A stretch of 64,000 bases of DNA, taken from an uncultured Gammaproteobacteria bacterium. GTDB lineage: Bacteria; Pseudomonadota; Gammaproteobacteria; Steroidobacterales; Steroidobacteraceae. Each line of letters begins with the position of its first letter. Position 1 is the first letter of the stretch. Of the stretch, positions 1 through 64,000 are shown one piece after another. The stretch lies in contig CAVZRR010000009.1 in assembly GCA_963777725.1 (NCBI GenBank), positions 13,050-77,049 on the forward strand, in the 5' to 3' direction. The notes below the pieces were generated by a model. It saw only the letters and a list, made by a program, of their open reading frames with translations. It had not been told where the DNA came from and did not search any database. The translations under genes were made by a program, and so were the position numbers.

Positions 1-1436
1 TGACCCAAGCGCACTCCGGCTTGATGGCCCGGTGACCCTCCGTCCCGGGCCTTTTCTTTGCGATGCTCGGCTTTCCAGATTACGCCGGCATGGCGATGCG
101 CGATCGTTCGTGAAAGCGCGCGGCTCGCGTCGCGGTAACACTCTTCCACCGCCTGGCGATCCTCGTCTTCCGGCAACGCTTCGCGCGCTCCCCGGACGAT
201 CATTTCGGCCTGGCGGAGCAGCGCGGCCCGGTCTGTCGGTCGATGCGTCGCCCCCGCGATCACGGCGATCGTCTCCAGGAGGCGGATCGTCACGACTGCG
301 CTCGACCGGGCGTATTGCCTGATCGGGCCGAACGACGCGTCCACGATCTCCGCAAACGTAACGGCCGGCGCGACCACCCTCAGTCGACCCTGCTCGTCCA
401 GGCGGAACGGGGACGGCATTTCCCGCTGCGCAAGGCGATGCAGCGCCGACCCCAACCGGTCGACGCAGGTAATCGCCGTGAATGGATCGTTGATGCCGGG
501 GGAGAGCGCCCGCACCGCGATCTCGACGAGTTGGTGGATGGGGAACTCGATGTCCTGGGTGGCGGTCCGCTGGTCGCCCAGGACGAAGGCGGAGTTGATC
601 CGCTCCTCGAGCGGTTCGGTGACCCGATCCCCAGGCCAGACCGTCACCAGCGGGCACCCCATGACGACGTATTGTCCGGGCCGTCGCTCCAGCCGAAGCA
701 GCGCGTTCTCGTCTGTCGCCAGCGCCATCAGGGCATCCGCGTCGATCGACTGGAGGTAGCCGTCCTCAGCCGACCCGACGGGCCGGGCCTCGAGGTCGAA
801 GTCCGCGGGCAGCCCTGTGCTGGCGAGCACGTCCGCGGGCCGCGGTGCCCCGCGCCCCATGCTTTCAGGGAAGAGTCGGTCGATTCCGTGGATCAGTTCG
901 CCATGGACACGCGCGACGACTTCGTCGGCCTGGATCGAAACGGAGACGTGGTGGATGAAATAGATCAAGACCCCCAGGCTGACGATCGCGAGCAGGACCC
1001 CAATGGTCACGGACAGGTGGGGGACGAAGGCGACCTCTTCGGCACGGCGGATGGTGCGCAGGACGAGCAGGCAATACACGAAGGTGGCGATGAACGCGCC
1101 GAGCACCACCTGGTTCTTCGTGTCGCGCATGAAGGTGCGCAGCAGCCGGGGCCCGAGCTGCGACGAGGCGAGCGACAGGACGACCAGGGTCATCGAGAAG
1201 ACGACTCCGGCGATCGTGATCATCGAACCGGCGATCGTGCTCAGCACCAGGCTCGCCCCCTCCGCGCCCCCGGTGTAGGCCCAACTTTTCCCGGCCATCC
1301 ATTCACCCACCGTCACCGACTCGTCCAAGGCGACGGTTACCGAGGCGAGCGCAACCGCCGCACCGGCCAGGATCCCGGGAACGAACCAGAAGCTCGAGCG
1401 AAGCCGTTCCCAGTACTCGAGAAGATGTGCTTTCAC
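1..1436 (-). CDS. DUF2254-like membrane protein; the 3' end runs off the window
   Basis: Absent from the ORF track because there is no stop inside the window. My own translation from GTG at 1436 gives VKAHLLEYWERLRSSFWFVPGILAGAAVALAS..., followed by further hydrophobic helices and a soluble C-terminal part. The frame stays open to position 3. The 243..1646(+) track ORF is its antisense shadow. Confidence 0.65.
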   Translation of the reverse strand, partial: MKAHLLEYWERLRSSFWFVPGILAGAAVALASVTVALDESVTVGEWMAGKSWAYTGGAEGASLVLSTIAGSMITIAGVVFSMTLVVLSLASSQLGPRLLRTFMRDTKNQVVLGAFIATFVYCLLVLRTIRRAEEVAFVPHLSVTIGVLLAIVSLGVLIYFIHHVSVSIQADEVVARVHGELIHGIDRLFPESMGRGAPRPADVLASTGLPADFDLEARPVGSAEDGYLQSIDADALMALATDENALLRLERRPGQYVVMGCPLVTVWPGDRVTEPLEERINSAFVLGDQRTATQDIEFPIHQLVEIAVRALSPGINDPFTAITCVDRLGSALHRLAQREMPSPFRLDEQGRLRVVAPAVTFAEIVDASFGPIRQYARSSAVVTIRLLETIAVIAGATHRPTDRAALLRQAEMIVRGAREALPEDEDRQAVEECYRDASRALSRTIAHRHAGVIWKAEHRKEKARDGGSPGHQAGVRLG

Positions 1437-1703
1437 AGCGACGGCACCTCCGTGGCTCGGCGGCGCGCGGCGAATTACGAACCGAGCCCGTTGAATGTAG
1501 CCGACACATCGTACCGCCATCCGCCGCGGCATTGGGCCTGCGCGACGGGCGTGACCGCAATGTGCGGTAAGGAACGGACGCGGCAGGACTTTGTCTATAC
1601 ATATATCCCGCTGATGGCGGCCACGCTGATACCGCTATCGCGCTGATCGCTCCGGAGTACTTGCGCCGGCCTCGACTCCGCCTCATCCGAGGAGATCGCA
1701 CAA

Positions 1704-1931
1704 ATGAACACGACCACCGATCGAACCCTCGCCACCGTGCTCGGTGTCCTGCCTGCACTGGTGATACCCATCAGTGCCGCGCTCGCCGACAACACACCGA
1801 TGGGTGGCGGGATGATGGGCAACGGCAGCACGTACGGGCACATGTACGGCTTCAACGGTGGCTGGCTGATCGGGCTCGTCGTCGTCGTGCTCGGCATCGT
1901 ACTGGTCGCCGTCCTGCGCAGGACCAGGTGA
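1704..1931 (+). CDS. Small membrane protein with a Gly/Met-rich segment (MGGGMMGNG) and a C-terminal TM helix
   Basis: ATG at 1704 preceded by GAGGAG (1689-1694). Signal-like N-terminus and TM helix WLIGLVVVVLGIVLVAVL. Sits directly upstream of the Met-rich protein gene. Confidence 0.5.
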   Translation: MNTTTDRTLATVLGVLPALVIPISAALADNTPMGGGMMGNGSTYGHMYGFNGGWLIGLVVVVLGIVLVAVLRRTR

Positions 1932-1999
1932 GTACGGTCGTCAAGGCCACCGCGAGTGGTCGACCCCCGAACCCATTCAATTTCGAAGGAAACGCCAAA

Positions 2000-2455
2000 A
2001 TGAAGACCTCCATGCTGATCGCCGCGATCGCCGCCTGCGCCCTGTCGACTCCCTTCGCATCGGCGCAGGACAAGGCCGCGCCGGATAAGCCGGCGATGGA
2101 TATGAACATGGACATGGGGCAGCGGATGTCCCAGATGCAGCAGAACATGACGGCAATGCAGGCGCAGATGGCCAGGATCCGCGCAACGACCGATCCGACG
2201 GAACGCCGCAAACTGATGCAGGCGCACATGCAGGCCATGCAGGAAAACATGACGGCGATGAGCGGGATGGGCGGCCCGATGATGATGGGCGGCGGCCAGC
2301 CGGGCGGCATGGCCATGGGCGATGGCAAGCCGATGGCCGGCGGCGACAAGATGCAGCGCCACCAGATGATGGAGAACCGCATGAACATGATGCAGATGAT
2401 GATGGAACAGATGCTGCAGCATCAGCAGGCGATGGAGTCCATGCCTGCGAAATAG
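2000..2455 (+). CDS. Secreted methionine-rich protein (possible Cu(I)/Ag(I)-binding or chaperone-like)
   Basis: Internal ATG of track ORF 1661..2455. Signal peptide MKTSMLIAAIAACALSTPFASA. I count 35 Met in 151 residues, with motifs MDMNMDM, MQAHMQAMQENM and MNMMQMMMEQM. Confidence 0.7.
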   Translation: MKTSMLIAAIAACALSTPFASAQDKAAPDKPAMDMNMDMGQRMSQMQQNMTAMQAQMARIRATTDPTERRKLMQAHMQAMQENMTAMSGMGGPMMMGGGQPGGMAMGDGKPMAGGDKMQRHQMMENRMNMMQMMMEQMLQHQQAMESMPAK

Positions 2456-2602
2456 GGTCCGCGGGTAGCTGCTCAGCGACCGGCGCTCGGTGCGCTACCG
2501 AACAGACTCCGCCGGCAGCTCGCGTAGCCTTGGAGACATCGGCCACGCAGGATCGTTCCGGGAATTCGCCGCGTGACGGTGAGGTCGAGTGGAGGATTCA
2601 GC

Positions 2603-3145
2603 ATGAACAAATCATTGATTACCGGGCTCGTCGTCGGCGGCGTGGCAGTGACGGCGGCCGGCGCATTCGCCGGCTACAAGGCACTGGACGAGCAGCGCTA
2701 CGCAGAAGTGCTCAACGTCGAGCCGCTGACCCAGACGGTCCGCACGCCTCGCCAGGTCTGCTCCGACGAGATCGTGACGCACCAGGCGCCCGTGAAGGAC
2801 CCGAAGCGCGTCACCGGCGCCGTGATCGGCGCGGTGGCGGGCGGTGTGCTCGGCAACCAGATCGGCGGCGGGACCGGCCAGACGGTCGCAACGGTCGCGG
2901 GTGCTGCCGCCGGCGGCTATGCCGGCAGCAAGGTCCAGAAGAGCATGCAGGAAGGCAACACGACGCAGACCGTCGAGCAGCGCTGCCGGACGGTCTACGA
3001 CTCGGCCGAAAAGCCCAACGGCTACGAAGTGCGTTATCGCCTCGGCGACCAGGAAGGCACCGTGCGCATGGACCGGGACCCGGGCCAACGGATTCCGGTC
3101 GAGAACGGCCAACTGGTGCTCGCCGACCAGGGTAACCGCCAGTAA
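2603..3145 (+). CDS. ycfJ: YcfJ-like glycine-zipper 2TM domain protein
   Basis: MNKSLITGLVVGG..., then RTPRQVCSDEIVTHQAPVKDPKRVTGAVIGAVAGGVLGNQIGGGTGQTVATVAGAAAGGYAG and TVEQRCRTVYD...YEVRYRLGDQEGTVRMDRDPG. This aligns along its length with E. coli YcfJ as I remember it. GGAGGA lies 7 nt upstream of the ATG. Confidence 0.85.
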   Translation: MNKSLITGLVVGGVAVTAAGAFAGYKALDEQRYAEVLNVEPLTQTVRTPRQVCSDEIVTHQAPVKDPKRVTGAVIGAVAGGVLGNQIGGGTGQTVATVAGAAAGGYAGSKVQKSMQEGNTTQTVEQRCRTVYDSAEKPNGYEVRYRLGDQEGTVRMDRDPGQRIPVENGQLVLADQGNRQ

Positions 3146-3184
3146 CCGCAGTGCTCACCGAGTGAGCTCATAAGGAGAATCGAA

Positions 3185-3334
3185 ATGTTGTGGACAATCG
3201 CTGTCGTATTGGCCGTGCTCTGGCTGCTGGGGCTCGTCAGCTCCTACACCATGGGCGGATTCATTCACATCCTGCTGGTCCTCGCGATCGTCGTGGTCCT
3301 GATCAATGTGATCCAGGGCCGACGGGCCTTGTGA
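3185..3334 (+). CDS. lmo0937-family small membrane protein (49 aa)
   Basis: Below the ORF-track size cut-off. My own translation is MLWTIAVVLAVLWLLGLVSSYTMGGFIHILLVLAIVVVLINVIQGRRAL, which matches the stereotyped two-helix pattern of this family. Confidence 0.7.
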   Translation: MLWTIAVVLAVLWLLGLVSSYTMGGFIHILLVLAIVVVLINVIQGRRAL

Positions 3335-3396
3335 CGAGCTGAAGAGCCCCGTTGCCCTGCCGGCTCACGGCAGGGCAACGTGCGCCAGGAGCAAGC

Positions 3397-3618
3397 ATGA
3401 ACTCAGTGAAGATTACAGCCCTCGTGCTGATCGTGGCCGGGGTCCTCGGACTGGGCTACGGCAGCTTCAGTTTCACGAAGGAAACGCACGACGTGAAGCT
3501 CGGGCCGATCGAGATGTCGGTCAAGGAAAAGGAAACGGTCAACATTCCAGTCTGGGCCGGCGTCGGCGCGATCGCGATCGGTGCCGCGCTGCTGCTGCTG
3601 GGCGGCCGCAAGGCCTAG
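3397..3618 (+). CDS. Small two-TM membrane protein
   Basis: ATG at 3397 (MNSVKITALVLIVAGVLGLGYG...) preceded by AGGAGC. Second TM helix VWAGVGAIAIGAALLLLGG. Confidence 0.6.
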   Translation: MNSVKITALVLIVAGVLGLGYGSFSFTKETHDVKLGPIEMSVKEKETVNIPVWAGVGAIAIGAALLLLGGRKA

Positions 3619-3884
3619 TCGAGCTTCTCGACGACCACGCGGCCTTCTGCATTGACGAAAACCCGATAGCGATTGCCGTCCTCGCATGAGGCGGTGTAGT
3701 CGTCCTCGCCCGCTTGCGTGGCGCTGACGACACGCCCGCACGGCAGGCCCTGCAATGCGATCACCGCCGTCAGGTCCTGGGTCACCGCGACGTCGCTGGC
3801 CACATCCTCCGCCGCGAGCGACGTTCCCGGATACGACACCAACGCTGCAGCGGCCATCGCCAGCGACATTCGGATCTTCTTCAC
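3615..3884 (-). CDS. Small secreted protein, unknown function
   Basis: GTG at 3884 preceded by AGGAGC, overlapping the upstream stop as GTGA. Signal peptide VKKIRMSLAMAAAALVSYPGTSLAA. An alternative ATG start exists at 3869. Confidence 0.55.
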   Translation of the reverse strand: MKKIRMSLAMAAAALVSYPGTSLAAEDVASDVAVTQDLTAVIALQGLPCGRVVSATQAGEDDYTASCEDGNRYRVFVNAEGRVVVEKLD

Positions 3885-4696
3885 GTTGCTGCTCCTGCCA
3901 TCAGATTGGATTCGGTGAACTTCCGGGGATCGGCGAGAATGCCCCAGATCGCGGCGCGTGACTGGACGATGTCCCGCGCCAGGGGCGGATCGCTGTCCTG
4001 CAGCAGCGAGAGCACCTTGAGCAGCAGCATGTCGTAGGAGCGGCGCAACTCGGGCAGCGTCGCCGTTCCCTGCCGCTTGTGGTAAGCGCGAAACTTGCCG
4101 AGCAGGTCGTCCACCTGGTTCTTGAGCGAAAGCTTGGTGAGCGTACCGATGGCCTTGGTCTGCCGGAGCCGCGTGCCGAGCGACGCGAAGTCGAGGGGTG
4201 CTGCGGCAGGCGGAGAGGCGGCCGGCGCCTGGGTCGCCTTCGAGACGACCCTCGGTGCAGCTGTCGGTGCGGGTGCCGGTGTCGTTGCAGGCGTCGGTGC
4301 GACGCACTGACCGGGGGCGCCTTCGTTGTCGCGACAGGAGTCTTCGGGACGACGACGCGCGGAGCAGGCGCGGCGCGCTGCGCCGGAGGCACCGGCTCGA
4401 CGACCGGGGGCGGGACGGCTGGTTCGCGTGCCACCGGAACCTCGGGTGCCACAGGCGTCGGGCGCGGTCACGGTCTCCGGTGGGCTCGCGACAGGCGGCT
4501 GCGGTGCAGGCGCCGAGACTGCAGGCGCAGCCGGCCGGCGACGGCCTCCTCCGCCTGTTTGTGCTTCACCCCCGCACAGCCGGCCGCAACGCAACAGCAC
4601 AGCGCGAGTGCACACAGCGCAGTGGAAGACGTTGCCGGACGATCGATCATCGGGCTCCTCGACGTTGCGCGACGCCAGGGCGGAGAATGCCACCAA
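3881..4696 (-). CDS. Hypothetical protein with a Pro/Ala-rich linker. The N-terminus is unresolved and the gene is possibly a frameshifted lipoprotein.
   Basis: The C-terminal ~105 aa (LDFASLGTRLRQTKAIGTLTKLSLKNQVDDLLGKFRAYHKRQG...) looks like real coding. A lipobox signal peptide (MIDRPATSSTALCALALCCCVAAGCAG, from 4650) lies in a different frame. See finding. Confidence 0.4.
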   Translation of the reverse strand: MVAFSALASRNVEEPDDRSSGNVFHCAVCTRAVLLRCGRLCGGEAQTGGGGRRRPAAPAVSAPAPQPPVASPPETVTAPDACGTRGSGGTRTSRPAPGRRAGASGAARRACSARRRPEDSCRDNEGAPGQCVAPTPATTPAPAPTAAPRVVSKATQAPAASPPAAAPLDFASLGTRLRQTKAIGTLTKLSLKNQVDDLLGKFRAYHKRQGTATLPELRRSYDMLLLKVLSLLQDSDPPLARDIVQSRAAIWGILADPRKFTESNLMAGAAT

Positions 4697-4780
4697 GAAT
4701 AGCGCCCCGCGGTTCGCTGGCGAACCCGGGGCGCTGAAGATTCAGGCCATTCTCAGACGCGAATCAGTTCGTTTCGCGTC

Positions 4781-4996
4781 CTACGAGAACCACGAATCAT
4801 CGGCCTTGCTCTCCCAGGCGGAGAGCTGCTTCTCGGCCTCATCCTTGGCGATGCCGTAGCGCTCCTGGATCTTGCCCGCGAGCTGGTCGCGGCGACCGGC
4901 GACGACGTCGAGGTCGTCATCGGTCAGCTTGCCCCACTGCACTTTGGCCTTGCCGGTGACCTGCTTCCAATTGCCTTCGATACGATCCCAATTCAT
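4781..4996 (-). CDS. CsbD-family stress protein
   Basis: MNWDRIEGNWKQVTGKAKVQWGKLTDDDLDVVAGRRDQLAGKIQERYGIAKDEAEKQL is the classic CsbD pattern. GAGGAGAA lies upstream of the ATG at 4996. Confidence 0.9.
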   Translation of the reverse strand: MNWDRIEGNWKQVTGKAKVQWGKLTDDDLDVVAGRRDQLAGKIQERYGIAKDEAEKQLSAWESKADDSWFS

Positions 4997-5157
4997 AGGT
5001 TTCTCCTCGTGGTGGGTGGTTGAAACATCACGCACTCGAGCCCAGGGCTCGGGAGCGGACGATGATCTCGTTCAAGAATCCATGCGTGCAGTCTAGTGAA
5101 CGGACCGTGAGCAGTCGGTGCGGTGGCGCACTGAGGCCCGACTGGTAAGATCGGGCG

Positions 5158-6276
5158 ATGACGCAGCGACTCGTCTTCCTGGTGCCGGGATTCTTCGGTT
5201 TCACTTCGATCGGCGCGGTGAGCTATTTCGAGGACGTGCAGCAAGCGCTCACCCGCGCGCTCCGACGACGCGGCATCGCGGCCCGCATCGTGATCTGCAC
5301 GACGCAACCGACGGCGTCGATCCCACGGCGCGCGGATGCGCTGCGCCGGCAGGTGATCGCCAGTGGCGGCCTCAAGGCGCAGGAACTGCATTTCATCGGC
5401 CACTCGACGGGCGGGCTCGACGTGCGCATGCTGCTGACTCCCGGCGTGAAGATCGCCGGAGGCGGCACGGAGGAGCGCATCGCGGCGTTGACCCGGACGG
5501 CCATCTCGGTGAATACGCCGCACCACGGCACACCGCTCGCGAATCATTTCGTGACCATCCAGGGCCAGACGCTGCTGCTGGTCATCAGCGCGCTCGCGAC
5601 GTCCGGGCAAGGCCGGCGCGCGATCGTCGCTGCGGCGAAAGCGATCGCGATGGTCGCGCGGCTCGACGACTGCCTCGGGCGCAACGAGGGGCCACTCGAC
5701 CGCCTTGCTGCCGGTGTGCTGCGCCGGATCCGGTTCGATCGCCGCGACCCCGTCTGGAAATACCTCGGCGAGATCGAACGGGACCAGGGGGCGGTGCTGC
5801 AACTCACGCCCGAAGGGATCGAGCTCTTCGACGCGGCGGTGACGGATCGTGCGGGAATCGACTACGGTTGCGTCGTGTCCGGCGTGCCCAAGCCTCGCGA
5901 GCAATTCCGGGTCAAGGAATTCATGGATCCGGAATATCTGGCAATGCGCTCGCTCTTCCGGCTGCTGCACGCGCTGACGGCCAAGCCGCATCCGCGCTAT
6001 CCCTACCCGAAACCTGCCACCCGGACGCAACGCTTGCTCGATCGCGGGCTCGGCTTCAAGGCGACTCCGGGCATCAGCGACGGCATCGTACCGACGCTGA
6101 GCCAGCTGCACGGCCGGGTGCTGCACGTCGTGCGCGCCGACCACCTCGACGTGGTGGGGCACTACACCCTGGCCGGCGGCAGCTCCGGAAACTGGTTGCC
6201 GTCGGGCGCTGGCTTCACCCGCGAAGCCTTCGACGCCACCTGGGACGCGGTCGCCGCAGCCATCGCGAGGAAGTGA
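5158..6276 (+). CDS. Lipase/esterase-family alpha/beta hydrolase
   Basis: VFLVPGFFGF N-terminus and nucleophile elbow FIGHSTGG. TPHHGTPLA follows it. Confidence 0.8.
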   Translation: MTQRLVFLVPGFFGFTSIGAVSYFEDVQQALTRALRRRGIAARIVICTTQPTASIPRRADALRRQVIASGGLKAQELHFIGHSTGGLDVRMLLTPGVKIAGGGTEERIAALTRTAISVNTPHHGTPLANHFVTIQGQTLLLVISALATSGQGRRAIVAAAKAIAMVARLDDCLGRNEGPLDRLAAGVLRRIRFDRRDPVWKYLGEIERDQGAVLQLTPEGIELFDAAVTDRAGIDYGCVVSGVPKPREQFRVKEFMDPEYLAMRSLFRLLHALTAKPHPRYPYPKPATRTQRLLDRGLGFKATPGISDGIVPTLSQLHGRVLHVVRADHLDVVGHYTLAGGSSGNWLPSGAGFTREAFDATWDAVAAAIARK

Positions 6277-7553
6277 CTGCCGCGGCCACGCGCCTTTGCG
6301 CGCAGCAGGGCCAGGTCCGCCCTCTTCAGCAGCGTCTCGGCATCCGTGCCATCGGCGGGATACACGGCGATCCCCATGCTGGCCGTGACGTACAGGTTCT
6401 CGCCGGCGATGCGATGCGGCTCGGCGATCGCGGCAAGCAGCTTGTCTGCGCTGAACGCCGCATCTTCGGGACAGGCGACTTCCGACAGCAGTATGACGAA
6501 TTCATCGCCGCCCTGACGGCACACGGTGTCCGAGTCGCGCACGCACGACACCAACCGCTTGGCGACGGACTGCAACATGGCATCGCCGGCTGAGTGACCC
6601 AGCGAGTCGTTGATGCGCTTGAAACGGTCGAGGTCCATGAAGAGGACTGCAAACGAACGCCCGTGGCGACGCGAAGTCGCGATTGCGCAGGCCAGTCGGT
6701 CGTTCAGGAGCAGCCGGTTCGGCAAGCCCGTGAGGACGTCGTGTTGCGCCAGCTCGGACATCCGCAGCGACATCTCGCGCGCGGCGCCGACGTCGTGAAA
6801 GACGATCACTGCGCCAGTGACCCGCCCGTGCCGATCGTGGATCGGAGCCGCGGTGTCCTCGATCGCGGATTCGTGGCCGTCGCGTCGAACCAGCAGGCAG
6901 TTCGCGCTGAGTCCGACCGTGGTGTCCTGCCGCATGGCCAACGCCAACGGGTCCAGCGCGGGTTCCCGGCTCTCCGCATCGATGATCCGCACCACGTCCT
7001 GCAGTGGCCGACCAGCGGCCTCCGACGCGGCCCAGCCGGTCATTTCCTCGGCCACCGCATTGAGGTAGGTGACGTTGCCTGCAACGTCGGTGCTGACCAC
7101 GGCATCGCCGATCGAGTTGAGCGTGACCAGGGCTTGCTCGGAGTCCCGCAGCAGGGACTCGACATGCGCCGCGCGCTCGAGCATGGTGTTCAGGGCCTTC
7201 GGCAGCGAGTAATGGTCGAGGTGCTCCAGCAGCAGGTAGTCCTGCGCGCCGCGCTGCACCGCCGTAATGGCAACCGGCTCCTCGCATTTGCGGCTCAGCA
7301 CCAGGACGGGAATGCGCGGCGCCACACGCAGCAGCGTCTCGAGGGTTTCGATCCCCTGGCTGTCCGGCAGGGACAGGTCCGCCACGACGGCAGAGATCGC
7401 ACCCTCGCCGCTGGCGGCCAGCCGCTTGATTCCGACCTGGCATCGGCTCGCCGACTCGACGATGAAGCGGCCGTCCTGCGACTCGGCGAGTGCCGCCTTG
7501 ATGGCGCGAACTTCTCCAGGTCGCGCCAGCACGAGCAGTCTGCTGCGGGACAT
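6162..7553 (-). CDS. Response-regulator receiver + PAS + GGDEF diguanylate cyclase
   Basis: REC-like N-terminus ([16 protein letters not shown]), PAS ([21 protein letters not shown]) and GGDEF ([16 protein letters not shown] ... [11 protein letters not shown]). ATG at 7553 with GGAGGAG upstream. The 3' end overlaps the convergent lipase gene by 115 nt. Confidence 0.85.
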
Positions 7554-7761
7554 GCGATTCTCCTCCACTACGACTAACCTACCTGCGCAGCATGCCGTGC
7601 GGCGTCGTCACCGTCGGTGCGGTGACGGACATTGCACAGCGACAGCGTTCGGGCGCAGGCTGTGTTGCGTGCGCCACCGAACGGAACTTTCCGCGTCGGT
7701 CGCTATGCTCAGATGGCGGGATGCTTTTCCCTGTCGTCCTGACGAGAGATCCAACGTGCAA

Positions 7762-8463
7762 ATGCCGACGCGGGCCCCAGCCGAGAATCGCCTGCTGGCT
7801 GCGCTGCCCGGCCGGGACCGGCGGCACCTGCTCGATGGCTGCGCGGAGGTGGACCTGACGCTTTCCGACGTCATCTACGAGCCGGGCCAGAGGATTCGCC
7901 AGGTCTTCTTCCCGACCGACGGTTTCATCTCGCTGATCACCCCGATCAACGGTCACGATCGCCTCGAGGTCGGTCTCGTCGGCGACGAGGGCATGCTGGG
8001 CAGCTCGCTGGTGCTCGGCGTCAACGTGGCCCCGACACTCGCGCTGGTACAGGGCGCCGGCGTGGCGTGGCAGATGGACGCCGAGCCCTTCCGACGCGAA
8101 CTCGAGCAGAGCGACGCACTGCGGCGCGGACTGAAGCGCTACCTGTACGTCGTGATGCGCCAGCTCGCACAGACAGCCGCCTGCACGCGATTCCACGTCG
8201 TGGAGGCAAGGTTGGCCCGCTGGCTGCTGATGACCCAGGACCGGGCGCATTCCGACACGTTCCACGTCACGCACGAGTTCCTCGCCTACATGCTCGGTGT
8301 ACGGCGGGCCGGCGTGACCCGGGCGGCCAGCTCGCTGCAGTCGCGCAAGCTGATCCGCTACAGCCGCGGCGACATCAGCATCCTGGACCGGAGCGGACTC
8401 GAGGCTGCGGCCTGCAGTTGCTACGCCGCCGACCGCGAGACGTACTCGAGCTTCTTGCACTGA
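7762..8463 (+). CDS. Crp/Fnr-family transcriptional regulator (paralog 1)
   Basis: cNMP-binding-like barrel ([12 protein letters not shown] ... [11 protein letters not shown]) and C-terminal HTH ([40 protein letters not shown]). Internal ATG of track ORF 7267..8463. Confidence 0.8.
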
Positions 8464-8550
8464 GCCGCGAACGCGCGGGTCCATCACCGCGACACAAAAA
8501 ACCCGCGCAGCGTGAACTGCGCGGGTTTCGAGCGGCTTCCCGCCCGGCAA

Positions 8551-9384
8551 TTACAGCGCGGCGAGCGCCGGATTGCTGATGATGACCTCGACCCGACGGT
8601 TCTGCTGGCGACCGGCAGCGGATTCATTGCTGGCGACCGGAGCGCCCTCGCCGGCCCCCATGGCGGTGACCCTGGCAGCATCGACGCCCTGGCTGACCAG
8701 GTACGAACGAACCGAGTCAGCACGCCGCTGCGACAGCCCCAGGTTGTAGTCGTCGCCGCCGACGCTGTCCGTGTGTCCCTCGATGGCGACCGTGCGGCTG
8801 GGATACTTCGCCAGGAACGTCACGAGCTGGCCGAGGTTGCTCGTCGCACCAGGCTTCAGCTCGGCGCGGCCACTCTCGAACAGCACGTCGCCGAGCGTCA
8901 GGACCAGGCCGCGATCCGTCGGCTTGGCCTTCAGCGCATCAATCTGGCGCTGCAGCTCCGCATTCTCTTCGTTTGCGTCGGCCGTGGCCTCGCGGGCCAC
9001 GTCGACTTCACGTGTCCGGGAATCCAGCTGAGCCGAGGCACGCTCGGCGGTGATTTTCACGCGCTGGTCTTCCAGGTAGCGGGTCTGGGCCTGCGCGCTC
9101 GCGATCTCGACCTTGCGATCCGCGATGTAGACCCGATGTTCCCCGAGGGCACGATCGGCTTCGGGCTGTTCGGCGGTGCGCACGGCGGCATCTGCCTCCT
9201 TGATCGCAACCGGCGCGCGGCTGGCGAGGTTCGAATCGGACTGCAGCTGCGTCAACTTGGTGCGCACTTCCGAGGCGCCTTCCGGGACCGCGGGGGCTGC
9301 TGCGCAGCCCGCAAGCAGCACGGCGGCCACGGCGGCGGCGATCAGGGTCCGGCCAACGGCCACGCTGTTGTCGATGGTGTTCAT
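8551..9384 (-). CDS. OmpA-family lipoprotein with a DUF4398-like N-terminal coiled coil
   Basis: Lipobox LLAGC. OmpA-like C-terminus: FESGRAELKPGATSNLGQLVTFLAKYPSRTVAIEGHTDSVGGDDYNLGLSQRRADSV. Confidence 0.85.
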   Translation of the reverse strand: MNTIDNSVAVGRTLIAAAVAAVLLAGCAAAPAVPEGASEVRTKLTQLQSDSNLASRAPVAIKEADAAVRTAEQPEADRALGEHRVYIADRKVEIASAQAQTRYLEDQRVKITAERASAQLDSRTREVDVAREATADANEENAELQRQIDALKAKPTDRGLVLTLGDVLFESGRAELKPGATSNLGQLVTFLAKYPSRTVAIEGHTDSVGGDDYNLGLSQRRADSVRSYLVSQGVDAARVTAMGAGEGAPVASNESAAGRQQNRRVEVIISNPALAAL

Positions 9385-9782
9385 TTCGCGTCTCCAGATT
9401 TGCGCGCCATCTCGTCGATCAGCGTGCCGGTGCTGCTCTGCATTTCATCGTTGACGATCCGCGCCTTGACGAACGCCGTCCGGGCGGACGCCAGTTCCGC
9501 CTCGACTCGCGATTCGCCAGCCAGACGCTCGGCGGCGACCATTTCCTCCGCCTGCACGGCGGTGTTGGCGGACGCGAGCTTGGTGCGTGCTGCACTCAGC
9601 TCGCCCGCGGCGTGACGGCTTGCATCCGCTCGCTCGGCGCTGGTGATGGCCTGCTGCGCTGCCTGCAGCTGCGCAGTCGGCGCAGGCGGCGTCGATGCGC
9701 ATGCCGACAGCAGGAGGACGCCGGCGAGGCCGGTTGCCGCGCGCAGGCTCGAGCCCGGGCGTAGTCGCGATATTGAGGTCAT
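9381..9782 (-). CDS. DUF4398-like lipoprotein
   Basis: MTSISRLRPG...LLLSAC lipobox, then a helical Ala/Gln-rich body. The stop overlaps the start of the OmpA gene. Confidence 0.7.
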   Translation of the reverse strand: MTSISRLRPGSSLRAATGLAGVLLLSACASTPPAPTAQLQAAQQAITSAERADASRHAAGELSAARTKLASANTAVQAEEMVAAERLAGESRVEAELASARTAFVKARIVNDEMQSSTGTLIDEMARKSGDAK

Positions 9783-9978
9783 TTGAACTCTCTGCGTGAT
9801 GAAGGTGGCCCACCGACGGTGCCGGCAGCCGACCAGGAGCATGAGTGTGCGCGGTCGCGCGCGGTAACTCTGTTCGCAAGCGAACATTCGTGCGGTGAAC
9901 TCGAGTCGGTACGCTCCCGCACCGACGACGAGATTGCGAGTACACTGGATGCGTCCCTTCTTCTCGCGGAGGGCCGCC

Positions 9979-10728
9979 ATGGCTCGCGCACCCGCGTCGC
10001 TCGCGCATCACGTCCACAGTCCCGAGCAGAACCTTCTGCTGGCGGCCTTCACGCCCGAGGAGCGCGCGCGGGTTTACCCGCATTTGCAACTCGTCCCGCT
10101 ACCGCTCGGCAAGTCGCTGTATGAGTCGGGCAAGGCCCTGCGCCATGTCTATTTTCCGGCCGACTCCATCGTGTCGCTGCTTTACGTGCTCGAGAACGGC
10201 GCGTCGGCAGAAATCTCGGTCGTCGGCAATGAAGGCGTCATCGGCATCGCACTGTTCATGGGCGGCGAGACCACGCCGAGTCGTGCAGTCGTGCAAAGTG
10301 CCGGCCATGCGTACCGGCTCGTCGGCCAACGGCTCAAGGACGAGTTCCACCGCAATGGCGGCGTGCAAGTGCGGCTGCTGCGGTACACGCAGGCCCTGAT
10401 CACGCAGATGGCGCAGACCGCGGTGTGCAACCGTCATCACTCGGTGGACCAGCAGCTCTGTCGCTGGCTGTTGCTGTCGCTCGATCGCCTGTCGTCCAAC
10501 AAGCTGGTCATGACCCAGGAACTGATCGCCAACATGCTCGGCGTCCGCCGTGAAGGCGTCACCGAGGCCGCCGGCAAGCTCCAGAAGCTCGGGGCCATCG
10601 AATACAGCCGCGGCAGGATCACCGTGCTGGACCGGCCGATGGTCGAACAGCTGAGTTGCGAGTGCTACGCCGCGGTCAAGAAGGAATCCGATCGGATTGC
10701 GAGCCTGATGGTCATTCCCGGCGCTTGA
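9979..10728 (+). CDS. Crp/Fnr-family transcriptional regulator (paralog 2)
   Basis: VYFPADSIVSLLY ... VSVVGNEGVIG and HTH TQELIANMLGVRREGVTEAAGKLQKLGAIEYSRGRITVLD. Colinear with paralog 1, including the C-terminal SC-x-CYAA motif. Confidence 0.8.
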   Translation: MARAPASLAHHVHSPEQNLLLAAFTPEERARVYPHLQLVPLPLGKSLYESGKALRHVYFPADSIVSLLYVLENGASAEISVVGNEGVIGIALFMGGETTPSRAVVQSAGHAYRLVGQRLKDEFHRNGGVQVRLLRYTQALITQMAQTAVCNRHHSVDQQLCRWLLLSLDRLSSNKLVMTQELIANMLGVRREGVTEAAGKLQKLGAIEYSRGRITVLDRPMVEQLSCECYAAVKKESDRIASLMVIPGA

Positions 10729-10831
10729 TCTGACGCTGGGCTTCACGCCCGCCGCACGTCCTTGTGCCTGATCACGTCCCCTGTGCACGGCCGCGTCCGT
10801 GTGGCCTGTATTCAACGCCCGCTCTACAAGC

Positions 10832-11722
10832 TCACTGCTCGCAGAACAGCACTCCGTCTCGATTGCCGGCGCGGTAGCTACCACACTGCCTCGGCGAAAG
10901 GCCCGTCCGGTTCCAGTTACCGTTCATGGTCTGGCACGTGGCCGTCAGGTTACCGTTCGAGTCCGTCGAAACGTCACGACAGGACCGGCTGAAGGAACCT
11001 TCCCAGCGGTACGCCACATTGCTGCCACCGCTCGTCGCCTCGCAGAACAGCGTGCCGTTGCGATTCCCGGCGCGATAGGTGCCGCATTCACGGTGCGACA
11101 GGCTCGTCCGGCGCCACGCGCCATTCGAGGACTGGCAGGTCGCCCGCAGCGTTCCGGACGAATCGACCGCGACATCGCGGCAGGAATCCAGGAACGAACC
11201 GGACCATCGGCCAACGCTGCCGCTGCCGGTACTTGCACCCGTGCCCGTCGACTCGCAGAACAGGTTCCCGTTGCGGTTGCCGGCCCGTTGGCCGGGACAA
11301 TTCTGTGCCTTCAGGTTGCTGCGCTTGTAGGTTCCGTTGTCCTTGCGACAGGTGGCCTGCAGCTTACCGTGCTTGTCGACCGTGGCGTCGCGACAGGAAG
11401 TCAGGAACGATCCGCTCCACTGACCCACGTTCCCGTTGTTGCCGACGCCGGCATCATCGGACTCGCAGAACAACCTCCCGTTGCGATTTCCGAACGCCCT
11501 GCAGGACCCGATCACCGCCGAGGCGAACTCATACTTGCCTCCGTCGCGCCGGCACTGGGCGTACAGCGTGCCGTTCTGCACGTACGGTCGCTCGCAGCTC
11601 TGGCGCCACGATCCATCCGGGAGACCGTCATTGGCAGCCCATGCCATCTGCGGCAATGCGGCCACGCCGGCGGCAATGCCGATCGTCGCAAGACCGCCGA
11701 ACAATGCTCGTGTGATTCCCAT
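10832..11722 (-). CDS. Secreted protein with four tandem CVNH (cyanovirin-N homology)-like modules
   Basis: Signal peptide MGITRALFGGLATIGIAAGVAALPQMAWA. Four repeats of the form W-GSF-x2-SCRD-x5-G-x-L-x-ATC-x4-G-x-W-x2-T-x-L-x4-C-x5-GNRNG-x-LFCE. GGAGAG lies upstream of the ATG at 11722. Confidence 0.65.
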   Translation of the reverse strand: MGITRALFGGLATIGIAAGVAALPQMAWAANDGLPDGSWRQSCERPYVQNGTLYAQCRRDGGKYEFASAVIGSCRAFGNRNGRLFCESDDAGVGNNGNVGQWSGSFLTSCRDATVDKHGKLQATCRKDNGTYKRSNLKAQNCPGQRAGNRNGNLFCESTGTGASTGSGSVGRWSGSFLDSCRDVAVDSSGTLRATCQSSNGAWRRTSLSHRECGTYRAGNRNGTLFCEATSGGSNVAYRWEGSFSRSCRDVSTDSNGNLTATCQTMNGNWNRTGLSPRQCGSYRAGNRDGVLFCEQ

Positions 11723-11950
11723 GGCTCTCTCCTCTCGTGCGCGCGATGGCCGGGCCAGCAGCGGATCCACTGGCACCCTTCACGGTTGGAAGCTAGACCC
11801 GCACGCCCACCGGGTCTGTACGTCACCGTACGCAAGCCCCCTCGACGCACGGTCGGGAAGAGCGTCGCGGGCCGAATTCCTGCTAGTGTTGCAAGGTGGC
11901 CCCGACACTCCATCGTGACGCATGAGCGCAAACGCCGAGGTCGCCGCAAC

Positions 11951-14317
11951 GTGACTGACGGGGCATCCGACCGCGTCCGGCCCGGCCCACGGGTCGGCGA
12001 GGCGCTCTATGGCGGATTGCTGTTCGCCGGCGGGGTGGCCGCGCTCGCGCTCGCGCTGCCGGGCAGCGCCGCCGCCGCGCAGGACTGGCCTCTCCTGCTG
12101 TTCTTCCTGCTGTTCGGCTTGTTCACGATCTCGATCGGGTACGCACATCCGGTCTTCGGCTACGTGTCGTTCGACCGCGTGGCGCAGGTTTCGAGCATCC
12201 TGGTACTCGGCCCGGTCGATGCCGCGTGGATCAACGGGCTGGCCTCCCTCATCTACCCCTGGCACCGGCTGCGCTACGGGGTACCGCTGCGCACGGTCGC
12301 ACTCGCGGCAGTGACGAATGCCGGCTTGATGAGCCTGATGGTGCTGGCGTCCGGTTTGATGTATGTCGCGATCGGCGGTCCGGTACCGCTCGGCCATCTC
12401 GGGCTGCAGTCGTTCGGCGCGGTCGTGCTGATGCTGGTCGCCATGCAGGTCATCAACGAAGCGGGAATGATGGGACTGGTGCGGATGCGCGGACAGCCGG
12501 CCCGCGACTCGCTGAGCCTGTTCGATACCGCCACCGAACTGACGGCGGGGCTGATTGCGGTGCTGGTCGCAATCGTCTGGAACCGGATGGAGATCGAGGT
12601 CTTCCTGCTGCTGCTCGCCGTGCTGGTCGCGGGCATGCTGGCGCTGAAGCGATTCGCAGAAATGCGACTCCGGCTCGAGCGGCTGGTCGAGGAACGAACC
12701 GAGGCGCTGCAGGAGAAGACGCTGCAGCTCGAGCGCCTCGCAGCACGGGATACGCTGACGGGACTCTACAACCGCCGCCATGCGGACGAATTCCTTCTGC
12801 GCGAAATTGCACGAGCCCGCCGCGAGGGGCACCCGATCGGCGTCGCACTGGCCGACATCGACCACTTCAAGCGGATCAACGACGACCACTCGCACGGCAT
12901 CGGCGATCGCGTGCTGGAGCGGGTGGCGCGGATTTTCACCGAGCGGGTACGCGGCGCCGACCTCGTGGCGCGCTATGGCGGCGAGGAATTCCTGTTCTGC
13001 TTCATCGGTATCGACGAGACAGATCTGGTCCGGCGCTGCGAGGAACTCCGCCTTGCGCTCGAGCGCGAGGACTGGACGACGCTGTCGCCAGGACTCAGCG
13101 TGACGATGAGCATCGGCGTGGCCACCTGCAACGGTGAGTCGCAGGCCTCGGCGCTGCTCGATCGCGCCGACACCTGCCTTTACGAAGCCAAGCGACGCGG
13201 CCGCAACCGGGTCGTCTACCGAGCAGGGCCTGCGCGCCGGCGCCTTCTAGCGTCGTCCGGCAAGGCCTCGCGCGGCCAGCGCTCAGCGCCCCTGCATCAG
13301 CTCGATGAATCCCGGGTCTTCGCGCAGCGAATCGAGATCGGGGTCGTGCTTCATCCAGCCGAAGTTCTCGTATCCGCCGGACATCGCCTGCCGCAGCGTG
13401 TCGACGGCGCGGCCGGTCTCCCCGAGCCTCGCGTACAGGCAGGCGCAGTTGTAGAGCATCATCGGGTCGCCGGGGCTCAACTCCAGCGCGGCGGCGCCCT
13501 CGCGAATCGCCTCGTCCTTGCGGCCGCGCTCCGCGAGCGTGATCGCGTAGTACATCCGTGCACGCGAATCGTCCGGATTCTGCAGCAGGTAGTTCGGCAG
13601 CAGCGCGAGCAGCTGCTCGGATGCGACGTCTGCCTCGGCCTTGCGCCCGAGGCCCTCGCAGGTCTGCGCGAGGTCGGCATAGGCCGCGTAGAAGCCCGGC
13701 TTGATGTCGATGACGCGGCGGAACAGGTCGAGCGACTCCTCGAGTTCGCCATTCGAGAAATGGATGCGCCCGAGCGTCCAGTACGCGATGAAATCGTCGG
13801 GATCGAGCTCGATGGCCTTGCGGCTCGATGCGCTGGCCTCGTCGAACTTGCCCCAGATGAAATAGGACAGCCCCATCGCGGCGTAGGCCTCCGGGAGGTT
13901 GCTGTCGTACATCAGCGCCTTGAAGCTGAGCTCCTGCGCCTTGTCCCGGTACCGCTCTTCGCGCGAGAACCACTGGTACATCTGCCCGTAGGCGCTCGAG
14001 CAACCCGCGTAAGCGGCCGCGTAGCGCGGATCGAGCTCGATGGCTTTCTCGAACAGCTGGATCGCGTACTCGACGCTGCGCTTCGTCAGCCGGTACAGGT
14101 AGTCCTGGCCTCGCAGGTAGAGGTCGTAGGCCTGCGCGTTGACGGTCTGCCGCTTCGTCAGCGAGACCTTCTCGGAGAAGCTGAGCTTGAGCCTGCAGCG
14201 CCTCGACGATCTGCTGCGCGACCTGCTCCTGGATGTCGAAGATGTCGTCGAGCTTGCCCTTGTAGGTGTTGCCCCACAGCTGGCGATTGGTCGCGACGTC
14301 GACGAGCTGCACCGTGA
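11951..14317 (+). CDS. Membrane-anchored GGDEF diguanylate cyclase. Only about 11951-13215 looks like real coding; the formal ORF has no stop until 14317.
   Basis: GTG at 11951. Multi-TM N-terminus, coiled coil, then RDTLTGLYNRRH ... DIDHFKRINDDHSHGIGD ... RYGGEEFLF ... YEAKRRGRNRVV. After that the frame reads antisense through the TIR/TPR gene with shadow-type composition. Confidence 0.6.
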   Translation: MTDGASDRVRPGPRVGEALYGGLLFAGGVAALALALPGSAAAAQDWPLLLFFLLFGLFTISIGYAHPVFGYVSFDRVAQVSSILVLGPVDAAWINGLASLIYPWHRLRYGVPLRTVALAAVTNAGLMSLMVLASGLMYVAIGGPVPLGHLGLQSFGAVVLMLVAMQVINEAGMMGLVRMRGQPARDSLSLFDTATELTAGLIAVLVAIVWNRMEIEVFLLLLAVLVAGMLALKRFAEMRLRLERLVEERTEALQEKTLQLERLAARDTLTGLYNRRHADEFLLREIARARREGHPIGVALADIDHFKRINDDHSHGIGDRVLERVARIFTERVRGADLVARYGGEEFLFCFIGIDETDLVRRCEELRLALEREDWTTLSPGLSVTMSIGVATCNGESQASALLDRADTCLYEAKRRGRNRVVYRAGPARRRLLASSGKASRGQRSAPLHQLDESRVFAQRIEIGVVLHPAEVLVSAGHRLPQRVDGAAGLPEPRVQAGAVVEHHRVAGAQLQRGGALANRLVLAAALRERDRVVHPCTRIVRILQQVVRQQREQLLGCDVCLGLAPEALAGLREVGIGRVEARLDVDDAAEQVERLLEFAIREMDAPERPVRDEIVGIELDGLAARCAGLVELAPDEIGQPHRGVGLREVAVVHQRLEAELLRLVPVPLFAREPLVHLPVGARATRVSGRVARIELDGFLEQLDRVLDAALRQPVQVVLASQVEVVGLRVDGLPLRQRDLLGEAELEPAAPRRSAARPAPGCRRCRRACPCRCCPTAGDWSRRRRAAP

Positions 14318-15089
14318 TGCGGACCGACTCGTGGAAACGGCGCACGCTGCCGCCGATGATGTAGCGGGCGCCGAGCTCGTTGCCGATGGCCCGGATGTCC
14401 TGCTTGCGCCCCTTGAACTGCATCGATGCCCAGCGCGAGACGAGTTCGATCTCGCTGACCAGCGACAGGCGGGCGATCAGCTCCTCGGTGAGCCCGTCGC
14501 TGAAGTAATCGGTTTCCTGGTCGGGGCTGATGTTGTCGAAGGGCAGCACCGCGAGTGCGCCCTGCTCGATCAGTGGGTCGGTACCTTGCGCAACAGTCGT
14601 GGCTGCGGAGACGGCCCGCGGGTCGTCGGCGGATGCGCCCGCCTTGTGATGCTGCGGCGGCGGGGCGATCGTGACACCGACCCGCTCGAGCGACCGCAGG
14701 ATCGTCCTCAGGTTCGTGTCCGCGTCGCCCTGGAAGTACTCGATGTGCTGGATGCCGGCGAGCGGATACCGGAGGCTGGACGGAATCTGCGTCGGCTCGA
14801 GGTGCACGGGCAGGATGTGACCCTTGCGCTCGCTGGCCAGCACGACTTCCTTGGCGACGTTGTGCGAGCGGACGGCCGACTCGGTGACCACCAGCAGCAG
14901 CACCTTGGCGTTCTCGAGCGCCTTGACGATCTCCTCGCCCCACAGCGTGGCGCCGTCGATGCCGCTCTGGTCGATCCAGAGCGACACGCCCGCGCTGCGG
15001 AGCTTGGCCGCGAGGTCGAGGACGCGATCCTTGTCCTCGCGGGAGTAGCTGATGAAGACGTCGGCCGGCTCTGCCAAGGGGGGATCCAT
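13283..15089 (-). pseudogene. TIR + TolB-like + TPR protein gene interrupted by a 1-nt frameshift near 14190-14195
   Basis: Frame A (15089 down to ~14195): MDPPLAEPADVFISYSREDKDRVLDLAAKLRSAGVSLWIDQ... (TIR), then AVLPFDNISPDQETDYFSDGLTEELIARLS... (TolB-N-like). Frame B, from my own translation: LKLSFSEKVSLTKRQTVNAQAYDLYLRGQDYLYRL...AIELDPRYAAAYAG, continuing into track ORF 13283..13981 (TPRs). The junction is CTGCAG-G-CTCAAG. Confidence 0.75.
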
Positions 15090-15164
15090 CCAGGCGCGGC
15101 CCAACGCCGCGAGCCGTCAAGGCTAGCTCATCGCCGCCGGCCTGAGAAGGCGCGGCTCCCGGGC

Positions 15165-15740
15165 CTAGCGCCGATCCCGCTTGGCCTGGTTGCGACGACC
15201 CTGGCTGCGCAGGTGCGCATTGATCACCGTGCTGCGCGAACGGTGCGCCCGGCCGAGCGTGGCAGTGACGCCGGCTCGTTCGTTCATGAAGCCGGGGGCC
15301 CCGATGGCGCCCAGGGCTGCAGACCGGCCCGCGGCCGGGGCCTTCGGTGAAACGGTCTTGCGCGGCCCCGCCGCGGCGACCGCCACCTTCACCCTCTTGG
15401 GCGGCGACTTCTTCGTCGCAGCTCGCGCCGGCGGGGCGGTGACCTGGACATGGCGCGCCTGGAAGCGCGCCCGCAGGTCCTCGAACAACGCCGCCTTTTC
15501 CTTCGTGCGGGCATTGGCGGCGCCGCTGTTGCCACGCTTCGTGCCGGTCTGGTCACGAATGGCGAGTCGTTGCCGCTTGTAGAGGTCGCGGTACTTGTCG
15601 CGCCGCTTCCGGGTCAACTCGACCTTGAGCTTCAGTGTCCGCGCATCGAGCTTGCAGATGGCATCGCGGCGCGACGCCTCGAACAGCTTGAACTCGGCGG
15701 CGGTCAGCAGCTTGCGGGCGTTCGCGCGGTCGTTGGCCAT
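15165..15740 (-). CDS. Highly basic hypothetical protein
   Basis: ATG at 15740 (MANDRANARKLLTAAEFKLFEASRRDAI...), with a Lys/Arg/Ala-rich C-terminal half. Internal start of track ORF 15165..16412. Confidence 0.5.
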   Translation of the reverse strand: MANDRANARKLLTAAEFKLFEASRRDAICKLDARTLKLKVELTRKRRDKYRDLYKRQRLAIRDQTGTKRGNSGAANARTKEKAALFEDLRARFQARHVQVTAPPARAATKKSPPKRVKVAVAAAGPRKTVSPKAPAAGRSAALGAIGAPGFMNERAGVTATLGRAHRSRSTVINAHLRSQGRRNQAKRDRR

Positions 15741-15799
15741 CGGGTGCACTCCGGGTTGCGGCGATTCTTGCCGCGACCCGGAGTATACGCAGCACGACG

Positions 15800-18538
15800 C
15801 TAGAACTTGTACGAGACGTCGAGCTTGTAGACGACGCCGATCGACTGCTCGAGGACGGTGACGCCGCCCTGCTCGATCTCCAGCTGCTCGTCCAGCAGGT
15901 TCTGCGCGCGGAACTTGAGCGCCATCTGCTCGATCGGGTAGTAGCTGTAGACGATGTCGAGCGAGTGGAACGGCTGCTCGTAGGCATCCGGCGCCCCGTT
16001 CGACCCGGCAAAGAAGATCCGCTCGTCGAACGCGTTGTAGGCGAGCGACGCGCTGTGACGCTCGTTCGGCGCGTCGACGCCGAGCTGCAGGTTGACGACC
16101 CACGGCGCGTGCTGCGTGAGCCGGCGCTCGTCGTTGGTCAGGTTCAGCGCGTTGCTGCCGATCTTCAGGTTCGAGTCGCTGAGCGTCACGTTGCCGGAGA
16201 CGAAGAACGCATCGGACCAGTTGCCGAGCGGCAGGAAGCCGAGGCCCTTGAGCCACTCGATCTCGACGCCATACACATCGGCGGACGCCGCGTTGATGAA
16301 CGTCAGCCCGATGTTGTCGTCCGTGCCGGGCGCCTCGACCGTCTCGATCGGGTTCGTGATGTCCTTGTAGAACAGCGAAACCGTCAGGTTGTCGCCGCTG
16401 CCGAAGAACCACTCGCCACGCAGGTCGAGGTTCGTCAGGTCGGACGACACCAGGTCCGGATTGCCCCGCACGCGCGCCTCGGTCAATGGATCGATGAAGG
16501 TCGCGTCCGAGATCTCCCGGAGGTCCGGTCGTGCCGTCGTCTCGCTCCAGCCGAAGCGCAGCTGGAACTGGTCGGCCCAGAGCTCGCCCGGCATCCAGGT
16601 GAGCGCGGCGGCGGGATAGTAGTCGTCTTCCGCGACGGCCTGGTTCTGGATGTCCTCGACCGGCACCCGGATGATGCCGACGCCGGTGTCGTACTCGTAC
16701 TGGTCGATCGGCACGGAAACCCGCGCGAAGTCCTCCCAGCGGGCCCCGGCACTCAGTCGCCAGGTCTCGTTCCAGGTCACATCGACGTTGCCCCAGGCGG
16801 CGTCGATCGTTTCGCCGGCGAGGTAACTCTCGGTACCGATGCCACCCAACGACAGCACATAGCCGTTCGCGGGGTTCGTGATGTTCTCATCCGTGAACAC
16901 CTGGCCCGGCGTGCCGACGAGGTTCGGCAGCGCGGCCGACGCCGTGGTGCCGAGCCCGAGCTGCGTCTGCAGGTAGCCCCGGCCCTTCTCGTAGTAATCG
17001 TAACCGCCGCTCGGCACGACCAGAAAGTCGCCGGTCTCGAACGGCATCTCGAGCTTCATGCCGTAGCTGGTGACGTCGTCCTGCAGCTCCGTGAATCGAT
17101 AGTCCGCCGCCGTCGCGGACGAGCGGATCGACGTGGACAGGAACTCTCCGGTGTCCGGGTCAAGCCGGTCGACCGCCGAGAACTGCACCTCGTTCGGGAT
17201 ATCGGTATCGGCGCTGGCATCCGTGTAGTACCAGTCGAACACCAGGTCTTCGAGGTTCCTCACGCCGGGCACGAAGTCCAGCACGTCGAGCGTCGCGCCG
17301 CCCAGCGTGTGGCGGCCACTCAGCTGCAGCACTTCGAGCTCGCGCTCCTCGAAGCGGATGCGGTAGTTGCGCAGCGCTGCGCCGGCGTTCGCCTGGAAAT
17401 TGAAGTTGTTGCCGACCGTCAGCGAAGCCTCGTCCTCGGTGTTGCGCAGGTAGAGCCACGACGCCTGCAGCTGCTGCTCCTCGGCCCAGTCGAGGCCGAC
17501 GGCCACGCTGCCGGTCAGTGTCGTCTGGCGGATCGTGCGCTCGGTCACGTCAAAGTCGACCTCCGGACTCGTGGCCGAGCGATTGATGCGCTCGCGATTT
17601 CGCCACTGGTCGCCGTAATCGACGACCGCGAGGCCGCCAACGCGCCAGTCGCCACTTTCGCCGGGCTGCCACATGTTGCCCAGCGTCGCCTCGACGTTGA
17701 TGTCAGGGTCGAGCGACTCCTTGGTGAAGTCGAGATTGCGGTTCAGGTTGGTCGCGATGCCGCGGTTGATCTGCTCCGCCTCGGCCAGCGTGTGGAATCC
17801 GCCGTCGCGGTTCAGCGCCCGCAGGATCCCGGTCGGCGTGATGTCGCCGGTGTAATCGTTGATCGCAGTGGTGATTTCGCGCGGCAATGCACGAGTGCCG
17901 TCATCGGTGCCCCAACGGTCGTCGCTGCCGCCCGGGTACGTGAGGCCACGGCCGGTGCTGTCGGAATTCCAGCCGGTGCCGACCTCGAGGTCGGCCACGA
18001 ACCGGTCGGGCAGGCTGCGCGTGCGCACATCGACGTTGCCGCCGCCGAACGCCGCCGGCTTGTCCGGCGAGTAACCCTTCTGGATCTTCAGCGTCTCGAC
18101 GATGGCCGCCGGGAACAGGTCGAGCGGGATCACGTTGCGCGTGAGATCCGGCGACGGCACCTGAGCACCGTTCAGCGTCGTGCTCGAGTAGCGCTCGCCG
18201 AGGCCACGGATGTAGATGTACTGGCCATCCACTACGGTCACGGCGGGCAATCGCCGCAGCGCGAGCGATACGGTGCTGTCGCCGACGCGGCTGATCTGCT
18301 CGGCGCCGACGACGTCGGCCACGATCGACAGCTCGATGCGCTCCTGCAGCACCTGCTCGGCCGCCGTCCGCTGGCGGCCCTCGACGACGATCTCCTCGAG
18401 GCCTTCGGCGTTGACCGACGCGGCCTCCGGCGGAGGCGGCGCCTCCTGCGCGACCGCCGGCAGGCCTCGGCCTGCCGCAGTCGCCGCGGCCAGGGCGAGC
18501 AGCGCCCTGACCGTGCTACCCAGGGATGAGGGCCTCAT
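15800..18538 (-). CDS. TonB-dependent receptor
   Basis: Signal peptide MRPSSLGSTVRALLALAAATAAG. Plug motifs (IEEIVVEGRQ, RRLPAVTVVDGQYIYIRGLGERYSSTTLNGAQVPSPD). C-terminal beta-barrel ending ...KLDVSYKF. Confidence 0.9.
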   Translation of the reverse strand: MRPSSLGSTVRALLALAAATAAGRGLPAVAQEAPPPPEAASVNAEGLEEIVVEGRQRTAAEQVLQERIELSIVADVVGAEQISRVGDSTVSLALRRLPAVTVVDGQYIYIRGLGERYSSTTLNGAQVPSPDLTRNVIPLDLFPAAIVETLKIQKGYSPDKPAAFGGGNVDVRTRSLPDRFVADLEVGTGWNSDSTGRGLTYPGGSDDRWGTDDGTRALPREITTAINDYTGDITPTGILRALNRDGGFHTLAEAEQINRGIATNLNRNLDFTKESLDPDINVEATLGNMWQPGESGDWRVGGLAVVDYGDQWRNRERINRSATSPEVDFDVTERTIRQTTLTGSVAVGLDWAEEQQLQASWLYLRNTEDEASLTVGNNFNFQANAGAALRNYRIRFEERELEVLQLSGRHTLGGATLDVLDFVPGVRNLEDLVFDWYYTDASADTDIPNEVQFSAVDRLDPDTGEFLSTSIRSSATAADYRFTELQDDVTSYGMKLEMPFETGDFLVVPSGGYDYYEKGRGYLQTQLGLGTTASAALPNLVGTPGQVFTDENITNPANGYVLSLGGIGTESYLAGETIDAAWGNVDVTWNETWRLSAGARWEDFARVSVPIDQYEYDTGVGIIRVPVEDIQNQAVAEDDYYPAAALTWMPGELWADQFQLRFGWSETTARPDLREISDATFIDPLTEARVRGNPDLVSSDLTNLDLRGEWFFGSGDNLTVSLFYKDITNPIETVEAPGTDDNIGLTFINAASADVYGVEIEWLKGLGFLPLGNWSDAFFVSGNVTLSDSNLKIGSNALNLTNDERRLTQHAPWVVNLQLGVDAPNERHSASLAYNAFDERIFFAGSNGAPDAYEQPFHSLDIVYSYYPIEQMALKFRAQNLLDEQLEIEQGGVTVLEQSIGVVYKLDVSYKF

Positions 18539-18546
18539 GTTTGCTC

Positions 18547-20145
18547 TCACTGAGTGATCCAGAGCGGCTCGTCGGCATTCGACGCGCGCAGGCCGAACGC
18601 CCACGGGGACGTCCAGTTGTCGTTCTGCAGCACGGCACCGACCTGGCCGCTCGCGGGCGCCATCGTGAACGCGGTGCCGGTCGCATCGGCGAACGCGGTC
18701 GCCGTGAAGTAGGTCCGCGGCGCGAGCACCGAGACGCTGGCATTCGCAGAGTCGGTGATCACGACGTTCCCTGTGTTGAAGGCGTAGTTGCCGCCGTTCG
18801 TGCTGGGATTGAGGCCCCGCACCCAGTCGACCAGCGGATCGCCGTTCGCGAGCGTGCCCTTGGCCGGCTCCTCGCACGCAATGATCGTGTTGACCAGCGT
18901 CGATTCGCCGGCGGCGGCAGCAGCCAGCGACACGCTGCTCTCGATCTCGAGGCACTCGTTCGAGGTCTTGCCGTTGGCGGTCACGCCGTACGCTGCGTAG
19001 ACGATGCTGTCCTGCAGCTGGATCCGGCCGCCCTGGCGCACCAGCGGGCCCTCGGAGTCGCCGTGCGTGCCGGCGTCGAAGTTCGACGTGATGCAGGTCA
19101 TGTTGCGGATCGTCGGGTTGGTCAGCGGCGTCGTGTCGAGCGGCGCGCCGGCGTTGCTGCGGCCTTCGCCGATGTTGTCGCCCTCGACGCAGCGATTGCC
19201 ATCCGTGCGGTAGTGGATGACGAGCGCCTTGTCGATCGTGCCGCTCCAGCCGTCCGAGAAGTCGAGGGAGTCGTCACGCGCGAACAGCACGACGGCGTTG
19301 CTGACGTTGACCGCGCCGCCGAAGAACTCGAGGCCGTCGTCGAACGTGCTGTAGACCTGCACGAACTCCACCTCGGTGCCCGCGCCGACCGCGTTGAACG
19401 TGATGCCGTTCAGCTCGTCGCCCGGCGCCACTTCGAAGCCCGTGTGCTTGACGACCACGTAGCGCAGCGAGCCGGAGCTCTCGGCGTTGTCGTTGCCGCC
19501 GTAGTTCGAGGGCTGGCCCTCGGCCGTGACGTGGCACTGGTTGTTCAGCCGCTGGTCGTCGGTGCAGTTGTTCGTGATGCCGTTGCCGTTGATCACGAGG
19601 CCGCCCCACAGCGAGACGTCGTTGGCACCGGCGGTGTTCGAAACCGCATCGGCGAACGCGGTGAACGTGATCGGCGCGGAAGGAGAGCCCTGCGCGATGA
19701 TCTGCGAGCCGCGGTTGATCAGCACGTAGTCCGCCGAATCGGAGAACGCCAGCGTGTTACCCGCAGCGATCGTCAGCTTCGGCCCGGTGCCGCCGGCCGG
19801 CGCGGCGCCGCTGCTGACGTTCTGGCCGACGAACAGGCTGTCCTGGAAGAGATGCACGCCCGAGATGAACGGGATCGTGAGGTCCACCAGCAGCGGGTTG
19901 GTCGTGCCGACGAAATCGGCACCGTAGACGCAGTTGCGGCCGTCGAACGTGCCCTGGCGAACCTGGCTCGAGTTGGGAATCGTGTACGAGGCGCACGGGT
20001 TGGTGCTGCCGCCGCCGCCCGAGGTGTTCTGGCTGTTGTCGACCGAGTTGTCGGTCGTCGCGACCTTGAGGTCCACGCCGCCGCCCTCGCAGGCAGCCAG
20101 GCCAACGATCGCGACGCCCGCGAACAGCAAGCGATACATGTTCAT
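18547..20145 (-). CDS. Lipoprotein of unknown function, co-oriented immediately upstream of the TonB-dependent receptor
   Basis: MNMYRLLFAGVAIVGLAAC lipobox. AGGAGA lies 8 nt upstream of the ATG at 20145. Only 8 nt separate its stop from the receptor start. Confidence 0.7.
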   Translation of the reverse strand: MNMYRLLFAGVAIVGLAACEGGGVDLKVATTDNSVDNSQNTSGGGGSTNPCASYTIPNSSQVRQGTFDGRNCVYGADFVGTTNPLLVDLTIPFISGVHLFQDSLFVGQNVSSGAAPAGGTGPKLTIAAGNTLAFSDSADYVLINRGSQIIAQGSPSAPITFTAFADAVSNTAGANDVSLWGGLVINGNGITNNCTDDQRLNNQCHVTAEGQPSNYGGNDNAESSGSLRYVVVKHTGFEVAPGDELNGITFNAVGAGTEVEFVQVYSTFDDGLEFFGGAVNVSNAVVLFARDDSLDFSDGWSGTIDKALVIHYRTDGNRCVEGDNIGEGRSNAGAPLDTTPLTNPTIRNMTCITSNFDAGTHGDSEGPLVRQGGRIQLQDSIVYAAYGVTANGKTSNECLEIESSVSLAAAAAGESTLVNTIIACEEPAKGTLANGDPLVDWVRGLNPSTNGGNYAFNTGNVVITDSANASVSVLAPRTYFTATAFADATGTAFTMAPASGQVGAVLQNDNWTSPWAFGLRASNADEPLWITQ

Positions 20146-20332
20146 GCGCAAACTCTCCTGAGTACGACGGCAAGGAAACGGGAAGCGCGTACCTTAGGGA
20201 GCGTCCGTGACTGAAAAGTGACCAGCGCATGACGACGGCGTGACGGTGGCCCGGACTGCGCGCGGGCCGCCGGCAGCGTGCGCGTGGCAGATCCGCGGCA
20301 AGGGAGGCAGAATGCGGGCGTAACGATCTCGC

Positions 20333-22060
20333 GTGACCCGGATCATCAAACAGTCCTCGACGAATCTCGCGGCAACCCGGGACCGGCTCCTCACGATCGG
20401 GCCCGGCCTCGCCGGCCTGCTCGGCTACCAGCGGAACAACCTGCCGCACGATGTCGTCGCGGGACTGGCCGTGGCCGCCGTCACCGTGCCGGTCGGCATC
20501 GCCAACGCGCAACTCGCGGGCCTGCCGCCGGCGACCGGCCTGTACGCGAGCATCCTGCCGCTCGTGGCCTACGCGATCTTCGGCACCTCGCGGCAACTGA
20601 TCGTCGGTACGTCCGCGGCGGCGTCGGCACTGGTCGCTTCTGCGGTCGCACCACTGGCGGGCGGCGACCCCGCGCTCTACCTCGCCCTGTCGATGATGCT
20701 GGCTCTGCTGGTCGGGCTGATGTGCATCGGCGCGAGCTTCCTCCGCCTCGGCGCCATTGCCGACTTCCTCTCGAAGCCGATCCTGGTCGGCTTCATGAAC
20801 GGCCTGTCGATCAGCATCGTGCTGGGCCAGCTCGGTCCGCTGTTCGGCATCCAGATCGCGTCGAGCGGGTTCTTTCCGCGCGCCTTCGAGTTCATGCGCA
20901 GCCTGTCGCTGACGCACCTGCCGACGCTGGCGATCGGTCTGCTGTCGCTCGCCGTGCTGGTCGCCTCGGGGCGCTACCTGCGCAAGGTGCCGGCCGCGCT
21001 GCTGGCGATGCTCGTCGCCGGTCTCGCGGCGTGGCTCTTCTCGCTCGAGCCGGCCGGCGTCTCGATGATCGGCAAGGTGCCGGCCGGCCTGCCGATGCTG
21101 TCGCTGCCGCGCGTCCCGCTGCATCACCTGCCGGTCCTGCTCGCCGAGGCCGCAGGCCTTGCGCTGGTCAGCTTCTCGAGCATGATGCTGGTCGCGCGGA
21201 GCTTCGCCGACAAGAACCGCTACGACATCGACGCCGATCGCGAGATCGCGGCGCTCGGCGCCGCCAACATCGCCGCAGCCGTATCGCAGAGCTTCGTCGT
21301 CACCGGTTCGGGCACGCGCACTGCGGTGGCGGAATCTGCAGGCGCGCGCACGCAGGTCGCGGGCCTGGTGGCCGCCGCCGTGCTGGTGCCGGTGCTGCTG
21401 TTCCTCACGGCACCGCTGCAATTCGTGCCGACGGTGGCCCTCGCCGCGATCCTGATCACCACCGGGCTGTCGCTGATCAACTGGGAAGACCTGCGGGCGA
21501 TCTACCGGATCGATCCGCAGGAATTCTGGCTGGCGATGATCGCGACCGTCGGCGTGCTGCTGTTCGGCGCGATCCAGGCCATCCTGTTCGTGGTCGTGCT
21601 GGCGCTGCTGCGCTTCGTGCGGCTCACGGCGCGGCCGAAGGTGGAAATCCTCGGCGAGCTCGCGGGCAACGCGGGCTACCAGTCGCTCGAGCGCCACCCG
21701 GCCGCAGCCTCGCCGCCGGGACTGGTGCTGTTCCGCTACAACGGGCCGATCGTTTTCTTCAGCGCGCCGCACTTCAAGAAGGCGGTGCGCAAGGCCGCGG
21801 CGGATGCCGGACCCGACCTCAAGTGGTTCGTCATCGACCTGCTGCCGGTCAGCATGATCGACGCCACGGGATTGTTCGCGATTCGCGACGAGTTCGACGC
21901 GCTGCGTTCGCGCGGCATCGTGGTGGCCGCAGCCGGCCGCGACACCGAGTGGGCCGATCGCGCGGCCCGGCGGGACCTGAGCGGGGTCCTGACCGGCATC
22001 CGCTTCTTCCCGACGCTGCGGCTCGCCGAGCTCGCCTATCGCGCGGAAACGCAGGCCTAG
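20333..22060 (+). CDS. SulP-family anion transporter with a C-terminal STAS domain
   Basis: DVVAGLAVAAVTVPVGIANAQLAGLPPATGLYASILPLVAYAIFGTSRQLIVG is the typical SulP signature region. STAS-like tail (VLFRYNGPIVFFSAPHF...). Confidence 0.85.
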   Translation: MTRIIKQSSTNLAATRDRLLTIGPGLAGLLGYQRNNLPHDVVAGLAVAAVTVPVGIANAQLAGLPPATGLYASILPLVAYAIFGTSRQLIVGTSAAASALVASAVAPLAGGDPALYLALSMMLALLVGLMCIGASFLRLGAIADFLSKPILVGFMNGLSISIVLGQLGPLFGIQIASSGFFPRAFEFMRSLSLTHLPTLAIGLLSLAVLVASGRYLRKVPAALLAMLVAGLAAWLFSLEPAGVSMIGKVPAGLPMLSLPRVPLHHLPVLLAEAAGLALVSFSSMMLVARSFADKNRYDIDADREIAALGAANIAAAVSQSFVVTGSGTRTAVAESAGARTQVAGLVAAAVLVPVLLFLTAPLQFVPTVALAAILITTGLSLINWEDLRAIYRIDPQEFWLAMIATVGVLLFGAIQAILFVVVLALLRFVRLTARPKVEILGELAGNAGYQSLERHPAAASPPGLVLFRYNGPIVFFSAPHFKKAVRKAAADAGPDLKWFVIDLLPVSMIDATGLFAIRDEFDALRSRGIVVAAAGRDTEWADRAARRDLSGVLTGIRFFPTLRLAELAYRAETQA

Positions 22061-22063
22061 CCG

Positions 22064-22855
22064 CTAACGCGTCACCCACCGGTAGGCGGTGCCGGCGAGG
22101 CCTTCGGGGTCGAACGGTCGCCACTGGCCCTCGGGCTGCGCCAGCCGATCGGCGACGATCCACAGCACCACGGCGTTGAAACCCAGCCCGCAGTGGCTGC
22201 CCGGCACGCGGATGTTCTCGTGCATGGCCGGGTCGCCGTCGAACATCGCCTGGTGCTTCGGCACGACCCCGTCACTGTCGGAATACAGGCAGCTCATCGG
22301 CACCGGCGGCCGCGCGCGCAGTTGCTTCACGCGTGGCTGCATCGCGTGCGCCGCCGATCCGAGCGGGTGCGCGACGAGCCGGTACAGCGCGTGCACGACC
22401 GGCGGCGACTGGCTGCCCTCGGGACCGACCGTGACCGGGCTGCCGAGCGTGATGATGCCGCGCACGCACTCGGCGGCGTGGTGGGCGACGTACAGCGCGA
22501 ACGCACCGCCGAGGCTCCAGCCCACGATGCTGACCTTGCGGCCGTGCTTGTGGTGCATGAAGCGCACCTTCTGCTCGAGCGCGGCGACGTGCTTGCGCTG
22601 CAGCCCGACGTTGCGGCCGAAGCCCCAGGTCTCGACGACGTAACCGCGGTTGCGCAGGAACGCCTTCATCGCGGCGAGCGGAATCTCGCTGCTCAGGAAA
22701 CCGGGCACCAGCAGCACCGGGTGGCCGTCGCCGTGCGGCGCGCGCAGCAGGAAGGGCAGCGCCTGCGGCAGCATCGCGAGCTCGAGCGCCGCGCGCAGCT
22801 CGAGCAGCGAATGCAGCGTGCGTGGCGGACCTATTCGGGACGGTGCAGTGGCCAT
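22064..22855 (-). CDS. Alpha/beta-fold hydrolase
   Basis: HPVLLVPGFLSS and nucleophile elbow VGWSLGG. The start is uncertain (ATG 22855 or TTG 22882). Confidence 0.7.
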   Translation of the reverse strand: MATAPSRIGPPRTLHSLLELRAALELAMLPQALPFLLRAPHGDGHPVLLVPGFLSSEIPLAAMKAFLRNRGYVVETWGFGRNVGLQRKHVAALEQKVRFMHHKHGRKVSIVGWSLGGAFALYVAHHAAECVRGIITLGSPVTVGPEGSQSPPVVHALYRLVAHPLGSAAHAMQPRVKQLRARPPVPMSCLYSDSDGVVPKHQAMFDGDPAMHENIRVPGSHCGLGFNAVVLWIVADRLAQPEGQWRPFDPEGLAGTAYRWVTR

Positions 22856-22891
22856 GGAGTAGGATCCCCAGCGATCCGCCAACGATAACAG

Positions 22892-22958
22892 AGGTGCCGG
22901 TGGTCGGATCCGTTGGATTTGGCGCTGCCAAATCCGACGGATCCGACCACCGGCACCT
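22892..22958. repeat. 67-nt palindromic hairpin element, copy 1
   Basis: AGGTGCCGGTGGTCGGATCCGTTGGATTTGGC-gct-GCCAAATCCGACGGATCCGACCACCGGCACCT. I paired it by hand into a 32-bp stem with one G-U and a 3-nt loop. It lies between the divergent hydrolase and WS/DGAT genes. Confidence 0.9.
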
Positions 22959-22971
22959 TCGGAAAATGCTT

Positions 22972-24354
22972 ATGAAGAGACTGACCGGCCTGGACGGGAT
23001 GTTCCTGCATCTCGAGACGCCGCAAACACCGATGCACGTCGGCTCGCTGGCGCTGCTCGACCTGCCGAAGGGCTACCGCGGCGACTTCCTCGAGGACGTC
23101 AAGCGCTTGTACGCGCGCCGGATCCCGCTCGCGCCCGTGGTGAGCCGGAAACTGCTGGAACTGCCGCTGCACATGGCCAATCCGGTCTGGGTGCAGGCGG
23201 AGTCCATCGACCTTGACGCGCACATCCGGCGCATCGTGCTGCCGAAGCCTGGCACGCAGGCGCAGCTCGAGGACTGCGTCGGTCAACTGCACTCGATTCC
23301 ACTCGACCGGACCCGGCCGCTCTGGAGCGTCGCCATCATCGAGGGCCTGAAGAGCGGCCAGGTCGCCTACTACACGAACATCCACCACGCCGTGATCGAC
23401 GGGCAGGCTGGCGTCGAGTTGTCGAAGGCGATCTTCGATCTCACGCCGAAGTCGCGACGCGTTGCGCGCGTGCCGCATCGAACCATGCGGCGCGGGGACG
23501 AGCACCCCTGGCCCGGCGCGCTGATCGCAGGGGCCTTGCGACACGACGCGGAGCAGTATGCGAATTTCGTGCAGCAGCTGCCGGAGCTCGCCCGCAGGCT
23601 CGCCGGCATGAGGCGCGCTGCAAGGAGCAGTGCACCCGGCGGCTTCGCGCCAAGGACTCCGCTCAACGTCGGCATCAGCGCCGAGCGCGGCTTCGCCGGC
23701 GTGTCGGTACCGATGAAGGAAGTCAAGGCGATCGCGACGGCATACGAGGCGAAGGTCAACGACGTCGTGCTGGCGATCTGCAGCGGTGCCCTGCGGCGGT
23801 ACCTGGGACACCACGGCGGTGTCCCGGAAGAGTCGCTGATCGCGGCCATGCCGATCTCGCTGCGCGAGCCCGGCAATACCGAGTTCACGACCCAGGCGAC
23901 CATGGTCCGGGTCGCCCTCGCCACCGACATCGCCGACCCGGTACGCCGCCTGCGCGTGATCCGCGACGCGACTAGCGCTGCGAAGTCAACCAGCGGCCGC
24001 GGCAAATCACTGCTGCCCATGGACTTCCCGACCATCGGCCTGCCTTGGATCGTGCACGGGCTGGCGTCGCTGTATGGTCGATCGGGCCTCACCAACCTCG
24101 CTCCGCCGATCGTCAACGTCGTCGTCTCGAACGTTCCCGGCCCGCCCGTGCCGCTGTATTTCGCGGGCGCCCGAGTCGCCCAATACTGGCCTCTGTCCAT
24201 CGTCCAGCACGGGCTCGGCGTCAACATCACGGTGGAAAGCTACGCCGGCGCCCTCGGCTTCGGCGTGACCACGGCTCGCGACGCCATGCGGGATCCGCGC
24301 CAGTTCGCCCGGGCGCTGCTCGCCGCGCACCAGCAATTGATGAAGCGGCTGTGA
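22972..24354 (+). CDS. WS/DGAT wax-ester synthase / diacylglycerol acyltransferase
   Basis: MKRLTGLDGMFLHLETPQTPMHVGSL N-terminus and catalytic HHAVIDGQAG (HHxxxDG). An alternative ATG exists at 22966. Confidence 0.85.
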   Translation: MKRLTGLDGMFLHLETPQTPMHVGSLALLDLPKGYRGDFLEDVKRLYARRIPLAPVVSRKLLELPLHMANPVWVQAESIDLDAHIRRIVLPKPGTQAQLEDCVGQLHSIPLDRTRPLWSVAIIEGLKSGQVAYYTNIHHAVIDGQAGVELSKAIFDLTPKSRRVARVPHRTMRRGDEHPWPGALIAGALRHDAEQYANFVQQLPELARRLAGMRRAARSSAPGGFAPRTPLNVGISAERGFAGVSVPMKEVKAIATAYEAKVNDVVLAICSGALRRYLGHHGGVPEESLIAAMPISLREPGNTEFTTQATMVRVALATDIADPVRRLRVIRDATSAAKSTSGRGKSLLPMDFPTIGLPWIVHGLASLYGRSGLTNLAPPIVNVVVSNVPGPPVPLYFAGARVAQYWPLSIVQHGLGVNITVESYAGALGFGVTTARDAMRDPRQFARALLAAHQQLMKRL

Positions 24355-24361
24355 TCTCGAG

Positions 24362-24427
24362 AGGTGCCGGTGGTCGGATCCGTCGGATTTGGCAATGCCA
24401 AATCCGACGGATCCGACCACCGGCACC
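24362..24427. repeat. Palindromic hairpin element, copy 2
   Basis: Same sequence as copy 1 except for one stem base and the loop. It forms a perfect 31-bp stem (24363-24427) and starts 8 nt after the WS/DGAT stop. Confidence 0.9.
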
Positions 24428-24484
24428 GGCCCATTGAGCGTATAAAGGTAGACCCCCCTCCGAGCCGACGAGAGCGTTCGAGCA

Positions 24485-24799
24485 ATGCACGACAAGTCCC
24501 GCGTCTTCGACAACGACCCGCCCTACGGGGCCGCCAGCGACATCGCCGCGGAGCGGCGCCAGCGCATTGCCGCCGAGCTGGCCGCCGTGCAGGAACGCAA
24601 GCAGCGCGATCTTTCACTGCAGACGTCGATGTCGAGCTCGCCCGAAGAGCGCATCAGCCTGTGGGAGCGACGCCACGGCATGAGCCTGCCGCGCGATGCG
24701 GCGCACCCCGTGCTGCCGTTCATCGCCAAGAGCACCGGACTGCTGCTCGAGCAGGTCCTGGACGAGCAGCGCCGCCGGGCCAGCCTCCGCGGCAACTGA
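24485..24799 (+). CDS. Hypothetical protein (104 aa)
   Basis: Track ORF with plausible composition (MHDKSRVFDNDPPYGAASDIAAERRQRIAAELAAVQERKQRD...). Same strand as the SIR2-TIR gene and upstream of it. No recognisable domain. Confidence 0.45.
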   Translation: MHDKSRVFDNDPPYGAASDIAAERRQRIAAELAAVQERKQRDLSLQTSMSSSPEERISLWERRHGMSLPRDAAHPVLPFIAKSTGLLLEQVLDEQRRRASLRGN

Positions 24800-24904
24800 T
24801 CGATCGACGCGTCAGCGCGTCGGCGCGTCAGCGGGCCATCGGGTTCCTGCCGGGAGAGTGCTATTCTCGGCGTGCACAGGGGATGACCGCGCACAAACAG
24901 AACG

Positions 24905-26284
24905 ATGGCCGCGCTACCGCAGCTGCAGAACCTCGATGACGATGCCTGGGACGACCTCCTCAATTACATAGAGGAGCGTCGGGTCATCCCGATCATCGGG
25001 CCCGACCTGCTGCGCGTCGAAACCGAGCGCGGCCCGCGCCTGCTCTACGAGTGGCTCGCCGAGAAACTCGCCGCCCGGCTTGCGGTCGACGTGACCGGGC
25101 TGACCCAACCCCTGACGCTGAACGACGTGGTCTGCTGCTACCTCGGCCAGCGCGGCCGGCGCGAAGAGGTCTACACCCGGCTGCGCTCGATCATGCGCGA
25201 GGTGCAGCTCGCACCCACGATGGCGCTGCGGCAACTGGCGCAGATCACCGACTTCGACCTGTTCGTGACCACGACGTTCGATCCGTTGCTGGAGCAGGCA
25301 CTCAACCTGGAGCGGTTCGGCGGCCAGCCGACGGCAGACGTCATCGCCTATGCGCCGAACCGCGTCGCGGACCTGCCCGCCGAGCGCAGCCAGCTGCAGC
25401 GCCCGGTGGTCTATCACCTGCTGGGACGCCTCTCGGCCTCGCCCACCTACGTCGTCTCCGACGAGGACATGCTCGAATTCATCTGCGCGCTGCAGTCCGA
25501 GCACCTGACGCCGGAGAAGCTTTTCCACGAGCTGGAGCACAACCACCTGCTGCTGATCGGCAGCGATTTCTCGAACTGGCTGGCGCGTCTCTTCCTGCGC
25601 ATGGCGAAGCGCCGCAGGCTTTCGGATCCGCGCGACGTCGGCGAGGTGTTCGCCGACGACCACACGATGAAGGACGAGCGGCTCGTCGCATTCCTGCAGC
25701 AGGTCAGCGTGCGCACGCGCGTCTACTCCGGTGCCGAGGCTTTCGTCGCGGAACTGCACCAACGCTGGCAGCAGCGCCAGACGACCGCGGCGCCCGCGCC
25801 TGTCGCCGGCACCGCGCCGCAGCGCTTCCTGCCGCCGTCACGCGAGATGCCGGAGAACGCGATCTTCATCAGCTACGCGCGTGAGGACCTGCCCGCCGTG
25901 CAGCGTCTCAAGGCCGGTCTCGACGCCGCGGGCCTGACGACCTGGTTCGACCTCGACCGTCTCGAGGGTGGCGACGACTACGACCGCAAGATCCACGCGA
26001 ACATCGCGCGCTGCAGCTTTTTCCTGCCGGTGATCTCGGCGACGACCCAGCGCCGGCTCGAAGCGTATTTCCGGCGCGAGTGGAGCTATGCAGTGGATCG
26101 CTCACGGAACATCGCCGAGGGTGCGGTCTTCATCCTGCCGGTCTGCATCGACGACACCTCGGAGGCGGCGGCCCTGGTGCCTGACAAGTTCAAGTCCGTG
26201 CACATCTCGCGCCTCCCGGATGGCGAGCCGACGCCCGACTTCCTGCGCCGGCTGCAGGATCTCTTCAGCGCACGCCGCGCATGA
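24905..26284 (+). CDS. SIR2-like (SIR2_2-type) domain fused to a C-terminal TIR domain
   Basis: SIR2_2-like blocks: RVIPIIGPDLL, FDLFVTTTFDPLLEQAL, VVYHLLGRLSASPTYVVSDEDMLEF, NHLLLIGSDFSNWLARLFL. TIR: AIFISYAREDLPAVQRLKAGLDAAGLTTWFDLDRLEGGDDYDRKI...FFLPVIS...FRREWSYA. Confidence 0.75.
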   Translation: MAALPQLQNLDDDAWDDLLNYIEERRVIPIIGPDLLRVETERGPRLLYEWLAEKLAARLAVDVTGLTQPLTLNDVVCCYLGQRGRREEVYTRLRSIMREVQLAPTMALRQLAQITDFDLFVTTTFDPLLEQALNLERFGGQPTADVIAYAPNRVADLPAERSQLQRPVVYHLLGRLSASPTYVVSDEDMLEFICALQSEHLTPEKLFHELEHNHLLLIGSDFSNWLARLFLRMAKRRRLSDPRDVGEVFADDHTMKDERLVAFLQQVSVRTRVYSGAEAFVAELHQRWQQRQTTAAPAPVAGTAPQRFLPPSREMPENAIFISYAREDLPAVQRLKAGLDAAGLTTWFDLDRLEGGDDYDRKIHANIARCSFFLPVISATTQRRLEAYFRREWSYAVDRSRNIAEGAVFILPVCIDDTSEAAALVPDKFKSVHISRLPDGEPTPDFLRRLQDLFSARRA

Positions 26285-29200
26285 AACCAACGCCACCCGA
26301 CCTGTCGGCCTCGGTCACGATCGACCCGGAAAATCCGTGGCTCGGTCTGTCGTCGTACTCCGAGGAGACCCGCGCGTATTTCCACGGCCGGGACGAGGAA
26401 GCGGCCGAGCTCGCTCGTCGCGTGCAGCGCAAGCTCCTCACCGTGCTGTTCGGCCAGTCCGGGCTCGGCAAGACTTCGCTGCTGCGGGCCGGCCTCGTGC
26501 CGCGGCTGCGCGGCGAGGGCTTCTGCCCGATATACGTGCGCGTGGACTACTCGCCCGAGTCGCCGCCGCCGTCGGAGCAGATCAAGCAGGCGATCTTCAG
26601 GGCCACCGCCGCAGCCGGCCACTGGTCCCGGCCCGGGTCGGCGATCGAGGGTGAATCGTTGTGGGAGTTCCTGCATCACCGCGGCGATCTGCTGCGCGAT
26701 GCGGCCGGCCGCACGCTGCTGCCCCTGCTGATCTTCGACCAGTTCGAGGAGATCTTCACGCTGGCGCAGGCGGATGACGCTGGTCGGCAGCGCGCGAAGG
26801 CATTTCTCGAGGACCTCGCGGATCTCGTCGAGAACCGCCCGCCGGCGGATCTCGAGCGACGGCTCGAGCACGACGAGGCCGACGCCGGGCACTACGACTT
26901 CTCGCGCGCCGACTACCGGATCCTGATCGCACTTCGCGAGGACTACCTCGCCCACCTCGAGAGCGTGAAAGGCATCATGCCCTCGATCACGCAGAACCGC
27001 ATGCGACTGGCGCGCATGAGCGGCGCGCAGGCGTTGAGCGCCGTGGTCAAGCCGGGCGGGCGGCTCGTATCGCAGGAAGTGGCCGAGTCGATCGTCCGCT
27101 TCGTTGCCGGTGGCTCGGAACTCACGAATGCCGAGGTCGAGCCATCGTTGCTGAGCCTCGTGTGCCGCGAGTTGAACACCGTGCGCCTGAACCAAAGTCG
27201 CGCGGAAATCTCGGCCGACCTGCTGGCGGGTTCGCGAGACACGATCCTCACGGAGTTCTATGAGCGGGCGCTCGCCGACCAGCCGGCCGGCGTGCGACGG
27301 GTGATCGAGGACGAGTTGCTGACGGAGTCCGGCTATCGCGAAAGCCTGGCCGAAGAACGCGTGACGAAGGCTCTCGCCGCGGCCGGTGCGGCGCCGGACG
27401 CGCTCGCGAAGCTGGTAGACCGTCGCCTGCTGCGCATCGAGGAACGGCTCGACATGCGCCGCGTGGAACTCACGCACGACGTGCTGTGCAGCGTCGTGCG
27501 CGGCAGCCGCGACCTGCGCCACGAACGCGAGGCCCGCGACGAGGCCGAACGCCAGCTCGCCGCGCAGCAGGCGCGCGAGGCGGAGACGCATCGCACGCTC
27601 GTCCGCACGCGCAAGGTGGCGCTCGTCAGCGCGGTGCTGATGCTGGTGGCCGTCGCCAGCGCCGTGTTCGGCTGGGTCAATTACCGCCGGGCGCACCAGG
27701 CGGACCTCGCGGCGCAGCAGGCGCGCGCCGACGCGGAAAAGCTCGTCGGGTTCCTGATCGAAGATTTCTACGCCGAGCTCGAGCCGACCGGGCGACTGGA
27801 AACCATGGGCAAGCTCGCGCACCTGGCCGTGAGCTATTACGACGGGCTGCCGCCAGAGCTCCGGACGCCCCAGACGCAGCTCTACCGTGGCATGGCGCTG
27901 GTGCGCGAAGGCGGCGCGCTGCTCGCCCGGGGCGACGTCGAGGCCGCCAACCCGAAGCTCGACGAGGCTCGGGCGCTGTTCGAGGCATTGCGGGCGGCGG
28001 ACGCCAGCAACGAACAGGCCACGATCGGCCTCGCACTGACGCTTTTCGCTCGGTTCTCGAGTTGGGGTCCCGCCGGCGCGCCGGGCGGCAAGGAAGGCGA
28101 CCTGCAGCTGGCTGCGGACCTGCTGCGGCCCCTCGTCCAGGAAGCGACGGGTTCGCGCCAGGCGAAAGTCGTCTATGCGGACGTGCTGAATTTCCTCAGC
28201 CACCAGCAGACGAAGGAAATGGGCATCGCCACCTGCGAGGAGGCGCGCAAGGTCCTCGTCGGCCTGGGCGCGCTCGACTTCACCGACCTGAACGCCGCGT
28301 CGATCTACGCCGACACCAGCGACTCGCAGGCCCGTCACGCCCTGGCGCTCGGCAGGCTGGAGGAGTCCGAACGGCTCACGCACGAGGTCTACGCGATCGC
28401 CGAAAAGGTGCTGGCGCAGCGCCCGGGGGACTTCCGATCCATGCGCAATCGCGCGCTGGCGGCCGACCTCCTCGGCCAACTGGCCATGCGCCGCCACGAC
28501 TATGTCGCCGCCGCGGAGTACGCGGCACGAACCGAACTGGCCGGCCAGAACTATGTGCAGTTCAACCCGTCGGACCTGAGTGCCTGGGACTACTGGATCC
28601 GCGGCAAGGACCAGGTGTCCGATACGCTGTTCGAGCGCGGCCGCGTGCTCGAGTCGATCGACGTGCTGCGCGCCGCCGTGGCGCTGGAGAAGGACGCCCG
28701 CCTGCCATCCAGCCTCAGTCCGCAGCTCAACTGGACGTGGGCCGAGCTCGCAGGACAGGAAGCCCGGTCCGGGCAACGAGCCAATGCGGAGAAGTCGCTG
28801 CGGGAAGCGATTCGTGCGAACGACGAATTGTTGAAGGTCTCCGGCAATACCGGCCAATGGCGCGAACTGCTGCCGCTGATGCCCGATGCGTGGCGGCAGC
28901 GGTTGGACCTGTATTTCGGGGACTACCCGGCCGCGCTCGAGGGCTCCGCAGCAAATGCACGTCGCCTGGGTGGGCTGCAGTTGCCGGCGGATGACGAGAA
29001 CGCCCAACGGATTCGTGCCAATCTGCTGCGTTTCACGCTCGGCACCGCAGCAATGGCGGCCCTGCGACTTGGCCGCGACGCCGAAGCCGAGAGCGCGCTG
29101 CGGGAGCGGCTGACCCTGCCGCCCAACCCGTTCTCCGGAGCCGATCCGCAGGATGAGGTGTCGCGCTCCCAGGTGATGCTGGCCCACGCCGTCACACGGC

Positions 29201-29481
29201 AGGGTCGTAGCGCCGAGGCGCGCGAGATCCTGCAGCCCGCACTGCAGCGCTATCGCGCCGCACAAACGCAAGGCGCCAGCGGCATCACGTTCCAGCGTGA
29301 TCTCGCCTATGCCCTTTATGCCAACGCAATCGCGCAGGACGGCGACCGCGAGGGCCGGGAGCAACGGGAAGCGTCGCTGGCGGAGGCCGCGAAACTGCTG
29401 TCGAACCTGCCGGCGGAGGCGCAGCAGATCTGGGACATACGCGTGGTGGCCGACCTGGTCGACGCCGCCCGGGGCAGTTGA
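26281..29481 (+). CDS. STAND-type P-loop NTPase with one TM helix and a ~600-aa TPR-like C-terminal region
   Basis: The ATG overlaps the upstream stop (GCATGA). NPWLGLSSYSEETRAYFHGRDEEAAEL, Walker A LFGQSGLGKTSLLRAGLVP, Walker B LLIFDQFEEIF. TM helix VALVSAVLMLVAVASAVFGWVNY flanked by RTRK and RRAH. Helical-repeat tail. Confidence 0.75.
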   Translation: MKPTPPDLSASVTIDPENPWLGLSSYSEETRAYFHGRDEEAAELARRVQRKLLTVLFGQSGLGKTSLLRAGLVPRLRGEGFCPIYVRVDYSPESPPPSEQIKQAIFRATAAAGHWSRPGSAIEGESLWEFLHHRGDLLRDAAGRTLLPLLIFDQFEEIFTLAQADDAGRQRAKAFLEDLADLVENRPPADLERRLEHDEADAGHYDFSRADYRILIALREDYLAHLESVKGIMPSITQNRMRLARMSGAQALSAVVKPGGRLVSQEVAESIVRFVAGGSELTNAEVEPSLLSLVCRELNTVRLNQSRAEISADLLAGSRDTILTEFYERALADQPAGVRRVIEDELLTESGYRESLAEERVTKALAAAGAAPDALAKLVDRRLLRIEERLDMRRVELTHDVLCSVVRGSRDLRHEREARDEAERQLAAQQAREAETHRTLVRTRKVALVSAVLMLVAVASAVFGWVNYRRAHQADLAAQQARADAEKLVGFLIEDFYAELEPTGRLETMGKLAHLAVSYYDGLPPELRTPQTQLYRGMALVREGGALLARGDVEAANPKLDEARALFEALRAADASNEQATIGLALTLFARFSSWGPAGAPGGKEGDLQLAADLLRPLVQEATGSRQAKVVYADVLNFLSHQQTKEMGIATCEEARKVLVGLGALDFTDLNAASIYADTSDSQARHALALGRLEESERLTHEVYAIAEKVLAQRPGDFRSMRNRALAADLLGQLAMRRHDYVAAAEYAARTELAGQNYVQFNPSDLSAWDYWIRGKDQVSDTLFERGRVLESIDVLRAAVALEKDARLPSSLSPQLNWTWAELAGQEARSGQRANAEKSLREAIRANDELLKVSGNTGQWRELLPLMPDAWRQRLDLYFGDYPAALEGSAANARRLGGLQLPADDENAQRIRANLLRFTLGTAAMAALRLGRDAEAESALRERLTLPPNPFSGADPQDEVSRSQVMLAHAVTRQGRSAEAREILQPALQRYRAAQTQGASGITFQRDLAYALYANAIAQDGDREGREQREASLAEAAKLLSNLPAEAQQIWDIRVVADLVDAARGS

Positions 29482-29502
29482 CGAACCTGCGGAGCAAGGA
29501 CG

Positions 29503-30678
29503 ATGTCTGACCGAGCACCGATCCCACGTGACCCGGACAACGACTACACGCCGGAAATGGCCGAGCGCCGGGCCGAGTTCCTGCGCGAGAAGACCGGCAC
29601 GACGCTGAACCACGTGCGGCGCGCGTCGTTCGACCCGGCCGTGCTGCCCGGCAACATCGAGAATTTCATCGGCGTCGCGCAGGTGCCGATCGGCCTGGCG
29701 GGGCCGCTGCGCATCAATGGCGAGCACGCCCAGGGCGACTTCTACGTGCCGCTCGCGACCACGGAAGGCACGCTGGTCGCGAGCTACAGCCGCGGCATGC
29801 GGGTGGTGTCCGAGTGCGGCGGCGTCACGGCGACCGTCGTCAAGCGTTCGATGCAACGCGCGCCCGTGTTCATGTTCGGCACCGCGCGCGAGGCGCGCGA
29901 TTTCGGCGAGTGGCTGACCCAGCGCTTCGACGACGTGAAGCAGGCCGCGGAAGCGACCACGCGCAGCGGGCGGCTGGTCGAGATCGAGCAGTACGCGATC
30001 GGCAACCTGCTCTACCTGCGCTTCAACTACACGACGGGCGACGCGGCCGGCCAGAACATGACGGGCAAGGCCACGCATGCCGCCTGCGAGTGGATCCACG
30101 CGACGCACCCGTCGCGGCCGAAGTACATGCTGTCCGGCAGCATCGACACCGACAAGAAGCACTCGGCGATCAACACGCTGCGCACGCGCGGCCGCCGCGT
30201 GGTCGCCGAGGCCGTGATCAAGAACGACGTGCTGCAGCGACTGATGCGCGTGGACACGCGCACGCTGTTCAAGGCGCGGCAGGTGTCGAACGCCGGGGCG
30301 TTGCTCGCCGGCACGGCCTACAACGGGCCACACGCGGCGAACGGCATCACGGCGATGTTCATCGCCACGGGACAGGACGTCGCCAACGTCGCGGAGTCGC
30401 ACGCGGGCATCACCTACGCGCAGCTGCTCGACAACGGCGACTACTACTGGTCCGTGACGCTGACCTCGCTGATCGTCGCGACCTACGGCGGCGGCACCGG
30501 CCTGCCGACGCAGCGCGAGTGCCTCGAGCTGCTCGACTGCTACGGCAATGGCAAGGCCGACAAGCTCGCCGAGATCGTCGCGGCCGTGGTGCTCGCGGGC
30601 GACATCTCGCTCGGCAGCGCCGTGCTCGCCGGCGACTGGGTGACGAGCCACGAGAAGCTGGGCCGCAACCGGCCCTGA
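29503..30678 (+). CDS. Class I hydroxymethylglutaryl-CoA reductase (soluble catalytic domain)
   Basis: ENFIGVAQVPIGLAGPL, PLATTEGTLVASYSRG, TGDAAGQNM, ATYGGGTGLPTQRECLELL. These are class-I HMGR signature blocks from memory. Starts 21 nt after the STAND gene stop. Confidence 0.8.
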   Translation: MSDRAPIPRDPDNDYTPEMAERRAEFLREKTGTTLNHVRRASFDPAVLPGNIENFIGVAQVPIGLAGPLRINGEHAQGDFYVPLATTEGTLVASYSRGMRVVSECGGVTATVVKRSMQRAPVFMFGTAREARDFGEWLTQRFDDVKQAAEATTRSGRLVEIEQYAIGNLLYLRFNYTTGDAAGQNMTGKATHAACEWIHATHPSRPKYMLSGSIDTDKKHSAINTLRTRGRRVVAEAVIKNDVLQRLMRVDTRTLFKARQVSNAGALLAGTAYNGPHAANGITAMFIATGQDVANVAESHAGITYAQLLDNGDYYWSVTLTSLIVATYGGGTGLPTQRECLELLDCYGNGKADKLAEIVAAVVLAGDISLGSAVLAGDWVTSHEKLGRNRP

Positions 30679-30682
30679 GCCG

Positions 30683-31750
30683 TCACGGCACCAGCGACAG
30701 GAACAGGAACGCCGCGAAGATCACCAGCTGCACGGCGCCCTGCATCATGTTGGTCCGGCCGCTGCCGAGCGCGATCGAGCCAACCACGAAGCTGAGCGTC
30801 ATCAGCACCATGTCCTTCGCCGCGAGACCGAGCACCAGCGGCAGGTCGAACAGCGCCGCGACCAGCACCACCGCCGGCACGGTGAGCCCGATGCTGGCGA
30901 GCGCCGAACCCAGCGCCAGGTTCAGGCTGGTCTGGAATCGGTTGGCCAGCGCGGCACGCAGCGCCGAAACGGTCTCGGGCAGCAACACGACGAGCGCGAT
31001 CGCGATGCCGACGACGGCGTGCGGCGCGCCGGCGGCCCGCACAGCCGCCTCGATCAGCGGCGACAACATCTTGGCGAGGCCGACGACCGACACCAGCGAA
31101 ACCAGCAACAGCGCCAGGCTCGCCAGCGCCTGCCTGACCGAGGGCGGCGGCGCGTGGCTCGCCTCGTTGGCCGGATCGACCCGCGGCAGGAAATAATCGC
31201 GATGGCGCACGGTCTGGAAGAACACGAACACGCACCACAGCAGCAGCGACGAAACCCCGACGAACGCCAGCTGGGTCGGTGAATAGCTGCCGCCCGCCGC
31301 GCTCTTCGTGAACACGGGCATGACCAGCACGAGCGTCGCCAGCGTGACCATGGCCCCAAACGCGGGACCGGCACCCTCGATCCGGAAGGTCTGTTCGCGG
31401 TGGCGCAAGCCGCCCAGCAGCAGGCAGATGCCGATCACGCCACTGCTGATGATCATCACGGTCGCATAGACCGTGTCGCGCGCCAGGGCCGCCTTGTCCG
31501 GCCCACCAGCCAGCATCAGCGAAATGATCAGCGCGACCTCGATTGCCGTGATCGCCAGTGCGAGCACCAGCGTGCCGAACGGTTCGCCCACCCGATGCGC
31601 AACGACCTCGGCGTGGTGGACCGCGGCCAGCACGGAAGCCACCAGTGCGATCACCGAGAGCACGGCCAGTGCCGTCCCGAGCGGCATCAGCAGCGTGGTT
31701 GCCAGCAGCGACGCGGCGCCCAACGGGACGAAAACGGGCCAATGGGTCAA
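30683..31750 (-). CDS. chaA: ChaA-like Ca2+/H+ (cation/proton) antiporter
   Basis: VHHAEVVAHRVGEPFGTLVLALAITAIEVALI and LLPETVSALRAALANRFQTSLNLALGSALASIGLTVP are colinear with E. coli ChaA as I remember it. Probable TTG start at 31750. Confidence 0.75.
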   Translation of the reverse strand: MTHWPVFVPLGAASLLATTLLMPLGTALAVLSVIALVASVLAAVHHAEVVAHRVGEPFGTLVLALAITAIEVALIISLMLAGGPDKAALARDTVYATVMIISSGVIGICLLLGGLRHREQTFRIEGAGPAFGAMVTLATLVLVMPVFTKSAAGGSYSPTQLAFVGVSSLLLWCVFVFFQTVRHRDYFLPRVDPANEASHAPPPSVRQALASLALLLVSLVSVVGLAKMLSPLIEAAVRAAGAPHAVVGIAIALVVLLPETVSALRAALANRFQTSLNLALGSALASIGLTVPAVVLVAALFDLPLVLGLAAKDMVLMTLSFVVGSIALGSGRTNMMQGAVQLVIFAAFLFLSLVP

Positions 31751-31811
31751 AGCTGTCGCTCTTCTGCGGTGACGGGCCGATAGAATGGCAGACAAACCCG
31801 GAGCCCCGCCA

Positions 31812-32231
31812 ATGAGATCAAAGGCCTTCCCACTGCTGCTGCTCGCCTGTGCAGCGCTCACGCCAACGATCGCGAGCGCCTTCACTTTCGGCTTCCTGCG
31901 CAACACCGTGCTGCAGCGGCTCACACCGGAAGACATCCAGATCGGCAGCCGGGCGACGCGCGTCGCGCTCGACAGCGGCGAGAACGGCGAGTGGTCGAAT
32001 CCAGCCACCGGCGCGTCCGGCACGATCCGCATCCTCGCCACCGTCGACGTGGACGATCGCAGGGGTTGCCGGCGCACCCGGCTCGCGGTCACCGCCGGCG
32101 GGCAGACCGGCAGCGGCACCTACATCCTCTGCAAGGTTCCGAGCGGCGAGTGGAACTTCTACACGCCGCGGCCCGGCGCCACGCTGACGCCGTCTCAGGC
32201 CGAACCAGGCGCCCCGGCAAACGCGACGTAG
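31812..32231 (+). CDS. Surface-antigen-like secreted protein (RT0821/Lpp0805-like)
   Basis: Signal peptide MRSKAFPLLLLACAALTPTIASA. Motifs W-NPATGASGTIRIL...GCRRTRL...ILCKVPSGEW. Confidence 0.6.
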   Translation: MRSKAFPLLLLACAALTPTIASAFTFGFLRNTVLQRLTPEDIQIGSRATRVALDSGENGEWSNPATGASGTIRILATVDVDDRRGCRRTRLAVTAGGQTGSGTYILCKVPSGEWNFYTPRPGATLTPSQAEPGAPANAT

Positions 32232-32920
32232 ACGCGCTTGTTGCGCCGTCCCTTGCTCTCGACCTTGGTCACCGCGACGGGTCCGATCTCGCCGGTCGCG
32301 GCGACGTGGGTGCCGCCGCAGGGCTGCAGGTCCACCCCGGGAATCTCGAGCAGCCGAATGCGGCCCGCGCCACGCGGCGGCTGCACGGACATCGTGCGCA
32401 CGAGCTCGGGCTGACGATCGAGTTCCTCGTCGCTGATCCACTGCGAGCGGATCGGGTGGTTGGCGGCGATCAACGCGTTGACGGCCTCGCTCACTCGCTC
32501 CTTGTCGACCTCGTCCTGCGTGTCGAAATCGAGCCGTCCCTTGTCGGCCGCAATCTGCCCACCCGTGACCCCATACCGCAGCACCGAGCCCAGCAGGTGC
32601 AGGCACGTGTGCATGCGCATGTGCGCGTGCCGGCGCTCCCAGTCGAGCGCAGCCTCGACCTCCTCGCCGACCGCGGGCACGATCTCGTCCGCGGCAAGCA
32701 CGTGCAGGACCCGTCCGCCCTCGCCTTTGCGGGTGTCGACGATGCGCAGCTCGCGTCCATCCGCTGTCCGCAGCACGCCCGTGTCGCCGGGTTGCCCACC
32801 GCCGAGCGGATAGAACACGGTGCGGTCGAGCACGACGCCGCCCGCCGCGACCTCGACGACTCGCGCGGGACACTGGCGCAGGTACGCGTCCTGCTGGAAC
32901 AGCGGTTCAGTGATCGGCAT
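32195..32920 (-). CDS. AlaX-like alanyl-tRNA editing protein
   Basis: FYPLGGGQPGDTG, HMRMHTCLHLL (HxxxH), and CGGTHV near the C-terminus. Confidence 0.8.
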   Translation of the reverse strand: MPITEPLFQQDAYLRQCPARVVEVAAGGVVLDRTVFYPLGGGQPGDTGVLRTADGRELRIVDTRKGEGGRVLHVLAADEIVPAVGEEVEAALDWERRHAHMRMHTCLHLLGSVLRYGVTGGQIAADKGRLDFDTQDEVDKERVSEAVNALIAANHPIRSQWISDEELDRQPELVRTMSVQPPRGAGRIRLLEIPGVDLQPCGGTHVAATGEIGPVAVTKVESKGRRNKRVYVAFAGAPGSA

Positions 32921-33329
32921 CGGCGTCACGGTCTTCCGGAACGAGCTTTTCGAGGAAATCCAGCACGATCGCCCGCTCCTCGGCATTGCGCACGCCGCCG
33001 AACGTCATGTCGATGCCGGGTGCAAACGCCTGCGGCGCCGCCAGGAATCGATCCAGCGTCGGCCGATCCCAGTGGCCCTCGATCTTGCGCAGCCCGGCCG
33101 AATACTCGAACGAGTCGAGGCTGGCGATCCGGCGCCCCACGACCTGCCACAGCGAAGGGCCTTCGAGCGGCGGCTCGTCCGGCTGGTACGCGTGGCAGGA
33201 GATGCACGCCTCGAAGGCCTCAGGTACCTCCAGCGCGGCCTCGGACGACGCCGCAGCCTCGCGGTTGCCGATCGCCAGGACCAGCCCAAGCATGACCGGC
33301 GTGATGATGCGAGTTCGATGCCTGCTCAT
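32907..33329 (-). CDS. Class I c-type cytochrome
   Basis: Signal/TM MSRHRTRIITPVMLGLVLAIG, haem motif CISCH, and downstream M in IDMTFGG. Confidence 0.75.
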   Translation of the reverse strand: MSRHRTRIITPVMLGLVLAIGNREAAASSEAALEVPEAFEACISCHAYQPDEPPLEGPSLWQVVGRRIASLDSFEYSAGLRKIEGHWDRPTLDRFLAAPQAFAPGIDMTFGGVRNAEERAIVLDFLEKLVPEDRDADADH

Positions 33330-33375
33330 TGATCCTCCACCTCCCCCCCCGAGTATCCATGGCGACGCGCGCGGG

Positions 33376-35394
33376 TCAAACCGTTGCAACCGCGGCGGGC
33401 GGCCAGAAGAAGTCGCGCGGCCGGCTCAGGAACCGGCGCAGCACCCGCGCCCAGAGCCCGCGCGTCTGCTCGGGCGTGATGCCACGCGAGCGCAGCGCGA
33501 CCTTCAGCGCGAGCCAGAAGCTGACGACCAGGTTGACCAGGCCGATCAGCAGCACGCCCGCGAAGCTGACCACGACGGTCGACACCGGCACCGCGAACTC
33601 GAGCGCGTTCAAGCCGTAGGCGAAGTTGGCGCTCGAGAAGGCGACGTGACGGATGTCGAGCGGCAGTCCGAGCAGCTCACCCGCGATCGGCGTGCAGCCC
33701 AGCATGCAGCCGAACAGGAAGTTACCCGCCAGCGCGCCGAGATTGTGCTCGACGTAGTCGGCAAGCCGCCCGAGCCGTTCGTCCCCAAGCAGTCGGCGCA
33801 ACGACTTCACGCGGCGCAGTCGCTCGGGCACGCGGTGGTACAGCGACTGGTTGTCGTAATAGCCCGAGATGAGTCCGCTCAGGAAAAGATAGACGCCGGC
33901 GATCGCCGCGTGCAGCAGCGCGAGGCTGCGCCACGGATGCAGGTCGTGCAGCAGGTGCGCCGCCTTGTCCGGCCCCACCGGATCCCAGCCGAGGAACCGG
34001 CCCGCCGTCATCGCGATCGCAAACGCAGCGAGCAGGCAGATCGTCACGTTGCCCGCGATCGAGATCCACTGCGTGCGGCTTACCTCGGCCGCGAGGTCCG
34101 CCAGCACGTCCAGCCGCGCCTCGCGATTGTCCCGGCCGTCGAGTTCCGCGGCGAGCGTCGCGGCGGTCATCGCCGGTTGCTTGGTGGCGATGGTCAGGTG
34201 CAGCACGTGGATCAGCACGAAGCCGACGCCGTAGTTGAGGCTGAACGCGACCGCCTCCCAGACGGGGGGCAGGTCGAGCTTCGCGGTCAGGATCTTGACC
34301 AGCGCCATCGCGGCGATGATCAGTCCGGCCCCGGCCGCGGCGCGGTACATGGCGAAGTATTCGCCGCGGGACGCGGTGATGTAGTGCTCGCCGGAGTGGC
34401 TCGCCTGCTCCGTGACGCGCCGCGCGAGCAGTTCAGTGGTGCCGCGGAACAGGTCGCGGATGCTGTTGCGGCGATTCTCCTGCCGGACCAGGCGCAGGAA
34501 GAACTCGAGCTCGCGACTGTGCGCCACGCCGGCCGCGCCGGGTGCAGACGGCACGAGCAGCTCACGCAGCTCGCGCAGCCGCGCGAGGATCTGCTCGATC
34601 CGCGCCAGCAGGAAGACGAGGTTGACGCCGACGCCCGCCTCCCGGGAACGGCGGCGCAGCGTGTCCACGTACTCGTCGCACTGGCAGAGCAGCACCTCGA
34701 GGTGCCCGTCGTCGGGAGACGACGGCAAGGTCTCGGCATGGTGCTCGATGAAGCCACGCACCTCGGCCATCTGGGCGAGGAACGGCGATTCGTGGCGCGC
34801 CAGCGCGGGCAGGTACTGCAGCAGCGCGGTGTCGGTGCCGAGCGCCGCGAGCCGCACGGAATCGAGCCGCATTGCCTCGAGGGCCTCGTGGCGGCATTTG
34901 CGCCGCGCCGGCGCAAAGTCGTCGCCATCCACGCCGATCGCGTCGAGCAATGCGGCCCAGTCCGCGCGCGGCACGGCGAACATCCAGCGGTGATCCTCGG
35001 GGTGGTCGAACACCTCGACGACCAGGTCGCGCAGGTATTCGGTGTCCACCGCGGGGGGCAACAGTCGCCCGAGCAGGCGCCGGACCAGCCCGCTCATGAA
35101 ACCCGGGTTGGTCAGGATGCCGGACTCCGCATAGAGAATGCGGTGCATCCGTGACGTGAGCAGGCCGCCGAGATGGGCGTTCAGGGCCGCTGCGAATTCG
35201 GGTCGGGCGCGCAGGACGCCGATCAACGAGCGCAAGTGCTCGCTGGCGGCCGCGAGGCTGTCGCGACCGCGGGGACGGATCTCGGCGACCAGCCGCGCGA
35301 GCCACTCGCCGGAAGTGACGGGCGGGCGGTCCTGGAGTTCCTGCAGCAGGCGGGCGAAGGCCTCCGTGCGATCGTCAGTCGCGCTGGGATTCAT
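33376..35394 (-). CDS. Gcr-type 'site-specific recombinase' family (PF10136-like) multi-TM protein
   Basis: Long helical N-terminal half and multi-TM C-terminal half (AAAGAGLIIAAMALVKIL ..., GVLLIGLVNLVVSFWLAL). The family name is from memory of the annotation label only. Confidence 0.55.
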   Translation of the reverse strand: MNPSATDDRTEAFARLLQELQDRPPVTSGEWLARLVAEIRPRGRDSLAAASEHLRSLIGVLRARPEFAAALNAHLGGLLTSRMHRILYAESGILTNPGFMSGLVRRLLGRLLPPAVDTEYLRDLVVEVFDHPEDHRWMFAVPRADWAALLDAIGVDGDDFAPARRKCRHEALEAMRLDSVRLAALGTDTALLQYLPALARHESPFLAQMAEVRGFIEHHAETLPSSPDDGHLEVLLCQCDEYVDTLRRRSREAGVGVNLVFLLARIEQILARLRELRELLVPSAPGAAGVAHSRELEFFLRLVRQENRRNSIRDLFRGTTELLARRVTEQASHSGEHYITASRGEYFAMYRAAAGAGLIIAAMALVKILTAKLDLPPVWEAVAFSLNYGVGFVLIHVLHLTIATKQPAMTAATLAAELDGRDNREARLDVLADLAAEVSRTQWISIAGNVTICLLAAFAIAMTAGRFLGWDPVGPDKAAHLLHDLHPWRSLALLHAAIAGVYLFLSGLISGYYDNQSLYHRVPERLRRVKSLRRLLGDERLGRLADYVEHNLGALAGNFLFGCMLGCTPIAGELLGLPLDIRHVAFSSANFAYGLNALEFAVPVSTVVVSFAGVLLIGLVNLVVSFWLALKVALRSRGITPEQTRGLWARVLRRFLSRPRDFFWPPAAVATV

Positions 35395-35536
35395 GCATCG
35401 ATCCGTGAAGGGCTACGTGGCGCCGATGTTACAACGGCGCCGCCGGTCGGCTGCGCCCGACAGGGAATCACACGATTGTTCACCTGTGCCACGTGGCTTA
35501 GCATGGGCCTGCACCGCTGCCGAAGGAGGAATTCCC

Positions 35537-35842
35537 ATGACCGACCATGTCACCACCCAGACCCTCAAGGACGACCTGTCGACCGTATTGCGGGATGCGG
35601 AGGCGCTGATCAAGGCGTCGGCCGAGCACGGCGGTGAGAAGACCGCCGAGGCCCGGGCGAAGATCCGCGAATCGCTCGATGCCGCCAAGCGGCGGCTGAT
35701 GGAAGCCGAGCGGGCTGCGGTCCGTCACGGGGAAGACGCCGTGCATGCGACCGAGGATTACGCGCGACGCAACCCCTGGCAGGCCATGGGCATTGCCGCG
35801 GGCGTGGGCCTCGTGCTGGGCGTGCTGCTGGCCCGGCGCTGA
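35537..35842 (+). CDS. ElaB/YqjD/DUF883-family membrane-anchored protein
   Basis: AGGAGGA upstream of the ATG. ...ATEDYARRNPWQAMGIAAGVGLVLGVLLARR is the typical C-terminal anchor. Confidence 0.85.
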   Translation: MTDHVTTQTLKDDLSTVLRDAEALIKASAEHGGEKTAEARAKIRESLDAAKRRLMEAERAAVRHGEDAVHATEDYARRNPWQAMGIAAGVGLVLGVLLARR

Positions 35843-35849
35843 GCCGCCA

Positions 35850-36248
35850 ATGAGCCTCGACACTCCGGCGCCCGGCCCGGCGGGCAACCTGCTGCGCTCC
35901 CTGGTTCGGCTGGGCGGCAGCGTGCTCGCGGCGGCCGAGACCCGCTTCGACCTGCTCGCGACCGAGCTGAACGAGGACGCCACGCGCGGCGTGCGCCTGC
36001 TGGCTTTCGCGCTCGCCGCGCTGTTCACCGGCTTGTTGGGCGCGTTGATGGCTGGGGCGACTGTCGTCATCGTGTTCTGGGACACGCACCGGGTCGCGGC
36101 GGCCCTGGCCGTCACGGCGATCTTCTTCGGCGCAGCGATCTTCTGCGCGCTGGTGGTCCGTCAGCGGCTGCGCCAGAAACCGCGCTTGCTGGACGCGACG
36201 CGCAGCGAGCTGAAGAAGGACTTGGCGGCGATCCGCTCGCACCAATGA
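35850..36248 (+). CDS. YqjE-like (DUF1469 / 'phage holin family') membrane protein
   Basis: RFDLLATELNEDATRG, then two TM helices. Second gene of the yqjD-yqjE-yqjK-type operon. Confidence 0.75.
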   Translation: MSLDTPAPGPAGNLLRSLVRLGGSVLAAAETRFDLLATELNEDATRGVRLLAFALAALFTGLLGALMAGATVVIVFWDTHRVAAALAVTAIFFGAAIFCALVVRQRLRQKPRLLDATRSELKKDLAAIRSHQ

Positions 36249-36523
36249 GCACTCGCGTCGAACGACTGGCCGTCCGTCGCCGCCTGCTGCAGGCGGAGTG
36301 CGCCGTGCAGCGGGGTGAGATCGGCGGCATCCAGTCGGACCTCGAAGCGGGCGCGGCACGGGCGGATCACGTCATCTCAGTCGCGCGGCGGCTTACGCCG
36401 TTGCTGCTGGTGGCCGGCGTGGCGACGGCCGTGCTGATCGGCCCGGCTCGCCTGCTGGGCGTGGCGCGCCAGGGCCTGGCCCTCGGCCTGGTCGCCAGCC
36501 GCGCCACACGCCTGTTGCGCTGA
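36245..36523 (+). CDS. YqjK-like protein
   Basis: Start overlaps the previous stop. RRRLLQAECAVQRGEI motif and a C-terminal TM helix. Confidence 0.65.
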   Translation: MSTRVERLAVRRRLLQAECAVQRGEIGGIQSDLEAGAARADHVISVARRLTPLLLVAGVATAVLIGPARLLGVARQGLALGLVASRATRLLR

Positions 36524-36532
36524 AACGGCGCG

Positions 36533-37663
36533 TCAGTCGGAGAGCAGCTTGCCGCTGCGGACGGCCTCACGCCCCGCGATCTTCGCGACACGGCGGCCTG
36601 CGGTCGCGAAACGCTGGCTCTCGCGAGCGTAGAGCACGCCGTCCGCCGGACTCTCGAGCCGGGTGACGCTTCCGGAGAGCGGATCGACGAGATCGGCAAT
36701 GTGCTCGCCGCGGCGCACGGTGTCGCCGGGCTCGCGCAGGAACACGACCACTCCGCCGTGCGGCGTCTCCACTGGAATTGAGCCCGCGAGCGGTGTCGGT
36801 TCGCGCTTGAGCGCAGGCAGCGACGTCGGCGTTCGGGCCACGAACCCCCGCACGGCGAGATACTCGATCAGCGCGTCGGCATCGGCGGCCGCGAGTGCGT
36901 GGCTCACGTCCGTCTCGCCGCGGAACTCGACTGTGACTGCCACGCAGGCTGCGGGCAGCGGGACCGGCTTGCCGAGACGCTCGGACAGCAACGCGGCCAG
37001 CCTCGACCAGAGCGTCGAGCAGGCTTCGTCGAACGGGTCGTCGCCCGACTGGTCCGCCAGCAGCGAGACCTCGGCGCCGAGCAGCCGTGCCAGCGGCTCG
37101 ACCGCCGGCCACAGCTCGGTGGCCGTGTAGAGGTGCAGCACCGCCTCGTTGTCGCAGTGCAGGTCCAGCACGACGTCGGCGTCGATCGCCAGGCCGAGCA
37201 GCGCGCGACGCAGGCTCTGCAGTTCGGTCGCGGCCGGCAACTCGTCGCAGGCGACGCGCAAAGCCTTCCGCACCAGTGTCACGTTGGCGTCGACGTCCCC
37301 GACCAGTTGCGACGCCACGAGCGCGCAGACCCGGGGCGCCACGTCCGCATAGTGGCGATTGAAATTCTCGCCGCTCGCGAGGTCGAAGCGGCCCTGGTGC
37401 AACTGCAGCAGCCGCTGCGAGAGTCCGATCGGATTCGCAACCGGTACGAGCACGACCTCGCCACGCAACAGGCCGCGCTCTTCCAGTTCGACGAGCCGGC
37501 TGCGCAGGTGGTGGGCCACGAGCAGCGCCGGCACTTCGTCGGCGTGCAGCGACGCCTGGATCGTCGCTTTGGGGCGCGCCCCGGGCGTCCCGAAGTGCAG
37601 GCTGTGCAGCTCGCGGGCTGTGCCGGGCGCGGGCGAAGTCAGTCGATGGCGATGCAGGATCAT
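36533..37663 (-). CDS. Succinylglutamate desuccinylase/aspartoacylase (AstE/AspA, M14-like) family protein
   Basis: IQASLHADEVPA, VVLVPVANP, VVLDLHCD. Confidence 0.75.
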   Translation of the reverse strand: MILHRHRLTSPAPGTARELHSLHFGTPGARPKATIQASLHADEVPALLVAHHLRSRLVELEERGLLRGEVVLVPVANPIGLSQRLLQLHQGRFDLASGENFNRHYADVAPRVCALVASQLVGDVDANVTLVRKALRVACDELPAATELQSLRRALLGLAIDADVVLDLHCDNEAVLHLYTATELWPAVEPLARLLGAEVSLLADQSGDDPFDEACSTLWSRLAALLSERLGKPVPLPAACVAVTVEFRGETDVSHALAAADADALIEYLAVRGFVARTPTSLPALKREPTPLAGSIPVETPHGGVVVFLREPGDTVRRGEHIADLVDPLSGSVTRLESPADGVLYARESQRFATAGRRVAKIAGREAVRSGKLLSD

Positions 37664-37758
37664 GATGCTCCCTGGCGGGCTGCCGCGGATCCCGCGATGA
37701 TGCCAGACCTTGCCGCGACGCCTTTCACTGTCCCCCACCCCTGGTCCATGATCGCGCC

Positions 37759-39642
37759 ATGACACGAGCCGAGGGCGTCGCCGAGTTCACGCTGAAAGCG
37801 ATCGTCGTCGGCGTGGTGCTCGGCATCGTCTTCGGCGCGGCGAACGCCTACCTGGGCCTGCGCGTCGGCATGACCGTCTCGGCCTCGATCCCGGCGGCGG
37901 TGATGACGGTGGCGGCCTTCCGGCTGCTGCGCGCGCGCGGCACCATTCTCGAAGCGAACATGTCGCAGACGGTGGCCTCCGCCTCGACGTCGCTCGCGAC
38001 CGGCACCATCTTCACGATTCCCGCGCTGTTCTTGTGGGGCGTGGTGCCGCCCTACCTGCAGGTCGTCGCGCTCGCTTTCCTCGGCGCGCTGCTCGGCATC
38101 GCGGCGATGGTGCCACTGCGGCGCTTACTGATCGTGAAGGCGCACGACGAACTCCCCTACCCCGAGGGCACGGCCTGCGCCGAAGTGCTGCGCGCCACCG
38201 TCGAGGAATCCGGCCGCGCCGCGACCGGCAGCGCCTGGATCTTCCGCGGCATGGCGGTGGGCGCAGCGGTCAAGATCCTGATCTCGCTCGTGTACCTGAT
38301 CCCGGGCGAATTGAGTGCAGCGGTCCCGGTGCTACCGAAGGCCGAGCTCGCGCTCGAGGTGGCGCCGGCCCTGCTCGGCGTCGGGTACATCCTCGGCTAC
38401 CGGCAGGCCGCCGTCTGCGTCGCGGGCGCGATCATTTCCGCGCTGGCGATCACGCCGCTGATCGCGTGGCTGGGCGCATCGCTGACGGCACCGTTGTACC
38501 CCGAGACGGTGCGCCTCGTCTCGGAGATGAGCGCAGGCGACATCTGGTCGCGTTACGTGCGTTACATCGGCGCCGGTGCCGTGGCCACCGCAGGCATCCT
38601 GACCGTGGTTCGCGGCCTGCCGACGATGGCCGGCGCGTTCGTGGCGGTCGCCCGCGGACTGCAGGACGACGGCAGTCGCGGTGGAGGACCGGTCGAACGC
38701 ACCGATCGTGACCTGCCTGCCGCGTTCGTGTTCGGCGGCGTCGCGACCGTCGTGCTGGTCGCCGGCCTCGTGCCCGGGGTCTTCGCGGGTGACATGAGCG
38801 CCCTGCAGCGTGGCGTGCTCGCAGCGGGCGTCGGTCTGTTCGGCGTGCTGTTCGTCACGGTGGCCGCACGCATCGTCGGCATCGTCGGGGTGTCCTCGCA
38901 GCCCACGTCCGGGATCGCTCTGGTGACGCTGCTCGGCACCGCCTCGATCTTCGCTGCCGCCGGGTGGGTGGACACGAGCGCGCGCGCCGGCGTGCTGACC
39001 GTGGGCACGATCGTCGCGGTCGCAGCCAGCAAGGCCGGCGACATCTCGCAGGACCTCAAGACCGGCTGGCTGGTGGGCGCAACGCCGGCACGCCAGCAGG
39101 TCGGGCAGTTGATCGGTGCCGCGTTCGCCTGCTGGGCCGTCGCCGCGACGGTGATGCTGCTCGGCAATGCGTATGAATTCGGCTCGCGCGAGATTCCGGC
39201 GCCGCAGGCGACGTTGATGAAGACCATCATCGAGGGCGTGCTGGCCGGCGCGCTGCCCTGGGACCTGGTGCTCACGGGCGCGGGCCTTTCGATCGGGGCC
39301 ATGCTGTGCGGCGTCTCGGGCCTCGCGTTCGCGATCGGCGTCTACCTGCCGCTCGCAACGATGGCGCCGCTCTACGTCGGTGGTTGCGTGCGCGCGCTCG
39401 TGGAGCGCAATCGTAGACCGCGCGCCGAGGGCGAAGGCGATCCCGGCATCCTCGCAGCCTCCGGGCTGGTGGCTGGTGAAGGACTGGCGGGCGTCGCCGT
39501 GGCGGGCCTCGTTGCCGCCGGCCTGGCGCCGAAGGCGATGGAGCCGCGGCTCGGCGGACTGACGGGCGAACTCGTGGCGTTGGTGGTCGCGATCGCGGTC
39601 TGCGCGTTCCTGCTGCGCGGCGGACGCAGCAACGCGCGCTAG
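37759..39642 (+). CDS. OPT-family oligopeptide transporter
   Basis: FTLKAIVVGVVLGIVFGAANAYLGLRVGMTVSASIPAAV and LPYPEGTACAEVL. Confidence 0.85.
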   Translation: MTRAEGVAEFTLKAIVVGVVLGIVFGAANAYLGLRVGMTVSASIPAAVMTVAAFRLLRARGTILEANMSQTVASASTSLATGTIFTIPALFLWGVVPPYLQVVALAFLGALLGIAAMVPLRRLLIVKAHDELPYPEGTACAEVLRATVEESGRAATGSAWIFRGMAVGAAVKILISLVYLIPGELSAAVPVLPKAELALEVAPALLGVGYILGYRQAAVCVAGAIISALAITPLIAWLGASLTAPLYPETVRLVSEMSAGDIWSRYVRYIGAGAVATAGILTVVRGLPTMAGAFVAVARGLQDDGSRGGGPVERTDRDLPAAFVFGGVATVVLVAGLVPGVFAGDMSALQRGVLAAGVGLFGVLFVTVAARIVGIVGVSSQPTSGIALVTLLGTASIFAAAGWVDTSARAGVLTVGTIVAVAASKAGDISQDLKTGWLVGATPARQQVGQLIGAAFACWAVAATVMLLGNAYEFGSREIPAPQATLMKTIIEGVLAGALPWDLVLTGAGLSIGAMLCGVSGLAFAIGVYLPLATMAPLYVGGCVRALVERNRRPRAEGEGDPGILAASGLVAGEGLAGVAVAGLVAAGLAPKAMEPRLGGLTGELVALVVAIAVCAFLLRGGRSNAR

Positions 39643-39703
39643 TTGCGCTGCCCGGAACGGAGCGGCAGTATCCTCGAGCCTCAGGCCAGACCGTGTCGCC
39701 ACC

Positions 39704-40048
39704 GTGATCAGTGCCACTGACATCGACGAAGCGCCCGCGAGCCTCAATCCAGAGGGCGCTCGCGCCTACGTGGAGGCCCGCACCCAGGGGCTCTGCCACG
39801 AGGGCGCGCTCGAGATCGCCGAGCACGTCCACCGCAGCGTGCTGAGCGACGCGGCCCGCCTCGAGACCGTCGAGTTCAAGCTCGCGCACCTCGAGCGCGC
39901 GCTGCAGGAACTGAGCGACGTGGTGTACCGCCAGCAGCAGCAACTCGATGTCGCGCTCGCGATGAACCAGCGGCTCAGGCAGCAGATCGAGGAGATCGAC
40001 GGTCGCGGCGCCGATGCCACGGCTGTCGAGATCCCGCCGCACTATTGA
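39704..40048 (+). CDS. slyX: SlyX-family protein with an N-terminal extension; start uncertain
   Basis: The C-terminal 70 aa (LETVEFKLAHLERALQELSDVVYRQQQQL...IPPHY) matches the SlyX pattern, including the terminal PPHY. An alternative GTG lies near 39839. Confidence 0.65.
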   Translation: MISATDIDEAPASLNPEGARAYVEARTQGLCHEGALEIAEHVHRSVLSDAARLETVEFKLAHLERALQELSDVVYRQQQQLDVALAMNQRLRQQIEEIDGRGADATAVEIPPHY

Positions 40049-40070
40049 GCGACCGTACCGGAGCGCACGG

Positions 40071-40448
40071 GTGATTCGCAGGGCCTGGACCGTGTACGCC
40101 GCCGTGCTCTCCGCCGCGATCGTGATCGGCGAAGTGACCAACGTCGCGGGTGGCGGGCGCGTCGATCCGCGCACGCTCGCCAACTGGGTGCTGACCGTGG
40201 TGCTGCTGGTCGCCACCTGGGGGTACGCGCTGCGCAAGCCGCTCGGTCCTCGGCACTACTGGCGGCCCGCGTTCTGGGTGCTGTCGTTCGCGACCCTGGT
40301 GACGATCGTGCCCGCGGCACTGGCCGGGCGCGCGGCGATGGTCGTGGTCGCTGCGCTGTTGCCGTTCGTGGTACCCGCGTTCGTCGCAGCCTATCGTTAT
40401 GCCTATCGCTCACCTGAGTTGTGGCCGGCCGAGGAGACTTCGCCATGA
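40071..40448 (+). CDS. Four-TM membrane protein, unknown function
   Basis: GTG at 40071 (VIRRAWTVYAAVLSAAIVIG...). Hydrophobic throughout. Confidence 0.5.
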   Translation: MIRRAWTVYAAVLSAAIVIGEVTNVAGGGRVDPRTLANWVLTVVLLVATWGYALRKPLGPRHYWRPAFWVLSFATLVTIVPAALAGRAAMVVVAALLPFVVPAFVAAYRYAYRSPELWPAEETSP

Positions 40449-40882
40449 ACCAGACGCCCGCGATGACCGCCGCCGCGATTCAGCAGGTGATCGCTGCGCA
40501 ATATCCGGGACTGCTCGGCGTCGAACTGCTCGAGGCCGGCCCCGAGCGGGTCGTCGGCCGGCTGCCGGTGCGACCGGAAATCTGCACGGTCGGCGGCATC
40601 CTGCACGGCGGTGCGGTCATGGGCTTTGCCGATACGCTCGGCGCGGTCGGCACGTTCATGAACCAGAGGCCCGGCAGCCGCACGACGACGATCGAGTCGA
40701 GCACGAAATTTCTCGCGAGCGCGCCGATGGGTTCGGTGCTCACCGGTGAATCGGTCGCGCTGCACAAGGGGCGCACGACGATGGTCTGGCAGACCACGAT
40801 TCGCCGCGAGGATGGGCGGCTGTGTGCCGTCGTCTCGCAGACGCAATTGATGATGGAGGCCAAGGCGGCGCCCGCCGAGTGA
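40445..40882 (+). CDS. PaaI-family (hotdog) thioesterase
   Basis: ATGA overlap with the previous gene. GGILHGGAVMGFADTLGAVG ... GRTTMVWQTTI. Confidence 0.8.
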   Translation: MNQTPAMTAAAIQQVIAAQYPGLLGVELLEAGPERVVGRLPVRPEICTVGGILHGGAVMGFADTLGAVGTFMNQRPGSRTTTIESSTKFLASAPMGSVLTGESVALHKGRTTMVWQTTIRREDGRLCAVVSQTQLMMEAKAAPAE

Positions 40883-41316
40883 TGGCTCGCGTCGTCGGCG
40901 CAGGACTGCTGTATTTCGCGCTGACGTTTGGCGCCGGGTTCCTGCTCGCCCCGATTCGCATCCTGGTCCTCGAGCCGAGAGTGGGAGTCCGCACTGCGGA
41001 GTTGCTCGAGATTCCGGTGATGATCGGCGTGACGTTGCTGGCGGCACGCTGGGTCACCCGCCGGCTCGCCGTGCCGCCTGCGACGGGCCCGAGGCTGGGC
41101 ATGGGCTTGCTCGCCGCCGGGCTGCTGCTGGCCGCGGAATTCACACTCGTATTGCGCTTGCGAGGCCTGACGCTCGAGGATTATTTCGCGTCTCGCGATC
41201 CCGTCTCGGGCAGCGCCTACTATGCGTCGGTGCTGCTGCTCGCGCTCTTCCCGCTGCTGGTCAATCGACCGCGTGCAGCTCCATCCCTGAACGCAAGCGT
41301 TCGCCGTCACCCGTGA
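40882..41316 (+). CDS. Membrane protein, unknown function
   Basis: TGATG overlap. MARVVGAGLLYFALTFGAGFLLAP... with four hydrophobic helices. Confidence 0.55.
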   Translation: MARVVGAGLLYFALTFGAGFLLAPIRILVLEPRVGVRTAELLEIPVMIGVTLLAARWVTRRLAVPPATGPRLGMGLLAAGLLLAAEFTLVLRLRGLTLEDYFASRDPVSGSAYYASVLLLALFPLLVNRPRAAPSLNASVRRHP

Positions 41317-42067
41317 CGACGATCAGGTTCTGGCCGAACTTCACGCCGCGCAGCGTCGCGTCCCAGCGATAGGTCTTGAGCGTCCTGAGCGGCTCGTCGC
41401 CTTCGACGGCGCCGGTCACCTGGTTCGTCGTGGTAATGCTGCAGCGCGTGCAGGGCTTGACCCGGCGCAAGCGGACGCCACCTACGGTCAGGTCGCCGAG
41501 CGCGTCCTCGCCGTACGGCGGCAGGCCGTCGAGCACGAGGTTGGGTCGGAAGCGGTTCATCGGCAATGGAGCCGCCAGCCGCGCATTCAGGTCCGCGAGA
41601 GACGCGAGCGAGATCGCGAGCAGCGCGAACCCATCCGAGAAGCGGCTGACTGCGTCGACTCCGCCCGTCCACGCCGCATCGCTCGGCCGCCGGTGGGTCG
41701 GGTCGAATCGCACCAGGCGGAGCGGCCGGCCGAGGAAGTCGCTGAGCCAGCGCGCCGCAACCGCGCCTTGGTCGTGCGCCTGGCAGCGGTCCCGCCAGAC
41801 TGTGACCTGCACGGGATCGCCGCGGAAATCAAACGGTACCGCGATGTCCGGTGCGCCCGGCGCAGTCAGGTGTAGAGCCCGGTCGTCGAGCTTGGTCGAA
41901 ATCAACGCGAGACGCGGTTGCTCGCGCTGCGTGAGGAAACGGCCTTCCGGGGTGACGATCATCCACTCGCGGTCGTGCTCGAGGCCCGCCTCGGTGAGAC
42001 GCGCGGTGTCGAGGTCCACACCTCGGCAGGACTTGATCGGATAGACGTGCAGGCTGGTGAGGATCAA
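41261..42067 (-). CDS. MOSC domain protein (YcbX-like)
   Basis: LTSLHVYPIKSCRG N-terminal barrel motif and C-terminal KPCTRCSITT. TTG start overlaps the upstream stop (TTGA). Confidence 0.8.
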   Translation of the reverse strand: MILTSLHVYPIKSCRGVDLDTARLTEAGLEHDREWMIVTPEGRFLTQREQPRLALISTKLDDRALHLTAPGAPDIAVPFDFRGDPVQVTVWRDRCQAHDQGAVAARWLSDFLGRPLRLVRFDPTHRRPSDAAWTGGVDAVSRFSDGFALLAISLASLADLNARLAAPLPMNRFRPNLVLDGLPPYGEDALGDLTVGGVRLRRVKPCTRCSITTTNQVTGAVEGDEPLRTLKTYRWDATLRGVKFGQNLIVVTGDGERLRSGMELHAVD

Positions 42068-44385
42068 AGCGCCAGCGGCTGGGGCCGCCCGACCTGGTAC
42101 CCCTGCACGTAGTCGACACCCATCCGGCGCGCGGACTCGAGCGCGCCCATGTCCTCGACGTGCTCGGCGATGACGCGGAAGTTGAGCGAGCGCGCGAGCT
42201 TGATCATCGCCGTGACCATGGCCTGGTTGACGGCGTCCGACGCGAGGTTGCGGATGAAGTAGCCGTCGATCTTCAGGTAGTCGAGCGACAGGTTCTTCAG
42301 GTTCGCGAACGAGCTCAGGCCGCGCCCGAAGTCGTCGAGCGCGAACTGGCAGCCCATGCCGTGCAGCACGCCGATGAAGCGGCGCGCGTGCTCGATGTTG
42401 GTGATCACCGAGTTTTCGGTGACCTCGAAGCAGACCCGTTCCGGCGCCACGCTCGACCGGTCGAGGCAGTCGACCACGAACTCGAGGAACGCCGCGTCGC
42501 CGAGTGTCTGGCCGGAGAGGTTGATGCACAGGCTGCGGCCGGGTGCGACCTTGACCGCGCCACGGCCCAGCGCCGCGAGCGCCGTCTGCACGACCCAGCG
42601 ATCGACGTGCGGCATCAAACGGTACCGCTCCGCCGCCCGCATGAATTCACCCGGGCCGACCATGGCGCCGTTCTCGTCGCGCATCCGCAGCAGGACTTCG
42701 AGGCCCGGTCCGCTGGTCTGCTCCGGGTCGACCGCGAGGATCGGCTGCGAATACAGCTCGAACCGGCCGTCCTTGAGCGCCGACTGCAGCTGCTGCAGCC
42801 AGTGGATCTCGCCGCGGCTGCGCGCCACCGCCTCGTCGCGGGCCGAGTAGACGTGGACGTGCCCGCCCTGCTGCTTCGCGACGTAGCAGGCCGAATCCGC
42901 CGCGCTGATCAGGTCCTCGAGCGTGCCACTCTCGCGCGAGACCTCGACCAGGCCGATGCTGACGCCGATGTTGAAGATCTTGTCCTTCCAGACGAAGCGG
43001 TAGTCGGCCACGGCGCGCACCACGTCGTCGGCGATCTGCCGTGCTTTCTCGAGCGGACAGCCCGCGAGCAGGATGCCGAACTCATCGCCGCCGAGGCGGC
43101 CGACCGTGTCGGAGTCGCGGACCGCATCCTTGATCAGCGCGGCGACCTCACGCAGCATGTTGTCGCCCGCGGTGTGGCCGCACTCGTCGTTGACCGCCTT
43201 GAAGCGGTCGAGATCGAGGTAGCAGAGGACGTGCCGGTGCCCACCATCGTGCGCGGACTCGAGCGCTTCCTGCAGGCGCCGCTCGAATTCCCGGCGGTTG
43301 ACGAGGCCCGTCAACGCATCGTGGCTCGCCTGGTAGGTCATCTGGCGCGTGAGGCCACGCAGGTCGCTCACGTCGCGCAGGCCGATCACCGTCCCCGAGA
43401 GCTCGCCCGACGCGTCCCGCAGCGGCGAGACCGTGAGCTCGATCGAGCGTTCACCCTCGCCGTCGCCGGACACCACCATGCCGCGCCGGCCGAGGTGCAC
43501 CCGGCCGCCGGTCGTGAGGCACTGCCGAACCGGATCGCCGAGCGTCTTGCGCTCGCTCTCGTCCATCAGGTCGATGACCTCGAGCAGCGTCTTGCCGAGC
43601 GCATCCGCCGCGGGCTTGCCGAGCAGCGTCTCGCCGGCCTTGTTGACGTAGACGATGTGGCCCGAGACGTCCGTCGTGATGACGCCTTCGCCCAGCGCGT
43701 CGAGTGCCTCCCAGGCCGCGCCGTGGACGCGCGCCGCATCGCGCGTCGCGCTCATCTCGACCGCCGACACCAGCAGCGCCGGCTGGCCCTCGTAGGAGAT
43801 CCTGGAGAACGTGAACTCGAGTCGCACCGGGTGGCCGTCCGTCGCCCGCAACTCCACTTCCAGGCGCTCGGGCGCCGGCGTCCCGGCCAGGTGACGATTC
43901 AGGTGCTCGGCCAGCAGGTCGGAAAAATCGGGATGCACCAGCTCCGGCAGCGACCGGCCGACGAGTTGCACGGGCGATGCGACGCCGCAGAGCTCGGCGA
44001 ACCGGGCGTTCGCGATCTGGATGCCGTTGCGCTCGACGGCCACGGCCTCGTGCATCGCTTCGGTGAGACGGCGGTAGACGACCTCGCGCTCGGCGCGGAT
44101 CGTCTTGTCCTGCTGCAGGCGCGCGATCATCCGGTCGGCGCTCTCGGCCAGCTCGCCTGCGCTGCCCTCGGCGGCATGGGGTCCGAGCCGCTCGGCGAGG
44201 TCGCCGGTCTGGGCCACGGCGGCAAACCGTTCGCCGATCTCGCGGACGCTGCGGACTTCGCGCGTGCGACGGACCAGCATCACTGCGAGGCCCACGGCCA
44301 GCAATCCGACGACAACCAGGGCGGCGATCAGCATGTCATTGTCCGGACTGGCCATGTCCCCGGGGCACTCGGCACCCGCCGGCAC
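42064..44385 (-). CDS. TM + PAS/PAS + GGDEF + EAL c-di-GMP turnover protein
   Basis: GGDEF (RLGGDEFGILL) and EAL (QPILAV..., EVLLRM, ELYSQP context, EVTENS, DDFGRGLSSF, KIDGYF). The start is uncertain (44385 GTG, 44355 ATG or 44334 ATG). Confidence 0.85.
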   Translation of the reverse strand: MPAGAECPGDMASPDNDMLIAALVVVGLLAVGLAVMLVRRTREVRSVREIGERFAAVAQTGDLAERLGPHAAEGSAGELAESADRMIARLQQDKTIRAEREVVYRRLTEAMHEAVAVERNGIQIANARFAELCGVASPVQLVGRSLPELVHPDFSDLLAEHLNRHLAGTPAPERLEVELRATDGHPVRLEFTFSRISYEGQPALLVSAVEMSATRDAARVHGAAWEALDALGEGVITTDVSGHIVYVNKAGETLLGKPAADALGKTLLEVIDLMDESERKTLGDPVRQCLTTGGRVHLGRRGMVVSGDGEGERSIELTVSPLRDASGELSGTVIGLRDVSDLRGLTRQMTYQASHDALTGLVNRREFERRLQEALESAHDGGHRHVLCYLDLDRFKAVNDECGHTAGDNMLREVAALIKDAVRDSDTVGRLGGDEFGILLAGCPLEKARQIADDVVRAVADYRFVWKDKIFNIGVSIGLVEVSRESGTLEDLISAADSACYVAKQQGGHVHVYSARDEAVARSRGEIHWLQQLQSALKDGRFELYSQPILAVDPEQTSGPGLEVLLRMRDENGAMVGPGEFMRAAERYRLMPHVDRWVVQTALAALGRGAVKVAPGRSLCINLSGQTLGDAAFLEFVVDCLDRSSVAPERVCFEVTENSVITNIEHARRFIGVLHGMGCQFALDDFGRGLSSFANLKNLSLDYLKIDGYFIRNLASDAVNQAMVTAMIKLARSLNFRVIAEHVEDMGALESARRMGVDYVQGYQVGRPQPLAL

Positions 44386-44541
44386 CCGTTCCCCTCTGAA
44401 TTTGTTGTTCTAATCAAGCGTGAACGCAGCATAACGGAACCGCTCGCCGTCACCTTCCAGATTCACCATAATCACCCGGCTGTTTCAGCTTGTCGCTCGA
44501 TGACGAAGTCCTTAACCTTTGCACCGGAATCTGCAACCCCC

Positions 44542-45195
44542 ATGATCGACGTCAATTCCGCTCGCCGCCAGATGATCGAGCAGCAGGTCCGCGCGTGGGA
44601 CGTGCTCGATCTCGCCGTGCTCGAAGCGATGACGCGCGTGCCGCGCGAAGAGTTCGCGCCCGCGCCGTATCGAAACCTCGCCTTCGCCGACATGAACGTG
44701 CCGCTCGGGCACGGGCAGCACATGCTTTCGCCGAAGCTCGAGGGCCGGATCCTGCAGGCCCTCGAGATCCAGCCCGGCGACCGAGTCCTCGAGATCGGCA
44801 CCGGCAGCGGGTATTTCGCCGCGTGCCTCGGCGCGCTCGCCCAGACGGTGCACTCGGTCGAGATCCACGCCGATCTCGCCGCTGCGGCACGCACCAGCCT
44901 GCTGCGCACGCGCGCGCTGAACGTCACGGTGGAAACGGCGGACGCGTTCACGCGCACCGATGCCGATGTCTACGACGTCATCGCGCTGACGGGCGCGCTG
45001 CCCGTCTACGATCCCCGGTTCGAGCGGATGCTGGCCGAGGGCGGACGGCTGTTCGTCGTCGTCGGTGAGCGCCCCGTCATGGAGGCCCGGCGGATCACGC
45101 GCACCGGCCCCGACGACTGGTTGCGGGAAGGCCTGTTCGAGACGTCGATCGAGCCGTTGCTCCATGCCGCGGAACCGCCGCGGTTCGTGTTCTGA
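44542..45195 (+). CDS. Protein-L-isoaspartate O-methyltransferase-family protein
   Basis: Terminal part of track ORF 42160..45195. VLEIGTGSGYFAACLG SAM motif. Confidence 0.75.
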   Translation: MIDVNSARRQMIEQQVRAWDVLDLAVLEAMTRVPREEFAPAPYRNLAFADMNVPLGHGQHMLSPKLEGRILQALEIQPGDRVLEIGTGSGYFAACLGALAQTVHSVEIHADLAAAARTSLLRTRALNVTVETADAFTRTDADVYDVIALTGALPVYDPRFERMLAEGGRLFVVVGERPVMEARRITRTGPDDWLREGLFETSIEPLLHAAEPPRFVF

Positions 45196-45300
45196 CGCGG
45201 ATCCGTCCAGCGGGGGACTAGCCAGTACCGCGCCAAGTGATATAGTCTAGTACAACACCAGTTGACCTCAGGGGCGACCGCGTCGCCATAGGGTAAGTGC

Positions 45301-46776
45301 ATGCGTAAAAAATCGTTCCTGCTCGCTTGCGGTGTGGCCGCGGCCCTCTGCGGGCCACTCGCCCAGTCCGAGAACCTGCTCGACGTCTACCAGGCCGCGG
45401 TCAAGAGCGACCCGCTGATCCGCGAGGCCGAAGCCCGCCGGCTCGCCGCGCTCGAAGCGAAGCCCCAGGCGCGCGCGCTGCTGCTGCCGCAGGTTGCCCT
45501 GAACGGCCAGGCCTACACGGCCGAATCCGACAGCGAATCCTATTTCCCGCAGGTCAACACGACGACCGGCGAGGTCGTTTCGGTCGGCAACCGCAACGAG
45601 ACGGACACCGACCAGTACTGGGATTACACGGCGCGGCTGACGCAGACCATCTTCCGCTGGGACCAGTGGCAGACGCTGAAGCGCGCCGACTCCGAGGTCG
45701 CGCTGGCCGAGGCCAATTACCGCGCCGCGCAGCAGGACCTGATGGTGCGCGCGTCGCAGCGCTACTTCGACGTGCTCGCCGCCGAGGACACGCTGGCCGC
45801 GGCCGAAGCGACGCTGCAGGCGTTCAGCCGCCAGCTAGAGCAGTCCGAGAAGCGCTTCGAGGTCGGCCTGATCGCGATCACCGACGTGCAGGAATCACGC
45901 GCCGCCTACGACAGCGCGACGGCGGGCGTGATCGCGGCGAAGCGGGCCCTGGCGAGCAGCCAGGAACTGCTGCGCGAGCTCACGGGCGAAACCTACGCGT
46001 CGCTGGTCAAGCCCGCCGACGACATGCCGCTCAACCAGCCGCAACCCGCCGACCCGCAAGTCTGGGTAGACCAGGCGCTCGAGCAGAACCTCGACGTGAT
46101 TGCCGGGCGCCTCGGCGTCGAGGTCGCCAAGAGCGACGTCAAGATCGCGCAGTCCGGCCACATGCCGACGCTGGACCTGTTCGCGCAGCGCACCGAGAAC
46201 GATCGCGAAGCGGATCAGATCAACACGCGGATCGACCGCTCCGGCGACCCGAACAATCCGCCGCCGGTGCCGGTCGCCGGCATCGCCGATTCAAACCGGA
46301 CGGACGACGTGATCGGCGTGCAGGTCAACATTCCCATTTTCGCCGGCGGCGGCACGCAGTCGCGCGTGCGCCAGCAGGTGTACCTGCACCGCGCGGCGCG
46401 AGAGAAGCTCGACGGGGCCATGCGCGGCGCGGAACGCGAGACGCGCGACGCCTACCTCGGCGTGATCGCCGAGAAGGCGCGGGTCGTGGCCCTGCAGCAG
46501 TCCGTGAAGTCGAACCTGACGGCGCTCGAGGCGACCGAGGCCGGCTTCGAGGTCGGCACCCGCACGACCGTGGACGTGCTCGACGCCCGGCGCCGACTGT
46601 TCGAGGCGCAGCGTGATTACGCGCGCAGCCGCTACGACTACCTGATCAACCTGGTGCGGCTGAAGTCGGCGTCCGGCGTGCTCGCACCCGTGGATCTCGC
46701 GTCGATCAATGCGTTCCTGACGACGCCGACGGCGCTGCCGCCGTCGCAGCCGCCCTCGCCGCCTCCGGCGGGCTGA
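45301..46776 (+). CDS. tolC: TolC-family outer membrane channel
   Basis: Signal peptide, then NLLDVYQAAVKSDPLIREAEA... and a duplicated helical/beta repeat structure. YDYLINLVRLKSASG near the C-terminus. Confidence 0.85.
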   Translation: MRKKSFLLACGVAAALCGPLAQSENLLDVYQAAVKSDPLIREAEARRLAALEAKPQARALLLPQVALNGQAYTAESDSESYFPQVNTTTGEVVSVGNRNETDTDQYWDYTARLTQTIFRWDQWQTLKRADSEVALAEANYRAAQQDLMVRASQRYFDVLAAEDTLAAAEATLQAFSRQLEQSEKRFEVGLIAITDVQESRAAYDSATAGVIAAKRALASSQELLRELTGETYASLVKPADDMPLNQPQPADPQVWVDQALEQNLDVIAGRLGVEVAKSDVKIAQSGHMPTLDLFAQRTENDREADQINTRIDRSGDPNNPPPVPVAGIADSNRTDDVIGVQVNIPIFAGGGTQSRVRQQVYLHRAAREKLDGAMRGAERETRDAYLGVIAEKARVVALQQSVKSNLTALEATEAGFEVGTRTTVDVLDARRRLFEAQRDYARSRYDYLINLVRLKSASGVLAPVDLASINAFLTTPTALPPSQPPSPPPAG

Positions 46777-48031
46777 GCAGCGGCGCAACCATCGCGACGA
46801 GCCGTTGCACCGCGCCCCGGCTCTGCGCGACCGCCTGCTGTCCCAGCGCGCCCTCGGCGCGTGCCCGCGCCGGGTCGTCAAAACTTTCGCCCACCCGCTG
46901 CGCCAGCTCTTCCTTGCTGCGCACGATGCGCAGCGCGCCGCATTCCTGCAGCAGCTCCGCGACGTCCTGCGCGTTGTGCGTATGCGGCCCCGACAGCATC
47001 GGCAAGCCGAGCACCGCGGGCTCCAGCAGGTTGTGCCCGCCCACTGGCACCAGGCTACCGGCGACGAATGCGACGTCGGCGGCGGCGTAGAACATCTGCA
47101 GTTCGCCGAGCGTGTCGACCAGGAACACCGCTTGGTTCGCGCCCGGGAGCGCCCCTGAACTGCGCTGCGCGAACGCCTGCCCCCGCTTGCGCAGCAGCGC
47201 GCGCACCGACTCGAAGCGCTGCGGATGGCGCGGCACGAGAATCAGCAGCGCGCCGGGATGCCGCTCGAGGACCCGCGCGTGCGCGGCCAGCGCGGCCTCC
47301 TCCTCGCCTTCGTGCGTGCTGCCCGCAATCCAGACCGGTCGCCCCGGACCGCACTGTTCGCGAAACGCGCGACCCGCCGCGATCGACGCCGCCGGGATCT
47401 CCATGTCGAACTTGACGTTGCCGGTGACGCGGACACGTTCTGGCGCGGCGCCGATGGCCTTGAAGCGCTCGGCGTCCGCGGCGGTCTGCGCGCCGATCAG
47501 GATGCCGTGCGACAGCGTCTCCTTGAACAGCGACGCCATCAGTCGATACCGATCGACCGAGCGGGTCGAGACGCGCGCGCTCGCGAGGACGAGCGGGATG
47601 TGCCGTCGGCCGAGCTCGTGGTACAGCGTCGGCCAGATCTCCGTCTCGAGGATGATCGCCACCCGCGGCTGCAGACGGTCGAGGAACCGGCGCACCGAAC
47701 CCGGCAGGTCGTACGGCAGGTAGCAATGCCCCACCGACTCGCCGAAGAAACTGCGCACCCGTTGCGCGCCGGTCGGCGTGACCGTCGAGACGACGACCGG
47801 GACCTCCGGGAATTCCCGCCGCAACGACTGGATCAGGCCGACCGCCGCCTGCACCTCGCCGACCGAGACTGCGTGGATCCACAAGCAGCCCGGCACCGCC
47901 TGCGGCTTCACGAGCCCGAGCCGCTGGCGCAGTCGGCCGCGGTACTCGGGCACCCGAAACGACTTCCATCCCTCCATCGCGATCACGACGGGCGCGAGCA
48001 GGTAGGTCAGCAGCACGTAGAGCAATCGCAT
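46706..48031 (-). CDS. waaA: 3-deoxy-D-manno-octulosonic acid (Kdo) transferase
   Basis: MRLLYVLLTYLLAPV ..., WIHAVSVGEV, ILETEIWP, GGHNLLEPA. Confidence 0.85.
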   Translation of the reverse strand: MRLLYVLLTYLLAPVVIAMEGWKSFRVPEYRGRLRQRLGLVKPQAVPGCLWIHAVSVGEVQAAVGLIQSLRREFPEVPVVVSTVTPTGAQRVRSFFGESVGHCYLPYDLPGSVRRFLDRLQPRVAIILETEIWPTLYHELGRRHIPLVLASARVSTRSVDRYRLMASLFKETLSHGILIGAQTAADAERFKAIGAAPERVRVTGNVKFDMEIPAASIAAGRAFREQCGPGRPVWIAGSTHEGEEEAALAAHARVLERHPGALLILVPRHPQRFESVRALLRKRGQAFAQRSSGALPGANQAVFLVDTLGELQMFYAAADVAFVAGSLVPVGGHNLLEPAVLGLPMLSGPHTHNAQDVAELLQECGALRIVRSKEELAQRVGESFDDPARARAEGALGQQAVAQSRGAVQRLVAMVAPLLSPPEAARAAATAAAPSASSGTH

Positions 48032-48708
48032 CAGGCGTCCTTCACGCCGCGCAGCAGGTGCTGCCACGCGGCATCGTCGAAGCGACCGGCCGGCAGGCCG
48101 GTGGTGACCTTGCGCAGCGAACGCTGCAGCCGCTCGAGCACCGCCTGCTCCCAGTCGCCACGCGGCCGCTGGCGGCCGCGATCGAAATCGAGCACGTAGA
48201 CCGAGCCGTCGTCCCCGAGCAGCAGGTTGTGCGCGTTGAGATCGGCGTGGTGCACGCCGTGCGCGTGCAGCCGACCCACACACGCGCCTACGGCGCGCCA
48301 CGTCACGGCATCGAGGGGACCGTCGGCCAGCGCGTGCGCGAGCGTGCGGCGCGTCGGCAATTCCGTGGTGACCAGGTCGGCGCGATAGAAGAGCCCATCG
48401 CGTTCGTAGCGCGCGGCGACCGGCGCCGGCACGGGCAATCCGGCCGCCCGCAGCTCTCGCAGCAGCCGCCATTCGCGAAACGCGCGCGTGCGACTCGCGC
48501 CGGTCCACAGGTAACGATCGCCGAGCAGCCGCGCGACGAGTCCACCGCGGCGGTAGTGGCGCAGCACCCAGCGTCGCTCGCCGTCCTGAACGAAGGCGAC
48601 CGTGCCGCGACCGCCGGCGGTTTCCTGCAACGAGCCCGCGGCGCGCCAGTGTCCGTGCGCGAAGATCCGCTCGTCCGGCTGGTCGCAGCGCGAGGCATCG
48701 TATAGCAT
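48031..48708 (-). CDS. kdkA: Kdo kinase
   Basis: WVLRHYRRGG and HADLNAHNLLL. The stop overlaps the waaA start (ATGA). Confidence 0.8.
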   Translation of the reverse strand: MLYDASRCDQPDERIFAHGHWRAAGSLQETAGGRGTVAFVQDGERRWVLRHYRRGGLVARLLGDRYLWTGASRTRAFREWRLLRELRAAGLPVPAPVAARYERDGLFYRADLVTTELPTRRTLAHALADGPLDAVTWRAVGACVGRLHAHGVHHADLNAHNLLLGDDGSVYVLDFDRGRQRPRGDWEQAVLERLQRSLRKVTTGLPAGRFDDAAWQHLLRGVKDA

Positions 48709-48829
48709 CGCGCCGCGCGCGGTCGGGGCGACGATTTCCGGGCCTGCGCTCACGCTGCTCGAGACTCCTGGCGGGCTTGCACGGACGGATTGTTCACCAT
48801 CGGACTGCCGCTGCCTACCGCTCCCGCCC

Positions 48830-49912
48830 ATGTCACCCGATTTTTCCAGCACTCCACCCCGGCGCATCTGCGTGCTGCGGCTGTCGGCGCTCGGCGACGT
48901 CTGCCACGCGCTGCCGGTGGTGCGCACGCTGCAGGACGCATGGCCCGGCGCGGAGATCACGTGGATCATCGGCAAGCTCGAGCACAAGCTGCTCGGCCAC
49001 CTGCCGGGCATCGAGTTCGTCGTGTTCGACAAGAAGGCCGGCCGCGCAGCGTACGCCGACCTGCGCCGGCGGATGGCCGGCCGCCGCTACGACGTGCTGC
49101 TGCACATGCAGCTCGCCTTGCGCGCCAGCATCGCAGCCTTGCGGGTTCCGGCCGACGTCAAGGTCGGCTTCGACCGGGCGCGCGCCCGCGAGCTGCAGTG
49201 GCTGTTCACCAACGCGAAGATCGCACCGCGCGAACGCGAGCACGTGCTCGACAGCCTGTTCGGCTTCGCCGAGCGACTCGGGCTGCGCCAACGCTCGATG
49301 CGCTGGGATATTCCGCTGCCCGAGGGGGCGCTCGAGTACGCACGACGCGCGATTCCGGACGGCCAGCCGGCGCTGGTCATCAGCCCCTGCTCCAGCCACG
49401 CGCTGCGCAACTGGAGCCCCGAGCGGTACGCGGCCGTGGCCGATCACGCATCGGCGCGGCACGGACTGCGGGTGCTGCTGTGCGGCGGGCGCAGCGCGCT
49501 CGAGCTGGAGTACGGCGAGCGCATCGCCGCGCTGGCGAAAACTCCCGTGGTGAATCTCGTCGGCCAGGACACCTTGCTCGAGTTCCTGGCGACGCTGCAG
49601 CGCGCAAAGGCGCTGCTCTCGCCGGATTCCGGCCCGGCCCACATGGCCACCACCGTCGGCACCCCGGTCATCGGCCTGTATGCCGCGACCAACCCGGCTC
49701 GCACCGGACCCTACTACAGCCGCGCCTGGTGCGTGGACCGCTACGAAGCCGCGGCGTTGCAGTTCCGCGGGCGCCCCGCCGTCGAGCTGCCGTGGACCGA
49801 GAAGATCGAGGAGCCGGGCGTCATGGACCTGATCACCGTGGATGCCGTCGTGGAGCGCCTCGACGCGCTGCTCCAGGCGCCGGCTGACGCCCGACCCGGC
49901 GCTGGGCGATAA
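48830..49912 (+). CDS. Glycosyltransferase family 9 (LPS heptosyltransferase-like)
   Basis: RICVLRLSALGDVCHALPVV and LLSPDSGPAHMATTVGTPVIGLY. Confidence 0.8.
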   Translation: MSPDFSSTPPRRICVLRLSALGDVCHALPVVRTLQDAWPGAEITWIIGKLEHKLLGHLPGIEFVVFDKKAGRAAYADLRRRMAGRRYDVLLHMQLALRASIAALRVPADVKVGFDRARARELQWLFTNAKIAPREREHVLDSLFGFAERLGLRQRSMRWDIPLPEGALEYARRAIPDGQPALVISPCSSHALRNWSPERYAAVADHASARHGLRVLLCGGRSALELEYGERIAALAKTPVVNLVGQDTLLEFLATLQRAKALLSPDSGPAHMATTVGTPVIGLYAATNPARTGPYYSRAWCVDRYEAAALQFRGRPAVELPWTEKIEEPGVMDLITVDAVVERLDALLQAPADARPGAGR

Positions 49913-50148
49913 TGCGGGCCCGGCCTCCAGCGAGAATTCCAACCGTGACGGCAGCACGCAGCGAAAAGCTCATCCAGCCGAACGCCAAGAACCACTACGA
50001 GGTGACGGAGGCCGACCTGCCGTTGTCCTGCCCCATGCCCGGCATGCAGTTGTGGAACAGTCACCCGCGCGTGTACCTGCCCGTGGAGAAGACTGGGTGG
50101 GCGAAGTGCCCGTATTGCAGTGCGGAATACGTGCTCAAGAGGGGATAG
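49912..50148 (+). CDS. Zinc-finger (zf-CHCC-like) small protein; start uncertain
   Basis: YEVTEADLPLSCPMPGMQLWNSHPRVYLPVEKTGWAKCPYCSAEYVLK. TAATG overlap with the upstream gene, or GTG near 49945. Confidence 0.7.
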   Translation: MRARPPARIPTVTAARSEKLIQPNAKNHYEVTEADLPLSCPMPGMQLWNSHPRVYLPVEKTGWAKCPYCSAEYVLKRG

Positions 50149-50277
50149 GGGATAGGGGATAGGGGATCGTAGATCGGTTGTGGCATCAGGGGTCAGTGGC
50201 ACTGCGTCTACAGCGACGCGGAAGGCTCAGCAGCCGCCCTCCGACTATCCCCTATCCCCCATCCCCTATCCCCTCTT
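50137..50277. repeat. Inverted repeat built from GGGGATA heptamer arrays (G4 motifs) spanning the stop codons of two convergent genes
   Basis: Left arm AAGAGGGGATAGGGGATAGGGGATAGGGGAT (50137-50167). The reverse complement of 50246-50277 reads AAGAGGGGATAGGGGATGGGGGATAGGGGATAG. The spacer is ~78 nt. Confidence 0.9.
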
Positions 50278-50667
50278 CCCATAGTCCGCATAGCTTTTCT
50301 CTTCCACCAGCGTCGAGCCCAGCCGCAGGTTGATCTGCTTCTTGATCGCGGCGCGCTCGTCGTTGGTCACGTAGACGGCGCGCGCGAGCTCGATGAACTC
50401 GGCGTCGAAACGGCCGTCGCGCTCCTGGTCGCGGATCCGGTCCTCGATGTCCCAGAGCTTGCCATTGACTTCGCGCAGGCCGGCCCACTCGGCGCTGATG
50501 TCGGTCGCTGAATAGGCCGAAGCCTTCCAGGTCTCGGTCAGCAGCGAGAGTTCGGTGCGCACGTTGTGCAGCTTGGCCGCATCGGTCATGCGCTGCGACT
50601 TGATCTCGAGGATCGTGATCTTGTCGATCAGTTCACCCGGAGAAATGGGCACGAGCAATTCGGCCAT
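50266..50667 (-). CDS. Conserved hypothetical protein (possibly DUF6165-like)
   Basis: ATG at 50667: MAELLVPISPGELIDKITILEIKSQRMTDAAKLHNVRTEL.... Terminal part of track ORF 50266..51909. The family label is tentative. Confidence 0.6.
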   Translation of the reverse strand: MAELLVPISPGELIDKITILEIKSQRMTDAAKLHNVRTELSLLTETWKASAYSATDISAEWAGLREVNGKLWDIEDRIRDQERDGRFDAEFIELARAVYVTNDERAAIKKQINLRLGSTLVEEKSYADYGKRG

Positions 50668-50699
50668 GGGAACCTCGGTTCGCGGAGCAACACGGCACG

Positions 50700-53615
50700 C
50701 TACCCTTTTCCGGGATTGCGGAAAAGGGCTGGCGACTTCCCCATCACCTGATCCCAGATCGCGCTGACGGCCGCGCGGGTCTCGGCGAACTCCGTGGCCG
50801 GCACCACGGTCTCGGCCGCCTCCAGCGACAGGTGGTGCATGCGCTGCCGGTAGGCTCGATAGGCGCCGGTCAGCACGTCCACGGTCTGCTGCGAAACCAG
50901 GTCGATCGACGCGAGGCTTTCGAGCTGGCGGATGTTGTCCGAGTACGTGACCAGCTCCGCATGGCGCTCGGACCAGAGCAGCGTCCAGTACTGCGCGAGG
51001 AACTCGATGTCGGTGATGCCGCCGGCGTCCTGCTTGAGGTCGAACTGGTCTGGGCCGGACCGTGACAACTCGGCACGCATCCGCTCGCGCATTGCGCGGA
51101 CGTCTTCGCGCAGCGTGTCGCGGCGCACGGCAAAGCGCAGGATGTCGCGGCGCAGCGCCTCGAAGCGCTCGCGCAGCGCGGGCGCGCCGGCCACGGACCG
51201 CGCCCGCAGCAGCGCCTGGTGCTCCCAGGTCCACGCATCGCTGCGCTGGTAGTCGCCGAAGCCCTCGATGCTCTGCACCAGCAGCCCGCCTTTCCCGCTC
51301 GGCCGCAGCCGCGTGTCCACCTCGTAGAGTCGGCCCGCGTTCGAGTGCACCGTCAGCACGTGCACGAGCCGCTGCACCAGGCGCAGGAAGAAAACGCCGT
51401 TGTCGACGATCCGCGGACCCGTCGTCTGCTGGAATTCCCCGGCCGAGTCGTGCAGGAAGACGAGGTCGAGGTCGGACCCGTAGCCGAGCTCGATGCCGCC
51501 GAACTTGCCGTAAGCCACGACGATCAGCCCGGCGTCGTGCAGGTTCGCCTCGTCCGGTCCACAGCGAGGCACGCCGTGACGCCCGACGACTGGATCCCAC
51601 GAAAGAGACAGCGCCTCGGCCACGATCATTTCCGCGATGTCGGTCAGCCGGTCGCTCACCTTCATCAGCGGCAAGCGGCCCGTGAGGTCCGGCACGGCGA
51701 CCCGGAACACCGCTGCGCGCTGGAACTCGCGCAGCAGGTCCACCTGTCGCTCCGGGTCGTCCGCGCCGGCCCCCGCCATGCGCGCGCGCAGGTCCTGCTC
51801 GAACTCGGCACGCGTGGGTGTGGTTTCGAACAGGCGCTCGTCGAGCAGCTCGTCGAGCAGCAGCGGGAACGCGGCGATCTGGTCGGTCAGGAACTGCGAG
51901 TGCGCGCACAACTCCACCAGCCGCTGCCGCGCCACCGCGTTCTCGTTCAGCAGCGCGAGGTACACGGTCCGGCCGCCGATCAGCTCGATCACGTGCAGCA
52001 CGCGCCCGAGCGCCTGCGCCTCGGCGTCGCCGCCGGCGACGGCCTGCAGCAGCGACGGCAGCAACGTGTGCAGGCGCCGCCGTCCGGTTTCATCGAGCCG
52101 TCGGTAGTAGGCGCTCTCCCTCAGCACGTTGATCTGCGCCAGCACCGCGTCCGCTTCGCCGATCCGTGCCTTGCGCAGCAGCTCGAGCCGCCGCGCATCG
52201 TCGATCTCGGGCTCGAGCAAGGTTTCGAGCGCCCGATCCAGGCCATCGTCTGCGCCGGGCTCCGCGGGCCCGAATATCAAAGTGCGGAAATGGCCGCTGA
52301 CGCGCCGCCGGTGCCGCTCGAGCTCCGCCGCCAGCGCTGGCCAGTCCGCGGCCCCCATCGCGAGCGCGAGACGCGTGCGCCCGGTGTCGTCGCGCGGCAG
52401 GTCGTGCGTCTGCTCGTCGTTGCGCTGCTGCAGTCGATTCTCGACCCGGCGCAGGAACCGGTATGACTCGCCGAGCTCGACGACGGCTTCCGGCGACAGC
52501 AGCTTGTGGCCGGCCAGCAGCGGCAGCGCCTGAAGCAGGCTGCGCGTCTGCAGCGCGGGCTTGCCACCGCCGCGAATCAGCTGGAACGCCTGCACGATGA
52601 ACTCGATCTCGCGAATCCCGCCGGGCCCGAGCTTGACGTTGTCGCGCAACTCGCGGCGCTCGACCTCGCGCGCGATCAGGTCCTTCATCTCGCGCAGCGA
52701 TTCGAACACGCTGAAGTCGAGGTAGCGCCGGTACACGAACGGCCGCAGCACGTTGCGATACAGCTCGTCGAACGATTCCGCGCCGTGCACCGGCCGCGCC
52801 TTGACGTAGGCGTAGCGCTCCCAGTCGCGGCCGTGCTGCTGCAGGTAGTCCTCGAGCGCGTCGAAGCTGACGATCGCGGGGCCCGAATCGCCGAACGGCC
52901 GCAGCCGCAGGTCAACGCGGTACACGAAGCCCTCGGCCGTGACGGACCCGAGCAGTTGCGCCACCCGGCGGCCGAGGCGCGCGAAATACTCTTCGTGCTC
53001 GAGCGGCCGCGCGCCGCCCGTCTCGCCGTGCTCGGGGAACGCAAACACGAGATCGATGTCGGACGAGAAATTCAACTCGCCGCCGCCGAGCTTGCCCATC
53101 GCCAGCACGAGAAGTTCGAGCCGCGCGCCGTCGCTGCCTTGCGGTGCGCCGTGGCGGGCCGCCATTGCGGTATCCGCGTAACGGCAGGCTGCGCGGATGC
53201 AGACGTCGGCGAGCAGCGAGAGCTCGCGCAGCACGGTATCGACATCCGCGAGTCCGGCCAGGTCGCGCCACGCGATGCGGGCCAGGTGACGCCGCCGGAA
53301 ACGGCGCAGCGCGTCCATGAACGCCGCATCGTCGGTGCTGGATGCAACGACCGCGGACTCCAGGTCGCGCTCGAAATCGGCGAGTTCCTGTGGTTCGCTC
53401 AAACGTCGCGCGGCGAACAGCCAGGGCAGCAGCTCGCGATCGCGCAGGCAGGCGTCGGCGACGAAATCGCTGCAGGCCCAGACGAGCGGCAGCGCATCAG
53501 CCGCGCCGGCCTCGCGGGGCACGTCGGCCAGGCCGCCCTGCTCGTCCAGGCGCGCCAGGCGCTCCTCGAGTGCTGGACGCAACGCGGATGGAATCGATTC
53601 CAGTGGCCAGTTCAA
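50700..53615 (-). CDS. glnE: Bifunctional glutamine synthetase adenylyltransferase / adenylyl-removing enzyme
   Basis: 971 aa with two nucleotidyltransferase halves (MGKLGGGELNFSSDIDLVF and YGKFGGIELGYGSDLDLVFLH). Confidence 0.9.
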   Translation of the reverse strand: MNWPLESIPSALRPALEERLARLDEQGGLADVPREAGAADALPLVWACSDFVADACLRDRELLPWLFAARRLSEPQELADFERDLESAVVASSTDDAAFMDALRRFRRRHLARIAWRDLAGLADVDTVLRELSLLADVCIRAACRYADTAMAARHGAPQGSDGARLELLVLAMGKLGGGELNFSSDIDLVFAFPEHGETGGARPLEHEEYFARLGRRVAQLLGSVTAEGFVYRVDLRLRPFGDSGPAIVSFDALEDYLQQHGRDWERYAYVKARPVHGAESFDELYRNVLRPFVYRRYLDFSVFESLREMKDLIAREVERRELRDNVKLGPGGIREIEFIVQAFQLIRGGGKPALQTRSLLQALPLLAGHKLLSPEAVVELGESYRFLRRVENRLQQRNDEQTHDLPRDDTGRTRLALAMGAADWPALAAELERHRRRVSGHFRTLIFGPAEPGADDGLDRALETLLEPEIDDARRLELLRKARIGEADAVLAQINVLRESAYYRRLDETGRRRLHTLLPSLLQAVAGGDAEAQALGRVLHVIELIGGRTVYLALLNENAVARQRLVELCAHSQFLTDQIAAFPLLLDELLDERLFETTPTRAEFEQDLRARMAGAGADDPERQVDLLREFQRAAVFRVAVPDLTGRLPLMKVSDRLTDIAEMIVAEALSLSWDPVVGRHGVPRCGPDEANLHDAGLIVVAYGKFGGIELGYGSDLDLVFLHDSAGEFQQTTGPRIVDNGVFFLRLVQRLVHVLTVHSNAGRLYEVDTRLRPSGKGGLLVQSIEGFGDYQRSDAWTWEHQALLRARSVAGAPALRERFEALRRDILRFAVRRDTLREDVRAMRERMRAELSRSGPDQFDLKQDAGGITDIEFLAQYWTLLWSERHAELVTYSDNIRQLESLASIDLVSQQTVDVLTGAYRAYRQRMHHLSLEAAETVVPATEFAETRAAVSAIWDQVMGKSPALFRNPGKG

Positions 53616-53622
53616 GATCGCC

Positions 53623-54846
53623 TCACTTCGCCGTCACCCGCGCCGCGAGCAGTGCACCTGCGGCCAGCAGCAGTGCGGCCAGCAGGTAGGCCGCGCCCGG
53701 GAAATGCAGGCGCGCACCCTCGCCGATGAAATACGCGAACACGCCCGCGAACAGGCCCGGGCCGATCATCGTCGCGATGCCGAGCACGCTGCCGTTGGCA
53801 CCCTGCAATTCGCCCTGCTCGGTCGGACCGATGTGCCGCGTCATCAGCCCCTGCGCGGCTGGCGAAGCAAGGCCCCACAGCGCGACGATCGGCACGCCCG
53901 CCATGAACAGGATTCCCGTCGGTGCGAGCCCGTAGACGACGAAACCCGCGGCACCGCAGGTCAGCCCCGCGAGCAGCACGCGTCGTTCGCCGAAGCGGCG
54001 CACCATCCGGCCGACCAGTCCGCCCTGCACGATCGCGGAGAAGACGCCAATCACCGCGAGCGTGAAGCCGACCGTACGCGCGTCCCAGCCGTAGCGATAT
54101 CCCGCGTAGAGCACGAACGTCGCCGGCAGCGCCGCGTGCGCGAGGCTGCTCAGGAACACGACGCCGGCGAGGCCGAACAGCTCCGGGTGCGAGCGCAGCA
54201 GCCGCAGCGAGCCCATCGGGTTGGCGCGCCGCCACTCGAACGGGCGGCGTCGCTCCGGGGGCAGCGACTCCGGCAGCACGAACAACCCGTACAGCGCGTT
54301 CGCGAGGCTGAAGCCGGCCGCCGCCCAGAACGGCAGTCGCGGATCGATGCTGCCGAGCACGCCGCCGAGCGCCGGACCCAGCACGAAGCCGAGGCCAAAC
54401 GCGACGCCAAGCTTGCCGAACGCAGCCGAGCGACGCTCGACGGGCGTCACGTCGGCCACGTAGGCCATGCCGGTGCTGACGCTTGCAGCACAGACGCCCG
54501 AAATGATCCGGCCGACGAACAGCCAGGCGAGGTTGGGCGCCAGCGCCATCAGCACGTAGTCGAGGCCGAGTCCGAGGTTGGAAATCAGGATGACCCGTCG
54601 GCGGCCGAAGCGGTCGGACAGCGCGCCCATGATCGGCATGGACACGAACTGCATCAGCGCCCACGCCGTGCCGAACACGCCGTAGACCTTGGCGGCCCCG
54701 GCCGTGTCGCCGCCGAGGAAGTCCTCGATCAGGTGCGGCAGCACCGGGATGATCATGCCGAGCGCGAGCATGTCGAGCACGATCGTGACGAAGATGAACA
54801 CGAGCGCTGCGCGGCGAGGAGCGCGCGCCGGACTCGTGTCGCTCAT
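53623..54846 (-). CDS. MFS transporter (TCR/Tet-like)
   Basis: MGALSDRFGRRRVILIS (MFS motif A) in a 12-TM pattern. Confidence 0.8.
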   Translation of the reverse strand: MSDTSPARAPRRAALVFIFVTIVLDMLALGMIIPVLPHLIEDFLGGDTAGAAKVYGVFGTAWALMQFVSMPIMGALSDRFGRRRVILISNLGLGLDYVLMALAPNLAWLFVGRIISGVCAASVSTGMAYVADVTPVERRSAAFGKLGVAFGLGFVLGPALGGVLGSIDPRLPFWAAAGFSLANALYGLFVLPESLPPERRRPFEWRRANPMGSLRLLRSHPELFGLAGVVFLSSLAHAALPATFVLYAGYRYGWDARTVGFTLAVIGVFSAIVQGGLVGRMVRRFGERRVLLAGLTCGAAGFVVYGLAPTGILFMAGVPIVALWGLASPAAQGLMTRHIGPTEQGELQGANGSVLGIATMIGPGLFAGVFAYFIGEGARLHFPGAAYLLAALLLAAGALLAARVTAK

Positions 54847-54853
54847 GGGCGGT

Positions 54854-55360
54854 TCAGCCGTACTGCAGCACGGAACGGGCGGCGTGCCCGTCGTAGTGGA
54901 AACCGGGTGCCATGCCGAGATCGAGCAGCACGCCGAGTCCGCAAAGCGTGTAGCCCGCCTGCAGGCTCAGCGCCGCCGACGCGTCGAGCGTGCCGCCGGT
55001 CGCGAGCACGTCGTCGATCAGCAGCAGGCAGCCCTGGCCGCGCTGCATCTCGAGCACGCCGGTGCCGTACTCGAGGTCGTAGGACCGATCGACGACGGGC
55101 GGCGGTAGCTTGCCCTTCTTGCGGATCGGCACGAAGCCCTTGCCGCGCCGCTCGGCCAGCGCAGAGGCGAGGATGAAGCCACGCGACTCGATGCCGGCGA
55201 CCGCATCGACGCGGTGCCACTCGTCCTCCGAGAACAGCGCTTCGACCGCAGCGATCGTGGCACTGAAGCGCTCCCGCAGCAGCGGGCTGATGTCCCGGAA
55301 CAGGATGCCCGGCTTCGGGAAATCCGGGATCTCGCTGACCAGTTCTTTGAGTTCCTGCAT
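54854..55360 (-). CDS. apt: Adenine phosphoribosyltransferase
   Basis: IPDFPKPGILFRDISPLL and LLIDDVLATGGT (PRPP motif). Confidence 0.9.
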   Translation of the reverse strand: MQELKELVSEIPDFPKPGILFRDISPLLRERFSATIAAVEALFSEDEWHRVDAVAGIESRGFILASALAERRGKGFVPIRKKGKLPPPVVDRSYDLEYGTGVLEMQRGQGCLLLIDDVLATGGTLDASAALSLQAGYTLCGLGVLLDLGMAPGFHYDGHAARSVLQYG

Positions 55361-55401
55361 GCGCGCCAGCCTAGCGAAAATCCGCGGCAGCCGCGATACG
55401 C

Positions 55402-56619
55402 TCAAGCCGCCTTCCAGACCGGTTGCAGCCGCGCCGGTCCGCGTCGCGCGTCGAGGCTGCCGACCAGCACGAGGCACCCCGCGACCGACAGCACGAACCC
55501 GGCCAGGAAGGTCGGCGCGTAGCCCACGGCGTCGGCGATCGCGGCGCCGGTGAAATTGGCGAGCCCCATCGTGAACACGATCGCGCAGGCGAGCAGCGTG
55601 TAGTCGGTGCCGGCGTGCTCGGGATCGGAGGCGTCCATCATCAGCGTGAACAGCGCGACCGTGGCCATGCTGCCGAGCAGGTGCTCCGCGACCGTGCCGG
55701 CCCAGAACATGCCGAGCCCGCCGATCCCGTGCGCGGCGGCGACGTAGAACAACAGGCTCGCGGATTGCAGCAGCCCGCAGGCCAGCAGCGCGGCGCGGCG
55801 GCCGGCCCGGAATGCGAACCAGCCCCCGAGGGCCGCGCCGCCGAGGCTGGCCACCGAGCCCACGGTGCCTTTCATCAACGCGATCGTCTCCTTGCTGAGC
55901 CCCGAGTCGCGCATGAACGGGCCGATCAACGTGGCCACCATCGAATCGCCGAATTTGTAGAAGCAGATCAGCACAATGAACGCGCCCATGCCCGGCACGC
56001 GCAGGCGCTGGATCCATCCGGCCGCGAGCTGGCTGGCACTGGGCCGCCGCGCGGCCTCCGGCGGTGTCGGCTCGCGCAGCCACAGCACCGGCAGCACCGT
56101 GATCGCCAGCAAAGCGGCCATGCACGCGAACATCGTCGCCCAGTCGGTGCGGGCGAATACCCAGAGCAGCAGCCCGCCGCCGAGGATCATGCCGATCCGG
56201 TACGCGCCGACCTGGATGCCGTTCGCGAGGCCGCGCTCGCGGGTGTCGAGGATGCGCACCGCGAGTCCGTCGGTCGCGACGTCCTGGCAGGCTGCAATCA
56301 CGTTGAACAGGAACGCCGCGGCCAGCACGACGATGAAGCCACGGCCGAGGTCGACCTGCGACAGCGCGAGCGCGCCCACGACGGCCGCGAGCTGCAGCGG
56401 CAGCAACCATTGCCGGCGGGTGCCGCGATGGTCCACGAATGGCGCCCACAGGAACTTGAGCGCCCACGGCAGGAACAGCAGGCTCGTCGCGCTGATGGCC
56501 TTGAGCGACAGGCCGGCGTCACGCAGCAGCACGGGCAAGGCCTGCGTGAAGAAGCCGTAGGGCAGACCCTGGGCCACGTACAGGCTGGTCAGTAGCCAGA
56601 TCTTGTGACTGCGACTCAT
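55402..56619 (-). CDS. ampG: AmpG-family muropeptide MFS transporter
   Basis: LYVAQGLPYGFFTQALPVLLRDAGLSL ... PWALKFLWAPFVD. Confidence 0.75.
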   Translation of the reverse strand: MSRSHKIWLLTSLYVAQGLPYGFFTQALPVLLRDAGLSLKAISATSLLFLPWALKFLWAPFVDHRGTRRQWLLPLQLAAVVGALALSQVDLGRGFIVVLAAAFLFNVIAACQDVATDGLAVRILDTRERGLANGIQVGAYRIGMILGGGLLLWVFARTDWATMFACMAALLAITVLPVLWLREPTPPEAARRPSASQLAAGWIQRLRVPGMGAFIVLICFYKFGDSMVATLIGPFMRDSGLSKETIALMKGTVGSVASLGGAALGGWFAFRAGRRAALLACGLLQSASLLFYVAAAHGIGGLGMFWAGTVAEHLLGSMATVALFTLMMDASDPEHAGTDYTLLACAIVFTMGLANFTGAAIADAVGYAPTFLAGFVLSVAGCLVLVGSLDARRGPARLQPVWKAA

Positions 56620-56659
56620 CAGGGCTGCCAGAATCGCGGTTCACGCCGGAGGAAAGCAA

Positions 56660-57331
56660 GTGAACGTCGCCGAAGCCATCGACAGCCGCATGAGTGTCCG
56701 CGCCTTCCTGCCCACGCCGGTGCCGGAGGCGACGGTGCGCGCGATTCTCGATACTGCACGACGCTCGCCTTCGGGCGGCAACCTGCAGCCGTGGCACGTG
56801 CACGTGCTCACGGGTGCGCCGCTCGCCGAGCTGGTGACGATCGTGCGCAGCAAGCTGCCGACGCATCCTCGTGGCGAAGGCTCCGAGTACGACATCTACC
56901 CGCGCGAACTGTGGGAGCCGTACCGGTCACGGCGCTTCAAGTGCGGCGAGGATCTCTACGCGACGATCAACGTGACGCGCGAAGACAAGCTCGCGCGGCT
57001 GCTGCAATTCGCACGCAACTACCAGTTCTTCGGCGCGCCCGTCGGCCTGTTCTTCTTCATCGACCGCCAGATGGGACCGCCGCAGTGGTCGGACCTCGGC
57101 ATGTACATGCAGAGCGTCATGCTGCTGGCGCGCGAGCACGGGCTCGACACCTGCGCACAGGAGGCGTGGTCGGTCTGGTATCGCACCGTGGGCGAGTTCC
57201 TGCAGGTGCCACCGCAGCTGATGCTGTTCTCGGGCATGGCGCTCGGTTATCGCGACGAATCGGCGCCGATCAACACGCTGCGCACCGACCGGGCGCCGCT
57301 CGAGGAGTTCGCGACGCTGCGGGGGTTTTGA
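56660..57331 (+). CDS. Nitroreductase-family protein
   Basis: RMSVRAFLPTPVP ... RRSPSGGNLQPW. Confidence 0.8.
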   Translation: MNVAEAIDSRMSVRAFLPTPVPEATVRAILDTARRSPSGGNLQPWHVHVLTGAPLAELVTIVRSKLPTHPRGEGSEYDIYPRELWEPYRSRRFKCGEDLYATINVTREDKLARLLQFARNYQFFGAPVGLFFFIDRQMGPPQWSDLGMYMQSVMLLAREHGLDTCAQEAWSVWYRTVGEFLQVPPQLMLFSGMALGYRDESAPINTLRTDRAPLEEFATLRGF

Positions 57332-57644
57332 GACGGGACAGAGCACGTCCAGCGGCCTGTCGGAAAACCTGACAGGTCGCCACGTCCGGTCGGAAATCAT
57401 TCAGTTCGAGATCCGCTCGCAGCCGGGTCAAGAGCGTGAAGCCCGTCACGCCTCGGGCCCTTTGTTGGTATAAAGCCACAAACTCAAGCTGACGCTGCGC
57501 TTTACAGACTCTGCTCCTCCACCCGCCTCGACCGTGGATCCAAGCGATGAAATCCGCCGAAGTACGCGGCTGAAGCAACGCTGGCACGCAAACTGCAATT
57601 GTTTACCCAGCGCAGTGTCGTACGTGAGCAACGGAGGAAATCGA

Positions 57645-57836
57645 ATGAGCCTGAGCTGGATCAGTGACCGCAGCCTGAAGGTGTCGCCCCGGGTCCGTCT
57701 CGTTCAGGACGACGAGGCCGAGGCACTGCGTCGCAAGCTCGAGGGCATCGCCTGGCGGCCGGAAAACGGCTTCCTCAAGGACCAGGTGCTCGACAAGTCG
57801 CCCCCTTCGCTGGGGCGTGGGTCCCGGGCTGCCTAA
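57645..57836 (+). CDS. Small hypothetical protein (63 aa)
   Basis: ATG at 57645 preceded by GGAGGA at 57633-57638 (6-nt spacer). No recognisable domain. Lies at the end of a 313-nt lower-GC intergenic stretch. Confidence 0.4.
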   Translation: MSLSWISDRSLKVSPRVRLVQDDEAEALRRKLEGIAWRPENGFLKDQVLDKSPPSLGRGSRAA

Positions 57837-57857
57837 GCAGCGCGCAAACGTCGTCTC

Positions 57858-58217
57858 TCAGGGTCGCTGGCGGCGCCGCGCTTCCATCGGGTGTTCCACC
57901 CGCCGCAGTTTGTCGGTGAGGTGCGTGAGACTGAGCCAGGGATGGCGCAACGTCATCCGGGGGCCCGCGTAACGCATGATCTCCCGGGCCTGCTCGCGCT
58001 GCGCCCGCTTGTAGCAGTGGATCGGACACTTGGCGCAGGTCGGCTTGCCCTCGCCATACGGGCACTTCTCCAGCCGCTGCTCTGCATAGTCGAGGAACTT
58101 GCGGCATTCCTCGCACGGGCCGTCCGCTCCCGCCGCGTGATGGTCGCGGCAATAGATTTCCACCATGCACTGCATGGTGCGGTACTCGCGCTTGAGGCGG
58201 GGCGTTTCCAGAGTCAT
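57858..58217 (-). CDS. Nitrous-oxide-stimulated promoter family (YgbA-like) Cys-rich protein
   Basis: YCRDHH...PCEECRKFLDYAEQRLEKCPYGEGKPTCAKCPIHCYK. Confidence 0.75.
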   Translation of the reverse strand: MTLETPRLKREYRTMQCMVEIYCRDHHAAGADGPCEECRKFLDYAEQRLEKCPYGEGKPTCAKCPIHCYKRAQREQAREIMRYAGPRMTLRHPWLSLTHLTDKLRRVEHPMEARRRQRP

Positions 58218-58339
58218 CGAGCATCCTGATCGGTTGCGCGGACAGCTTGCCGCAGCCGGGCGCCACGGCGCGCTCGTGGCTTTCCGAAGCAGGCGGATCT
58301 GCGACAATGCGCGCCCCCTTGCGCGGCCCCGACACGCTC

Positions 58340-59248
58340 ATGCAGGCCCCTGCCCCTGCCCACCCGACCGCCGCCTCCGGCTTCGCCGCAGCGGTCACCG
58401 CGTTCCTGATCTGGGGACTCTTTCCGCTGTACCTGAAGCCGCTCGCGACAGTGCCGGCGCCGGAGATCATGGCGCACCGGATCGTCTGGTGCTGCCTGCT
58501 GGTGTTCGGCTGGCTGGCGGTGCGCGGCGAAGTGGGCCTGGTACGCGCCGCGCTGGCCGACCCGATCTCCCGGCTGCGACTGATGGGCTCGGCCGTGCTG
58601 ATCAGCGTCAACTGGCTGATCTACGTCTGGGCGGTCAGCAACGGCCACGTGGTCGAGGCGAGCCTCGGGTATTTCATCAACCCGCTGCTGAACGTCGTGC
58701 TCGGCGTGATGGTGCTGAAGGAGCGACTCAATCGCGCGCAGTGGTTCGCGGTCGGGCTCGCGGGCCTCGGCGTGCTGTACCTCGCGATCGTCTCGGGCCG
58801 CCCGCCGTGGATTGCGCTGTCGCTGGCGGCGAGTTTCGGCATGTACGGCCTGATCCGCAAAGTGGTGGCGGTCGAGGCCGTGCCGGGCCTCGCCACAGAG
58901 ACGTTGCTGCTCGCGCCGTTCGCCGCCGCGTTCCTCGTCTGGAGCGAAATGCAGGGCAGCGGCGCACTCGGCCACTCGAGCTTCACGATCGGCGCGCTGC
59001 TGGTCGGCAGCGGGCTCGCCACGGCGCTGCCGCTCGCGCTGTTCGCCTACGGCGCGCGCCTGATCCCGCTGTCCACCGTCGGGCTCGTGCAGTACATCGG
59101 CCCCACGCTGCAGTTCCTGATCGGGGTGCTCGTTTTCCACGAGCCGTTCACCCGGTCGCGGGCCGTCGGCTTCGTGCTGATCTGGACCGCGCTCGCGATC
59201 TACGCGACCGACAGCCTCTGGCGAAATAGGGGACGTTCTCTGAAATAG
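58340..59248 (+). CDS. rarD: RarD (EamA/DMT family) transporter
   Basis: FLIWGLFPLYLKPL ... EIMAHRIVW ... ASLGYFINPLLNVVLGV ... VQYIGPTLQFLIGV. An alternative ATG exists at 58307. Confidence 0.8.
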   Translation: MQAPAPAHPTAASGFAAAVTAFLIWGLFPLYLKPLATVPAPEIMAHRIVWCCLLVFGWLAVRGEVGLVRAALADPISRLRLMGSAVLISVNWLIYVWAVSNGHVVEASLGYFINPLLNVVLGVMVLKERLNRAQWFAVGLAGLGVLYLAIVSGRPPWIALSLAASFGMYGLIRKVVAVEAVPGLATETLLLAPFAAAFLVWSEMQGSGALGHSSFTIGALLVGSGLATALPLALFAYGARLIPLSTVGLVQYIGPTLQFLIGVLVFHEPFTRSRAVGFVLIWTALAIYATDSLWRNRGRSLK

Positions 59249-59291
59249 GGGGCATTCTCCTTTTCCGAGCCCGGAAAAGGAGAATGTCCCC
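59248..59291 (+). terminator. Stable hairpin directly after the rarD stop (terminator-like)
   Basis: Paired by hand: a 20-bp stem (one G-U) from GGGGGCATTCTCCTTTTCCG to CGGAAAAGGAGAATGTCCCC, with a 4-nt loop, followed by TAATTTC. There is no long U-tract. Confidence 0.45.
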
Positions 59292-59358
59292 TAATTTCGC
59301 CGCCGGTGTACGCTTGGGGTGCGGGCACGTACCCGCGCACGGATCCGAACACGACACC

Positions 59359-59670
59359 ATGGCTGAGCTGAAGATCTCGAGCCGCGCGGACCGGCTCCTC
59401 GATCACCACCGGCTGCGAGGGCACGCCTTTCCGGCGCCGCGGTACTGGGAACGTCTCTTCCAGATGCTGGAGGAAGAGGCCGAGAAGCGCGGCAAGACGC
59501 CGCCGCCGCCACCGATCTCCCACGGGCTCGACCACGAGCCGACCGACCAGGACCGCATGGACCGGTTGCGCGAGCAGATCGGCTGGGCCGACCGCAACAA
59601 CCTGCTGCACCGGATCCAGATGTTCTTCGACGCGATGCCGCCGTCGGCGTGGGTCCGCATCGAGAAATAA
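59359..59670 (+). CDS. Hypothetical protein
   Basis: ATG at 59359 (MAELKISSRADRLLDHHRLRGHAFPAPRYWERLFQMLEEEAEKRG...). Plausible composition, no domain recognised. Confidence 0.5.
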   Translation: MAELKISSRADRLLDHHRLRGHAFPAPRYWERLFQMLEEEAEKRGKTPPPPPISHGLDHEPTDQDRMDRLREQIGWADRNNLLHRIQMFFDAMPPSAWVRIEK

Positions 59671-59679
59671 GGCCGCGAC

Positions 59680-59862
59680 TTGCGCATCGCCCGCCCAATG
59701 CTGCTCGTGACGACGCCGGTCGGCGTGGTCTTAGGCCTACGCGAGGCCTGGCGCCTCGCCGGCCCCGGCATGGCGCTGCTGATGGCGGCCATGATCGGCG
59801 TCGTCGGTGCGCTGGTCTGGATGACCGTGCGCACGATCCGCAAGGAACGCGACCAGGGCTGA
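59680..59862 (+). CDS. Small two-TM membrane protein (60 aa)
   Basis: MRIARPMLLVTTPVGVVLGL ... MALLMAAMIGVVGALVWMTV. Confidence 0.4.
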   Translation: MRIARPMLLVTTPVGVVLGLREAWRLAGPGMALLMAAMIGVVGALVWMTVRTIRKERDQG

Positions 59863-59866
59863 GACC

Positions 59867-60286
59867 TTACCGTCGATTGACCAGCCACAGGCCCGCGAGA
59901 CAGAGCACGAGTCCGCCGACGTTGGCCATCGACAGTTTCTCCCGGAACACGGCCACGCCGATCGCGAGCAGCAGCATCGCCGCCGCAGACTGCGTGACGA
60001 GCGCACCCAGGCTCACCTCGAATCCGCTGCGATAGAGAAACAGGAACCCGAGATCGAGCCCGATGATCACGGCCGCGAGCGCGAACGCGGTCCAGTTGAC
60101 CTGGCGCAGCTCGTGGCGCCACTCGAATCCGCCGCCGCCCGGCGATACGACCAGGATCGCGCCGAGCAACAGCGTGACGAGCGCGTACGTGATCATCAGC
60201 GACAGCAGCGGGTTGGCGCCGGCCGGCGTGACCTTGAGCACCAGGTGGTAGCCGACGGTGCAGACGATTGCGAGCAGCAGCCACAT
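59867..60286 (-). CDS. Small DMT/EamA-like 4-TM transporter
   Basis: 139 aa, four hydrophobic helices, ends GGLVLCLAGLWLVNRR. Confidence 0.6.
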   Translation of the reverse strand: MWLLLAIVCTVGYHLVLKVTPAGANPLLSLMITYALVTLLLGAILVVSPGGGGFEWRHELRQVNWTAFALAAVIIGLDLGFLFLYRSGFEVSLGALVTQSAAAMLLLAIGVAVFREKLSMANVGGLVLCLAGLWLVNRR

Positions 60287-60331
60287 GGCGGATCGGGCCC
60301 TCGGTGAGCGGGTCGGCTGCCGAGGATACCC

Positions 60332-62059
60332 TTACCGTGAGTTCGCGCCGAACGCCTTGCCGGTTCGAGCGCGACGGATCGCCAGCAGCGCGAGCAGCAG
60401 CGACAGCGCACCGCCGCCGGTCGATCCGCCCCCGCCGCCACCGTTCGTTGACGGGGCTGGCGGCGGAGCCGGCGGTGGCGCCGGCGGTGGGATCGGGACC
60501 GGCGCGGTTGCGGTCACCTGGAAGCTCAGCGTGTCGTTGCCGCTCGACACGTCCTGTGCCGCCGACAGCGTCACCGGCACCGTGTACGAGCCCGCCGTGT
60601 CCGCCCGCAGGTTCACGGACACGGCCGACGTGACGTCCGCACCGAGGACCGGCCAGGTGCAGGCGATGCCGCCGGCTTGCGAGGCGCAGGCACCGCCGTT
60701 GGTCGCCGTGCCGTCGATGGCCGACAGGCCGCTCGGCAGCGCAAAACTCAGCTGCACCGAGGTGGCCTCGGCCGGGCCGCGACTCGACACGCTCGCCGCC
60801 AGTGCGAACGCCTGTCCGCTCGTGACGCTGATCGCGCCGCCGCCCGCAGCAAGTGCGACATCCGCCGTCGTGACGACCGGAAGGATGCAAGTGGCAGCGC
60901 GGACCTGGGGTTCGATCTGCGTCAGGCTGCATTGCGAGAACTGGTCGCTGCCGTTCAGCTGCGGTGCCATCAGGAACGTGCGCGGCGTGGAAGCGCACGG
61001 ATTGACGGGCTCGCCGGGATCCTCGGTCTCGCCGTCGTGCGGCGCGCCGAAGTTGTGGCCGATCTCGTGCGCCGTCACGAGGGAGGTCAGCGTCGACACG
61101 CCCTGGCTGACCGACGCGCCGAACCGCGTCAGGCAGAGCGAGCCGATGAAGGCGATGCCGACGGTGGATCCGTCGAGGTCGCGGCCCGTCACCAGGTGCG
61201 TCAAGCCGGTGCTGCGCAGCGTCGGCTGCGAATCGCGGTAAGCGGAAAGCTCGTTCAGCAGGTCCCGGCCGACCGATGACGAGAATGGATCCGCCGGATC
61301 CTGGAACACGGTGACGCCGTCGGCGAGCTCGATCTGGATGCCGACCTGCGCGCTGAAGATGCCGTCGACGTTGTTGAAGATCTCGACGATGCGGTTGCGC
61401 GCCGACTGCGCAGAGCCTGCGACCTGAAAGTACTCGTAGTCCGCCAGCACGGAAACCCGCAGGCGACCCGTCAGGCCGGTCGCCTCGGCCGCTTGCGCCA
61501 GCTCGCCGACGAGCACGCGGTATTCGTCGAGACCGGAGGCCTGCTCGGGCGGACGGTCGGGCGTCACCGCGGTGCATGTCCCGGCTCCCAGGTCCGCTTG
61601 CGTGTCAGAGAGCCGGTAAACGACAGGCTTGCGGCCGCTGACGCCCAGTGGCTGAACGGCCCGCGGCGCCACGTCGTCGGCCGGCTCGATCACGTAGAGG
61701 TCGCGACCGTCCCACACCATGCCGGACTGCCGCTCGCCGTCGATGGTCAATCGCACCCACGAACCGGGCAACCCCTGCACCGTGCCGCGGAGAACCTGCA
61801 TCCCTGACATCTCTGCGCGCTCGGCTGCACCGACACCGGCCAGCAGCCGCGCATTCGGTTCGAGCGCGAGATCGAAGCGCCGACCGTAAGCGTCGAAGCT
61901 GGCGCGCTGCGTACGTGCGGTCAGCCCCTCGAGGATCAAGGGCTCCGCGTGCATCACGCGGAAGCGCCCATCGGCCGCGCGCGACTCATCGGCCAGCAGC
62001 ACGGCGGCGGCCGTGGCCAGCGATGCGAGTATCGCGACGAATGGACGAATCAAGGTCAC
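60332..62059 (-). CDS. Secreted reprolysin/ADAM-like (M12B) zinc metalloprotease with a GlyGly-CTERM-like sorting tail
   Basis: Signal peptide. Zinc site TAHEIGHNFGAPHDG (HExxHxxGxxHD). PPPAPPPAPPPAP linker. C-terminus GGGGGGSTGGGALSLLLALLAIRRAR. Confidence 0.75.
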   Translation of the reverse strand: MTLIRPFVAILASLATAAAVLLADESRAADGRFRVMHAEPLILEGLTARTQRASFDAYGRRFDLALEPNARLLAGVGAAERAEMSGMQVLRGTVQGLPGSWVRLTIDGERQSGMVWDGRDLYVIEPADDVAPRAVQPLGVSGRKPVVYRLSDTQADLGAGTCTAVTPDRPPEQASGLDEYRVLVGELAQAAEATGLTGRLRVSVLADYEYFQVAGSAQSARNRIVEIFNNVDGIFSAQVGIQIELADGVTVFQDPADPFSSSVGRDLLNELSAYRDSQPTLRSTGLTHLVTGRDLDGSTVGIAFIGSLCLTRFGASVSQGVSTLTSLVTAHEIGHNFGAPHDGETEDPGEPVNPCASTPRTFLMAPQLNGSDQFSQCSLTQIEPQVRAATCILPVVTTADVALAAGGGAISVTSGQAFALAASVSSRGPAEATSVQLSFALPSGLSAIDGTATNGGACASQAGGIACTWPVLGADVTSAVSVNLRADTAGSYTVPVTLSAAQDVSSGNDTLSFQVTATAPVPIPPPAPPPAPPPAPSTNGGGGGGSTGGGALSLLLALLAIRRARTGKAFGANSR

Positions 62060-63969
62060 TCCGCCAGCAGCGTCTGCTTCCAGAACAGCAGGCTAGCCCA
62101 GAACTGGTAGTCGGCGTTCTCCTTCTTCGCGAATCCGTGACCCTCGTTCTGGCCGAGCAGGTGCCAGGCCTGGCCGCCTTGCGCGCGGACGGCCGCGATG
62201 ATCTGGTCTGCTTCCGACGCCGGCACACGCGGGTCATTGGCGCCGGTGACCACCAGCAGCGGGATCTTGATCTCACGGGCGCGGGTCAGCGGCGAAATCG
62301 CCGTGAGCTTCGCGCGCTGCTCGGGATCACGTTCGTCGCCGTACTCGACGCGGCGCAGGTCGCGCCGATAGTCCTGCGTGTTCTCGAGGAACGTCACGAA
62401 GCTGGAGATCGCGACGACGCAGTTCGCACCCCGTAAGCGATCACCGTAGAAGATCGAGCTCGCGAAGCACATGTAGCCGCCGTACGACCCGCCGGCGACC
62501 GCGAAGCGCGCGGGATCGAGCCTGGGGTTGGCGGCGAGCGCGTCGAGGAAGGCGCCGATGTCCTTGACCGAGTCCTCGCGCCGGAACGGCCCGTTGTCGA
62601 GCGCGACGAAACGCTTGCCGAACCCGGTCGAGCCGCGCACGTTGGGATAGAAGACCGCGATGCCGAGTTCGTTGATCAGGTAGTTGTTGCGACCGAGGAA
62701 TCCCGGTCGATACTGGGATTCGGGGCCGCCGTGGATGTTGACGATCAGCGGCCGCCGGCCGGGAAACCGCGCCACGTCGGGCAGGTACAGGAAGCCGGAA
62801 ACGCGCTCGCCGTCGAAGCTCGTGACCTCGACCAACTCGGGCTCGACGTTGGCGTTGGGATCGAGCCCGCCGGTCTCGCTCTTCGTCCAGCGCGTGACCG
62901 CCAGCGTGACGGGATCGATCGAATACGCATCGGCTGCACTGCGGGCAGACGTGAAGCTGAGGCCGATCGCGCCCCACGGCGCGATCTCGAGCGCACCGAC
63001 CACGCCCGCGGGCAGGCCGCTCACCGTGCGGACCTCGCCGCTCTTCACGTCCAGCAGCCGGACGATGCTGCGCCCGGCCTCGTTGACGACGTAGGCGACG
63101 AAGCGGCCGTCCGGCGCGACGTCGAACGCATCGACGTCCCAGCGAGTCTCCGGATTGCGAGGCGTGAACTTGCCGGTCTGCGGATCGAGCGTGCCCAGTC
63201 GCTGGAATTCCGCGTCCTCGTCGCTGGTGACCCACAGCGTGCCGTCGGGCGCGAACGCGGCGTCGCCGTACGCGATCGGCCGCGAGTGGTCGCCGATGGC
63301 CGTGAGCTTGCCGCTCGCGACGTCGAGCCGATGGAGGTTGGTCTTGGTGACCGCGAGGTACTCGATGACGACCAGCGTCTTGCCGTCCGGCGAGAAGTCG
63401 CGCGCGGCCCAACCGCCGCCCTTGACCTCGGCCACCCTGCGGTCGGTCCGGCGATCCCGCGGATCCATCACGTAGAGGTCGCTGTCGGTACCGTTGCGCC
63501 GCGTCGAGCTGTATGCGATCAGCTTGCCGTCGTGGCTCCACGCGTTGAACTGGTTGCGACTCTTGCCGTCGGTCAGCAGCTCGAGCCGGCCGTTCGCGAG
63601 CGTGTGCAGCTGGTAGAACTCGTCGCCGCCCGCGTCCTTCGAAACGACCAGCACGTCACCGGTCGGCGACCAGCGACCCTGCAGCGGCTCGGCCTCGAAG
63701 CTGACCTGGGTGCGCGCCATCATCGGGCCCGCCACCGTGTGCAGTTGCGTCACGTTACCGAAGCGCGTCGTGATCAGCATCGAGCGGTCGGCGGCATTCC
63801 AGCCCGAGAAAGCGGCGGTGCGGAACTCCATGTAGGGCCGGGTATCGGCAACGAGCTGGTCGGGCACCGGCGGAATGCCGTCCGCGACCAGTGCGGCCGG
63901 CTTCGCGACTTCGGCGTGCAGCGGCGCGAGGGGCAGCAGCACCGCCCAAAGGATCAGGAATAGACGCAT
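62056..63969 (-). CDS. S9-family serine peptidase (beta-propeller + prolyl-oligopeptidase-type hydrolase)
   Basis: Signal peptide MRLFLILWAVLLPLAPLHA. Propeller-like repeats (WSPTGDVL, WSHDGKLIAY, FSPDGKTL, FAPDGTL). Nucleophile GGSYGG. Confidence 0.8.
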   Translation of the reverse strand: MRLFLILWAVLLPLAPLHAEVAKPAALVADGIPPVPDQLVADTRPYMEFRTAAFSGWNAADRSMLITTRFGNVTQLHTVAGPMMARTQVSFEAEPLQGRWSPTGDVLVVSKDAGGDEFYQLHTLANGRLELLTDGKSRNQFNAWSHDGKLIAYSSTRRNGTDSDLYVMDPRDRRTDRRVAEVKGGGWAARDFSPDGKTLVVIEYLAVTKTNLHRLDVASGKLTAIGDHSRPIAYGDAAFAPDGTLWVTSDEDAEFQRLGTLDPQTGKFTPRNPETRWDVDAFDVAPDGRFVAYVVNEAGRSIVRLLDVKSGEVRTVSGLPAGVVGALEIAPWGAIGLSFTSARSAADAYSIDPVTLAVTRWTKSETGGLDPNANVEPELVEVTSFDGERVSGFLYLPDVARFPGRRPLIVNIHGGPESQYRPGFLGRNNYLINELGIAVFYPNVRGSTGFGKRFVALDNGPFRREDSVKDIGAFLDALAANPRLDPARFAVAGGSYGGYMCFASSIFYGDRLRGANCVVAISSFVTFLENTQDYRRDLRRVEYGDERDPEQRAKLTAISPLTRAREIKIPLLVVTGANDPRVPASEADQIIAAVRAQGGQAWHLLGQNEGHGFAKKENADYQFWASLLFWKQTLLAE

Positions 63970-64000
63970 CGGCTTCTCCGGGAACCGAATCCGGTTGGAT

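What the first reader, a model, noticed from the sequence alone, without database searches (positions are those of the whole stretch)
10832..11722. Secreted protein made of four cyanovirin-N-homology-like modules
**Seen in sequence**
- After a signal peptide, four 67-71-aa repeats follow, of the form W(S/E)GSF..SCRD....D..G.L.ATC....G.W.R..L....C.....GNRNG.LFCE.
- At DNA level the motif TCGCAGAACA recurs at 10839, 11039, 11253 and 11463.
- Each module aligns with a half-domain of cyanovirin-N as I remember it: F..TC.N....G..L...C....G.Y..S.I.L.....N.DG.L.
- Each module also carries an extra Cys pair not present in cyanovirin-N.

**Established knowledge**
- CVNH proteins are high-mannose-binding lectins, known mainly from cyanobacteria, filamentous ascomycetes and ferns.

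**Inference**
- A periplasmic or secreted four-module version in a high-GC proteobacterium would be an unusual lectin.
- Its position between a Crp-like regulator and a GGDEF gene hints at surface or biofilm-related control.
Basis: partly seen in the sequence, partly recalled or inferred. Interest (0 to 1): 0.6.

Follow-up and report, generated by a model that had tools for sequence, protein, structure and literature searches.

The report
Exported lectin of stand-alone half-cyanovirin modules
This gene encodes an exported, disulfide-rich relative of the sugar-binding protein cyanovirin-N, and its four repeats seem to fold as separate beads rather than as the classical intertwined pairs; the family is common in metagenomes, unstudied, and here sits behind a conserved Crp/Fnr-type promoter.

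Summary
Window 10832-11722 (-) is an intact 296-aa gene with a Shine-Dalgarno site, a Sec-type signal peptide (AWA|AN) and four modules of 53-56 aa. Each module has 4 Cys, and Gly/Ser linkers join them. Pfam CVNH matches at E 5e-21, and each module aligns to one sequence repeat (half) of cyanovirin-N. Each also carries a 2-4-residue insertion and an extra Cys pair.

- **Module number:** complete homologues carry 3, 4, 5, 6 or 7 modules (18/17/18/4/2) in an A-B-(C)n layout. A profile search finds 3456 protein clusters, with up to 17 matched modules in one protein. Some distant relatives have a single module fused to an MVL mannan-binding repeat.
- **Structure models:** AlphaFold2 models one module alone with confidence (pLDDT 91, pTM 0.69). 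In the full-length model the modules do not pack like cyanovirin-N.
- **Best reading:** a multivalent envelope or secreted lectin built of autonomous single-repeat CVNH modules.
- **Promoter:** a palindrome GTACG-N4-CGTAC lies 87-110 nt upstream of the start codon in 15 related loci. A conserved TAnnnT box follows 21-23 nt after it, which fits a class II Crp/Fnr promoter. A similar site precedes the adjacent Crp-like gene.

Sugar binding, disulfide pattern and regulation are inferred, not shown. I class it as a new variant of a known kind, of moderate interest.

The parts
10832..11722 (-). CDS of the 296-aa exported CVNH-module protein (stop codon at 10832-10834)
   Evidence: ORF list, translation, Pfam PF08881 at E 5.4e-21, and 98 homologues that all carry PF08881.
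11636..11722 (-). Signal peptide, residues 1-29 (MGITRALFGGLATIGIAAGVAALPQMAWA|AN)
   Evidence: Read from the sequence. The N-terminal pattern is conserved in homologues. There is no lipobox. No predictor was run.
11462..11620 (-). Module A (residues 35-87): the cap type, PDGSWRQSC...AFGNRNGRLFCE, with 4 Cys
   Evidence: Module profile match at 78.9 bits. It is always the first module in homologues.
11252..11419 (-). Module B (residues 102-157): WSGSF..SCRD..VDKHGKLQATCRKDNGTYKRSNL...AGNRNGNLFCE
   Evidence: Module profile match at 88.4 bits. It is the second module in 55 of 59 complete homologues.
11039..11206 (-). Module C1 (residues 173-228)
   Evidence: Module profile match at 89.9 bits. 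It aligns to CV-N residues 49-101 with a 4-residue insertion.
10838..11005 (-). Module C2 (residues 240-295); modelled alone with pLDDT 91 and pTM 0.69
11420..11461 (-). Linker 1 (residues 88-101), rich in Gly, Asn and Asp
   Evidence: pLDDT below 50 in the full-length model. In homologues, linkers are 7-18 aa with 25% Gly and 23% Ser.
11207..11251 (-). Linker 2 (residues 158-172), rich in Ser, Thr and Gly
11006..11038 (-). Linker 3 (residues 229-239)
11729..11732 (-). Shine-Dalgarno GGAG, 6 nt before the ATG
   Evidence: Read from the sequence. The GGAGAG block is invariant in the 4-locus upstream alignment.
11818..11831 (.). Perfect palindrome GTACGGTGACGTAC, 95 nt upstream of the ATG; candidate Crp/Fnr-type operator
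   Evidence: - It is one of only two perfect copies in the 3.36-Mb genome.
- A copy with at most 1 mismatch lies 87-110 nt upstream of the start codon in 14 other loci, whose flanks have diverged.
11790..11795 (-). Candidate -10 box TAGCTT (TAnnnT), 22 nt after the palindrome, which puts the palindrome centre near -41
   Evidence: A TAnnnT box is conserved at this spacing (21-23 nt) in the aligned loci. The transcription start is not known. The sigma-70 consensus scan found nothing.
9976..10728 (+). Crp/Fnr-family regulator (249 aa from the ATG at 9976), convergent with the lectin gene; candidate regulator (inferred)
   Evidence: - Pfam HTH_Crp_2 at 1.2e-13 and cNMP_binding.
- Orthologues of 249 aa sit next to the lectin gene in L008 and L009.
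9909..9922 (.). One-mismatch copy of the palindrome (GTACGCTCCCGCAC), 54 nt upstream of the Crp-like gene's probable start
   Evidence: Equivalent sites precede the orthologous Crp genes in L009 (perfect copy), L008 and L013.
11951..13210 (+). Membrane-bound GGDEF (diguanylate cyclase) gene, divergent from the lectin gene; context only
   Evidence: Pfam GGDEF at 1e-39. GGDEF genes lie within 6 kb of the lectin gene in 9 of the 38 loci scanned. The start and the 3' end are not settled.

Best explanation
The gene encodes a Sec-exported, soluble, disulfide-stapled protein made of four tandem modules in the order A-B-C-C.

**Shown**
- Each module is homologous to ONE sequence repeat (half) of a cyanovirin-N-homology (CVNH) domain.
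- The module, not the classical two-repeat domain, is the unit that varies in number within the family.

**Inferred from models and comparative data**
- Each module folds on its own into a single lobe: a three-stranded sheet covered by its own beta-hairpin. In cyanovirin-N the hairpin instead crosses over to the other repeat.
- Two features would allow this. One is a 2-4-residue insertion in the sheet-to-hairpin connector. The other is an extra disulfide (C3-C4) that ties the connector to the end of the hairpin.
- The modules would hang on flexible Gly/Ser linkers like beads on a string.

**Inferred from homology, conservation and fusions**
- Each bead would carry one glycan-binding site, built from the three segments that form a site in cyanovirin-N. 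These are the N-terminal W.GSF..S, the loop after C2, and the GNR(D/N)G hairpin turn.
- The protein would therefore act as a tetravalent lectin in the periplasm, on the cell surface or in the matrix. It would cross-link or coat mannose-type glycans, whether the cell's own polysaccharide or that of neighbours.

**Inferred from a conserved cis-element**
- Transcription starts from a class II-type promoter. Its Crp/Fnr-family operator, GTACG-N4-CGTAC, is probably read by the adjacent Crp-like regulator, which has a similar site in its own promoter.
For: **Homology**
- PF08881 scores 75.7 bits, E 5.4e-21.
- phmmer against PDB finds only CVNH proteins apart from one marginal nanobody match (E 0.19). 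The alignment places one module on one CV-N repeat.
- Foldseek top 25 matches are all CVNH.

**The module is the unit**
- Complete homologues have 3, 4, 5, 6 or 7 modules (18/17/18/4/2), so odd numbers are as common as even.
- The architecture is A-B-(C)n with n = 1-5.
- The profile search finds 3456 clusters, with up to 17 matched modules in one protein.
- The Pfam model matches overlapping module pairs 1-2, 2-3 and 3-4 equally well.
- Single-module proteins exist, fused to an MVL mannan-binding repeat.

**Autonomy of the module**
- One module with a 69-module alignment gives pLDDT 91.0 and pTM 0.69. All five models reach at least 85.9, and the hairpin scores 90-94.
- Against CV-N repeats it gives TMq about 0.55 but rmsd 9-10 A over 53 columns. 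By my arithmetic, the sheet superposes while the hairpin sits about 18 A from its CV-N position.
- The full-length model has pTM 0.30, linkers below 50 pLDDT and modules at 75-85. Against CV-N its TMt is about 0.35 with rmsd 14-18 A.
- Linkers are 7-18 aa and rich in Gly and Ser.
- Trp at module position 1 goes with Ala at hairpin position 46, and Pro with Ile/Val/Phe. This holds within the same module in 158 of 160 cases at 80 junctions between module types. Either neighbour pairing would break it in 79 of 80.

**Binding site**
- The CV-N sites are residues 41-44, 50-56 and 74-78, and 1-7, 22-26 and 92-95 (PMC11952781).
- The homologous module segments hold many of the best-conserved non-Cys positions: W, G and S at the start, the G after C2, and the hairpin G/N/G.

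**Regulation**
- The palindrome lies 87-110 nt upstream in 15 loci, with TAnnnT 21-23 nt after it.
- Only 2 perfect copies exist in the genome.
- Similar sites precede the adjacent Crp-like genes.
Against: - No experiment supports any of this. Coordinates and PAE of the models could not be inspected, so 'hairpin on its own sheet' is deduced from scores and was not seen directly.
- AlphaFold2 may fold an isolated repeat back on itself as an artefact.
- The direct-coupling analysis favours self-pairing only weakly. The summed top-10 couplings were 14.0 against 12.8, 11.9 and 11.6, and self beat 'next' in 29 of 40 bootstraps.
- The W1/A46 rule may reflect one or a few evolutionary events.
- The NCBIfam mannose-binding-lectin model is just missed, at 79.6 against 80 bits.
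- The binding-site residues differ in identity from CV-N (GNRD against ENVD/ANID), so the ligand is unknown.
- The palindrome is not over-represented genome-wide: 62 sites with at most 1 mismatch against 94 in the reversed control. No regulon could be defined, and the transcription start is unknown.
- Gene neighbourhood is variable outside two clades.
Confidence: 0.6

Rival explanations
1. This is a canonical tandem CVNH protein. Modules 1+2 and 3+4 each form a classical intertwined two-lobed CVNH domain, as the automatic annotation implies, and the linkers are merely long hinges.
For: - The Pfam model is matched over 89-92 of its 102 positions by pairs of modules.
- This particular protein has an even number of modules.
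- The A and B modules form a conserved N-terminal pair in the family.
- Engineered CV-N tandems with 10-residue linkers fold, and 3s3z is the best PDB match.
Against: - Homologues with 3, 5 and 7 modules are as common as those with 4 and 6, and single-module proteins exist.
- The Pfam model matches pairs 1-2, 2-3 and 3-4 equally, so no register is preferred.
- The full-length model shows no CV-N-like packing: TMt 0.35, rmsd 14-18 A, pTM 0.30.
- The isolated module is modelled with high confidence.
Confidence: 0.13
2. The modules swap serially or between molecules. The hairpin of module i covers the sheet of module i+1 (a chain or ring of lobes), or modules of different chains pair up, giving oligomers or a matrix-forming polymer.
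For: - CV-N itself readily forms domain-swapped dimers, and the best full-length Foldseek matches are swapped crystal forms (3s3z, 1lom, 3ezm, 3lhc, 4j4c).
- In the coupling analysis the 'next' pairing scored slightly above the 'far' control, 12.8 against 11.6.
- Odd module numbers are compatible with intermolecular pairing.
Against: - The element joining hairpin i to sheet i+1 is the variable, low-complexity linker. The full-length model predicts no contact across it.
- The W1/A46 rule holds within modules and is violated across junctions.
- The isolated module is modelled as compact, with pTM 0.69.
Confidence: 0.12
3. The fold is CVNH-like but the protein is not a lectin. The disulfide-stapled beads would bind another ligand (protein, peptidoglycan, metal) or serve as a stress-induced periplasmic or structural protein.
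For: - Binding-site residues differ from those of CV-N.
- The fungal SsCVNH is reported to act as an effector that targets a plant peroxidase, a protein (title and abstract of PMC11064801, listed).
- Neighbours in several loci are small stress-type genes: CsbD, BON, DUF3309, DUF5670, SOD, ferritin and OmpA/DUF4398.
Against: - To my knowledge, the CVNH proteins whose structures appear in the PDB matches (CV-N, microvirin, Cyt-CVNH, Dm-CVNH and the fungal and fern CVNHs) were all characterised as sugar binders.
- The segments homologous to the sugar site hold many of the best-conserved non-Cys positions.
- Distant relatives fuse the module to an MVL mannan-binding repeat.
Confidence: 0.15

Closest known systems
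Cyanovirin-N (Nostoc ellipsosporum) and the CVNH family, Pfam PF08881 (PDB 2EZM/3EZM; Cyt-CVNH 5K79; Dm-CVNH; fungal and fern CVNHs 2JZJ, 2JZK, 2JZL)
   Same: - Each module aligns over its whole length with one CV-N sequence repeat.
- It has the same secondary structure: a helical turn, three strands, then a hairpin.
- The Cys pair equivalent to C8-C22 / C58-C73 is present.
- It has the N-x-(D/N)-G-x-L hairpin motif, and the segments that form the sugar sites are conserved.
   Different: - CV-N is one domain of exactly two repeats whose hairpins are exchanged. Here the repeat itself is the unit, in 1-17 copies, with odd numbers common.
- The modules are separated by Gly/Ser linkers of 7-18 aa.
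- Each module has a 2-4-residue insertion in the connector and a second Cys pair.
- Models give separate beads.
- The host is a gammaproteobacterium, and the protein has a Sec signal peptide.
Microvirin / mannan-binding lectin MVN of Microcystis (PDB 2Y1S; NCBIfam NF052356)
   Same: - It is a bacterial CVNH lectin and the best NCBIfam match.
- From the literature as I recall it (Kehr et al. 2006), MVN binds a cell-surface glycan and mediates cell-cell attachment. That is the kind of role proposed here.
   Different: - The score is 79.6 against a cut-off of 80, so it is not a member by NCBI's rule.
- MVN is a single two-repeat domain, cytoplasmically made, without the extra Cys pair or the bead architecture.
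Engineered tandem cyanovirin CVN2L10 (PDB 3S3Z)
   Same: It is the best sequence match in the PDB (E 8.7e-6) and consists of repeats joined by a flexible Gly/Ser linker to raise valency.
   Different: It is man-made. Its linker joins complete two-repeat domains, not single repeats, and it crystallises as a domain-swapped form.
MVL, the Microcystis viridis lectin (Pfam PF12151, 'Mannan-binding protein')
   Same: Distant relatives of the module (L053-L055) are fused to one MVL repeat, which links the module to mannan-binding proteins.
   Different: The fold is unrelated, and it is not present in the window's protein.

Membership tests
CVNH (Pfam PF08881) | Profile match above the curated gathering score | tested here: met
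   75.7 bits against a cut-off of 24.5, E 5.4e-21, in 4 stretches. The six-frame genome search gives three overlapping pair matches of 35-40 bits.
CVNH (Pfam PF08881) | Sequence repeat of about 50 aa with the conserved Cys pair (C8-C22 type) and the N-x-D/N-G-x-L hairpin motif | tested here: met
   HMMER alignment to CV-N and a module consensus aligned with both CV-N repeats. C1 and C2 sit at the CV-N Cys columns. The bonding itself was not tested.
CVNH (Pfam PF08881) | One domain equals two repeats intertwined into a two-lobed pseudo-symmetric fold, with the hairpin of each repeat on the sheet of the other | tested here: not met
   This was tested in silico only.
- Homologues have odd module numbers and single-module relatives exist.
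- The full-length model against CV-N gives TMt 0.35 and rmsd 14-18 A.
- A single module is modelled as compact, with its hairpin displaced relative to CV-N: TMq 0.55, rmsd 9-10 A.

I therefore file it as a homologue and variant, not as a canonical CVNH domain protein.
CVNH (Pfam PF08881) | Binding of alpha-1,2-linked mannose oligosaccharides | not testable with these tools
   Only the conservation of the homologous site segments and the MVL fusions in relatives bear on it.
NCBIfam NF052356 mannose-binding lectin (equivalog) | Whole-protein score of at least 80 bits | tested here: not met
   79.6 bits.
Sec-exported soluble protein | N-terminal signal peptide with an A-x-A cleavage site, no lipobox and no membrane anchor | tested here: met
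   - Read from the sequence and conserved in 23 homologues. No signal-peptide predictor was available.
- The 16 invariant Cys fit oxidative folding outside the cytoplasm.
Class II Crp/Fnr-dependent promoter | A 5-4-5 palindromic dimer site centred near -41.5, with a -10 box at the matching distance | tested here: inconclusive
   The palindrome and the TAnnnT box 21-23 nt downstream are conserved in 15 loci.

The most novel reading that the evidence does not exclude
- **Fold:** the four-Cys module is a natural, self-contained, unswapped single-lobe form of the cyanovirin fold. It would be either the ancestral state from which the intertwined two-repeat CVNH domain arose by duplication and hairpin exchange, or a reversal of that swap.
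- **Family:** it would define a very large unstudied family of bead-like lectin domains: at least 3456 clusters at 50% identity, with 1-17 beads per protein.
- **Regulation:** in Steroidobacteraceae it would be a dedicated target of a Crp/Fnr-type regulator with a previously undescribed operator (GTACG-N4-CGTAC), linked to c-di-GMP signalling and matrix formation.
Probability: 0.35. Interest if true: 0.6.

Novelty: new variant of a known kind. Interest (0 to 1): 0.42.

Why it matters
- **Fold evolution.** Cyanovirin-N is a textbook case of a pseudo-symmetric, domain-swapping fold and a long-studied antiviral lectin scaffold. A natural family in which the half-repeat is a stable bead would bear on how the intertwined fold evolved.
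- **Engineering.** It would also give protein engineers a minimal unit of about 56 residues, disulfide-locked, with one binding site, that nature already strings into arrays of variable valency.
- **Microbial ecology.** It would add a widespread class of exported lectins in soil and water Proteobacteria. These may take part in aggregation, matrix building, or binding to fungal or protist glycans.
- **Regulation.** The conserved promoter gives a ready handle on a Crp/Fnr-family regulator of unknown signal.

None of this changes the basic classification. It is a relative of a known lectin family, and public databases already label it as such.

Tried and rejected
1. **Consensus scan.** The sigma-70 promoter and intrinsic terminator scan of 10650-12050 found nothing. 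The promoter proposal rests on cross-locus conservation instead.
2. **Direct-coupling analysis.** I ran it on 996 modules, comparing sheet-hairpin pairing within a module with pairing to the next, previous or a far module.
   - The first run was dominated by invariant columns.
   - After masking them, self-pairing scored highest, but only weakly: 14.0 against 12.8, 11.9 and 11.6, and self beat 'next' in 29 of 40 bootstraps.
   - I treat this as inconclusive.
3. **Regulon search in the window's genome.**
   - Palindrome plus -10 box occurs only at the lectin promoter, and the reversed control also gave 1 hit.
   - Sites with at most 1 mismatch number 62 against 94 in the reversed control.
   - No regulon could be defined.
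4. **Literature.** Three full-text searches found no paper on proteobacterial or multi-module single-repeat CVNH proteins. The library lacks most subscription papers.
6. **Other Cys-rich families.** fn2, HscB_4_cys and alpha-amylase C gave only sub-threshold chance matches (E 0.09-3) and were rejected.
7. **Operon link.** An operon with the neighbours is rejected. The gene is convergent with the Crp-like gene and divergent from the GGDEF gene, and its neighbours vary among loci.
Full report
**1. What is in the sequence**

The minus strand carries an open frame at 10832..11776. The ATG at 11722 is preceded by GGAG at 11729-11732, six bases upstream, and gives a 296-aa protein. I take this ATG as the start for two reasons:
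- the homologues begin at the same place;
- the proposed promoter would put the upstream GTG (11776) at the very start of the transcript.

Residues 1-29 have the form of a Sec signal peptide: Arg5, a hydrophobic core, and AWA|AN. There is no lipobox. This was judged by eye.

Four modules follow, at residues 35-87, 102-157, 173-228 and 240-295. Each has four Cys. Linkers of 11-15 residues, rich in Gly, Ser, Asn and Thr, separate them. Pairwise identity between modules is 40-64%.

It is the antisense of the codons for the conserved LFCE.

**2. Homology**

- Pfam CVNH (PF08881) matches at 75.7 bits against a cut-off of 24.5, E 5.4e-21.
- NCBIfam's 'mannose-binding lectin' equivalog is just missed, at 79.6 against 80 bits.
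- Against all PDB sequences, every match but one marginal nanobody hit (E 0.19) is a CVNH protein. The best is the engineered tandem CVN2L10 at E 8.7e-6.

The HMMER alignment places one module on one CV-N sequence repeat:
- W173 aligns with W49, 'GSF..SC' with 'SNFIETC', and 'GNRNGTLFCE' with 'ANIDGTLKYE';
- four extra residues, which contain C3, sit between strand 3 and the hairpin;
- C4 stands where CV-N has Y100/W49.

A consensus of 271 inner modules aligned with both CV-N repeats gives the same picture. First modules have a 2-residue insertion instead of 4.

**3. The family and its unit**

The 98 closest homologues all carry PF08881. They come almost entirely from metagenomes and MAGs. The named ones are Steroidobacteraceae or 'uncultured Gammaproteobacteria'.

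Among proteins that are complete and clean, the module number is 3, 4, 5, 6 or 7 in 18, 17, 18, 4 and 2 proteins. The architecture is A-B-(C)n with n = 1-5. A conserved cap module and a conserved Lys-rich second module are followed by a variable number of C modules. Linkers are 7-18 aa (median 11), with 25% Gly and 23% Ser.

A profile of the module searched against 1.84 billion representative proteins finds:
- 3456 proteins at E <= 1e-3 and 1297 at E <= 1e-10;
- up to 17 matched modules in one protein.

In a sample of 400 genomes of the class, 7 have the module. Three of these (L053-L055) encode a single module followed by one MVL 'mannan-binding protein' repeat, PF12151.

The Pfam model matches module pairs 1-2, 2-3 and 3-4 of the window's protein about equally, so no pairing register is preferred. 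The unit of this family is therefore the single repeat, not the two-repeat CVNH domain.

The gene is patchy. There is one copy in this 3.36-Mb genome, and 3 of 101 genomes of the family have it.

**4. Structure models**

*Full length, 24-sequence alignment:*
- pLDDT is 70 and pTM 0.30. Modules score 75-85 and all three linkers score below 50.
- Each module has a helical turn, three strands and a hairpin.
- The 25 best Foldseek PDB matches are all CVNH (E about 1e-6), but with TMt about 0.35 and rmsd 14-18 A over about 121 columns.
- So only about one sheet superposes, and the neighbouring module is not where the second CV-N repeat would be.

*One module alone (residues 236-296, alignment of 69 diverse modules):*
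- pLDDT is 91.0 and pTM 0.69. The hairpin scores 90-94, and all five models reach at least 85.9.
- Again the 25 best matches are CVNH, aligned over the whole repeat (52-56 columns). TMq is only 0.54-0.57 and rmsd 9-10 A.
- By my arithmetic this fits about 38 residues (the sheet) superposed, with the hairpin about 18 A from its place in a CV-N repeat.
- That is what one expects if the hairpin folds back on its own sheet instead of crossing to the other lobe.

I could not inspect coordinates or PAE, so this step is inference.

*Two sequence-based checks:*
- Direct couplings between sheet and hairpin columns are strongest when both come from the same module, but only weakly so.
- Trp at module position 1 goes with Ala at hairpin position 46, and Pro with Ile/Val/Phe. 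At 80 junctions between module types the rule holds within the module in 158 of 160 cases. Either neighbour pairing would violate it in 79 of 80. This suggests a compensating core contact within a module, but it may rest on few evolutionary events.

**5. Function**

In CV-N each sugar site is built from a hairpin turn (41-44 / 92-95), the N-terminal segment of a repeat (50-56 / 1-7) and the loop after the second Cys (74-78 / 22-26) (PMC11952781). The homologous module segments (W.GSF..S, C2 plus the following residues up to N-G, and GNR(D/N)G) hold many of the best-conserved non-Cys positions.

With the MVL fusions in distant relatives and the flexible multivalent design, the most likely function is glycan binding, with four sites per chain. 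The ligand is unknown.

The protein has no anchor, so it is either periplasmic or released. Two-module relatives in Sphingosinicella and Methylomicrobium have lipoprotein signal peptides, which points to the envelope.

The precedent of microvirin in Microcystis cell-cell attachment is from my own knowledge of the literature. It was not checked here.

**6. Regulation and context**

| Gene | Coordinates | Strand |
|---|---|---|
| REC-PAS-GGDEF | 6165-7553 | - |
| Crp-like 1 | 7762-8460 | + |
| OmpA | 8551-9384 | - |
| DUF4398 | 9384-9701 | - |
| Crp-like 2 | 9976-10728 | + |
| lectin | 10832-11722 | - |
| membrane GGDEF | about 11951-13210 | + |

- The Crp-DUF4398-OmpA block is syntenic in L009. 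Of that block, the Crp-like gene is intact next to the lectin gene in L008; only a fragment of the OmpA gene was found there.
- A second clade has GH94-SOD-GGDEF-cupin-DUF5670-(Crp)-DUF3309-lectin.
- Other loci differ.
- GGDEF genes lie within 6 kb in 9 of the 38 loci scanned. This genome has 18 GGDEF domains in 3.36 Mb. The link is suggestive, but the loci are not independent.

Aligning the upstream regions of four loci shows that almost only two blocks are conserved: the Shine-Dalgarno site and 'GTACGGTGACGTACAGAC'. The core of the second block is a 5-4-5 palindrome, GTACG-N4-CGTAC.
- A copy with at most one mismatch lies 87-110 nt upstream of the start codon in the window and in 14 other loci from both clades.
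- 'AGACC' follows it directly, and a TAnnnT box follows 21-23 nt after its end.
- That spacing puts the centre of the palindrome near -41 relative to a start site about 7 nt after the box. This is the geometry of class II Crp/Fnr-activated promoters (established knowledge).
- Only two perfect copies exist in the whole genome.
- A one-mismatch copy lies 54 nt before the probable start of the adjacent Crp-like gene. Equivalent sites precede the orthologous genes in L009 (perfect), L008 and L013.
- The motif is not over-represented genome-wide, so no regulon could be drawn.

I infer that a Crp/Fnr-family dimer controls the lectin gene, and that this dimer is probably the neighbour. No binding or transcript data exist.

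**7. Comparison and verdict**

It differs from every characterised CVNH protein in four ways:
- the half-repeat is the building block;
- it carries a second Cys pair and a longer connector;
- linkers join the modules in variable, often odd, numbers;
- the models give separate beads.

Public records already call relatives 'CVNH domain-containing protein', and I found no paper on them. Earlier notes of this scan reached the same reading for unrelated genomes. They are leads, not independent evidence.

I class it as a new variant of a known kind, of moderate interest. It is confidently a CVNH relative (about 0.97 on my own estimate). It is fairly likely built of autonomous modules (about 0.65) and likely a lectin (about 0.6). 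The Crp/Fnr control is a reasonable but untested inference (about 0.5).

Noticed in passing
window 13095-15104 (-): A TIR-domain ORF (Pfam TIR_2, E 8.5e-22) turns into Arg/Ala-rich nonsense after about residue 330. Its TPR part continues in another frame (stop-to-stop 13283-14476, many TPR families). This looks like one TIR-TPR gene split by a frameshift near 14100-14470, either a pseudogene or an assembly indel.
   Followed up: partly
window 11951-14317 (+): The membrane GGDEF gene's domain ends near 13210, but its reading frame stays open to 14317. For about 1.1 kb it runs antisense to the TIR/TPR gene. Either the stop is missing (an indel?) or this is a high-GC open antisense frame. Not resolved.
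   Followed up: no
L053, L054, L055 (other gammaproteobacterial genomes, low GC): Small exported proteins combine ONE CVNH-half module (a 6-Cys variant) with one MVL 'mannan-binding protein' repeat (PF12151, E 2e-15 and 1e-5). Their CVNH scores fall below Pfam's cut-off because only half the model is matched.
   Followed up: partly
P0100 (1168 aa), P0102 (1119 aa), P0149 (1232 aa): These giant relatives have 12-17 matched modules. P0100 also has PT repeats. P0102 gets no Pfam hit at all despite 17 module matches.
   Followed up: no
L029, L031-L034 (Sphingosinicella spp., cultured strains); L036 (Methylomicrobium MAG): These two-module versions of about 152-173 aa have lipoprotein-type signal peptides (LLLAAC, LLNGC). 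They are cultured, tractable sources of the module.
   Followed up: no
L046 and L047 (second Steroidobacteraceae-type clade): The lectin gene lies downstream of a very large GH94/glycoamylase gene resembling a cyclic beta-1,2-glucan synthase, followed by SOD, GGDEF, cupin, DUF5670, (Crp-like) and DUF3309. In L046 the GH94 and SOD genes are split into pieces, as expected from indel errors in a long-read MAG.
   Followed up: no
L048 3205-3261 and L049 8382-8435: Further one-mismatch copies of the GTACG-N4-CGTAC palindrome occur in pairs, in L048 just upstream of a superoxide dismutase gene (start at 3295). This hints at a small stress-type regulon.
   Followed up: no
window 6165-10728: Two paralogous Crp/Fnr-like regulators (7762-8460 and 9976-10728) flank an OmpA/DUF4398 pair and adjoin a REC-PAS-GGDEF gene. 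The same block is present in L009, and L008 has the two Crp-like genes and the REC-PAS-GGDEF gene.
   Followed up: partly

What the first reader, a model, noticed from the sequence alone, without database searches (positions are those of the whole stretch)
24905..29481. SIR2-TIR fusion gene translationally coupled to a STAND NTPase/TPR gene: candidate uncharacterised NAD-targeting defence module
**Seen in sequence**
- ORF 24905..26284 combines an N-terminal SIR2_2-like domain (blocks IIGPDLL, FVTTTFDPLLEQAL, VYHLLGR...YVVSDEDMLEF, LLLIGSDFSNW) with a C-terminal TIR domain (IFISYAREDLPAVQRLKAGLDAAGLTTWFD ... FRREW).
- Its stop overlaps the ATG of a 1066-aa protein. That protein has a STAND-type NTPase core (NPWLGLSSY-x-E-x5-FHGRDEE, Walker A GQSGLGKTS, Walker B LLIFDQFEE) and a long helical-repeat tail.

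**Established knowledge**
- SIR2 and TIR domains are NAD+-consuming effectors in Thoeris, DSR, SIR2-HerA, pAgo-associated and Avs-type antiphage systems.
- STAND NTPases with repeat sensors are the switch modules of Avs/CARD-like systems.

**Inference**
- A two-gene split in which one protein carries two different NADase-type domains and the partner carries the STAND switch is not a named system that I know of. I cannot verify novelty without a search.
Basis: partly seen in the sequence, partly recalled or inferred. Interest (0 to 1): 0.85.

Follow-up and report, generated by a model that had tools for sequence, protein, structure and literature searches.

The report
Membrane-spanning STAND receptor with TIR effector
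This is a real, mobile two-gene cassette, untested and apparently undescribed, in which a membrane-spanning NLR-like ATPase whose sensor probably faces outside the cytoplasm is paired with a TIR enzyme carrying a catalytically degenerate SIR2-like domain, most likely a cell-suicide or defence switch that acts on NAD+.

Summary
ORF 24905-26284 encodes SIR2_2 + TIR_2. Its stop overlaps (ATGA) the start of a 1066-aa nSTAND1 NTPase with a helical-repeat tail.

Three things change the reading:
- **SIR2-like domain.** It has a defence-type SIR2 fold (ThsA, KomC, Avs5, DSR2) but lacks both canonical catalytic residues: T124 replaces the Asn and L173 replaces the His. Only the TIR domain looks catalytic; E392 is invariant and aligns with SPARTA E77.
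- **STAND protein.** It has a conserved single transmembrane helix (aa 446-468) between the NTPase and the repeats, which predicts an extracytoplasmic sensor.
- **The pair.** It is a self-contained accessory cassette. It is adjacent in 79/80 Lysobacterales loci and in 9/9 distant relatives, with TPR or WD40 sensors. One protein (P0338) fuses the two. It is present or absent among genomes whose flanking genes are 96-98% identical.

Against a simple defence reading, it is not in defence islands, it is not on phages or plasmids, and gene 1 is as conserved as UvrB or ThrC.

Best reading: a transmembrane NLR-like receptor that activates a TIR NADase. I rate it a new variant of a known kind. Function is untested.

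The parts
24803..24904 (+). 5' boundary and leader of the cassette. Homology to empty-site relatives ends just after the stop of the upstream small ORF (24799). Contains an extended -10-like TGCTATTCT at 24859-24867, similar to the element upstream of HMGR in empty sites.
   Evidence: Junction comparison of occupied and empty sites. No consensus sigma-70 promoter was found by the scan.
24905..26284 (+). Gene 1: 459-aa cytoplasmic SIR2-like + TIR protein.
   Evidence: ORF. Pfam SIR2_2 + TIR_2. 1464 clusters at 50% identity with E<1e-30, full-length matches. dN/dS 0.03-0.09.
24932..25789 (+). SIR2-like domain (aa ~10-295). It has a defence-type sirtuin fold but lacks the canonical catalytic Asn (T124, codon 25274-25276) and His (L173, codon 25421-25423). 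Predicted non-canonical or pseudo-enzyme, acting as scaffold or ligand binder.
   Evidence: AF2 pLDDT ~90. Foldseek hits to ThsA, KomC, Avs5 and DSR2, prob 1.00. Profile alignment to ThsA 6LHX, E=1.9e-5. Column counts. SeThsA N113/H153 are catalytic.
25841..26239 (+). TIR domain (aa ~313-445) with an invariant putative catalytic Glu, E392 (codon 26078-26080). Probable NAD+-cleaving or signal-generating unit.
   Evidence: Pfam TIR_2. Profile hits to SPARTA TIR-APAZ (7e-12), PdTIR and AbTIR. E392 is 70/70 invariant and aligns with SPARTA E77, whose E77A is the catalytic mutant.
26281..26284 (+). ATGA stop/start overlap (translational coupling of gene 1 and gene 2).
   Evidence: Sequence. The same 4-nt overlap is seen in distant relatives L081, L084, L169 and L170.
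26281..29481 (+). Gene 2: 1066-aa single-pass membrane STAND protein (nSTAND1 NTPase - TM - TPR-like solenoid).
   Evidence: ORF. Pfam nSTAND1. 3914 homologues. No PADLOC or NCBIfam model matches.
26335..27576 (+). nSTAND1 NTPase module (aa 19-432). Walker A GQSGLGKTS at 26452-26478 (K64). Walker B LLIFDQFEE at 26725-26751.
   Evidence: Pfam. Motifs invariant in 64 homologues. dN/dS 0.04-0.06.
27616..27684 (+). Transmembrane helix (aa 446-468, VALVSAVLMLVAVASAVFGWVNY). Predicted N-in/C-out.
   Evidence: Kyte-Doolittle 19-residue mean is 2.54 in the query and 2.41 (median) over 121 homologues, at the same position. It is also present in the TPR- and WD40-type distant partners, KD 1.95-2.82. Positive-inside: K+R 5.4 on the N side against 2.6 on the C side, with 106/121 more positive on the N side.
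27778..29478 (+). C-terminal TPR-like alpha-solenoid (aa ~500-1066). Predicted extracytoplasmic sensor and the fastest-evolving part.
   Evidence: AF2 pLDDT 90-98, ~14 helical hairpins. Foldseek gives generic TPR scaffolds including MalT domain III. Entropy gradient. dN/dS 0.22 against 0.03-0.09 elsewhere.
29482..29502 (+). 3' boundary. 21 nt lie between the gene 2 stop and the HMG-CoA reductase ATG. Homology to empty sites resumes at the HMGR ribosome-binding site. No terminator.

Best explanation
This is a two-gene, horizontally mobile, NLR-like (STAND) conflict module.

**Gene 2** is a single-pass inner-membrane receptor. Its nSTAND1 NTPase is in the cytoplasm. Its variable TPR-like solenoid (WD40 in other lineages) is on the periplasmic side.

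**Gene 1** is a cytoplasmic effector. Its TIR domain is the active NAD+-cleaving enzyme. Its SIR2-like domain has lost the sirtuin catalytic Asn and His, and serves as a non-catalytic scaffold, oligomerisation module or nucleotide-binding module.

**Proposed sequence of events**
1. An extracytoplasmic ligand binds the repeat domain. It could be a phage-derived, competitor-derived or envelope-derived protein.
2. The signal passes through the TM and juxtamembrane helix.
3. The NTPase undergoes nucleotide-dependent oligomerisation.
4. Gene 1 protein is recruited and clustered.
5. TIR-TIR assembly creates composite active sites.
6. NAD+ is depleted, and/or a cADPR-type signal is produced.
7. Growth arrest or abortive infection follows.

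**Shown here:** the anatomy, the coupling of the two genes, the TM helix, the catalytic-residue status, the accessory distribution and purifying selection.
**Inferred:** the topology, the ligand, oligomerisation, NADase activity and the defence role.
For: **The two genes work together**
- ATGA overlap.
- Adjacency in 79/80 Lysobacterales loci, with none of the window's flanks conserved.
- Adjacency in 9/9 distant relatives at 47-76% identity from Beta- and Gammaproteobacteria, Verrucomicrobiota and unclassified metagenome contigs.
- Single-polypeptide fusion nSTAND1+SIR2_2+TIR_2 in P0338.

**Receptor-like behaviour**
- The NTPase is conserved while the repeat domain is variable. dN/dS is 0.22 in the repeats against ~0.05 in the NTPase.
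- The sensor type swaps between TPR and WD40 on the same NTPase.
- Two cassettes occur in tandem in L171.

**Membrane topology**
- The TM helix is conserved in 121/121 close partners and 5/5 distant partners and follows the positive-inside rule.
- In the WD40 branch the operon continues with translationally coupled type IV pilin and T2SSF genes, which encode envelope proteins.

**TIR is catalytic**
- E392 is invariant and aligns with SPARTA E77.

**SIR2-like domain is degenerate but functional**
-; dN/dS 0.09.

**Accessory and mobile**
- Empty and occupied sites occur among genomes with 96-98% identical HMGR.
- Gene 1 is 76-77% identical in Opitutus and Lacunisphaera, which are Verrucomicrobiota.

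**Precedents**
- SIR2-STAND Avs5, ThsA and DSR2 are antiphage NADases, and they are the closest folds.
- DdvA is a single-pass protein with a large periplasmic TPR-CHAT sensor that controls CBASS and CRISPR.
Against: - No experiment exists. NADase activity, toxicity and phage protection are all untested.
- There is no defence-island context. The 127 nearest neighbours are housekeeping genes such as M20 peptidase, UvrB, ThrC, ComM and pilins. The frequent PADLOC hits have member counts matching the UvrB and ComM neighbours, so I read them as helicase/AAA cross-hits.
- No PADLOC model recognises gene 2.
- It is not found on phages, viral contigs or plasmids.
- Gene 1 is as conserved as UvrB, ThrC or PriA, or more so, among related genomes. 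That is atypical for defence effectors.
- Topology rests on hydrophobicity and charge bias only. No dedicated TM predictor or experiment was available.
- The NTPase part of the AF2 model is poor, pLDDT 30-70.
- No interaction between the two proteins was modelled.
Confidence: 0.5

Rival explanations
1. Envelope-signalling module rather than immunity. The transmembrane STAND protein monitors an envelope or pilus-related state. The TIR domain makes a nucleotide second messenger that regulates physiology, not cell death.
For: - Gene 1 is as conserved as core genes, with very low dN/dS.
- Flanks are housekeeping and there are no defence islands.
- The WD40-branch operons are translationally coupled to type IV pilin and T2SSF genes.
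- About 7 Lysobacterales loci have a GspH/FimT-like minor pilin immediately downstream.
- A predicted extracytoplasmic sensor is typical of signal transduction.
Against: - Presence/absence polymorphism among near-identical genomes and cross-phylum transfer are hallmarks of accessory conflict genes.
- Sensor swapping, tandem duplication and fusions to caspase and extra TIR domains are typical of conflict systems.
- The closest structural relatives are all antiphage NADases.
- The pilin linkage is seen in only 3 of 9 distant loci and is absent from the window.
Confidence: 0.2
2. Dual-NADase effector. The SIR2-like domain is catalytically active through non-canonical residues (for example H171, D126, D156 or the E187/D188/E191 cluster), so both domains consume NAD+.
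For: - The SIR2_2 Pfam hit is above cutoff.
- The fold matches active defence sirtuins.
- Several acidic residues are invariant or nearly so: D126, D156, E187, D188, E191.
- The domain is under purifying selection.
- Non-canonical sirtuins such as FAM118 are reported to process NAD (title and abstract of PMC12700824).
Against: - The canonical Asn position is Thr/Ser in 60/70 members.
- The canonical His position is Leu/Phe/Met in 70/70.
- H171 is His in only 45/70 and Gln in 15/70.
- The GAGxS loop is replaced by G-x-(E/D)-L.
- Mutating the equivalent Asn inactivates ThsA.
Confidence: 0.12
3. Intramolecular Thoeris-like relay. The TIR domain makes a cADPR-type signal that is read by the degenerate SIR2-like pocket of the same or a neighbouring protein. 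This drives filament formation or activates a separate downstream effector.
For: - The closest SIR2 folds (ThsA, KomC, Avs5) are filament formers.
- The SIR2-like+TIR pair always travels as one module, even when fused to caspase, TIR or nSTAND1.
- Possible extra effectors sit next to some cassettes: SLATT, caspase-FGE and TIR-TPR genes.
Against: - There is no SLOG, Macro or other known cADPR-binding domain.
- The minimal cassette in the window has no further effector gene.
- The neighbouring effector genes are not conserved across loci.
- This is purely inferential.
Confidence: 0.1
4. The hydrophobic segment is not membrane-spanning. The whole gene 2 protein is cytosolic and senses a phage protein, as Avs proteins do.
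For: - All characterised bacterial STAND immune sensors that I know of are cytosolic (own knowledge).
- No signal peptide is present.
- No dedicated TM predictor was run.
- The natural fusion P0338 has no TM helix.
Against: - Hydrophobicity of 1.95-2.8 over 19-21 residues is far above the usual 1.6 threshold.
- The segment is conserved in position but not in sequence across TPR and WD40 partners.
- It shows positive-inside charge bias.
- It is flanked by long helices in the AF2 model.
Confidence: 0.08

Closest known systems
Avs5 / AVAST type 5 (SIR2-STAND)
   Same: Combines a defence-type SIR2 fold with a STAND NTPase and a helical-repeat sensor. The Avs5 SIR2 is among the best structural matches to gene 1 (9jap, 9nc9). 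It presumably shares oligomerisation-driven effector activation.
   Different: - Avs5 is one polypeptide with an active N-terminal SIR2. Here the effector is a separate gene.
- The SIR2-like domain here lacks the catalytic Asn and His.
- A TIR domain is added.
- The NTPase belongs to the nSTAND1 clade and matches no PADLOC Avs model.
- A TM helix separates the NTPase from the sensor.
Type I Thoeris (ThsA SIR2-SLOG + ThsB TIR)
   Same: Uses one SIR2-fold domain and one TIR domain together. ThsA is the top structural and profile hit for the SIR2-like half.
   Different: - In Thoeris the two domains are on separate proteins, and SIR2 is the NADase effector (N112/H152) activated through a SLOG domain by the TIR product.
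- Here both domains are on one chain, there is no SLOG domain, and the SIR2 catalytic dyad is missing.
- A STAND NTPase partner is obligatory here.
SPARTA TIR-APAZ and other bacterial TIR NADases (AbTIR, PdTIR, TcpB)
   Same: The TIR domain is closest in sequence to these (E=7e-12 to 2e-9). It keeps the catalytic Glu equivalent to SPARTA E77.
   Different: There is no Argonaute or APAZ partner. Activation would come from a STAND NTPase rather than from guide/target-induced tetramerisation.
nSTAND1-based conflict systems predicted by Kaur, Burroughs, Iyer and Aravind (eLife 2021, PMC8195603)
   Same: Same NTPase clade (Pfam PF20703). The general logic also matches: a STAND NTPase, a variable effector (TIR, caspase and others) and repeat sensors.
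   Different: - Those descriptions concern fused effectors or EAD/Death-like adaptor-mediated recruitment.
- I found no description of a SIR2-like+TIR partner gene, of the TM helix, or of this cassette.
DdvA-DdvS (transmembrane anti-sigma with periplasmic TPR-CHAT controlling CBASS/CRISPR)
   Same: A single-pass membrane protein with a very large periplasmic TPR-containing sensor, proposed to detect a phage-associated signal outside the cytoplasm.
   Different: The output is release of an ECF sigma factor by regulated proteolysis, not a STAND NTPase and TIR effector. There is no sequence relationship.
SAMD9/SAMD9L and FAM118 (animal SIR2-like proteins linked to STAND/filament immunity)
   Same: A SIR2-like domain is associated with a STAND-type NTPase and TPR-like repeats in an antiviral protein. 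Non-canonical sirtuin chemistry or structural roles have been reported (abstracts).
   Different: These are eukaryotic, single-chain and cytosolic, with no TIR domain. Only an architectural analogy was established here.

Membership tests
nSTAND1 clade of STAND NTPases (Pfam PF20703) | Significant match to the nSTAND1 profile over the NTPase module | tested here: met
   E=8.9e-34, 118.2 bits against a cutoff of 27.1, aa 19-432 covering profile positions 1-370 of 379.
nSTAND1 clade of STAND NTPases (Pfam PF20703) | Intact Walker A and Walker B motifs | tested here: met
   GQSGLGKTS (K64) and LLIFDQFEE (D153, E156/E157) are invariant in 64 homologues.
Enzymatic TIR domains (TIR_2, NADase type) | TIR profile match | tested here: met
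   TIR_2 E=3.8e-17. Profile hits to SPARTA, PdTIR, AbTIR and SARM1 TIRs.
Enzymatic TIR domains (TIR_2, NADase type) | Catalytic glutamate | tested here: met
   E392 is invariant in 70/70 members. It aligns with SPARTA TIR-APAZ E77, whose E77A is the catalytic mutant.
Enzymatic TIR domains (TIR_2, NADase type) | NAD+ cleavage activity | not testable with these tools
   Needs biochemistry.
Defence-associated SIR2 NADases (SIR2_2: ThsA, DSR1/2, Avs5, SIR2-HerA, KomC) | SIR2_2 profile match and SIR2 fold | tested here: met
   SIR2_2 E=1.1e-11. Foldseek ThsA 5.6e-11; KomC with target-normalised TM-score 0.64-0.69; Avs5 and DSR2 with prob 1.00.
Defence-associated SIR2 NADases (SIR2_2: ThsA, DSR1/2, Avs5, SIR2-HerA, KomC) | Catalytic Asn (ThsA N112 / SeThsA N113, in the TTNYD motif) | tested here: not met
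   Aligned residue is T124. Across the family it is T 54, S 6, N 5 of 70.
Defence-associated SIR2 NADases (SIR2_2: ThsA, DSR1/2, Avs5, SIR2-HerA, KomC) | Catalytic His (ThsA H152 / SeThsA H153, immediately before the conserved Gly) | tested here: not met
   Aligned residue is L173. Across the family it is L 32, F 30, M 8 of 70. H171 aligns with ThsA K150.
Avs / AVAST (antiviral STAND) | Effector, NTPase and sensor on a single polypeptide | tested here: not met
   The effector is a separate, translationally coupled gene. Only the rare relative P0338 is fused, and in the order NTPase then SIR2-TIR.
Avs / AVAST (antiviral STAND) | Match to Avs/bNACHT-type HMMs of a defence database | tested here: not met
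   Gene 2 has no PADLOC-DB v2 hit at E<=0.1 and no meaningful NCBIfam hit.
Avs / AVAST (antiviral STAND) | Cytosolic sensor that binds a conserved phage protein | not testable with these tools
   The ligand is unknown. The predicted TM helix argues for an extracytoplasmic sensor.
Thoeris | ThsA with a SLOG (or Macro) signal-binding domain plus a separate ThsB TIR protein | tested here: not met
   No SLOG or Macro domain in gene 1 or its neighbours. SIR2-like and TIR are on one chain. The ThsB model hit is only E=0.011, on the TIR domain.
SPARTA / SPARSA | Short pAgo partner and an APAZ domain | tested here: not met
   No Argonaute or APAZ family in gene 1, gene 2 or flanking genes. PADLOC hits cover only the TIR part of the Aga_TIR models.
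Accessory defence or conflict gene (operational criteria) | Patchy presence/absence among close relatives | tested here: met
   L086, L088, L089 and L091 are empty. L087, L090, L132 and the window are occupied. HMGR identity is 96-98% throughout.
Accessory defence or conflict gene (operational criteria) | Enrichment next to known defence genes (defence island) | tested here: not met
   The 127 nearest neighbours are mostly housekeeping. Only ~2 loci have plausible MADS genes.
Accessory defence or conflict gene (operational criteria) | Protection against phage, or toxicity on activation | not testable with these tools
   Needs experiments.

The most novel reading that the evidence does not exclude
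This would be the first family of bacterial NLR-like receptors that span the membrane. A STAND NTPase in the cytoplasm is wired through one TM helix to a diversifying TPR or WD40 sensor in the periplasm, so infection or attack is detected before or as it crosses the envelope. In one branch the sensor may work together with a dedicated pilin/PilC-like apparatus. Signalling goes through a TIR enzyme whose permanently attached SIR2-like pseudo-enzyme acts as the assembly or nucleotide-reading module. That layout is conceptually closer to Toll-like receptors (extracellular repeats - TM - TIR output) than to cytosolic NLRs.
Probability: 0.3. Interest if true: 0.88.

Novelty: new variant of a known kind. 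Interest (0 to 1): 0.66.

Why it matters
- **A new sensing compartment.** Characterised bacterial STAND/NLR-like immune sensors (Avs1-5 and later, bNACHT) are, to my knowledge, cytosolic proteins that bind phage proteins. A large, widely transferred family whose sensor domain is predicted to lie outside the cytoplasm would extend pattern recognition in bacteria to the envelope. The family has at least 1464 clusters at 50% identity, occurs in about 500 species-level genomes, and is found in Gamma- and Betaproteobacteria and Verrucomicrobiota.
- **A parallel to Toll-like receptors.** The layout is repeats, then a TM helix, then TIR signalling.
- **A way to study SIR2-fold pseudo-enzymes.** The SIR2-like domain has lost its catalytic dyad yet is strictly retained beside the TIR domain.
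- **A blind spot in current screens.** Screens based on fused effectors or on defence islands would probably miss this cassette.
- **Easy to test.** The cassette is only 4.6 kb and self-contained.

Tried and rejected
- **Upstream 104-aa ORF (24485-24799) as a third component: rejected.** It is absent from all 80 related loci. It is present at both empty and occupied sites.
- **HMG-CoA reductase (29503-30678) as part of the module: rejected.** It is never next to the cassette elsewhere. Its relatives at 70-90% identity lack the cassette.
- **A conserved third gene or mobility gene in the flanks: none found.** Flank clusters are shared by at most 14/80 loci and are housekeeping.
- **Defence-island context: not found**. 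The DpdF, PsyrT, PbeA, mREase_IV and RtcR hits have member counts matching the UvrB and ComM neighbours, so I read them as helicase/AAA cross-hits.
- **Carriage on phages, viral contigs or plasmids: none.** The only hit is one distant match (33%) on a Paraburkholderia megareplicon.
- **Compositional island: none.** GC and GC3 match the flanks.
- **Terminal repeats, target-site duplication or integrase at the indel boundaries: none seen**.
- **Promoter and terminator scan: nothing found**.
- **H171 as the sirtuin catalytic His: rejected** by the alignment to ThsA and SeThsA.
- **Sequence search of gene 2 against the PDB: no hit**. The Foldseek search of the gene 2 model gave only generic TPR scaffolds.
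- **Literature.**
  - The terms SIR2-TIR and TIR-SIR2 occur in no paper of the library.
  - Kaur et al. 2020 contains neither 'SIR2' nor 'nSTAND'.
  - The supplements of the 2026 STAND survey are not held, so I could not check whether this clade is in their tables.

Full report
**1. Observation**

The two ORFs are real and sit exactly where stated: 24905..26284 (459 aa, 'g1') and 26281..29481 (1066 aa, 'g2'), both on the + strand. Both have the third-position GC of genuine genes in this ~68% GC genome, 0.89 and 0.86. The g1 stop overlaps the g2 start as ATGA at 26281-26284.

Pfam gives above-cutoff hits for SIR2_2 (aa 119-242, E=1.1e-11) and TIR_2 (aa 320-429, E=3.8e-17) in g1. It gives nSTAND1 (aa 19-432, E=8.9e-34) in g2, with only sub-threshold TPR hits. 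Walker A (GQSGLGKTS) and Walker B (LLIFDQFEE) are invariant in 64 homologues. PADLOC recognises only the TIR part of g1 and nothing in g2. NCBIfam has no model for either protein.

**2. The SIR2-like half is not a canonical NADase**

- An AlphaFold2 model of g1 has mean pLDDT 79.6, and about 90 over aa 10-220.
- It matches the antiphage sirtuins ThsA, KomC, Avs5 and DSR2 with probability 1.00. The fold call is therefore right.
- A profile of 24 diverse family members aligns with B. cereus ThsA (6LHX, E=1.9e-5) and with S. equi ThsA (7UXT).
- In that alignment the family motif vTTTFD matches ThsA TTNYD. The 8BTO entry reads TTAYD at that spot, which I take to be an engineered Asn-to-Ala mutant.
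- ThsA/SeThsA K(M/L)HG matches the family's h-L-l-G. The catalytic His therefore falls on the residue just before the invariant Gly.
- With the 24-residue tag offset of chain 7uxt_B, these are SeThsA N113 and H153. The Thoeris filament preprint names both as the catalytic residues.
- In g1 the aligned residues are T124 and L173.
- Across 70 members at 37-51% identity, the Asn column is T54/S6/N5 and the His column is L32/F30/M8.
- The N-terminal GAGxS loop is G-x-(E/D)-L in this family.
- The domain is nevertheless under purifying selection, dN/dS about 0.09.

I conclude that it is a non-canonical, probably non-catalytic SIR2-fold module.

**3. The TIR half looks catalytic**

The family profile hits SPARTA TIR-APAZ (E=7e-12), PdTIR, AbTIR, TcpB and SARM1. 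E392, in FRREW, is invariant in 70/70 members. It aligns with the KEL glutamate of SPARTA TIR-APAZ, residue 77 by my count from the alignment. E77A is that system's catalytic mutant. The TIR domain has the lowest dN/dS of all parts, about 0.03.

**4. g2 is predicted to span the membrane**

- A 19-residue window at aa 446-464 has Kyte-Doolittle hydrophobicity 2.54. No other segment exceeds 1.2.
- The same peak occurs at aa 444-454 in all 121 close homologues, with a median of 2.41.
- It also occurs in five divergent partners, including WD40-type ones, with values of 1.95-2.82.
- The sequence of the segment varies while its position and hydrophobicity do not.
- The N-side flank carries 5.4 Lys+Arg on average against 2.6 on the C side. 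106 of 121 homologues are more positive on the N side. This predicts a cytoplasmic NTPase and an extracytoplasmic C-terminal domain.
- The AF2 model shows a long helix (374-436), then a helix running through the TM segment into a conserved juxtamembrane stretch (451-500).
- From about residue 500 to 1066 there is a very confident (pLDDT 90-98) solenoid of about 14 helical hairpins. It resembles generic TPR scaffolds, including the sensor domain III of the STAND protein MalT.
- The solenoid is the most variable part (entropy gradient). Its dN/dS is 0.22 against about 0.05 for the NTPase.

**5. The two genes are one functional unit**

- g1 has 4318 word-indexed homologues and 1464 clusters at 50% identity with E<1e-30. 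Nearly all are ~460-aa full-length SIR2-like+TIR proteins.
- 497 species-representative genomes encode a relative. The best 80, at 81-88% identity, are Lysobacterales (Xanthomonadales): Rudaea, Rhodanobacter, Dokdonella, Cognatiluteimonas, Pseudoxanthomonas, Chiayiivirga, plus MAGs labelled Steroidobacteraceae.
- In 79 of these 80 loci a g2 homologue follows directly. The one exception ends at the contig edge. None of the window's other genes is found within ±10 kb in any of them.
- All nine distant members examined (47-76% identity) also have an nSTAND1 gene immediately downstream, usually with a 4-nt overlap. They come from Betaproteobacteria, Opitutus and unclassified metagenome contigs.
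- The sensor differs between them: TPR (853 or 1071 aa) or WD40 beta-propellers (632-1350 aa).
- P0338 is a natural fusion of nSTAND1, SIR2_2 and TIR_2 in one chain, without a TM helix. Other relatives fuse a caspase domain or an extra TIR domain in front of the SIR2-like+TIR module. The SIR2-like+TIR pair is therefore a single evolutionary module.

**6. Accessory or core?**

- Anchoring on the window's downstream gene (HMG-CoA reductase) retrieved 80 metagenomic loci.
- Among those whose HMGR is 96-98% identical to the window's, L087, L090 and L132 carry the cassette.
- L086, L088, L089 and L091 have the upstream small ORF followed after ~80 nt by HMGR, with no cassette.
- More distant relatives (70-90% identity) never have it, although some keep the abhydrolase - WS/DGAT - HMGR order.
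- Homology between occupied and empty sites stops just after the small ORF's stop codon and resumes at the HMGR ribosome-binding site. The indel is about 4.7 kb (about 24803-29490) and holds essentially only the two genes.
- No integrase, target-site duplication or terminal repeat is visible. No terminator separates g2 from HMGR.
- The cassette is therefore a recent gain in this lineage. This, together with g1 being 76-77% identical in Verrucomicrobiota (Opitutus, Lacunisphaera), shows horizontal mobility.
- It is not found on phage genomes, viral contigs or plasmids, apart from one 33% hit on a Paraburkholderia megareplicon.

**7. What does not fit a simple defence story**

- The 127 genes nearest to the cassette in about 70 loci are mostly housekeeping: M20 peptidase, UvrB, pilins/GspH, acyl-CoA ligase, ThrC, ComM and DnaG.
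- The frequent PADLOC hits among them have member counts matching the UvrB and ComM neighbours, so I read them as helicase/AAA cross-hits. Only about two loci have plausible MADS genes.
- Where related genomes share flanks, g1 is as conserved as those core genes or more so: median identity 90% against 81% for UvrB, 92% against 89% for ThrC, 85% against 85% for PriA. g2 is lower, at 68-80%.
- These points leave room for a non-immune signalling role.

**8. Extra context in other branches**

- In three independent WD40-type loci (L081, L169, L170) the STAND gene is translationally coupled (ATGA/GTGA overlap) to a type IV pilin gene with a classic GFTxIELM N-terminus. That is followed by a ~200-aa gene and a T2SSF/PilC-like gene. 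An ankyrin-repeat gene often lies upstream.
- Other loci show two cassettes in tandem (L171), extra TIR-TPR genes, a SLATT gene or a caspase-FGE gene.
- These fit a conflict-system neighbourhood and an envelope-located sensor, but none is universal.

**9. Mechanism**

My best-supported model, with confidence about 0.5, is a transmembrane NLR-like switch. The steps are:
1. An extracytoplasmic ligand binds the solenoid.
2. The signal crosses the membrane through the TM and juxtamembrane helix.
3. The nSTAND1 NTPase oligomerises.
4. g1 is recruited and clustered.
5. TIR domains assemble into active NADase sites.
6. NAD+ is depleted and/or a signal nucleotide is made.
7. Growth arrest follows.

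The SIR2-like module would act as scaffold or nucleotide reader. The anatomy, the coupling of the genes, the residue status and the distribution are shown here. Topology, ligand, oligomerisation, enzymology and phenotype are inferred.

Rival explanations:
- an envelope-signalling, non-immune role (0.2);
- a non-canonical but active SIR2 (0.12);
- an intramolecular Thoeris-like relay (0.1);
- a cytosolic protein whose hydrophobic helix does not span the membrane (0.08).

**10. Comparison and novelty**

The module works like Avs/NLR-type STAND systems and uses the NAD-directed domain repertoire of Thoeris, SPARTA and Avs5. It fails the defining features of each:
- it is not a single polypeptide and matches no Avs model;
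- it has no SLOG domain;
- it has no Argonaute or APAZ partner;
- the SIR2 catalytic dyad is absent.

It does belong to the nSTAND1 NTPase clade named by Kaur et al. 2021. Only five papers in the library mention nSTAND1, and none describes this pairing. No paper uses the terms SIR2-TIR or TIR-SIR2. The 2026 systematic STAND survey scored clades by fused effectors or defence neighbourhood, criteria this cassette would not meet. Periplasmic sensing by a large TPR-containing single-pass protein has a precedent in DdvA. Periplasmic STAND sensors have been predicted in passing for DGR targets.

I rate this a new variant of a known kind, with interest 0.66. The limits are these: the literature library is incomplete, no dedicated TM or defence-system predictors were available, and everything functional is untested.

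Noticed in passing
window 22899-22951 and 24369-24421: Two copies of a ~53-bp perfect palindrome (GGTGGTCGGATCCGTCGGATTTGG, a short loop, then its reverse complement) bracket the WS/DGAT gene. Zero matches are expected by chance. It looks like a REP-type intergenic element.
   Followed up: partly
window 29503-30678 (+): A class-I-type (NADPH) HMG-CoA reductase (Pfam E=9e-126) starts 21 nt after the g2 stop with no terminator, so in cassette-bearing strains it is probably transcribed with the cassette. The enzyme has more than 416 relatives in metagenomes. No other mevalonate-pathway gene is evident next to it.
   Followed up: partly
window 24485-24799 (+): A small 104-aa ORF with strong coding signal (GC3 0.91) and no family match. 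It is 94-100% conserved in close relatives and present at both empty and occupied sites, so it is not part of the cassette.
   Followed up: yes
L091:4370-4440: An empty-site relative carries a ~40-nt tandem duplication of the HMGR ribosome-binding site and start codon region (two copies of AGGAACGACGATGTCCGATCGCG...).
   Followed up: no
L081:13303-16074; L169:11447-13413; L170:10233-12328: In WD40-type relatives the STAND gene is translationally coupled to a type IV pilin-like gene. That is followed by a ~200-aa gene, a T2SSF/PilC-like gene and, in L081, a second pilin. An ankyrin-repeat gene lies upstream of SIR2-TIR in L081 and L170, and a caspase-FGE gene further upstream in L170.
   Followed up: partly
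L171:4814-13229: Two complete SIR2-TIR + nSTAND1-WD40 cassettes lie in tandem. The first is interrupted by a small 23S_rRNA_IVP-family gene between its two genes.
   Followed up: no
L084:3158-7864 and 15551-17404: In an Opitutus MAG the cassette (g1 76% identical) is surrounded by three separate TIR_2-TPR genes. A similar TIR-TPR gene follows the cassette in the P0462 contig.
   Followed up: partly
contig of P0413 (JGI 3300056388; no DNA held), gene at 2735-4225 of the listed locus: A SLATT-domain (predicted membrane effector) gene lies directly upstream of the cassette.
   Followed up: no
L001:9271-9858 and the equivalent gene in ~12 loci (L002, L003, L005, L007, L018, L064 and others): A 195-aa protein with an N-terminal TM segment and a NERD (nuclease-related) domain lies immediately upstream of g1 in one Lysobacterales sub-lineage, between thrC and the cassette.
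   Followed up: partly
L053:14727-15281, L062:14804-15433, L074:14709-15260 and ~4 further loci: In another sub-lineage the cassette sits between uvrB and a GspH/FimT-like minor pilin gene on the same strand. This may be one ancestral insertion, or it may echo the pilin linkage of the WD40 branch.
   Followed up: partly
window 33376-35394 (-) and 35745-36248 (+): A PF10136 'site-specific recombinase' family protein (E=1e-220) and a Phage_holin_3_6-like membrane protein lie 4-6 kb downstream. The recombinase gene is also present in empty-site relatives, so it is not linked to the cassette.
   Followed up: yes

What the first reader, a model, noticed from the sequence alone, without database searches (positions are those of the whole stretch)
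29503..30678. Orphan class-I HMG-CoA reductase 21 nt downstream of the STAND gene, on the same strand
**Seen in sequence**
- A 391-aa soluble HMGR catalytic domain with class-I signature blocks: ENFIGVAQVPIGLAGPL, TTEGTLVAS, DAAGQNM, GGGTGLPTQRECL.
- It starts 21 nt after the STAND stop, with GGAG about 11 nt upstream.
- A convergent chaA-like gene follows it. This window contains no other mevalonate-pathway gene (HMG-CoA synthase, mevalonate kinases or decarboxylase, idi).

**Established knowledge**
- Gammaproteobacteria normally use the MEP pathway.
- From memory, isolated archaeal-type HMGR genes of unknown role occur in Vibrio and a few other lineages.

**Inference**
- It is either an unrelated passenger gene co-transcribed with the SIR2-TIR/STAND pair, or an NAD(P)H/CoA-thioester enzyme recruited as a third component of that module.
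Basis: partly seen in the sequence, partly recalled or inferred. Interest (0 to 1): 0.6.

Follow-up and report, generated by a model that had tools for sequence, protein, structure and literature searches.

The report
Fatty-alcohol reductase, not orphan HMGR
The gene that looks like a stray HMG-CoA reductase most likely encodes an FcrA-type enzyme (described in 2025) that makes fatty alcohols for the wax-ester synthase 5 kb upstream, and the SIR2-TIR/STAND defence pair is an unrelated insert that some strains carry between the two.

Summary
The ORF is real: 29503-30678, 391 aa, a full-length class-I HMGR-type domain. The genome has no mevalonate pathway and does have the MEP pathway.

It is not a functional orphan and not a defence component.
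1. The catalytic E/K/D/H residues are kept. The Lys that binds the HMG carboxylate (human K735) is Ser, and Leu862 is Trp. Two of the three published pocket changes of FcrA are thus present; the third (Ser684 to Glu) is not. FcrA is the HMGR-derived fatty acyl-CoA reductase of Grossi et al. 2025.
2. In a tree it falls inside the large non-canonical clade, away from human, plant and archaeal HMGR.
3. A WS/DGAT wax-ester synthase lies at 22972-24354. In 98-99% identical strains the order is WS/DGAT, orf104, 76 bp, this gene, with no defence genes.
4. The 4.6-kb SIR2-TIR/STAND pair is present or absent between strains. It occurs in six other genomes without any FcrA nearby, three of them with no HMGR-like gene at all.
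5. The insert replaced the short spacer that carries a -10-like promoter element, so co-transcription with the pair is likely but incidental.

Verdict: a new member of a known kind. No enzyme or RNA data were available.

The parts
22064..22855 (-). alpha/beta-hydrolase gene (263 aa), divergent from WS/DGAT; a candidate lipase or esterase of the neutral-lipid module
   Evidence: Weak Abhydrolase_1 and PGAP1 hits on the identical gene in relatives. Weak esterase and PHA-depolymerase-type hits in NCBIfam. The start codon was checked.
22972..24354 (+). WS/DGAT wax-ester synthase / acyltransferase (460 aa), the likely user of the fatty alcohol
   Evidence: PF03007 at 229 bits plus PF06974. TIGR02946 at 419 bits, above its 310-bit cut-off. 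The start codon was checked.
24362..24427 (.). 66-nt perfect palindrome just after the WS/DGAT stop; a near-identical copy lies at 22892-22958 before the gene
   Evidence: Folding gives -72.8 kcal/mol, z = -12.7. Both copies are printed. The element is conserved in L018.
24485..24799 (+). orf104, a conserved 104-aa ORF of unknown function between WS/DGAT and the reductase
   Evidence: It is 97-99% identical in 7 related contigs, with or without the cassette. It matches no Pfam, NCBIfam or PADLOC family.
24859..24867 (+). TGCTATTCT, an extended -10-like element 46 nt before the SIR2-TIR ATG; the only such element upstream of the reductase in this strain
   Evidence: In strains without the cassette the same motif lies 41-48 nt before the reductase ATG. 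The looser GCTAYNCTCG has 9 copies in the genome, seven of them with an ATG or GTG 19-42 nt downstream, which fits a generic -10 box.
24905..26284 (+). SIR2-like + TIR fusion gene, first gene of the strain-variable defence cassette
   Evidence: PF13289 and PF13676. TIR hits in PADLOC. Present in L086-L088 and absent in L083-L085.
26281..29481 (+). nSTAND1 NTPase with a TPR-like C-terminal region, second gene of the cassette; overlaps the first gene by 4 nt
   Evidence: PF20703 at 118 bits. Homologues paired with SIR2-TIR occur in six other genomes at other loci.
29482..29502 (+). 21-nt junction holding the reductase ribosome-binding site (GGAG at 29491-29494); no promoter-like or terminator-like element
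   Evidence: Sequence. The consensus scan found nothing. The fold of 29400-29520 is weaker than the mean of its shuffles (z = +1.5).
29503..30678 (+). FcrA-type fatty acyl-CoA reductase (HMGR class-I fold, 391 aa, core domain only)
   Evidence: PF00368 at 420 bits. Glu88, Lys218, Asp292 and His383 are kept, while K735 is Ser262 and L862 is Trp379. It lies in the non-canonical clade.
30683..31750 (-). convergent ChaA/CaCA-type cation/proton antiporter gene (355 aa as called in relatives)
   Evidence: PF01699, TIGR00846 and NF007895. Conserved next to the reductase in all close strains.

Best explanation
The gene encodes an FcrA-type fatty acyl-CoA reductase. FcrA is a descendant of class-I HMG-CoA reductase. 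It keeps the catalytic machinery for the four-electron, NAD(P)H-dependent reduction of a CoA thioester to a primary alcohol, but it has lost the HMG-binding pocket and acts on long-chain acyl-CoA.

Here it most likely supplies fatty alcohol to the WS/DGAT encoded 5 kb upstream. That enzyme would esterify the alcohol with a second acyl-CoA to make wax esters for storage.

The native locus is: alpha/beta hydrolase (divergent), WS/DGAT, orf104, a 76-bp spacer with a -10-like promoter element, fcrA, and a convergent chaA. In this strain and some sister strains a 4.6-kb SIR2-TIR/STAND defence cassette has replaced that spacer. As a result fcrA now sits 21 nt behind the STAND stop with only its ribosome-binding site. 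It is probably transcribed by read-through from the cassette.

Shown here: domain, residues, tree position, gene contexts, the presence/absence polymorphism and the missing mevalonate pathway. Inferred: substrate, cofactor, wax-ester role and co-transcription.
For: Fold and catalysis
- PF00368 matches full length. The closest solved structure is the archaeal HMGR 6HR7, E = 1e-87.
- The catalytic Glu88, Lys218, Asp292 and His383 are present.

FcrA signature (Grossi et al. 2025, PMC11948995)
- Lys735 is replaced by Ser262 and Leu862 by Trp379 in three independent pairwise alignments with human, Arabidopsis and M. thermolithotrophicus HMGR.
- In 196 close homologues Trp is invariant and Lys never occurs at that position.

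Phylogeny
- Of the 125 most similar 50%-identity cluster representatives that cover the core, 119 lack Lys735. All but a few of them carry F, W or Y at position 862.
- These 119 and the window protein form one clade (support 0.89), separate from the six S-K-L canonical sequences. The window protein sits in a Trp subclade with support 0.965.
- That subclade contains an AMP-binding::HMGR-like fusion protein from Enterobacter kobei.

Pathway context
- The genome has no mevalonate pathway and has Dxr.
- It holds about 10 WS/DGAT paralogues.

Gene neighbourhood
- WS/DGAT is in the window.
- Among 80 relatives from several phyla, 21 have an acyl-CoA synthetase within 8 kb, 13 a WS/DGAT, 15 an SDR and 5 a phasin.

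Cassette is independent
- L083-L085 lack it, L086-L088 carry it, and L018 has a different 520-bp filler.
- The pair occurs elsewhere without FcrA.

Transcription
- The -10-like element is upstream of fcrA in strains without the cassette and upstream of SIR2-TIR here.
- There is no terminator-like hairpin at the junction.
Against: - No enzyme assay exists for this protein or for any member of its subclade.
- The third FcrA-specific change reported for N. pharaonis (Ser684 to Glu) is absent. Ser211 is retained, as in canonical HMGR. Only 5 of 119 non-canonical representatives keep Ser.
- The protein lacks the N-terminal lipid-carrier (Lad) domain of the characterised Pb-FcrA.
- I could not obtain the Pb-FcrA or N. 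pharaonis FcrA sequences. Clade membership therefore rests on signature residues and on separation from canonical HMGR, not on a tree that includes the characterised enzymes.
- The genome also has an AcrB-type reductase (PRK07201, 966 bits), so FcrA is not the only possible source of alcohol.
- WS/DGAT lies near the reductase in only 13 of 80 relatives. Grossi et al. note that fcrA is often used outside wax-ester synthesis.
- No RNA data were available to test co-transcription.
Confidence: 0.8

Rival explanations
1. It is an FcrA-type acyl-CoA reductase, but its product feeds something other than wax esters, such as ether lipids or free alcohols. Alternatively, this Ser684-retaining, core-only subclade prefers a different acyl-CoA, for example a shorter, hydroxylated or branched one.
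For: - Ser684, Arg590 and Lys692 of the HMG pocket are retained.
- Only 13 of 80 relatives have WS/DGAT nearby, while 15 have an SDR and 21 an acyl-CoA synthetase.
- Grossi et al. report that fcrA co-occurs with WS/DGAT less strictly than acrB does, and that it may serve ether-lipid synthesis.
- An AcrB-type reductase is also present in this genome.
Against: - In this lineage WS/DGAT, orf104 and the reductase are adjacent on one strand in every close strain.
- The genome carries about 10 WS/DGAT paralogues.
- Arg590 and Lys692 are also kept by most non-canonical representatives (86 and 109 of 119), so their retention says little about substrate.
Confidence: 0.12
2. It is a true HMG-CoA reductase kept without the rest of the pathway. 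It would work either reductively or oxidatively, for example in mevalonate catabolism, as proposed for other pathway-less HMGRs.
For: - The HMGR domain is full length and the catalytic tetrad intact.
- The cis-loop residues Ser684, Asp690, Lys691 and Lys692 are all conserved.
- Public databases annotate it as an HMGR.
Against: - Lys735, the salt bridge to the HMG carboxylate, is Ser. Leu862 is Trp, which Grossi et al. argue excludes the branched HMG moiety.
- The score is below the TIGR00533 equivalog cut-off.
- There is no HMG-CoA synthase, mevalonate kinase or decarboxylase in the genome.
- The characterised FcrA does not reduce HMG-CoA.
- The gene context is neutral-lipid metabolism.
Confidence: 0.04
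3. The reductase has been recruited as a third, NAD(P)H- or CoA-thioester-using component of the SIR2-TIR/STAND defence module.
For: - It lies 21 nt downstream on the same strand, with no terminator and no promoter element of its own in this strain.
- The same arrangement is found in three other contigs.
Against: - Near-identical strains have the reductase without the pair.
- None of 80 relatives of the reductase has the pair nearby.
- Six genomes carry the pair without the reductase nearby. Three of them have no PF00368 gene at all, and in the same-genus genome G131 the two lie on different contigs.
- The reductase matches no PADLOC model.
Confidence: 0.02

Closest known systems
FcrA, the fatty acyl-CoA reductase derived from class-I HMGR (Pb-FcrA of Ca. 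Promineifilum breve, N. pharaonis FcrA; Grossi et al., ISME J 2025, PMC11948995)
   Same: - HMGR class-I core with the conserved Glu/Lys/Asp/His tetrad.
- Lys735 replaced by a small residue and Leu862 by a bulky aromatic one (Trp, as in N. pharaonis).
- Host genome lacks the mevalonate pathway.
- The gene is linked to WS/DGAT, and in relatives to FadD-type ligases.
   Different: - Core domain only, with no N-terminal Lad or ACP domain.
- Ser684 is retained instead of Glu.
- No member of this subclade has been characterised.
- Membership was tested by signature and tree topology, without the reference sequences.
Canonical class-I HMG-CoA reductase (human 1DQ8/1DQ9, Arabidopsis 7ULI, Methanothermococcus thermolithotrophicus 6HR7)
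   Same: Same fold and domain (E = 1e-87 to 6HR7). Same catalytic residues, cis-loop (SG...TDKK) and C-terminal helix carrying the catalytic His.
   Different: - The HMG carboxylate-binding Lys735 is Ser and Leu862 is Trp.
- It scores below the TIGR00533 cut-off.
- There is no mevalonate pathway in the genome.
- It is separated from the canonical sequences in the tree.
AcrB/Maqu_2507-type and FarA-type alcohol-forming fatty acyl-CoA reductases (PRK07201, NAD_binding_4 family)
   Same: Same predicted overall reaction (acyl-CoA to fatty alcohol) and same role of feeding WS/DGAT. This genome also encodes one, at C3:199506-201503.
   Different: Unrelated fold (Rossmann SDR-type against the HMGR fold). 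According to Grossi et al., FcrA does not reduce free aldehyde, whereas FarA and AcrB do.
Avs5-like SIR2-STAND and other TIR/SIR2 NAD-targeting defence pairs
   Same: The neighbouring cassette combines SIR2-like and TIR domains with a STAND NTPase and varies between strains, as defence genes typically do.
   Different: The reductase is not part of it. No known defence system includes an HMGR-fold protein, and the co-occurrence test failed here.

Membership tests
Class-I HMG-CoA reductase (functional HMGR, EC 1.1.1.34) | HMG-CoA_red domain and fold | tested here: met
   PF00368 at 420 bits over positions 3-368 of 368. E = 1e-87 to PDB 6HR7.
Class-I HMG-CoA reductase (functional HMGR, EC 1.1.1.34) | Catalytic Glu559, Lys691, Asp767 and His866 | tested here: met
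   Glu88, Lys218, Asp292 and His383. Invariant in 196 close homologues.
Class-I HMG-CoA reductase (functional HMGR, EC 1.1.1.34) | HMG-pocket residues Lys735 (salt bridge to the HMG carboxylate) and Leu862 | tested here: not met
   Ser262 and Trp379 in alignments with the human, Arabidopsis and archaeal enzymes.
Class-I HMG-CoA reductase (functional HMGR, EC 1.1.1.34) | Score above the curated equivalog cut-off (TIGR00533) | tested here: not met
   350.8 bits against a cut-off of 441.8.
Class-I HMG-CoA reductase (functional HMGR, EC 1.1.1.34) | Mevalonate-pathway partners in the genome | tested here: not met
   No HMG-CoA synthase, mevalonate kinase or diphosphomevalonate decarboxylase above cut-off. 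Dxr is present. The genome is 93% complete.
FcrA (HMGR-derived fatty acyl-CoA reductase) | Bulky aromatic residue in place of Leu862 (reported for all FcrA) | tested here: met
   Trp379. Trp is present in every close homologue that has a residue at that position: 120 of 120 database homologues and 75 of 76 species loci, the last having a gap.
FcrA (HMGR-derived fatty acyl-CoA reductase) | Lys735 replaced by a non-basic, generally small residue | tested here: met
   Ser262. Close homologues have S, T, A, G, H, Q or Y, never K.
FcrA (HMGR-derived fatty acyl-CoA reductase) | Ser684 replaced by an acidic residue (Glu360 in N. pharaonis) | tested here: not met
   Ser211 is retained. Among 119 non-canonical representatives this position is E in 64, R in 22, D in 17 and S in 5, so the feature is not universal.
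FcrA (HMGR-derived fatty acyl-CoA reductase) | Placement in the monophyletic clade distinct from characterised HMGR | tested here: inconclusive
   It is nested in a 120-member non-canonical clade (support 0.89) away from the six S-K-L sequences. The characterised Pb-FcrA and N. pharaonis sequences could not be fetched for inclusion.
FcrA (HMGR-derived fatty acyl-CoA reductase) | Genomic link to WS/DGAT and/or FadD | tested here: met
   WS/DGAT lies in the same locus in all close strains. Among 80 relatives, 21 have an AMP-binding ligase nearby and 13 a WS/DGAT. A ligase::reductase fusion exists in the same subclade.
FcrA (HMGR-derived fatty acyl-CoA reductase) | NADPH-dependent reduction of C14 or longer acyl-CoA to alcohol, no HMG-CoA activity, insensitivity to statins, elongated pocket | not testable with these tools
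   This needs enzyme assays or tetramer modelling with ligands. The properties are known only for Pb-FcrA.
SIR2-TIR/STAND defence module (as a third component) | Conserved co-occurrence with the pair across genomes | tested here: not met
   None of 80 reductase loci has the pair. None of 6 loci with the pair has the reductase. Three genomes with the pair have no PF00368 gene. Near-identical strains lack the pair.

The most novel reading that the evidence does not exclude
The Ser684-retaining, Trp862, core-only subclade is spread at about 70% identity across Pseudomonadota, Actinomycetota, Acidobacteriota and Myxococcota. It may have a substrate range different from the characterised Lad-domain FcrA, for example hydroxylated, branched or shorter acyl-CoA. 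In cassette-bearing strains the reductase has also lost its own promoter region. Fatty-alcohol synthesis would then be transcriptionally tied to an NAD-targeting defence operon. That would be a natural case of a defence insertion rewiring a storage-lipid gene.
Probability: 0.1. Interest if true: 0.45.

Novelty: new member of a known kind. Interest (0 to 1): 0.2.

Why it matters
It corrects a misleading annotation. Public records call this protein and its hundreds of relatives 'hydroxymethylglutaryl-CoA reductase (NADPH)', but the evidence points to fatty-alcohol synthesis for wax esters in a bacterium that carries about ten WS/DGAT genes.

It also removes a tempting false lead, namely a metabolic enzyme as third partner of a SIR2-TIR/STAND defence pair. 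It gives a clean natural example of strains with and without a defence cassette inserted at one site. That helps anyone studying the cassette to define its borders (about 24807-29490).

The family itself was published in 2025, so the finding is confirmatory rather than new.

Tried and rejected
- Fetching the characterised FcrA sequences (Pb-FcrA CUS01882.1, N. pharaonis FcrA) for the tree failed. The paper's supplement holds no sequences. A locus search seeded with the closest 'EGW' representative reached only other MAGs. Cluster look-ups gave no haloarchaeal or Promineifilum names.
- The consensus promoter/terminator scan found nothing in 22600-31000. It is uninformative in this 69% G+C DNA.
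- I first read the shared TGCTATYCT motif as proof that the cassette landed between the fcrA promoter and its ribosome-binding site. The motif turned out to be a generic -10-type box; the looser GCTAYNCTCG lies shortly upstream of a start codon at most of its nine sites in the genome. DNA homology between the window and the cassette-free strains ends at the orf104 stop. The safer statement is that the whole 76-bp spacer was replaced.
- I looked for target-site duplications or a composition shift at the cassette borders. No duplication is visible at the junctions printed (no repeat search was run), and G+C is 0.67-0.72 throughout.
- The PF10136 recombinase 2.7 kb downstream is present in strains with and without the cassette, so it is not the cassette's mobility gene.
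- orf104 and the 137-aa ORF in the L018 filler match no family.
- Structure prediction was not run. Pocket geometry cannot be read from the tool's output, and the fold is already clear from sequence.
Full report
**Observation.** The ORF is exactly as described. It has an ATG at 29503 and a stop at 30676-30678, and it encodes 391 aa. Pfam HMG-CoA_red covers residues 21-388 across the whole profile at 420 bits. The four quoted motifs are present. The STAND gene stops at 29481. The 21-nt gap holds GGAG at 29491-29494. A convergent ChaA/CaCA antiporter gene ends 4 nt after the ORF's stop.

The window lies in a 3.36-Mb, 26-contig genome that is 93% complete. Its nearest relatives are Steroidobacteraceae MAGs. 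This is the genome's only PF00368 gene. There is no HMG-CoA synthase and no diphosphomevalonate decarboxylase. The best mevalonate-kinase hit scores 41 bits against a 163-bit cut-off. Dxr of the MEP pathway is present.

**What the neighbours say.** I took the 80 best species-level relatives with 8-kb flanks, called ORFs and clustered them. I then named the recurrent neighbour clusters with Pfam.
- 21 loci have an AMP-binding acyl-CoA synthetase.
- 15 have an SDR.
- 13 have a WS/DGAT wax-ester synthase.
- 5 have each of two alpha/beta hydrolase clusters.
- 5 have a phasin.
- 34 of 80 have at least one of these.

These loci come from Burkholderiales, Nevskiaceae, Solirubrobacterales, Bryobacteraceae and other groups. 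The window itself encodes a WS/DGAT at 22972-24354 (PF03007 at 229 bits; TIGR02946 at 419 bits against a 310-bit cut-off).

**Literature.** A full-text search for HMG-CoA reductase plus wax ester led to Grossi et al., ISME J 2025 (PMC11948995). They describe FcrA, a monophyletic offshoot of class-I HMGR that is widespread in bacteria lacking the mevalonate pathway.
- The purified enzyme from Ca. Promineifilum breve reduces C14 or longer acyl-CoA to the alcohol with NADPH.
- It does not reduce HMG-CoA and is not inhibited by simvastatin.
- It yields wax esters in E. coli when co-expressed with a WS/DGAT.
- The catalytic Glu559, Lys691, Asp767 and His866 are kept.
- Three HMG-pocket residues differ. 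Leu862 becomes a bulky aromatic residue in all FcrA. The universally conserved Lys (printed as 'Lys795'; by position it is Lys735) becomes a small residue. Ser684 is Glu in N. pharaonis.

**Testing those features here.** HMMER alignments with three solved canonical enzymes (human 1DQ8, Arabidopsis 7ULI, M. thermolithotrophicus 6HR7) agree with one another.
- Glu88, Lys218, Asp292 and His383 are conserved.
- Lys735 corresponds to Ser262.
- Leu862 corresponds to Trp379 (DWVTSH against GHLVKSH).
- Ser684 is retained as Ser211.

In 196 close homologues Trp is invariant and the 735 position is S, T, A, G, H, Q or Y, never Lys. An exhaustive HMMER search of 1.84 billion cluster representatives gave 4150 hits. 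Of the 125 best that cover the core, 119 lack Lys735. All but a few of these carry F, W or Y at position 862. In a FastTree LG+gamma tree these 119 and the window protein form one clade (support 0.89). That clade is separate from the six S-K-L sequences, which include the three solved HMGRs. The window protein sits in an 11-member, almost wholly Trp-bearing subclade with support 0.965.

The N. pharaonis signature is E-G-W, and the one E-G-W sequence in the tree (P0128) lies in this subclade. The spacing between the window protein's key residues matches the published N. pharaonis numbering to within one residue. The subclade also holds a 902-aa Enterobacter kobei protein that fuses an AMP-binding ligase to the HMGR-like domain. 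Such a fusion suggests an acyl-CoA substrate. The protein also scores below NCBI's HMGR equivalog cut-off.

I could not obtain the characterised reference sequences. Clade membership is therefore strongly indicated but not shown directly. The retained Ser684 and the absence of the Lad domain mark this as an uncharacterised, core-only branch.

**Relation to the SIR2-TIR/STAND pair.** L018 is a 3.3-kb contig whose reductase is 98% identical. It carries WS/DGAT and orf104, then about 520 bp of unrelated sequence, then the reductase, with no defence genes. I looked up the contigs that encode 98-99% identical proteins.
- L083, L084 and L085 have alpha/beta hydrolase (minus strand), WS/DGAT, orf104, a 76-79-bp spacer, the reductase and chaA (minus strand).
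- L086, L087 and L088 have the same order plus the SIR2-TIR and nSTAND1 genes, as in the window.

The 4.6-kb pair is therefore a presence/absence polymorphism within one population. It occupies a slot with at least three states. Homology between the window and the cassette-free strains ends at the orf104 stop (about 24806) and resumes at the reductase ribosome-binding site (about 29490).

From the reductase side, none of 80 species-level loci carries the pair. One locus, L003, has an unrelated TIR-TPR gene downstream. From the cassette side, full-length STAND homologues occur in 7 of 200 other genomes of the order. Six of these were examined with flanks.
- All six keep the SIR2-TIR partner (65-86% identity).
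- None has an FcrA, WS/DGAT, orf104 or ChaA homologue within 8 kb.
- Three of them (G036, G145, G166) have no PF00368 gene at all.
- In the same-genus genome G131 the two lie on different contigs.
- In G138 they appear to lie about 620 kb apart on one contig. This assumes the 2,173,036-bp contig is the one that holds L003.

PF00368 is itself patchy in the family, found in 11 of 61 genomes. No PADLOC model matches the reductase. The 'third component' reading is therefore rejected.

**Transcription (inferred).** In cassette-free strains the spacer before the reductase carries TGCTATCCT, an extended -10-like box, 41-48 nt before the ATG. More distant relatives have CATAAT- or GATAGGAT-type boxes at a similar distance. 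In the window the only such element is at 24859, 46 nt before the SIR2-TIR ATG.

The strict motif has just four copies in the genome. The looser GCTAYNCTCG has nine copies. Seven of them have an ATG or GTG 19-42 nt downstream, which suggests a generic -10 box rather than a recombination scar. The 21-nt STAND-reductase junction has no -10-like element. It has no terminator-like hairpin either (the fold has z = +1.5). The reductase is thus most likely transcribed by read-through from the cassette, or from an unrecognised promoter inside the STAND gene. Composition does not set the cassette apart, with G+C at 0.67-0.72 throughout. This fits exchange within the family.

**Wider genome context.** The genome has about ten WS/DGAT paralogues. 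It also has an AcrB-type two-domain fatty acyl-CoA reductase (PRK07201, 966 bits against a 549-bit cut-off, at C3:199506-201503). It is evidently a neutral-lipid-storing organism with two unrelated candidate sources of fatty alcohol.

**Earlier notes of this scan.** I consulted them after reaching this reading. One agent had judged the SIR2-TIR/STAND pair a mobile two-gene cassette, which my strain comparison confirms independently. Several agents had reached the FcrA reading for 'orphan HMGRs' in other genomes. These notes are leads, not evidence.

**Verdict.** The gene is best read as an FcrA-type fatty acyl-CoA reductase that serves the adjacent WS/DGAT (confidence about 0.8). It is a new, uncharacterised-subclade member of a family published in 2025, so novelty and interest are low. 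The residual interest lies in two points. The subclade keeps Ser684, and the defence insert has stripped the reductase of its own promoter region.

Noticed in passing
window 22892-22958 and 24362-24427: Two near-identical perfect palindromes of 66-67 nt bracket the WS/DGAT gene. The downstream copy folds at -72.8 kcal/mol (z = -12.7) and is conserved in the related contig L018. They could be REP-like elements or strong bidirectional terminators.
   Followed up: partly
window 24485-24799: orf104 is a 104-aa ORF that is always found between WS/DGAT and the reductase in this lineage (97-99% identity in 7 contigs). It matches no Pfam, NCBIfam or PADLOC family. It may be an accessory protein of the lipid module.
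   Followed up: partly
L018 1797-2210 (minus strand): In one sister strain the slot that holds the defence cassette here carries about 520 bp with a 137-aa ORF of no known family. The slot therefore has at least three states.
   Followed up: partly
own genome C3:199506-201503: An AcrB-type two-domain fatty acyl-CoA reductase (PRK07201, 966 bits) coexists with the FcrA-type gene. The genome also has about ten WS/DGAT paralogues in only 3.36 Mb.
   Followed up: partly
own genome C6:54972-56122: The Dxr match is split between two reading frames at 55835. This is probably a frameshift or an assembly error in an essential MEP-pathway gene.
   Followed up: no
protein cluster of P0147 (Enterobacter kobei, 878-902 aa): A natural fusion of an AMP-binding acyl-CoA synthetase to an HMGR-like (FcrA-type) domain. 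It lies in the same Trp subclade as the window protein and is annotated only as 'AMP-binding protein'.
   Followed up: no
L003 9270-11129; L083 1332-3167: TIR + TPR proteins of about 610-620 aa lie next to or near the reductase locus in related genomes. The TIR part of the L003 protein is 46% identical to that of the window's SIR2-TIR protein. The neighbourhood seems to attract TIR-type genes.
   Followed up: no
window 33376-35394 (minus strand): A 672-aa PF10136 'site-specific recombinase' gene lies 2.7 kb downstream. It is conserved in strains with and without the cassette, so it is not the cassette's mobility gene.
   Followed up: partly
own genome, 9 sites of GCTAYNCTCG: Seven of the nine sites have an ATG or GTG 19-42 nt downstream, which would fit the preferred -10 box of this high-G+C organism and could help promoter prediction in the family.
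   Followed up: partly
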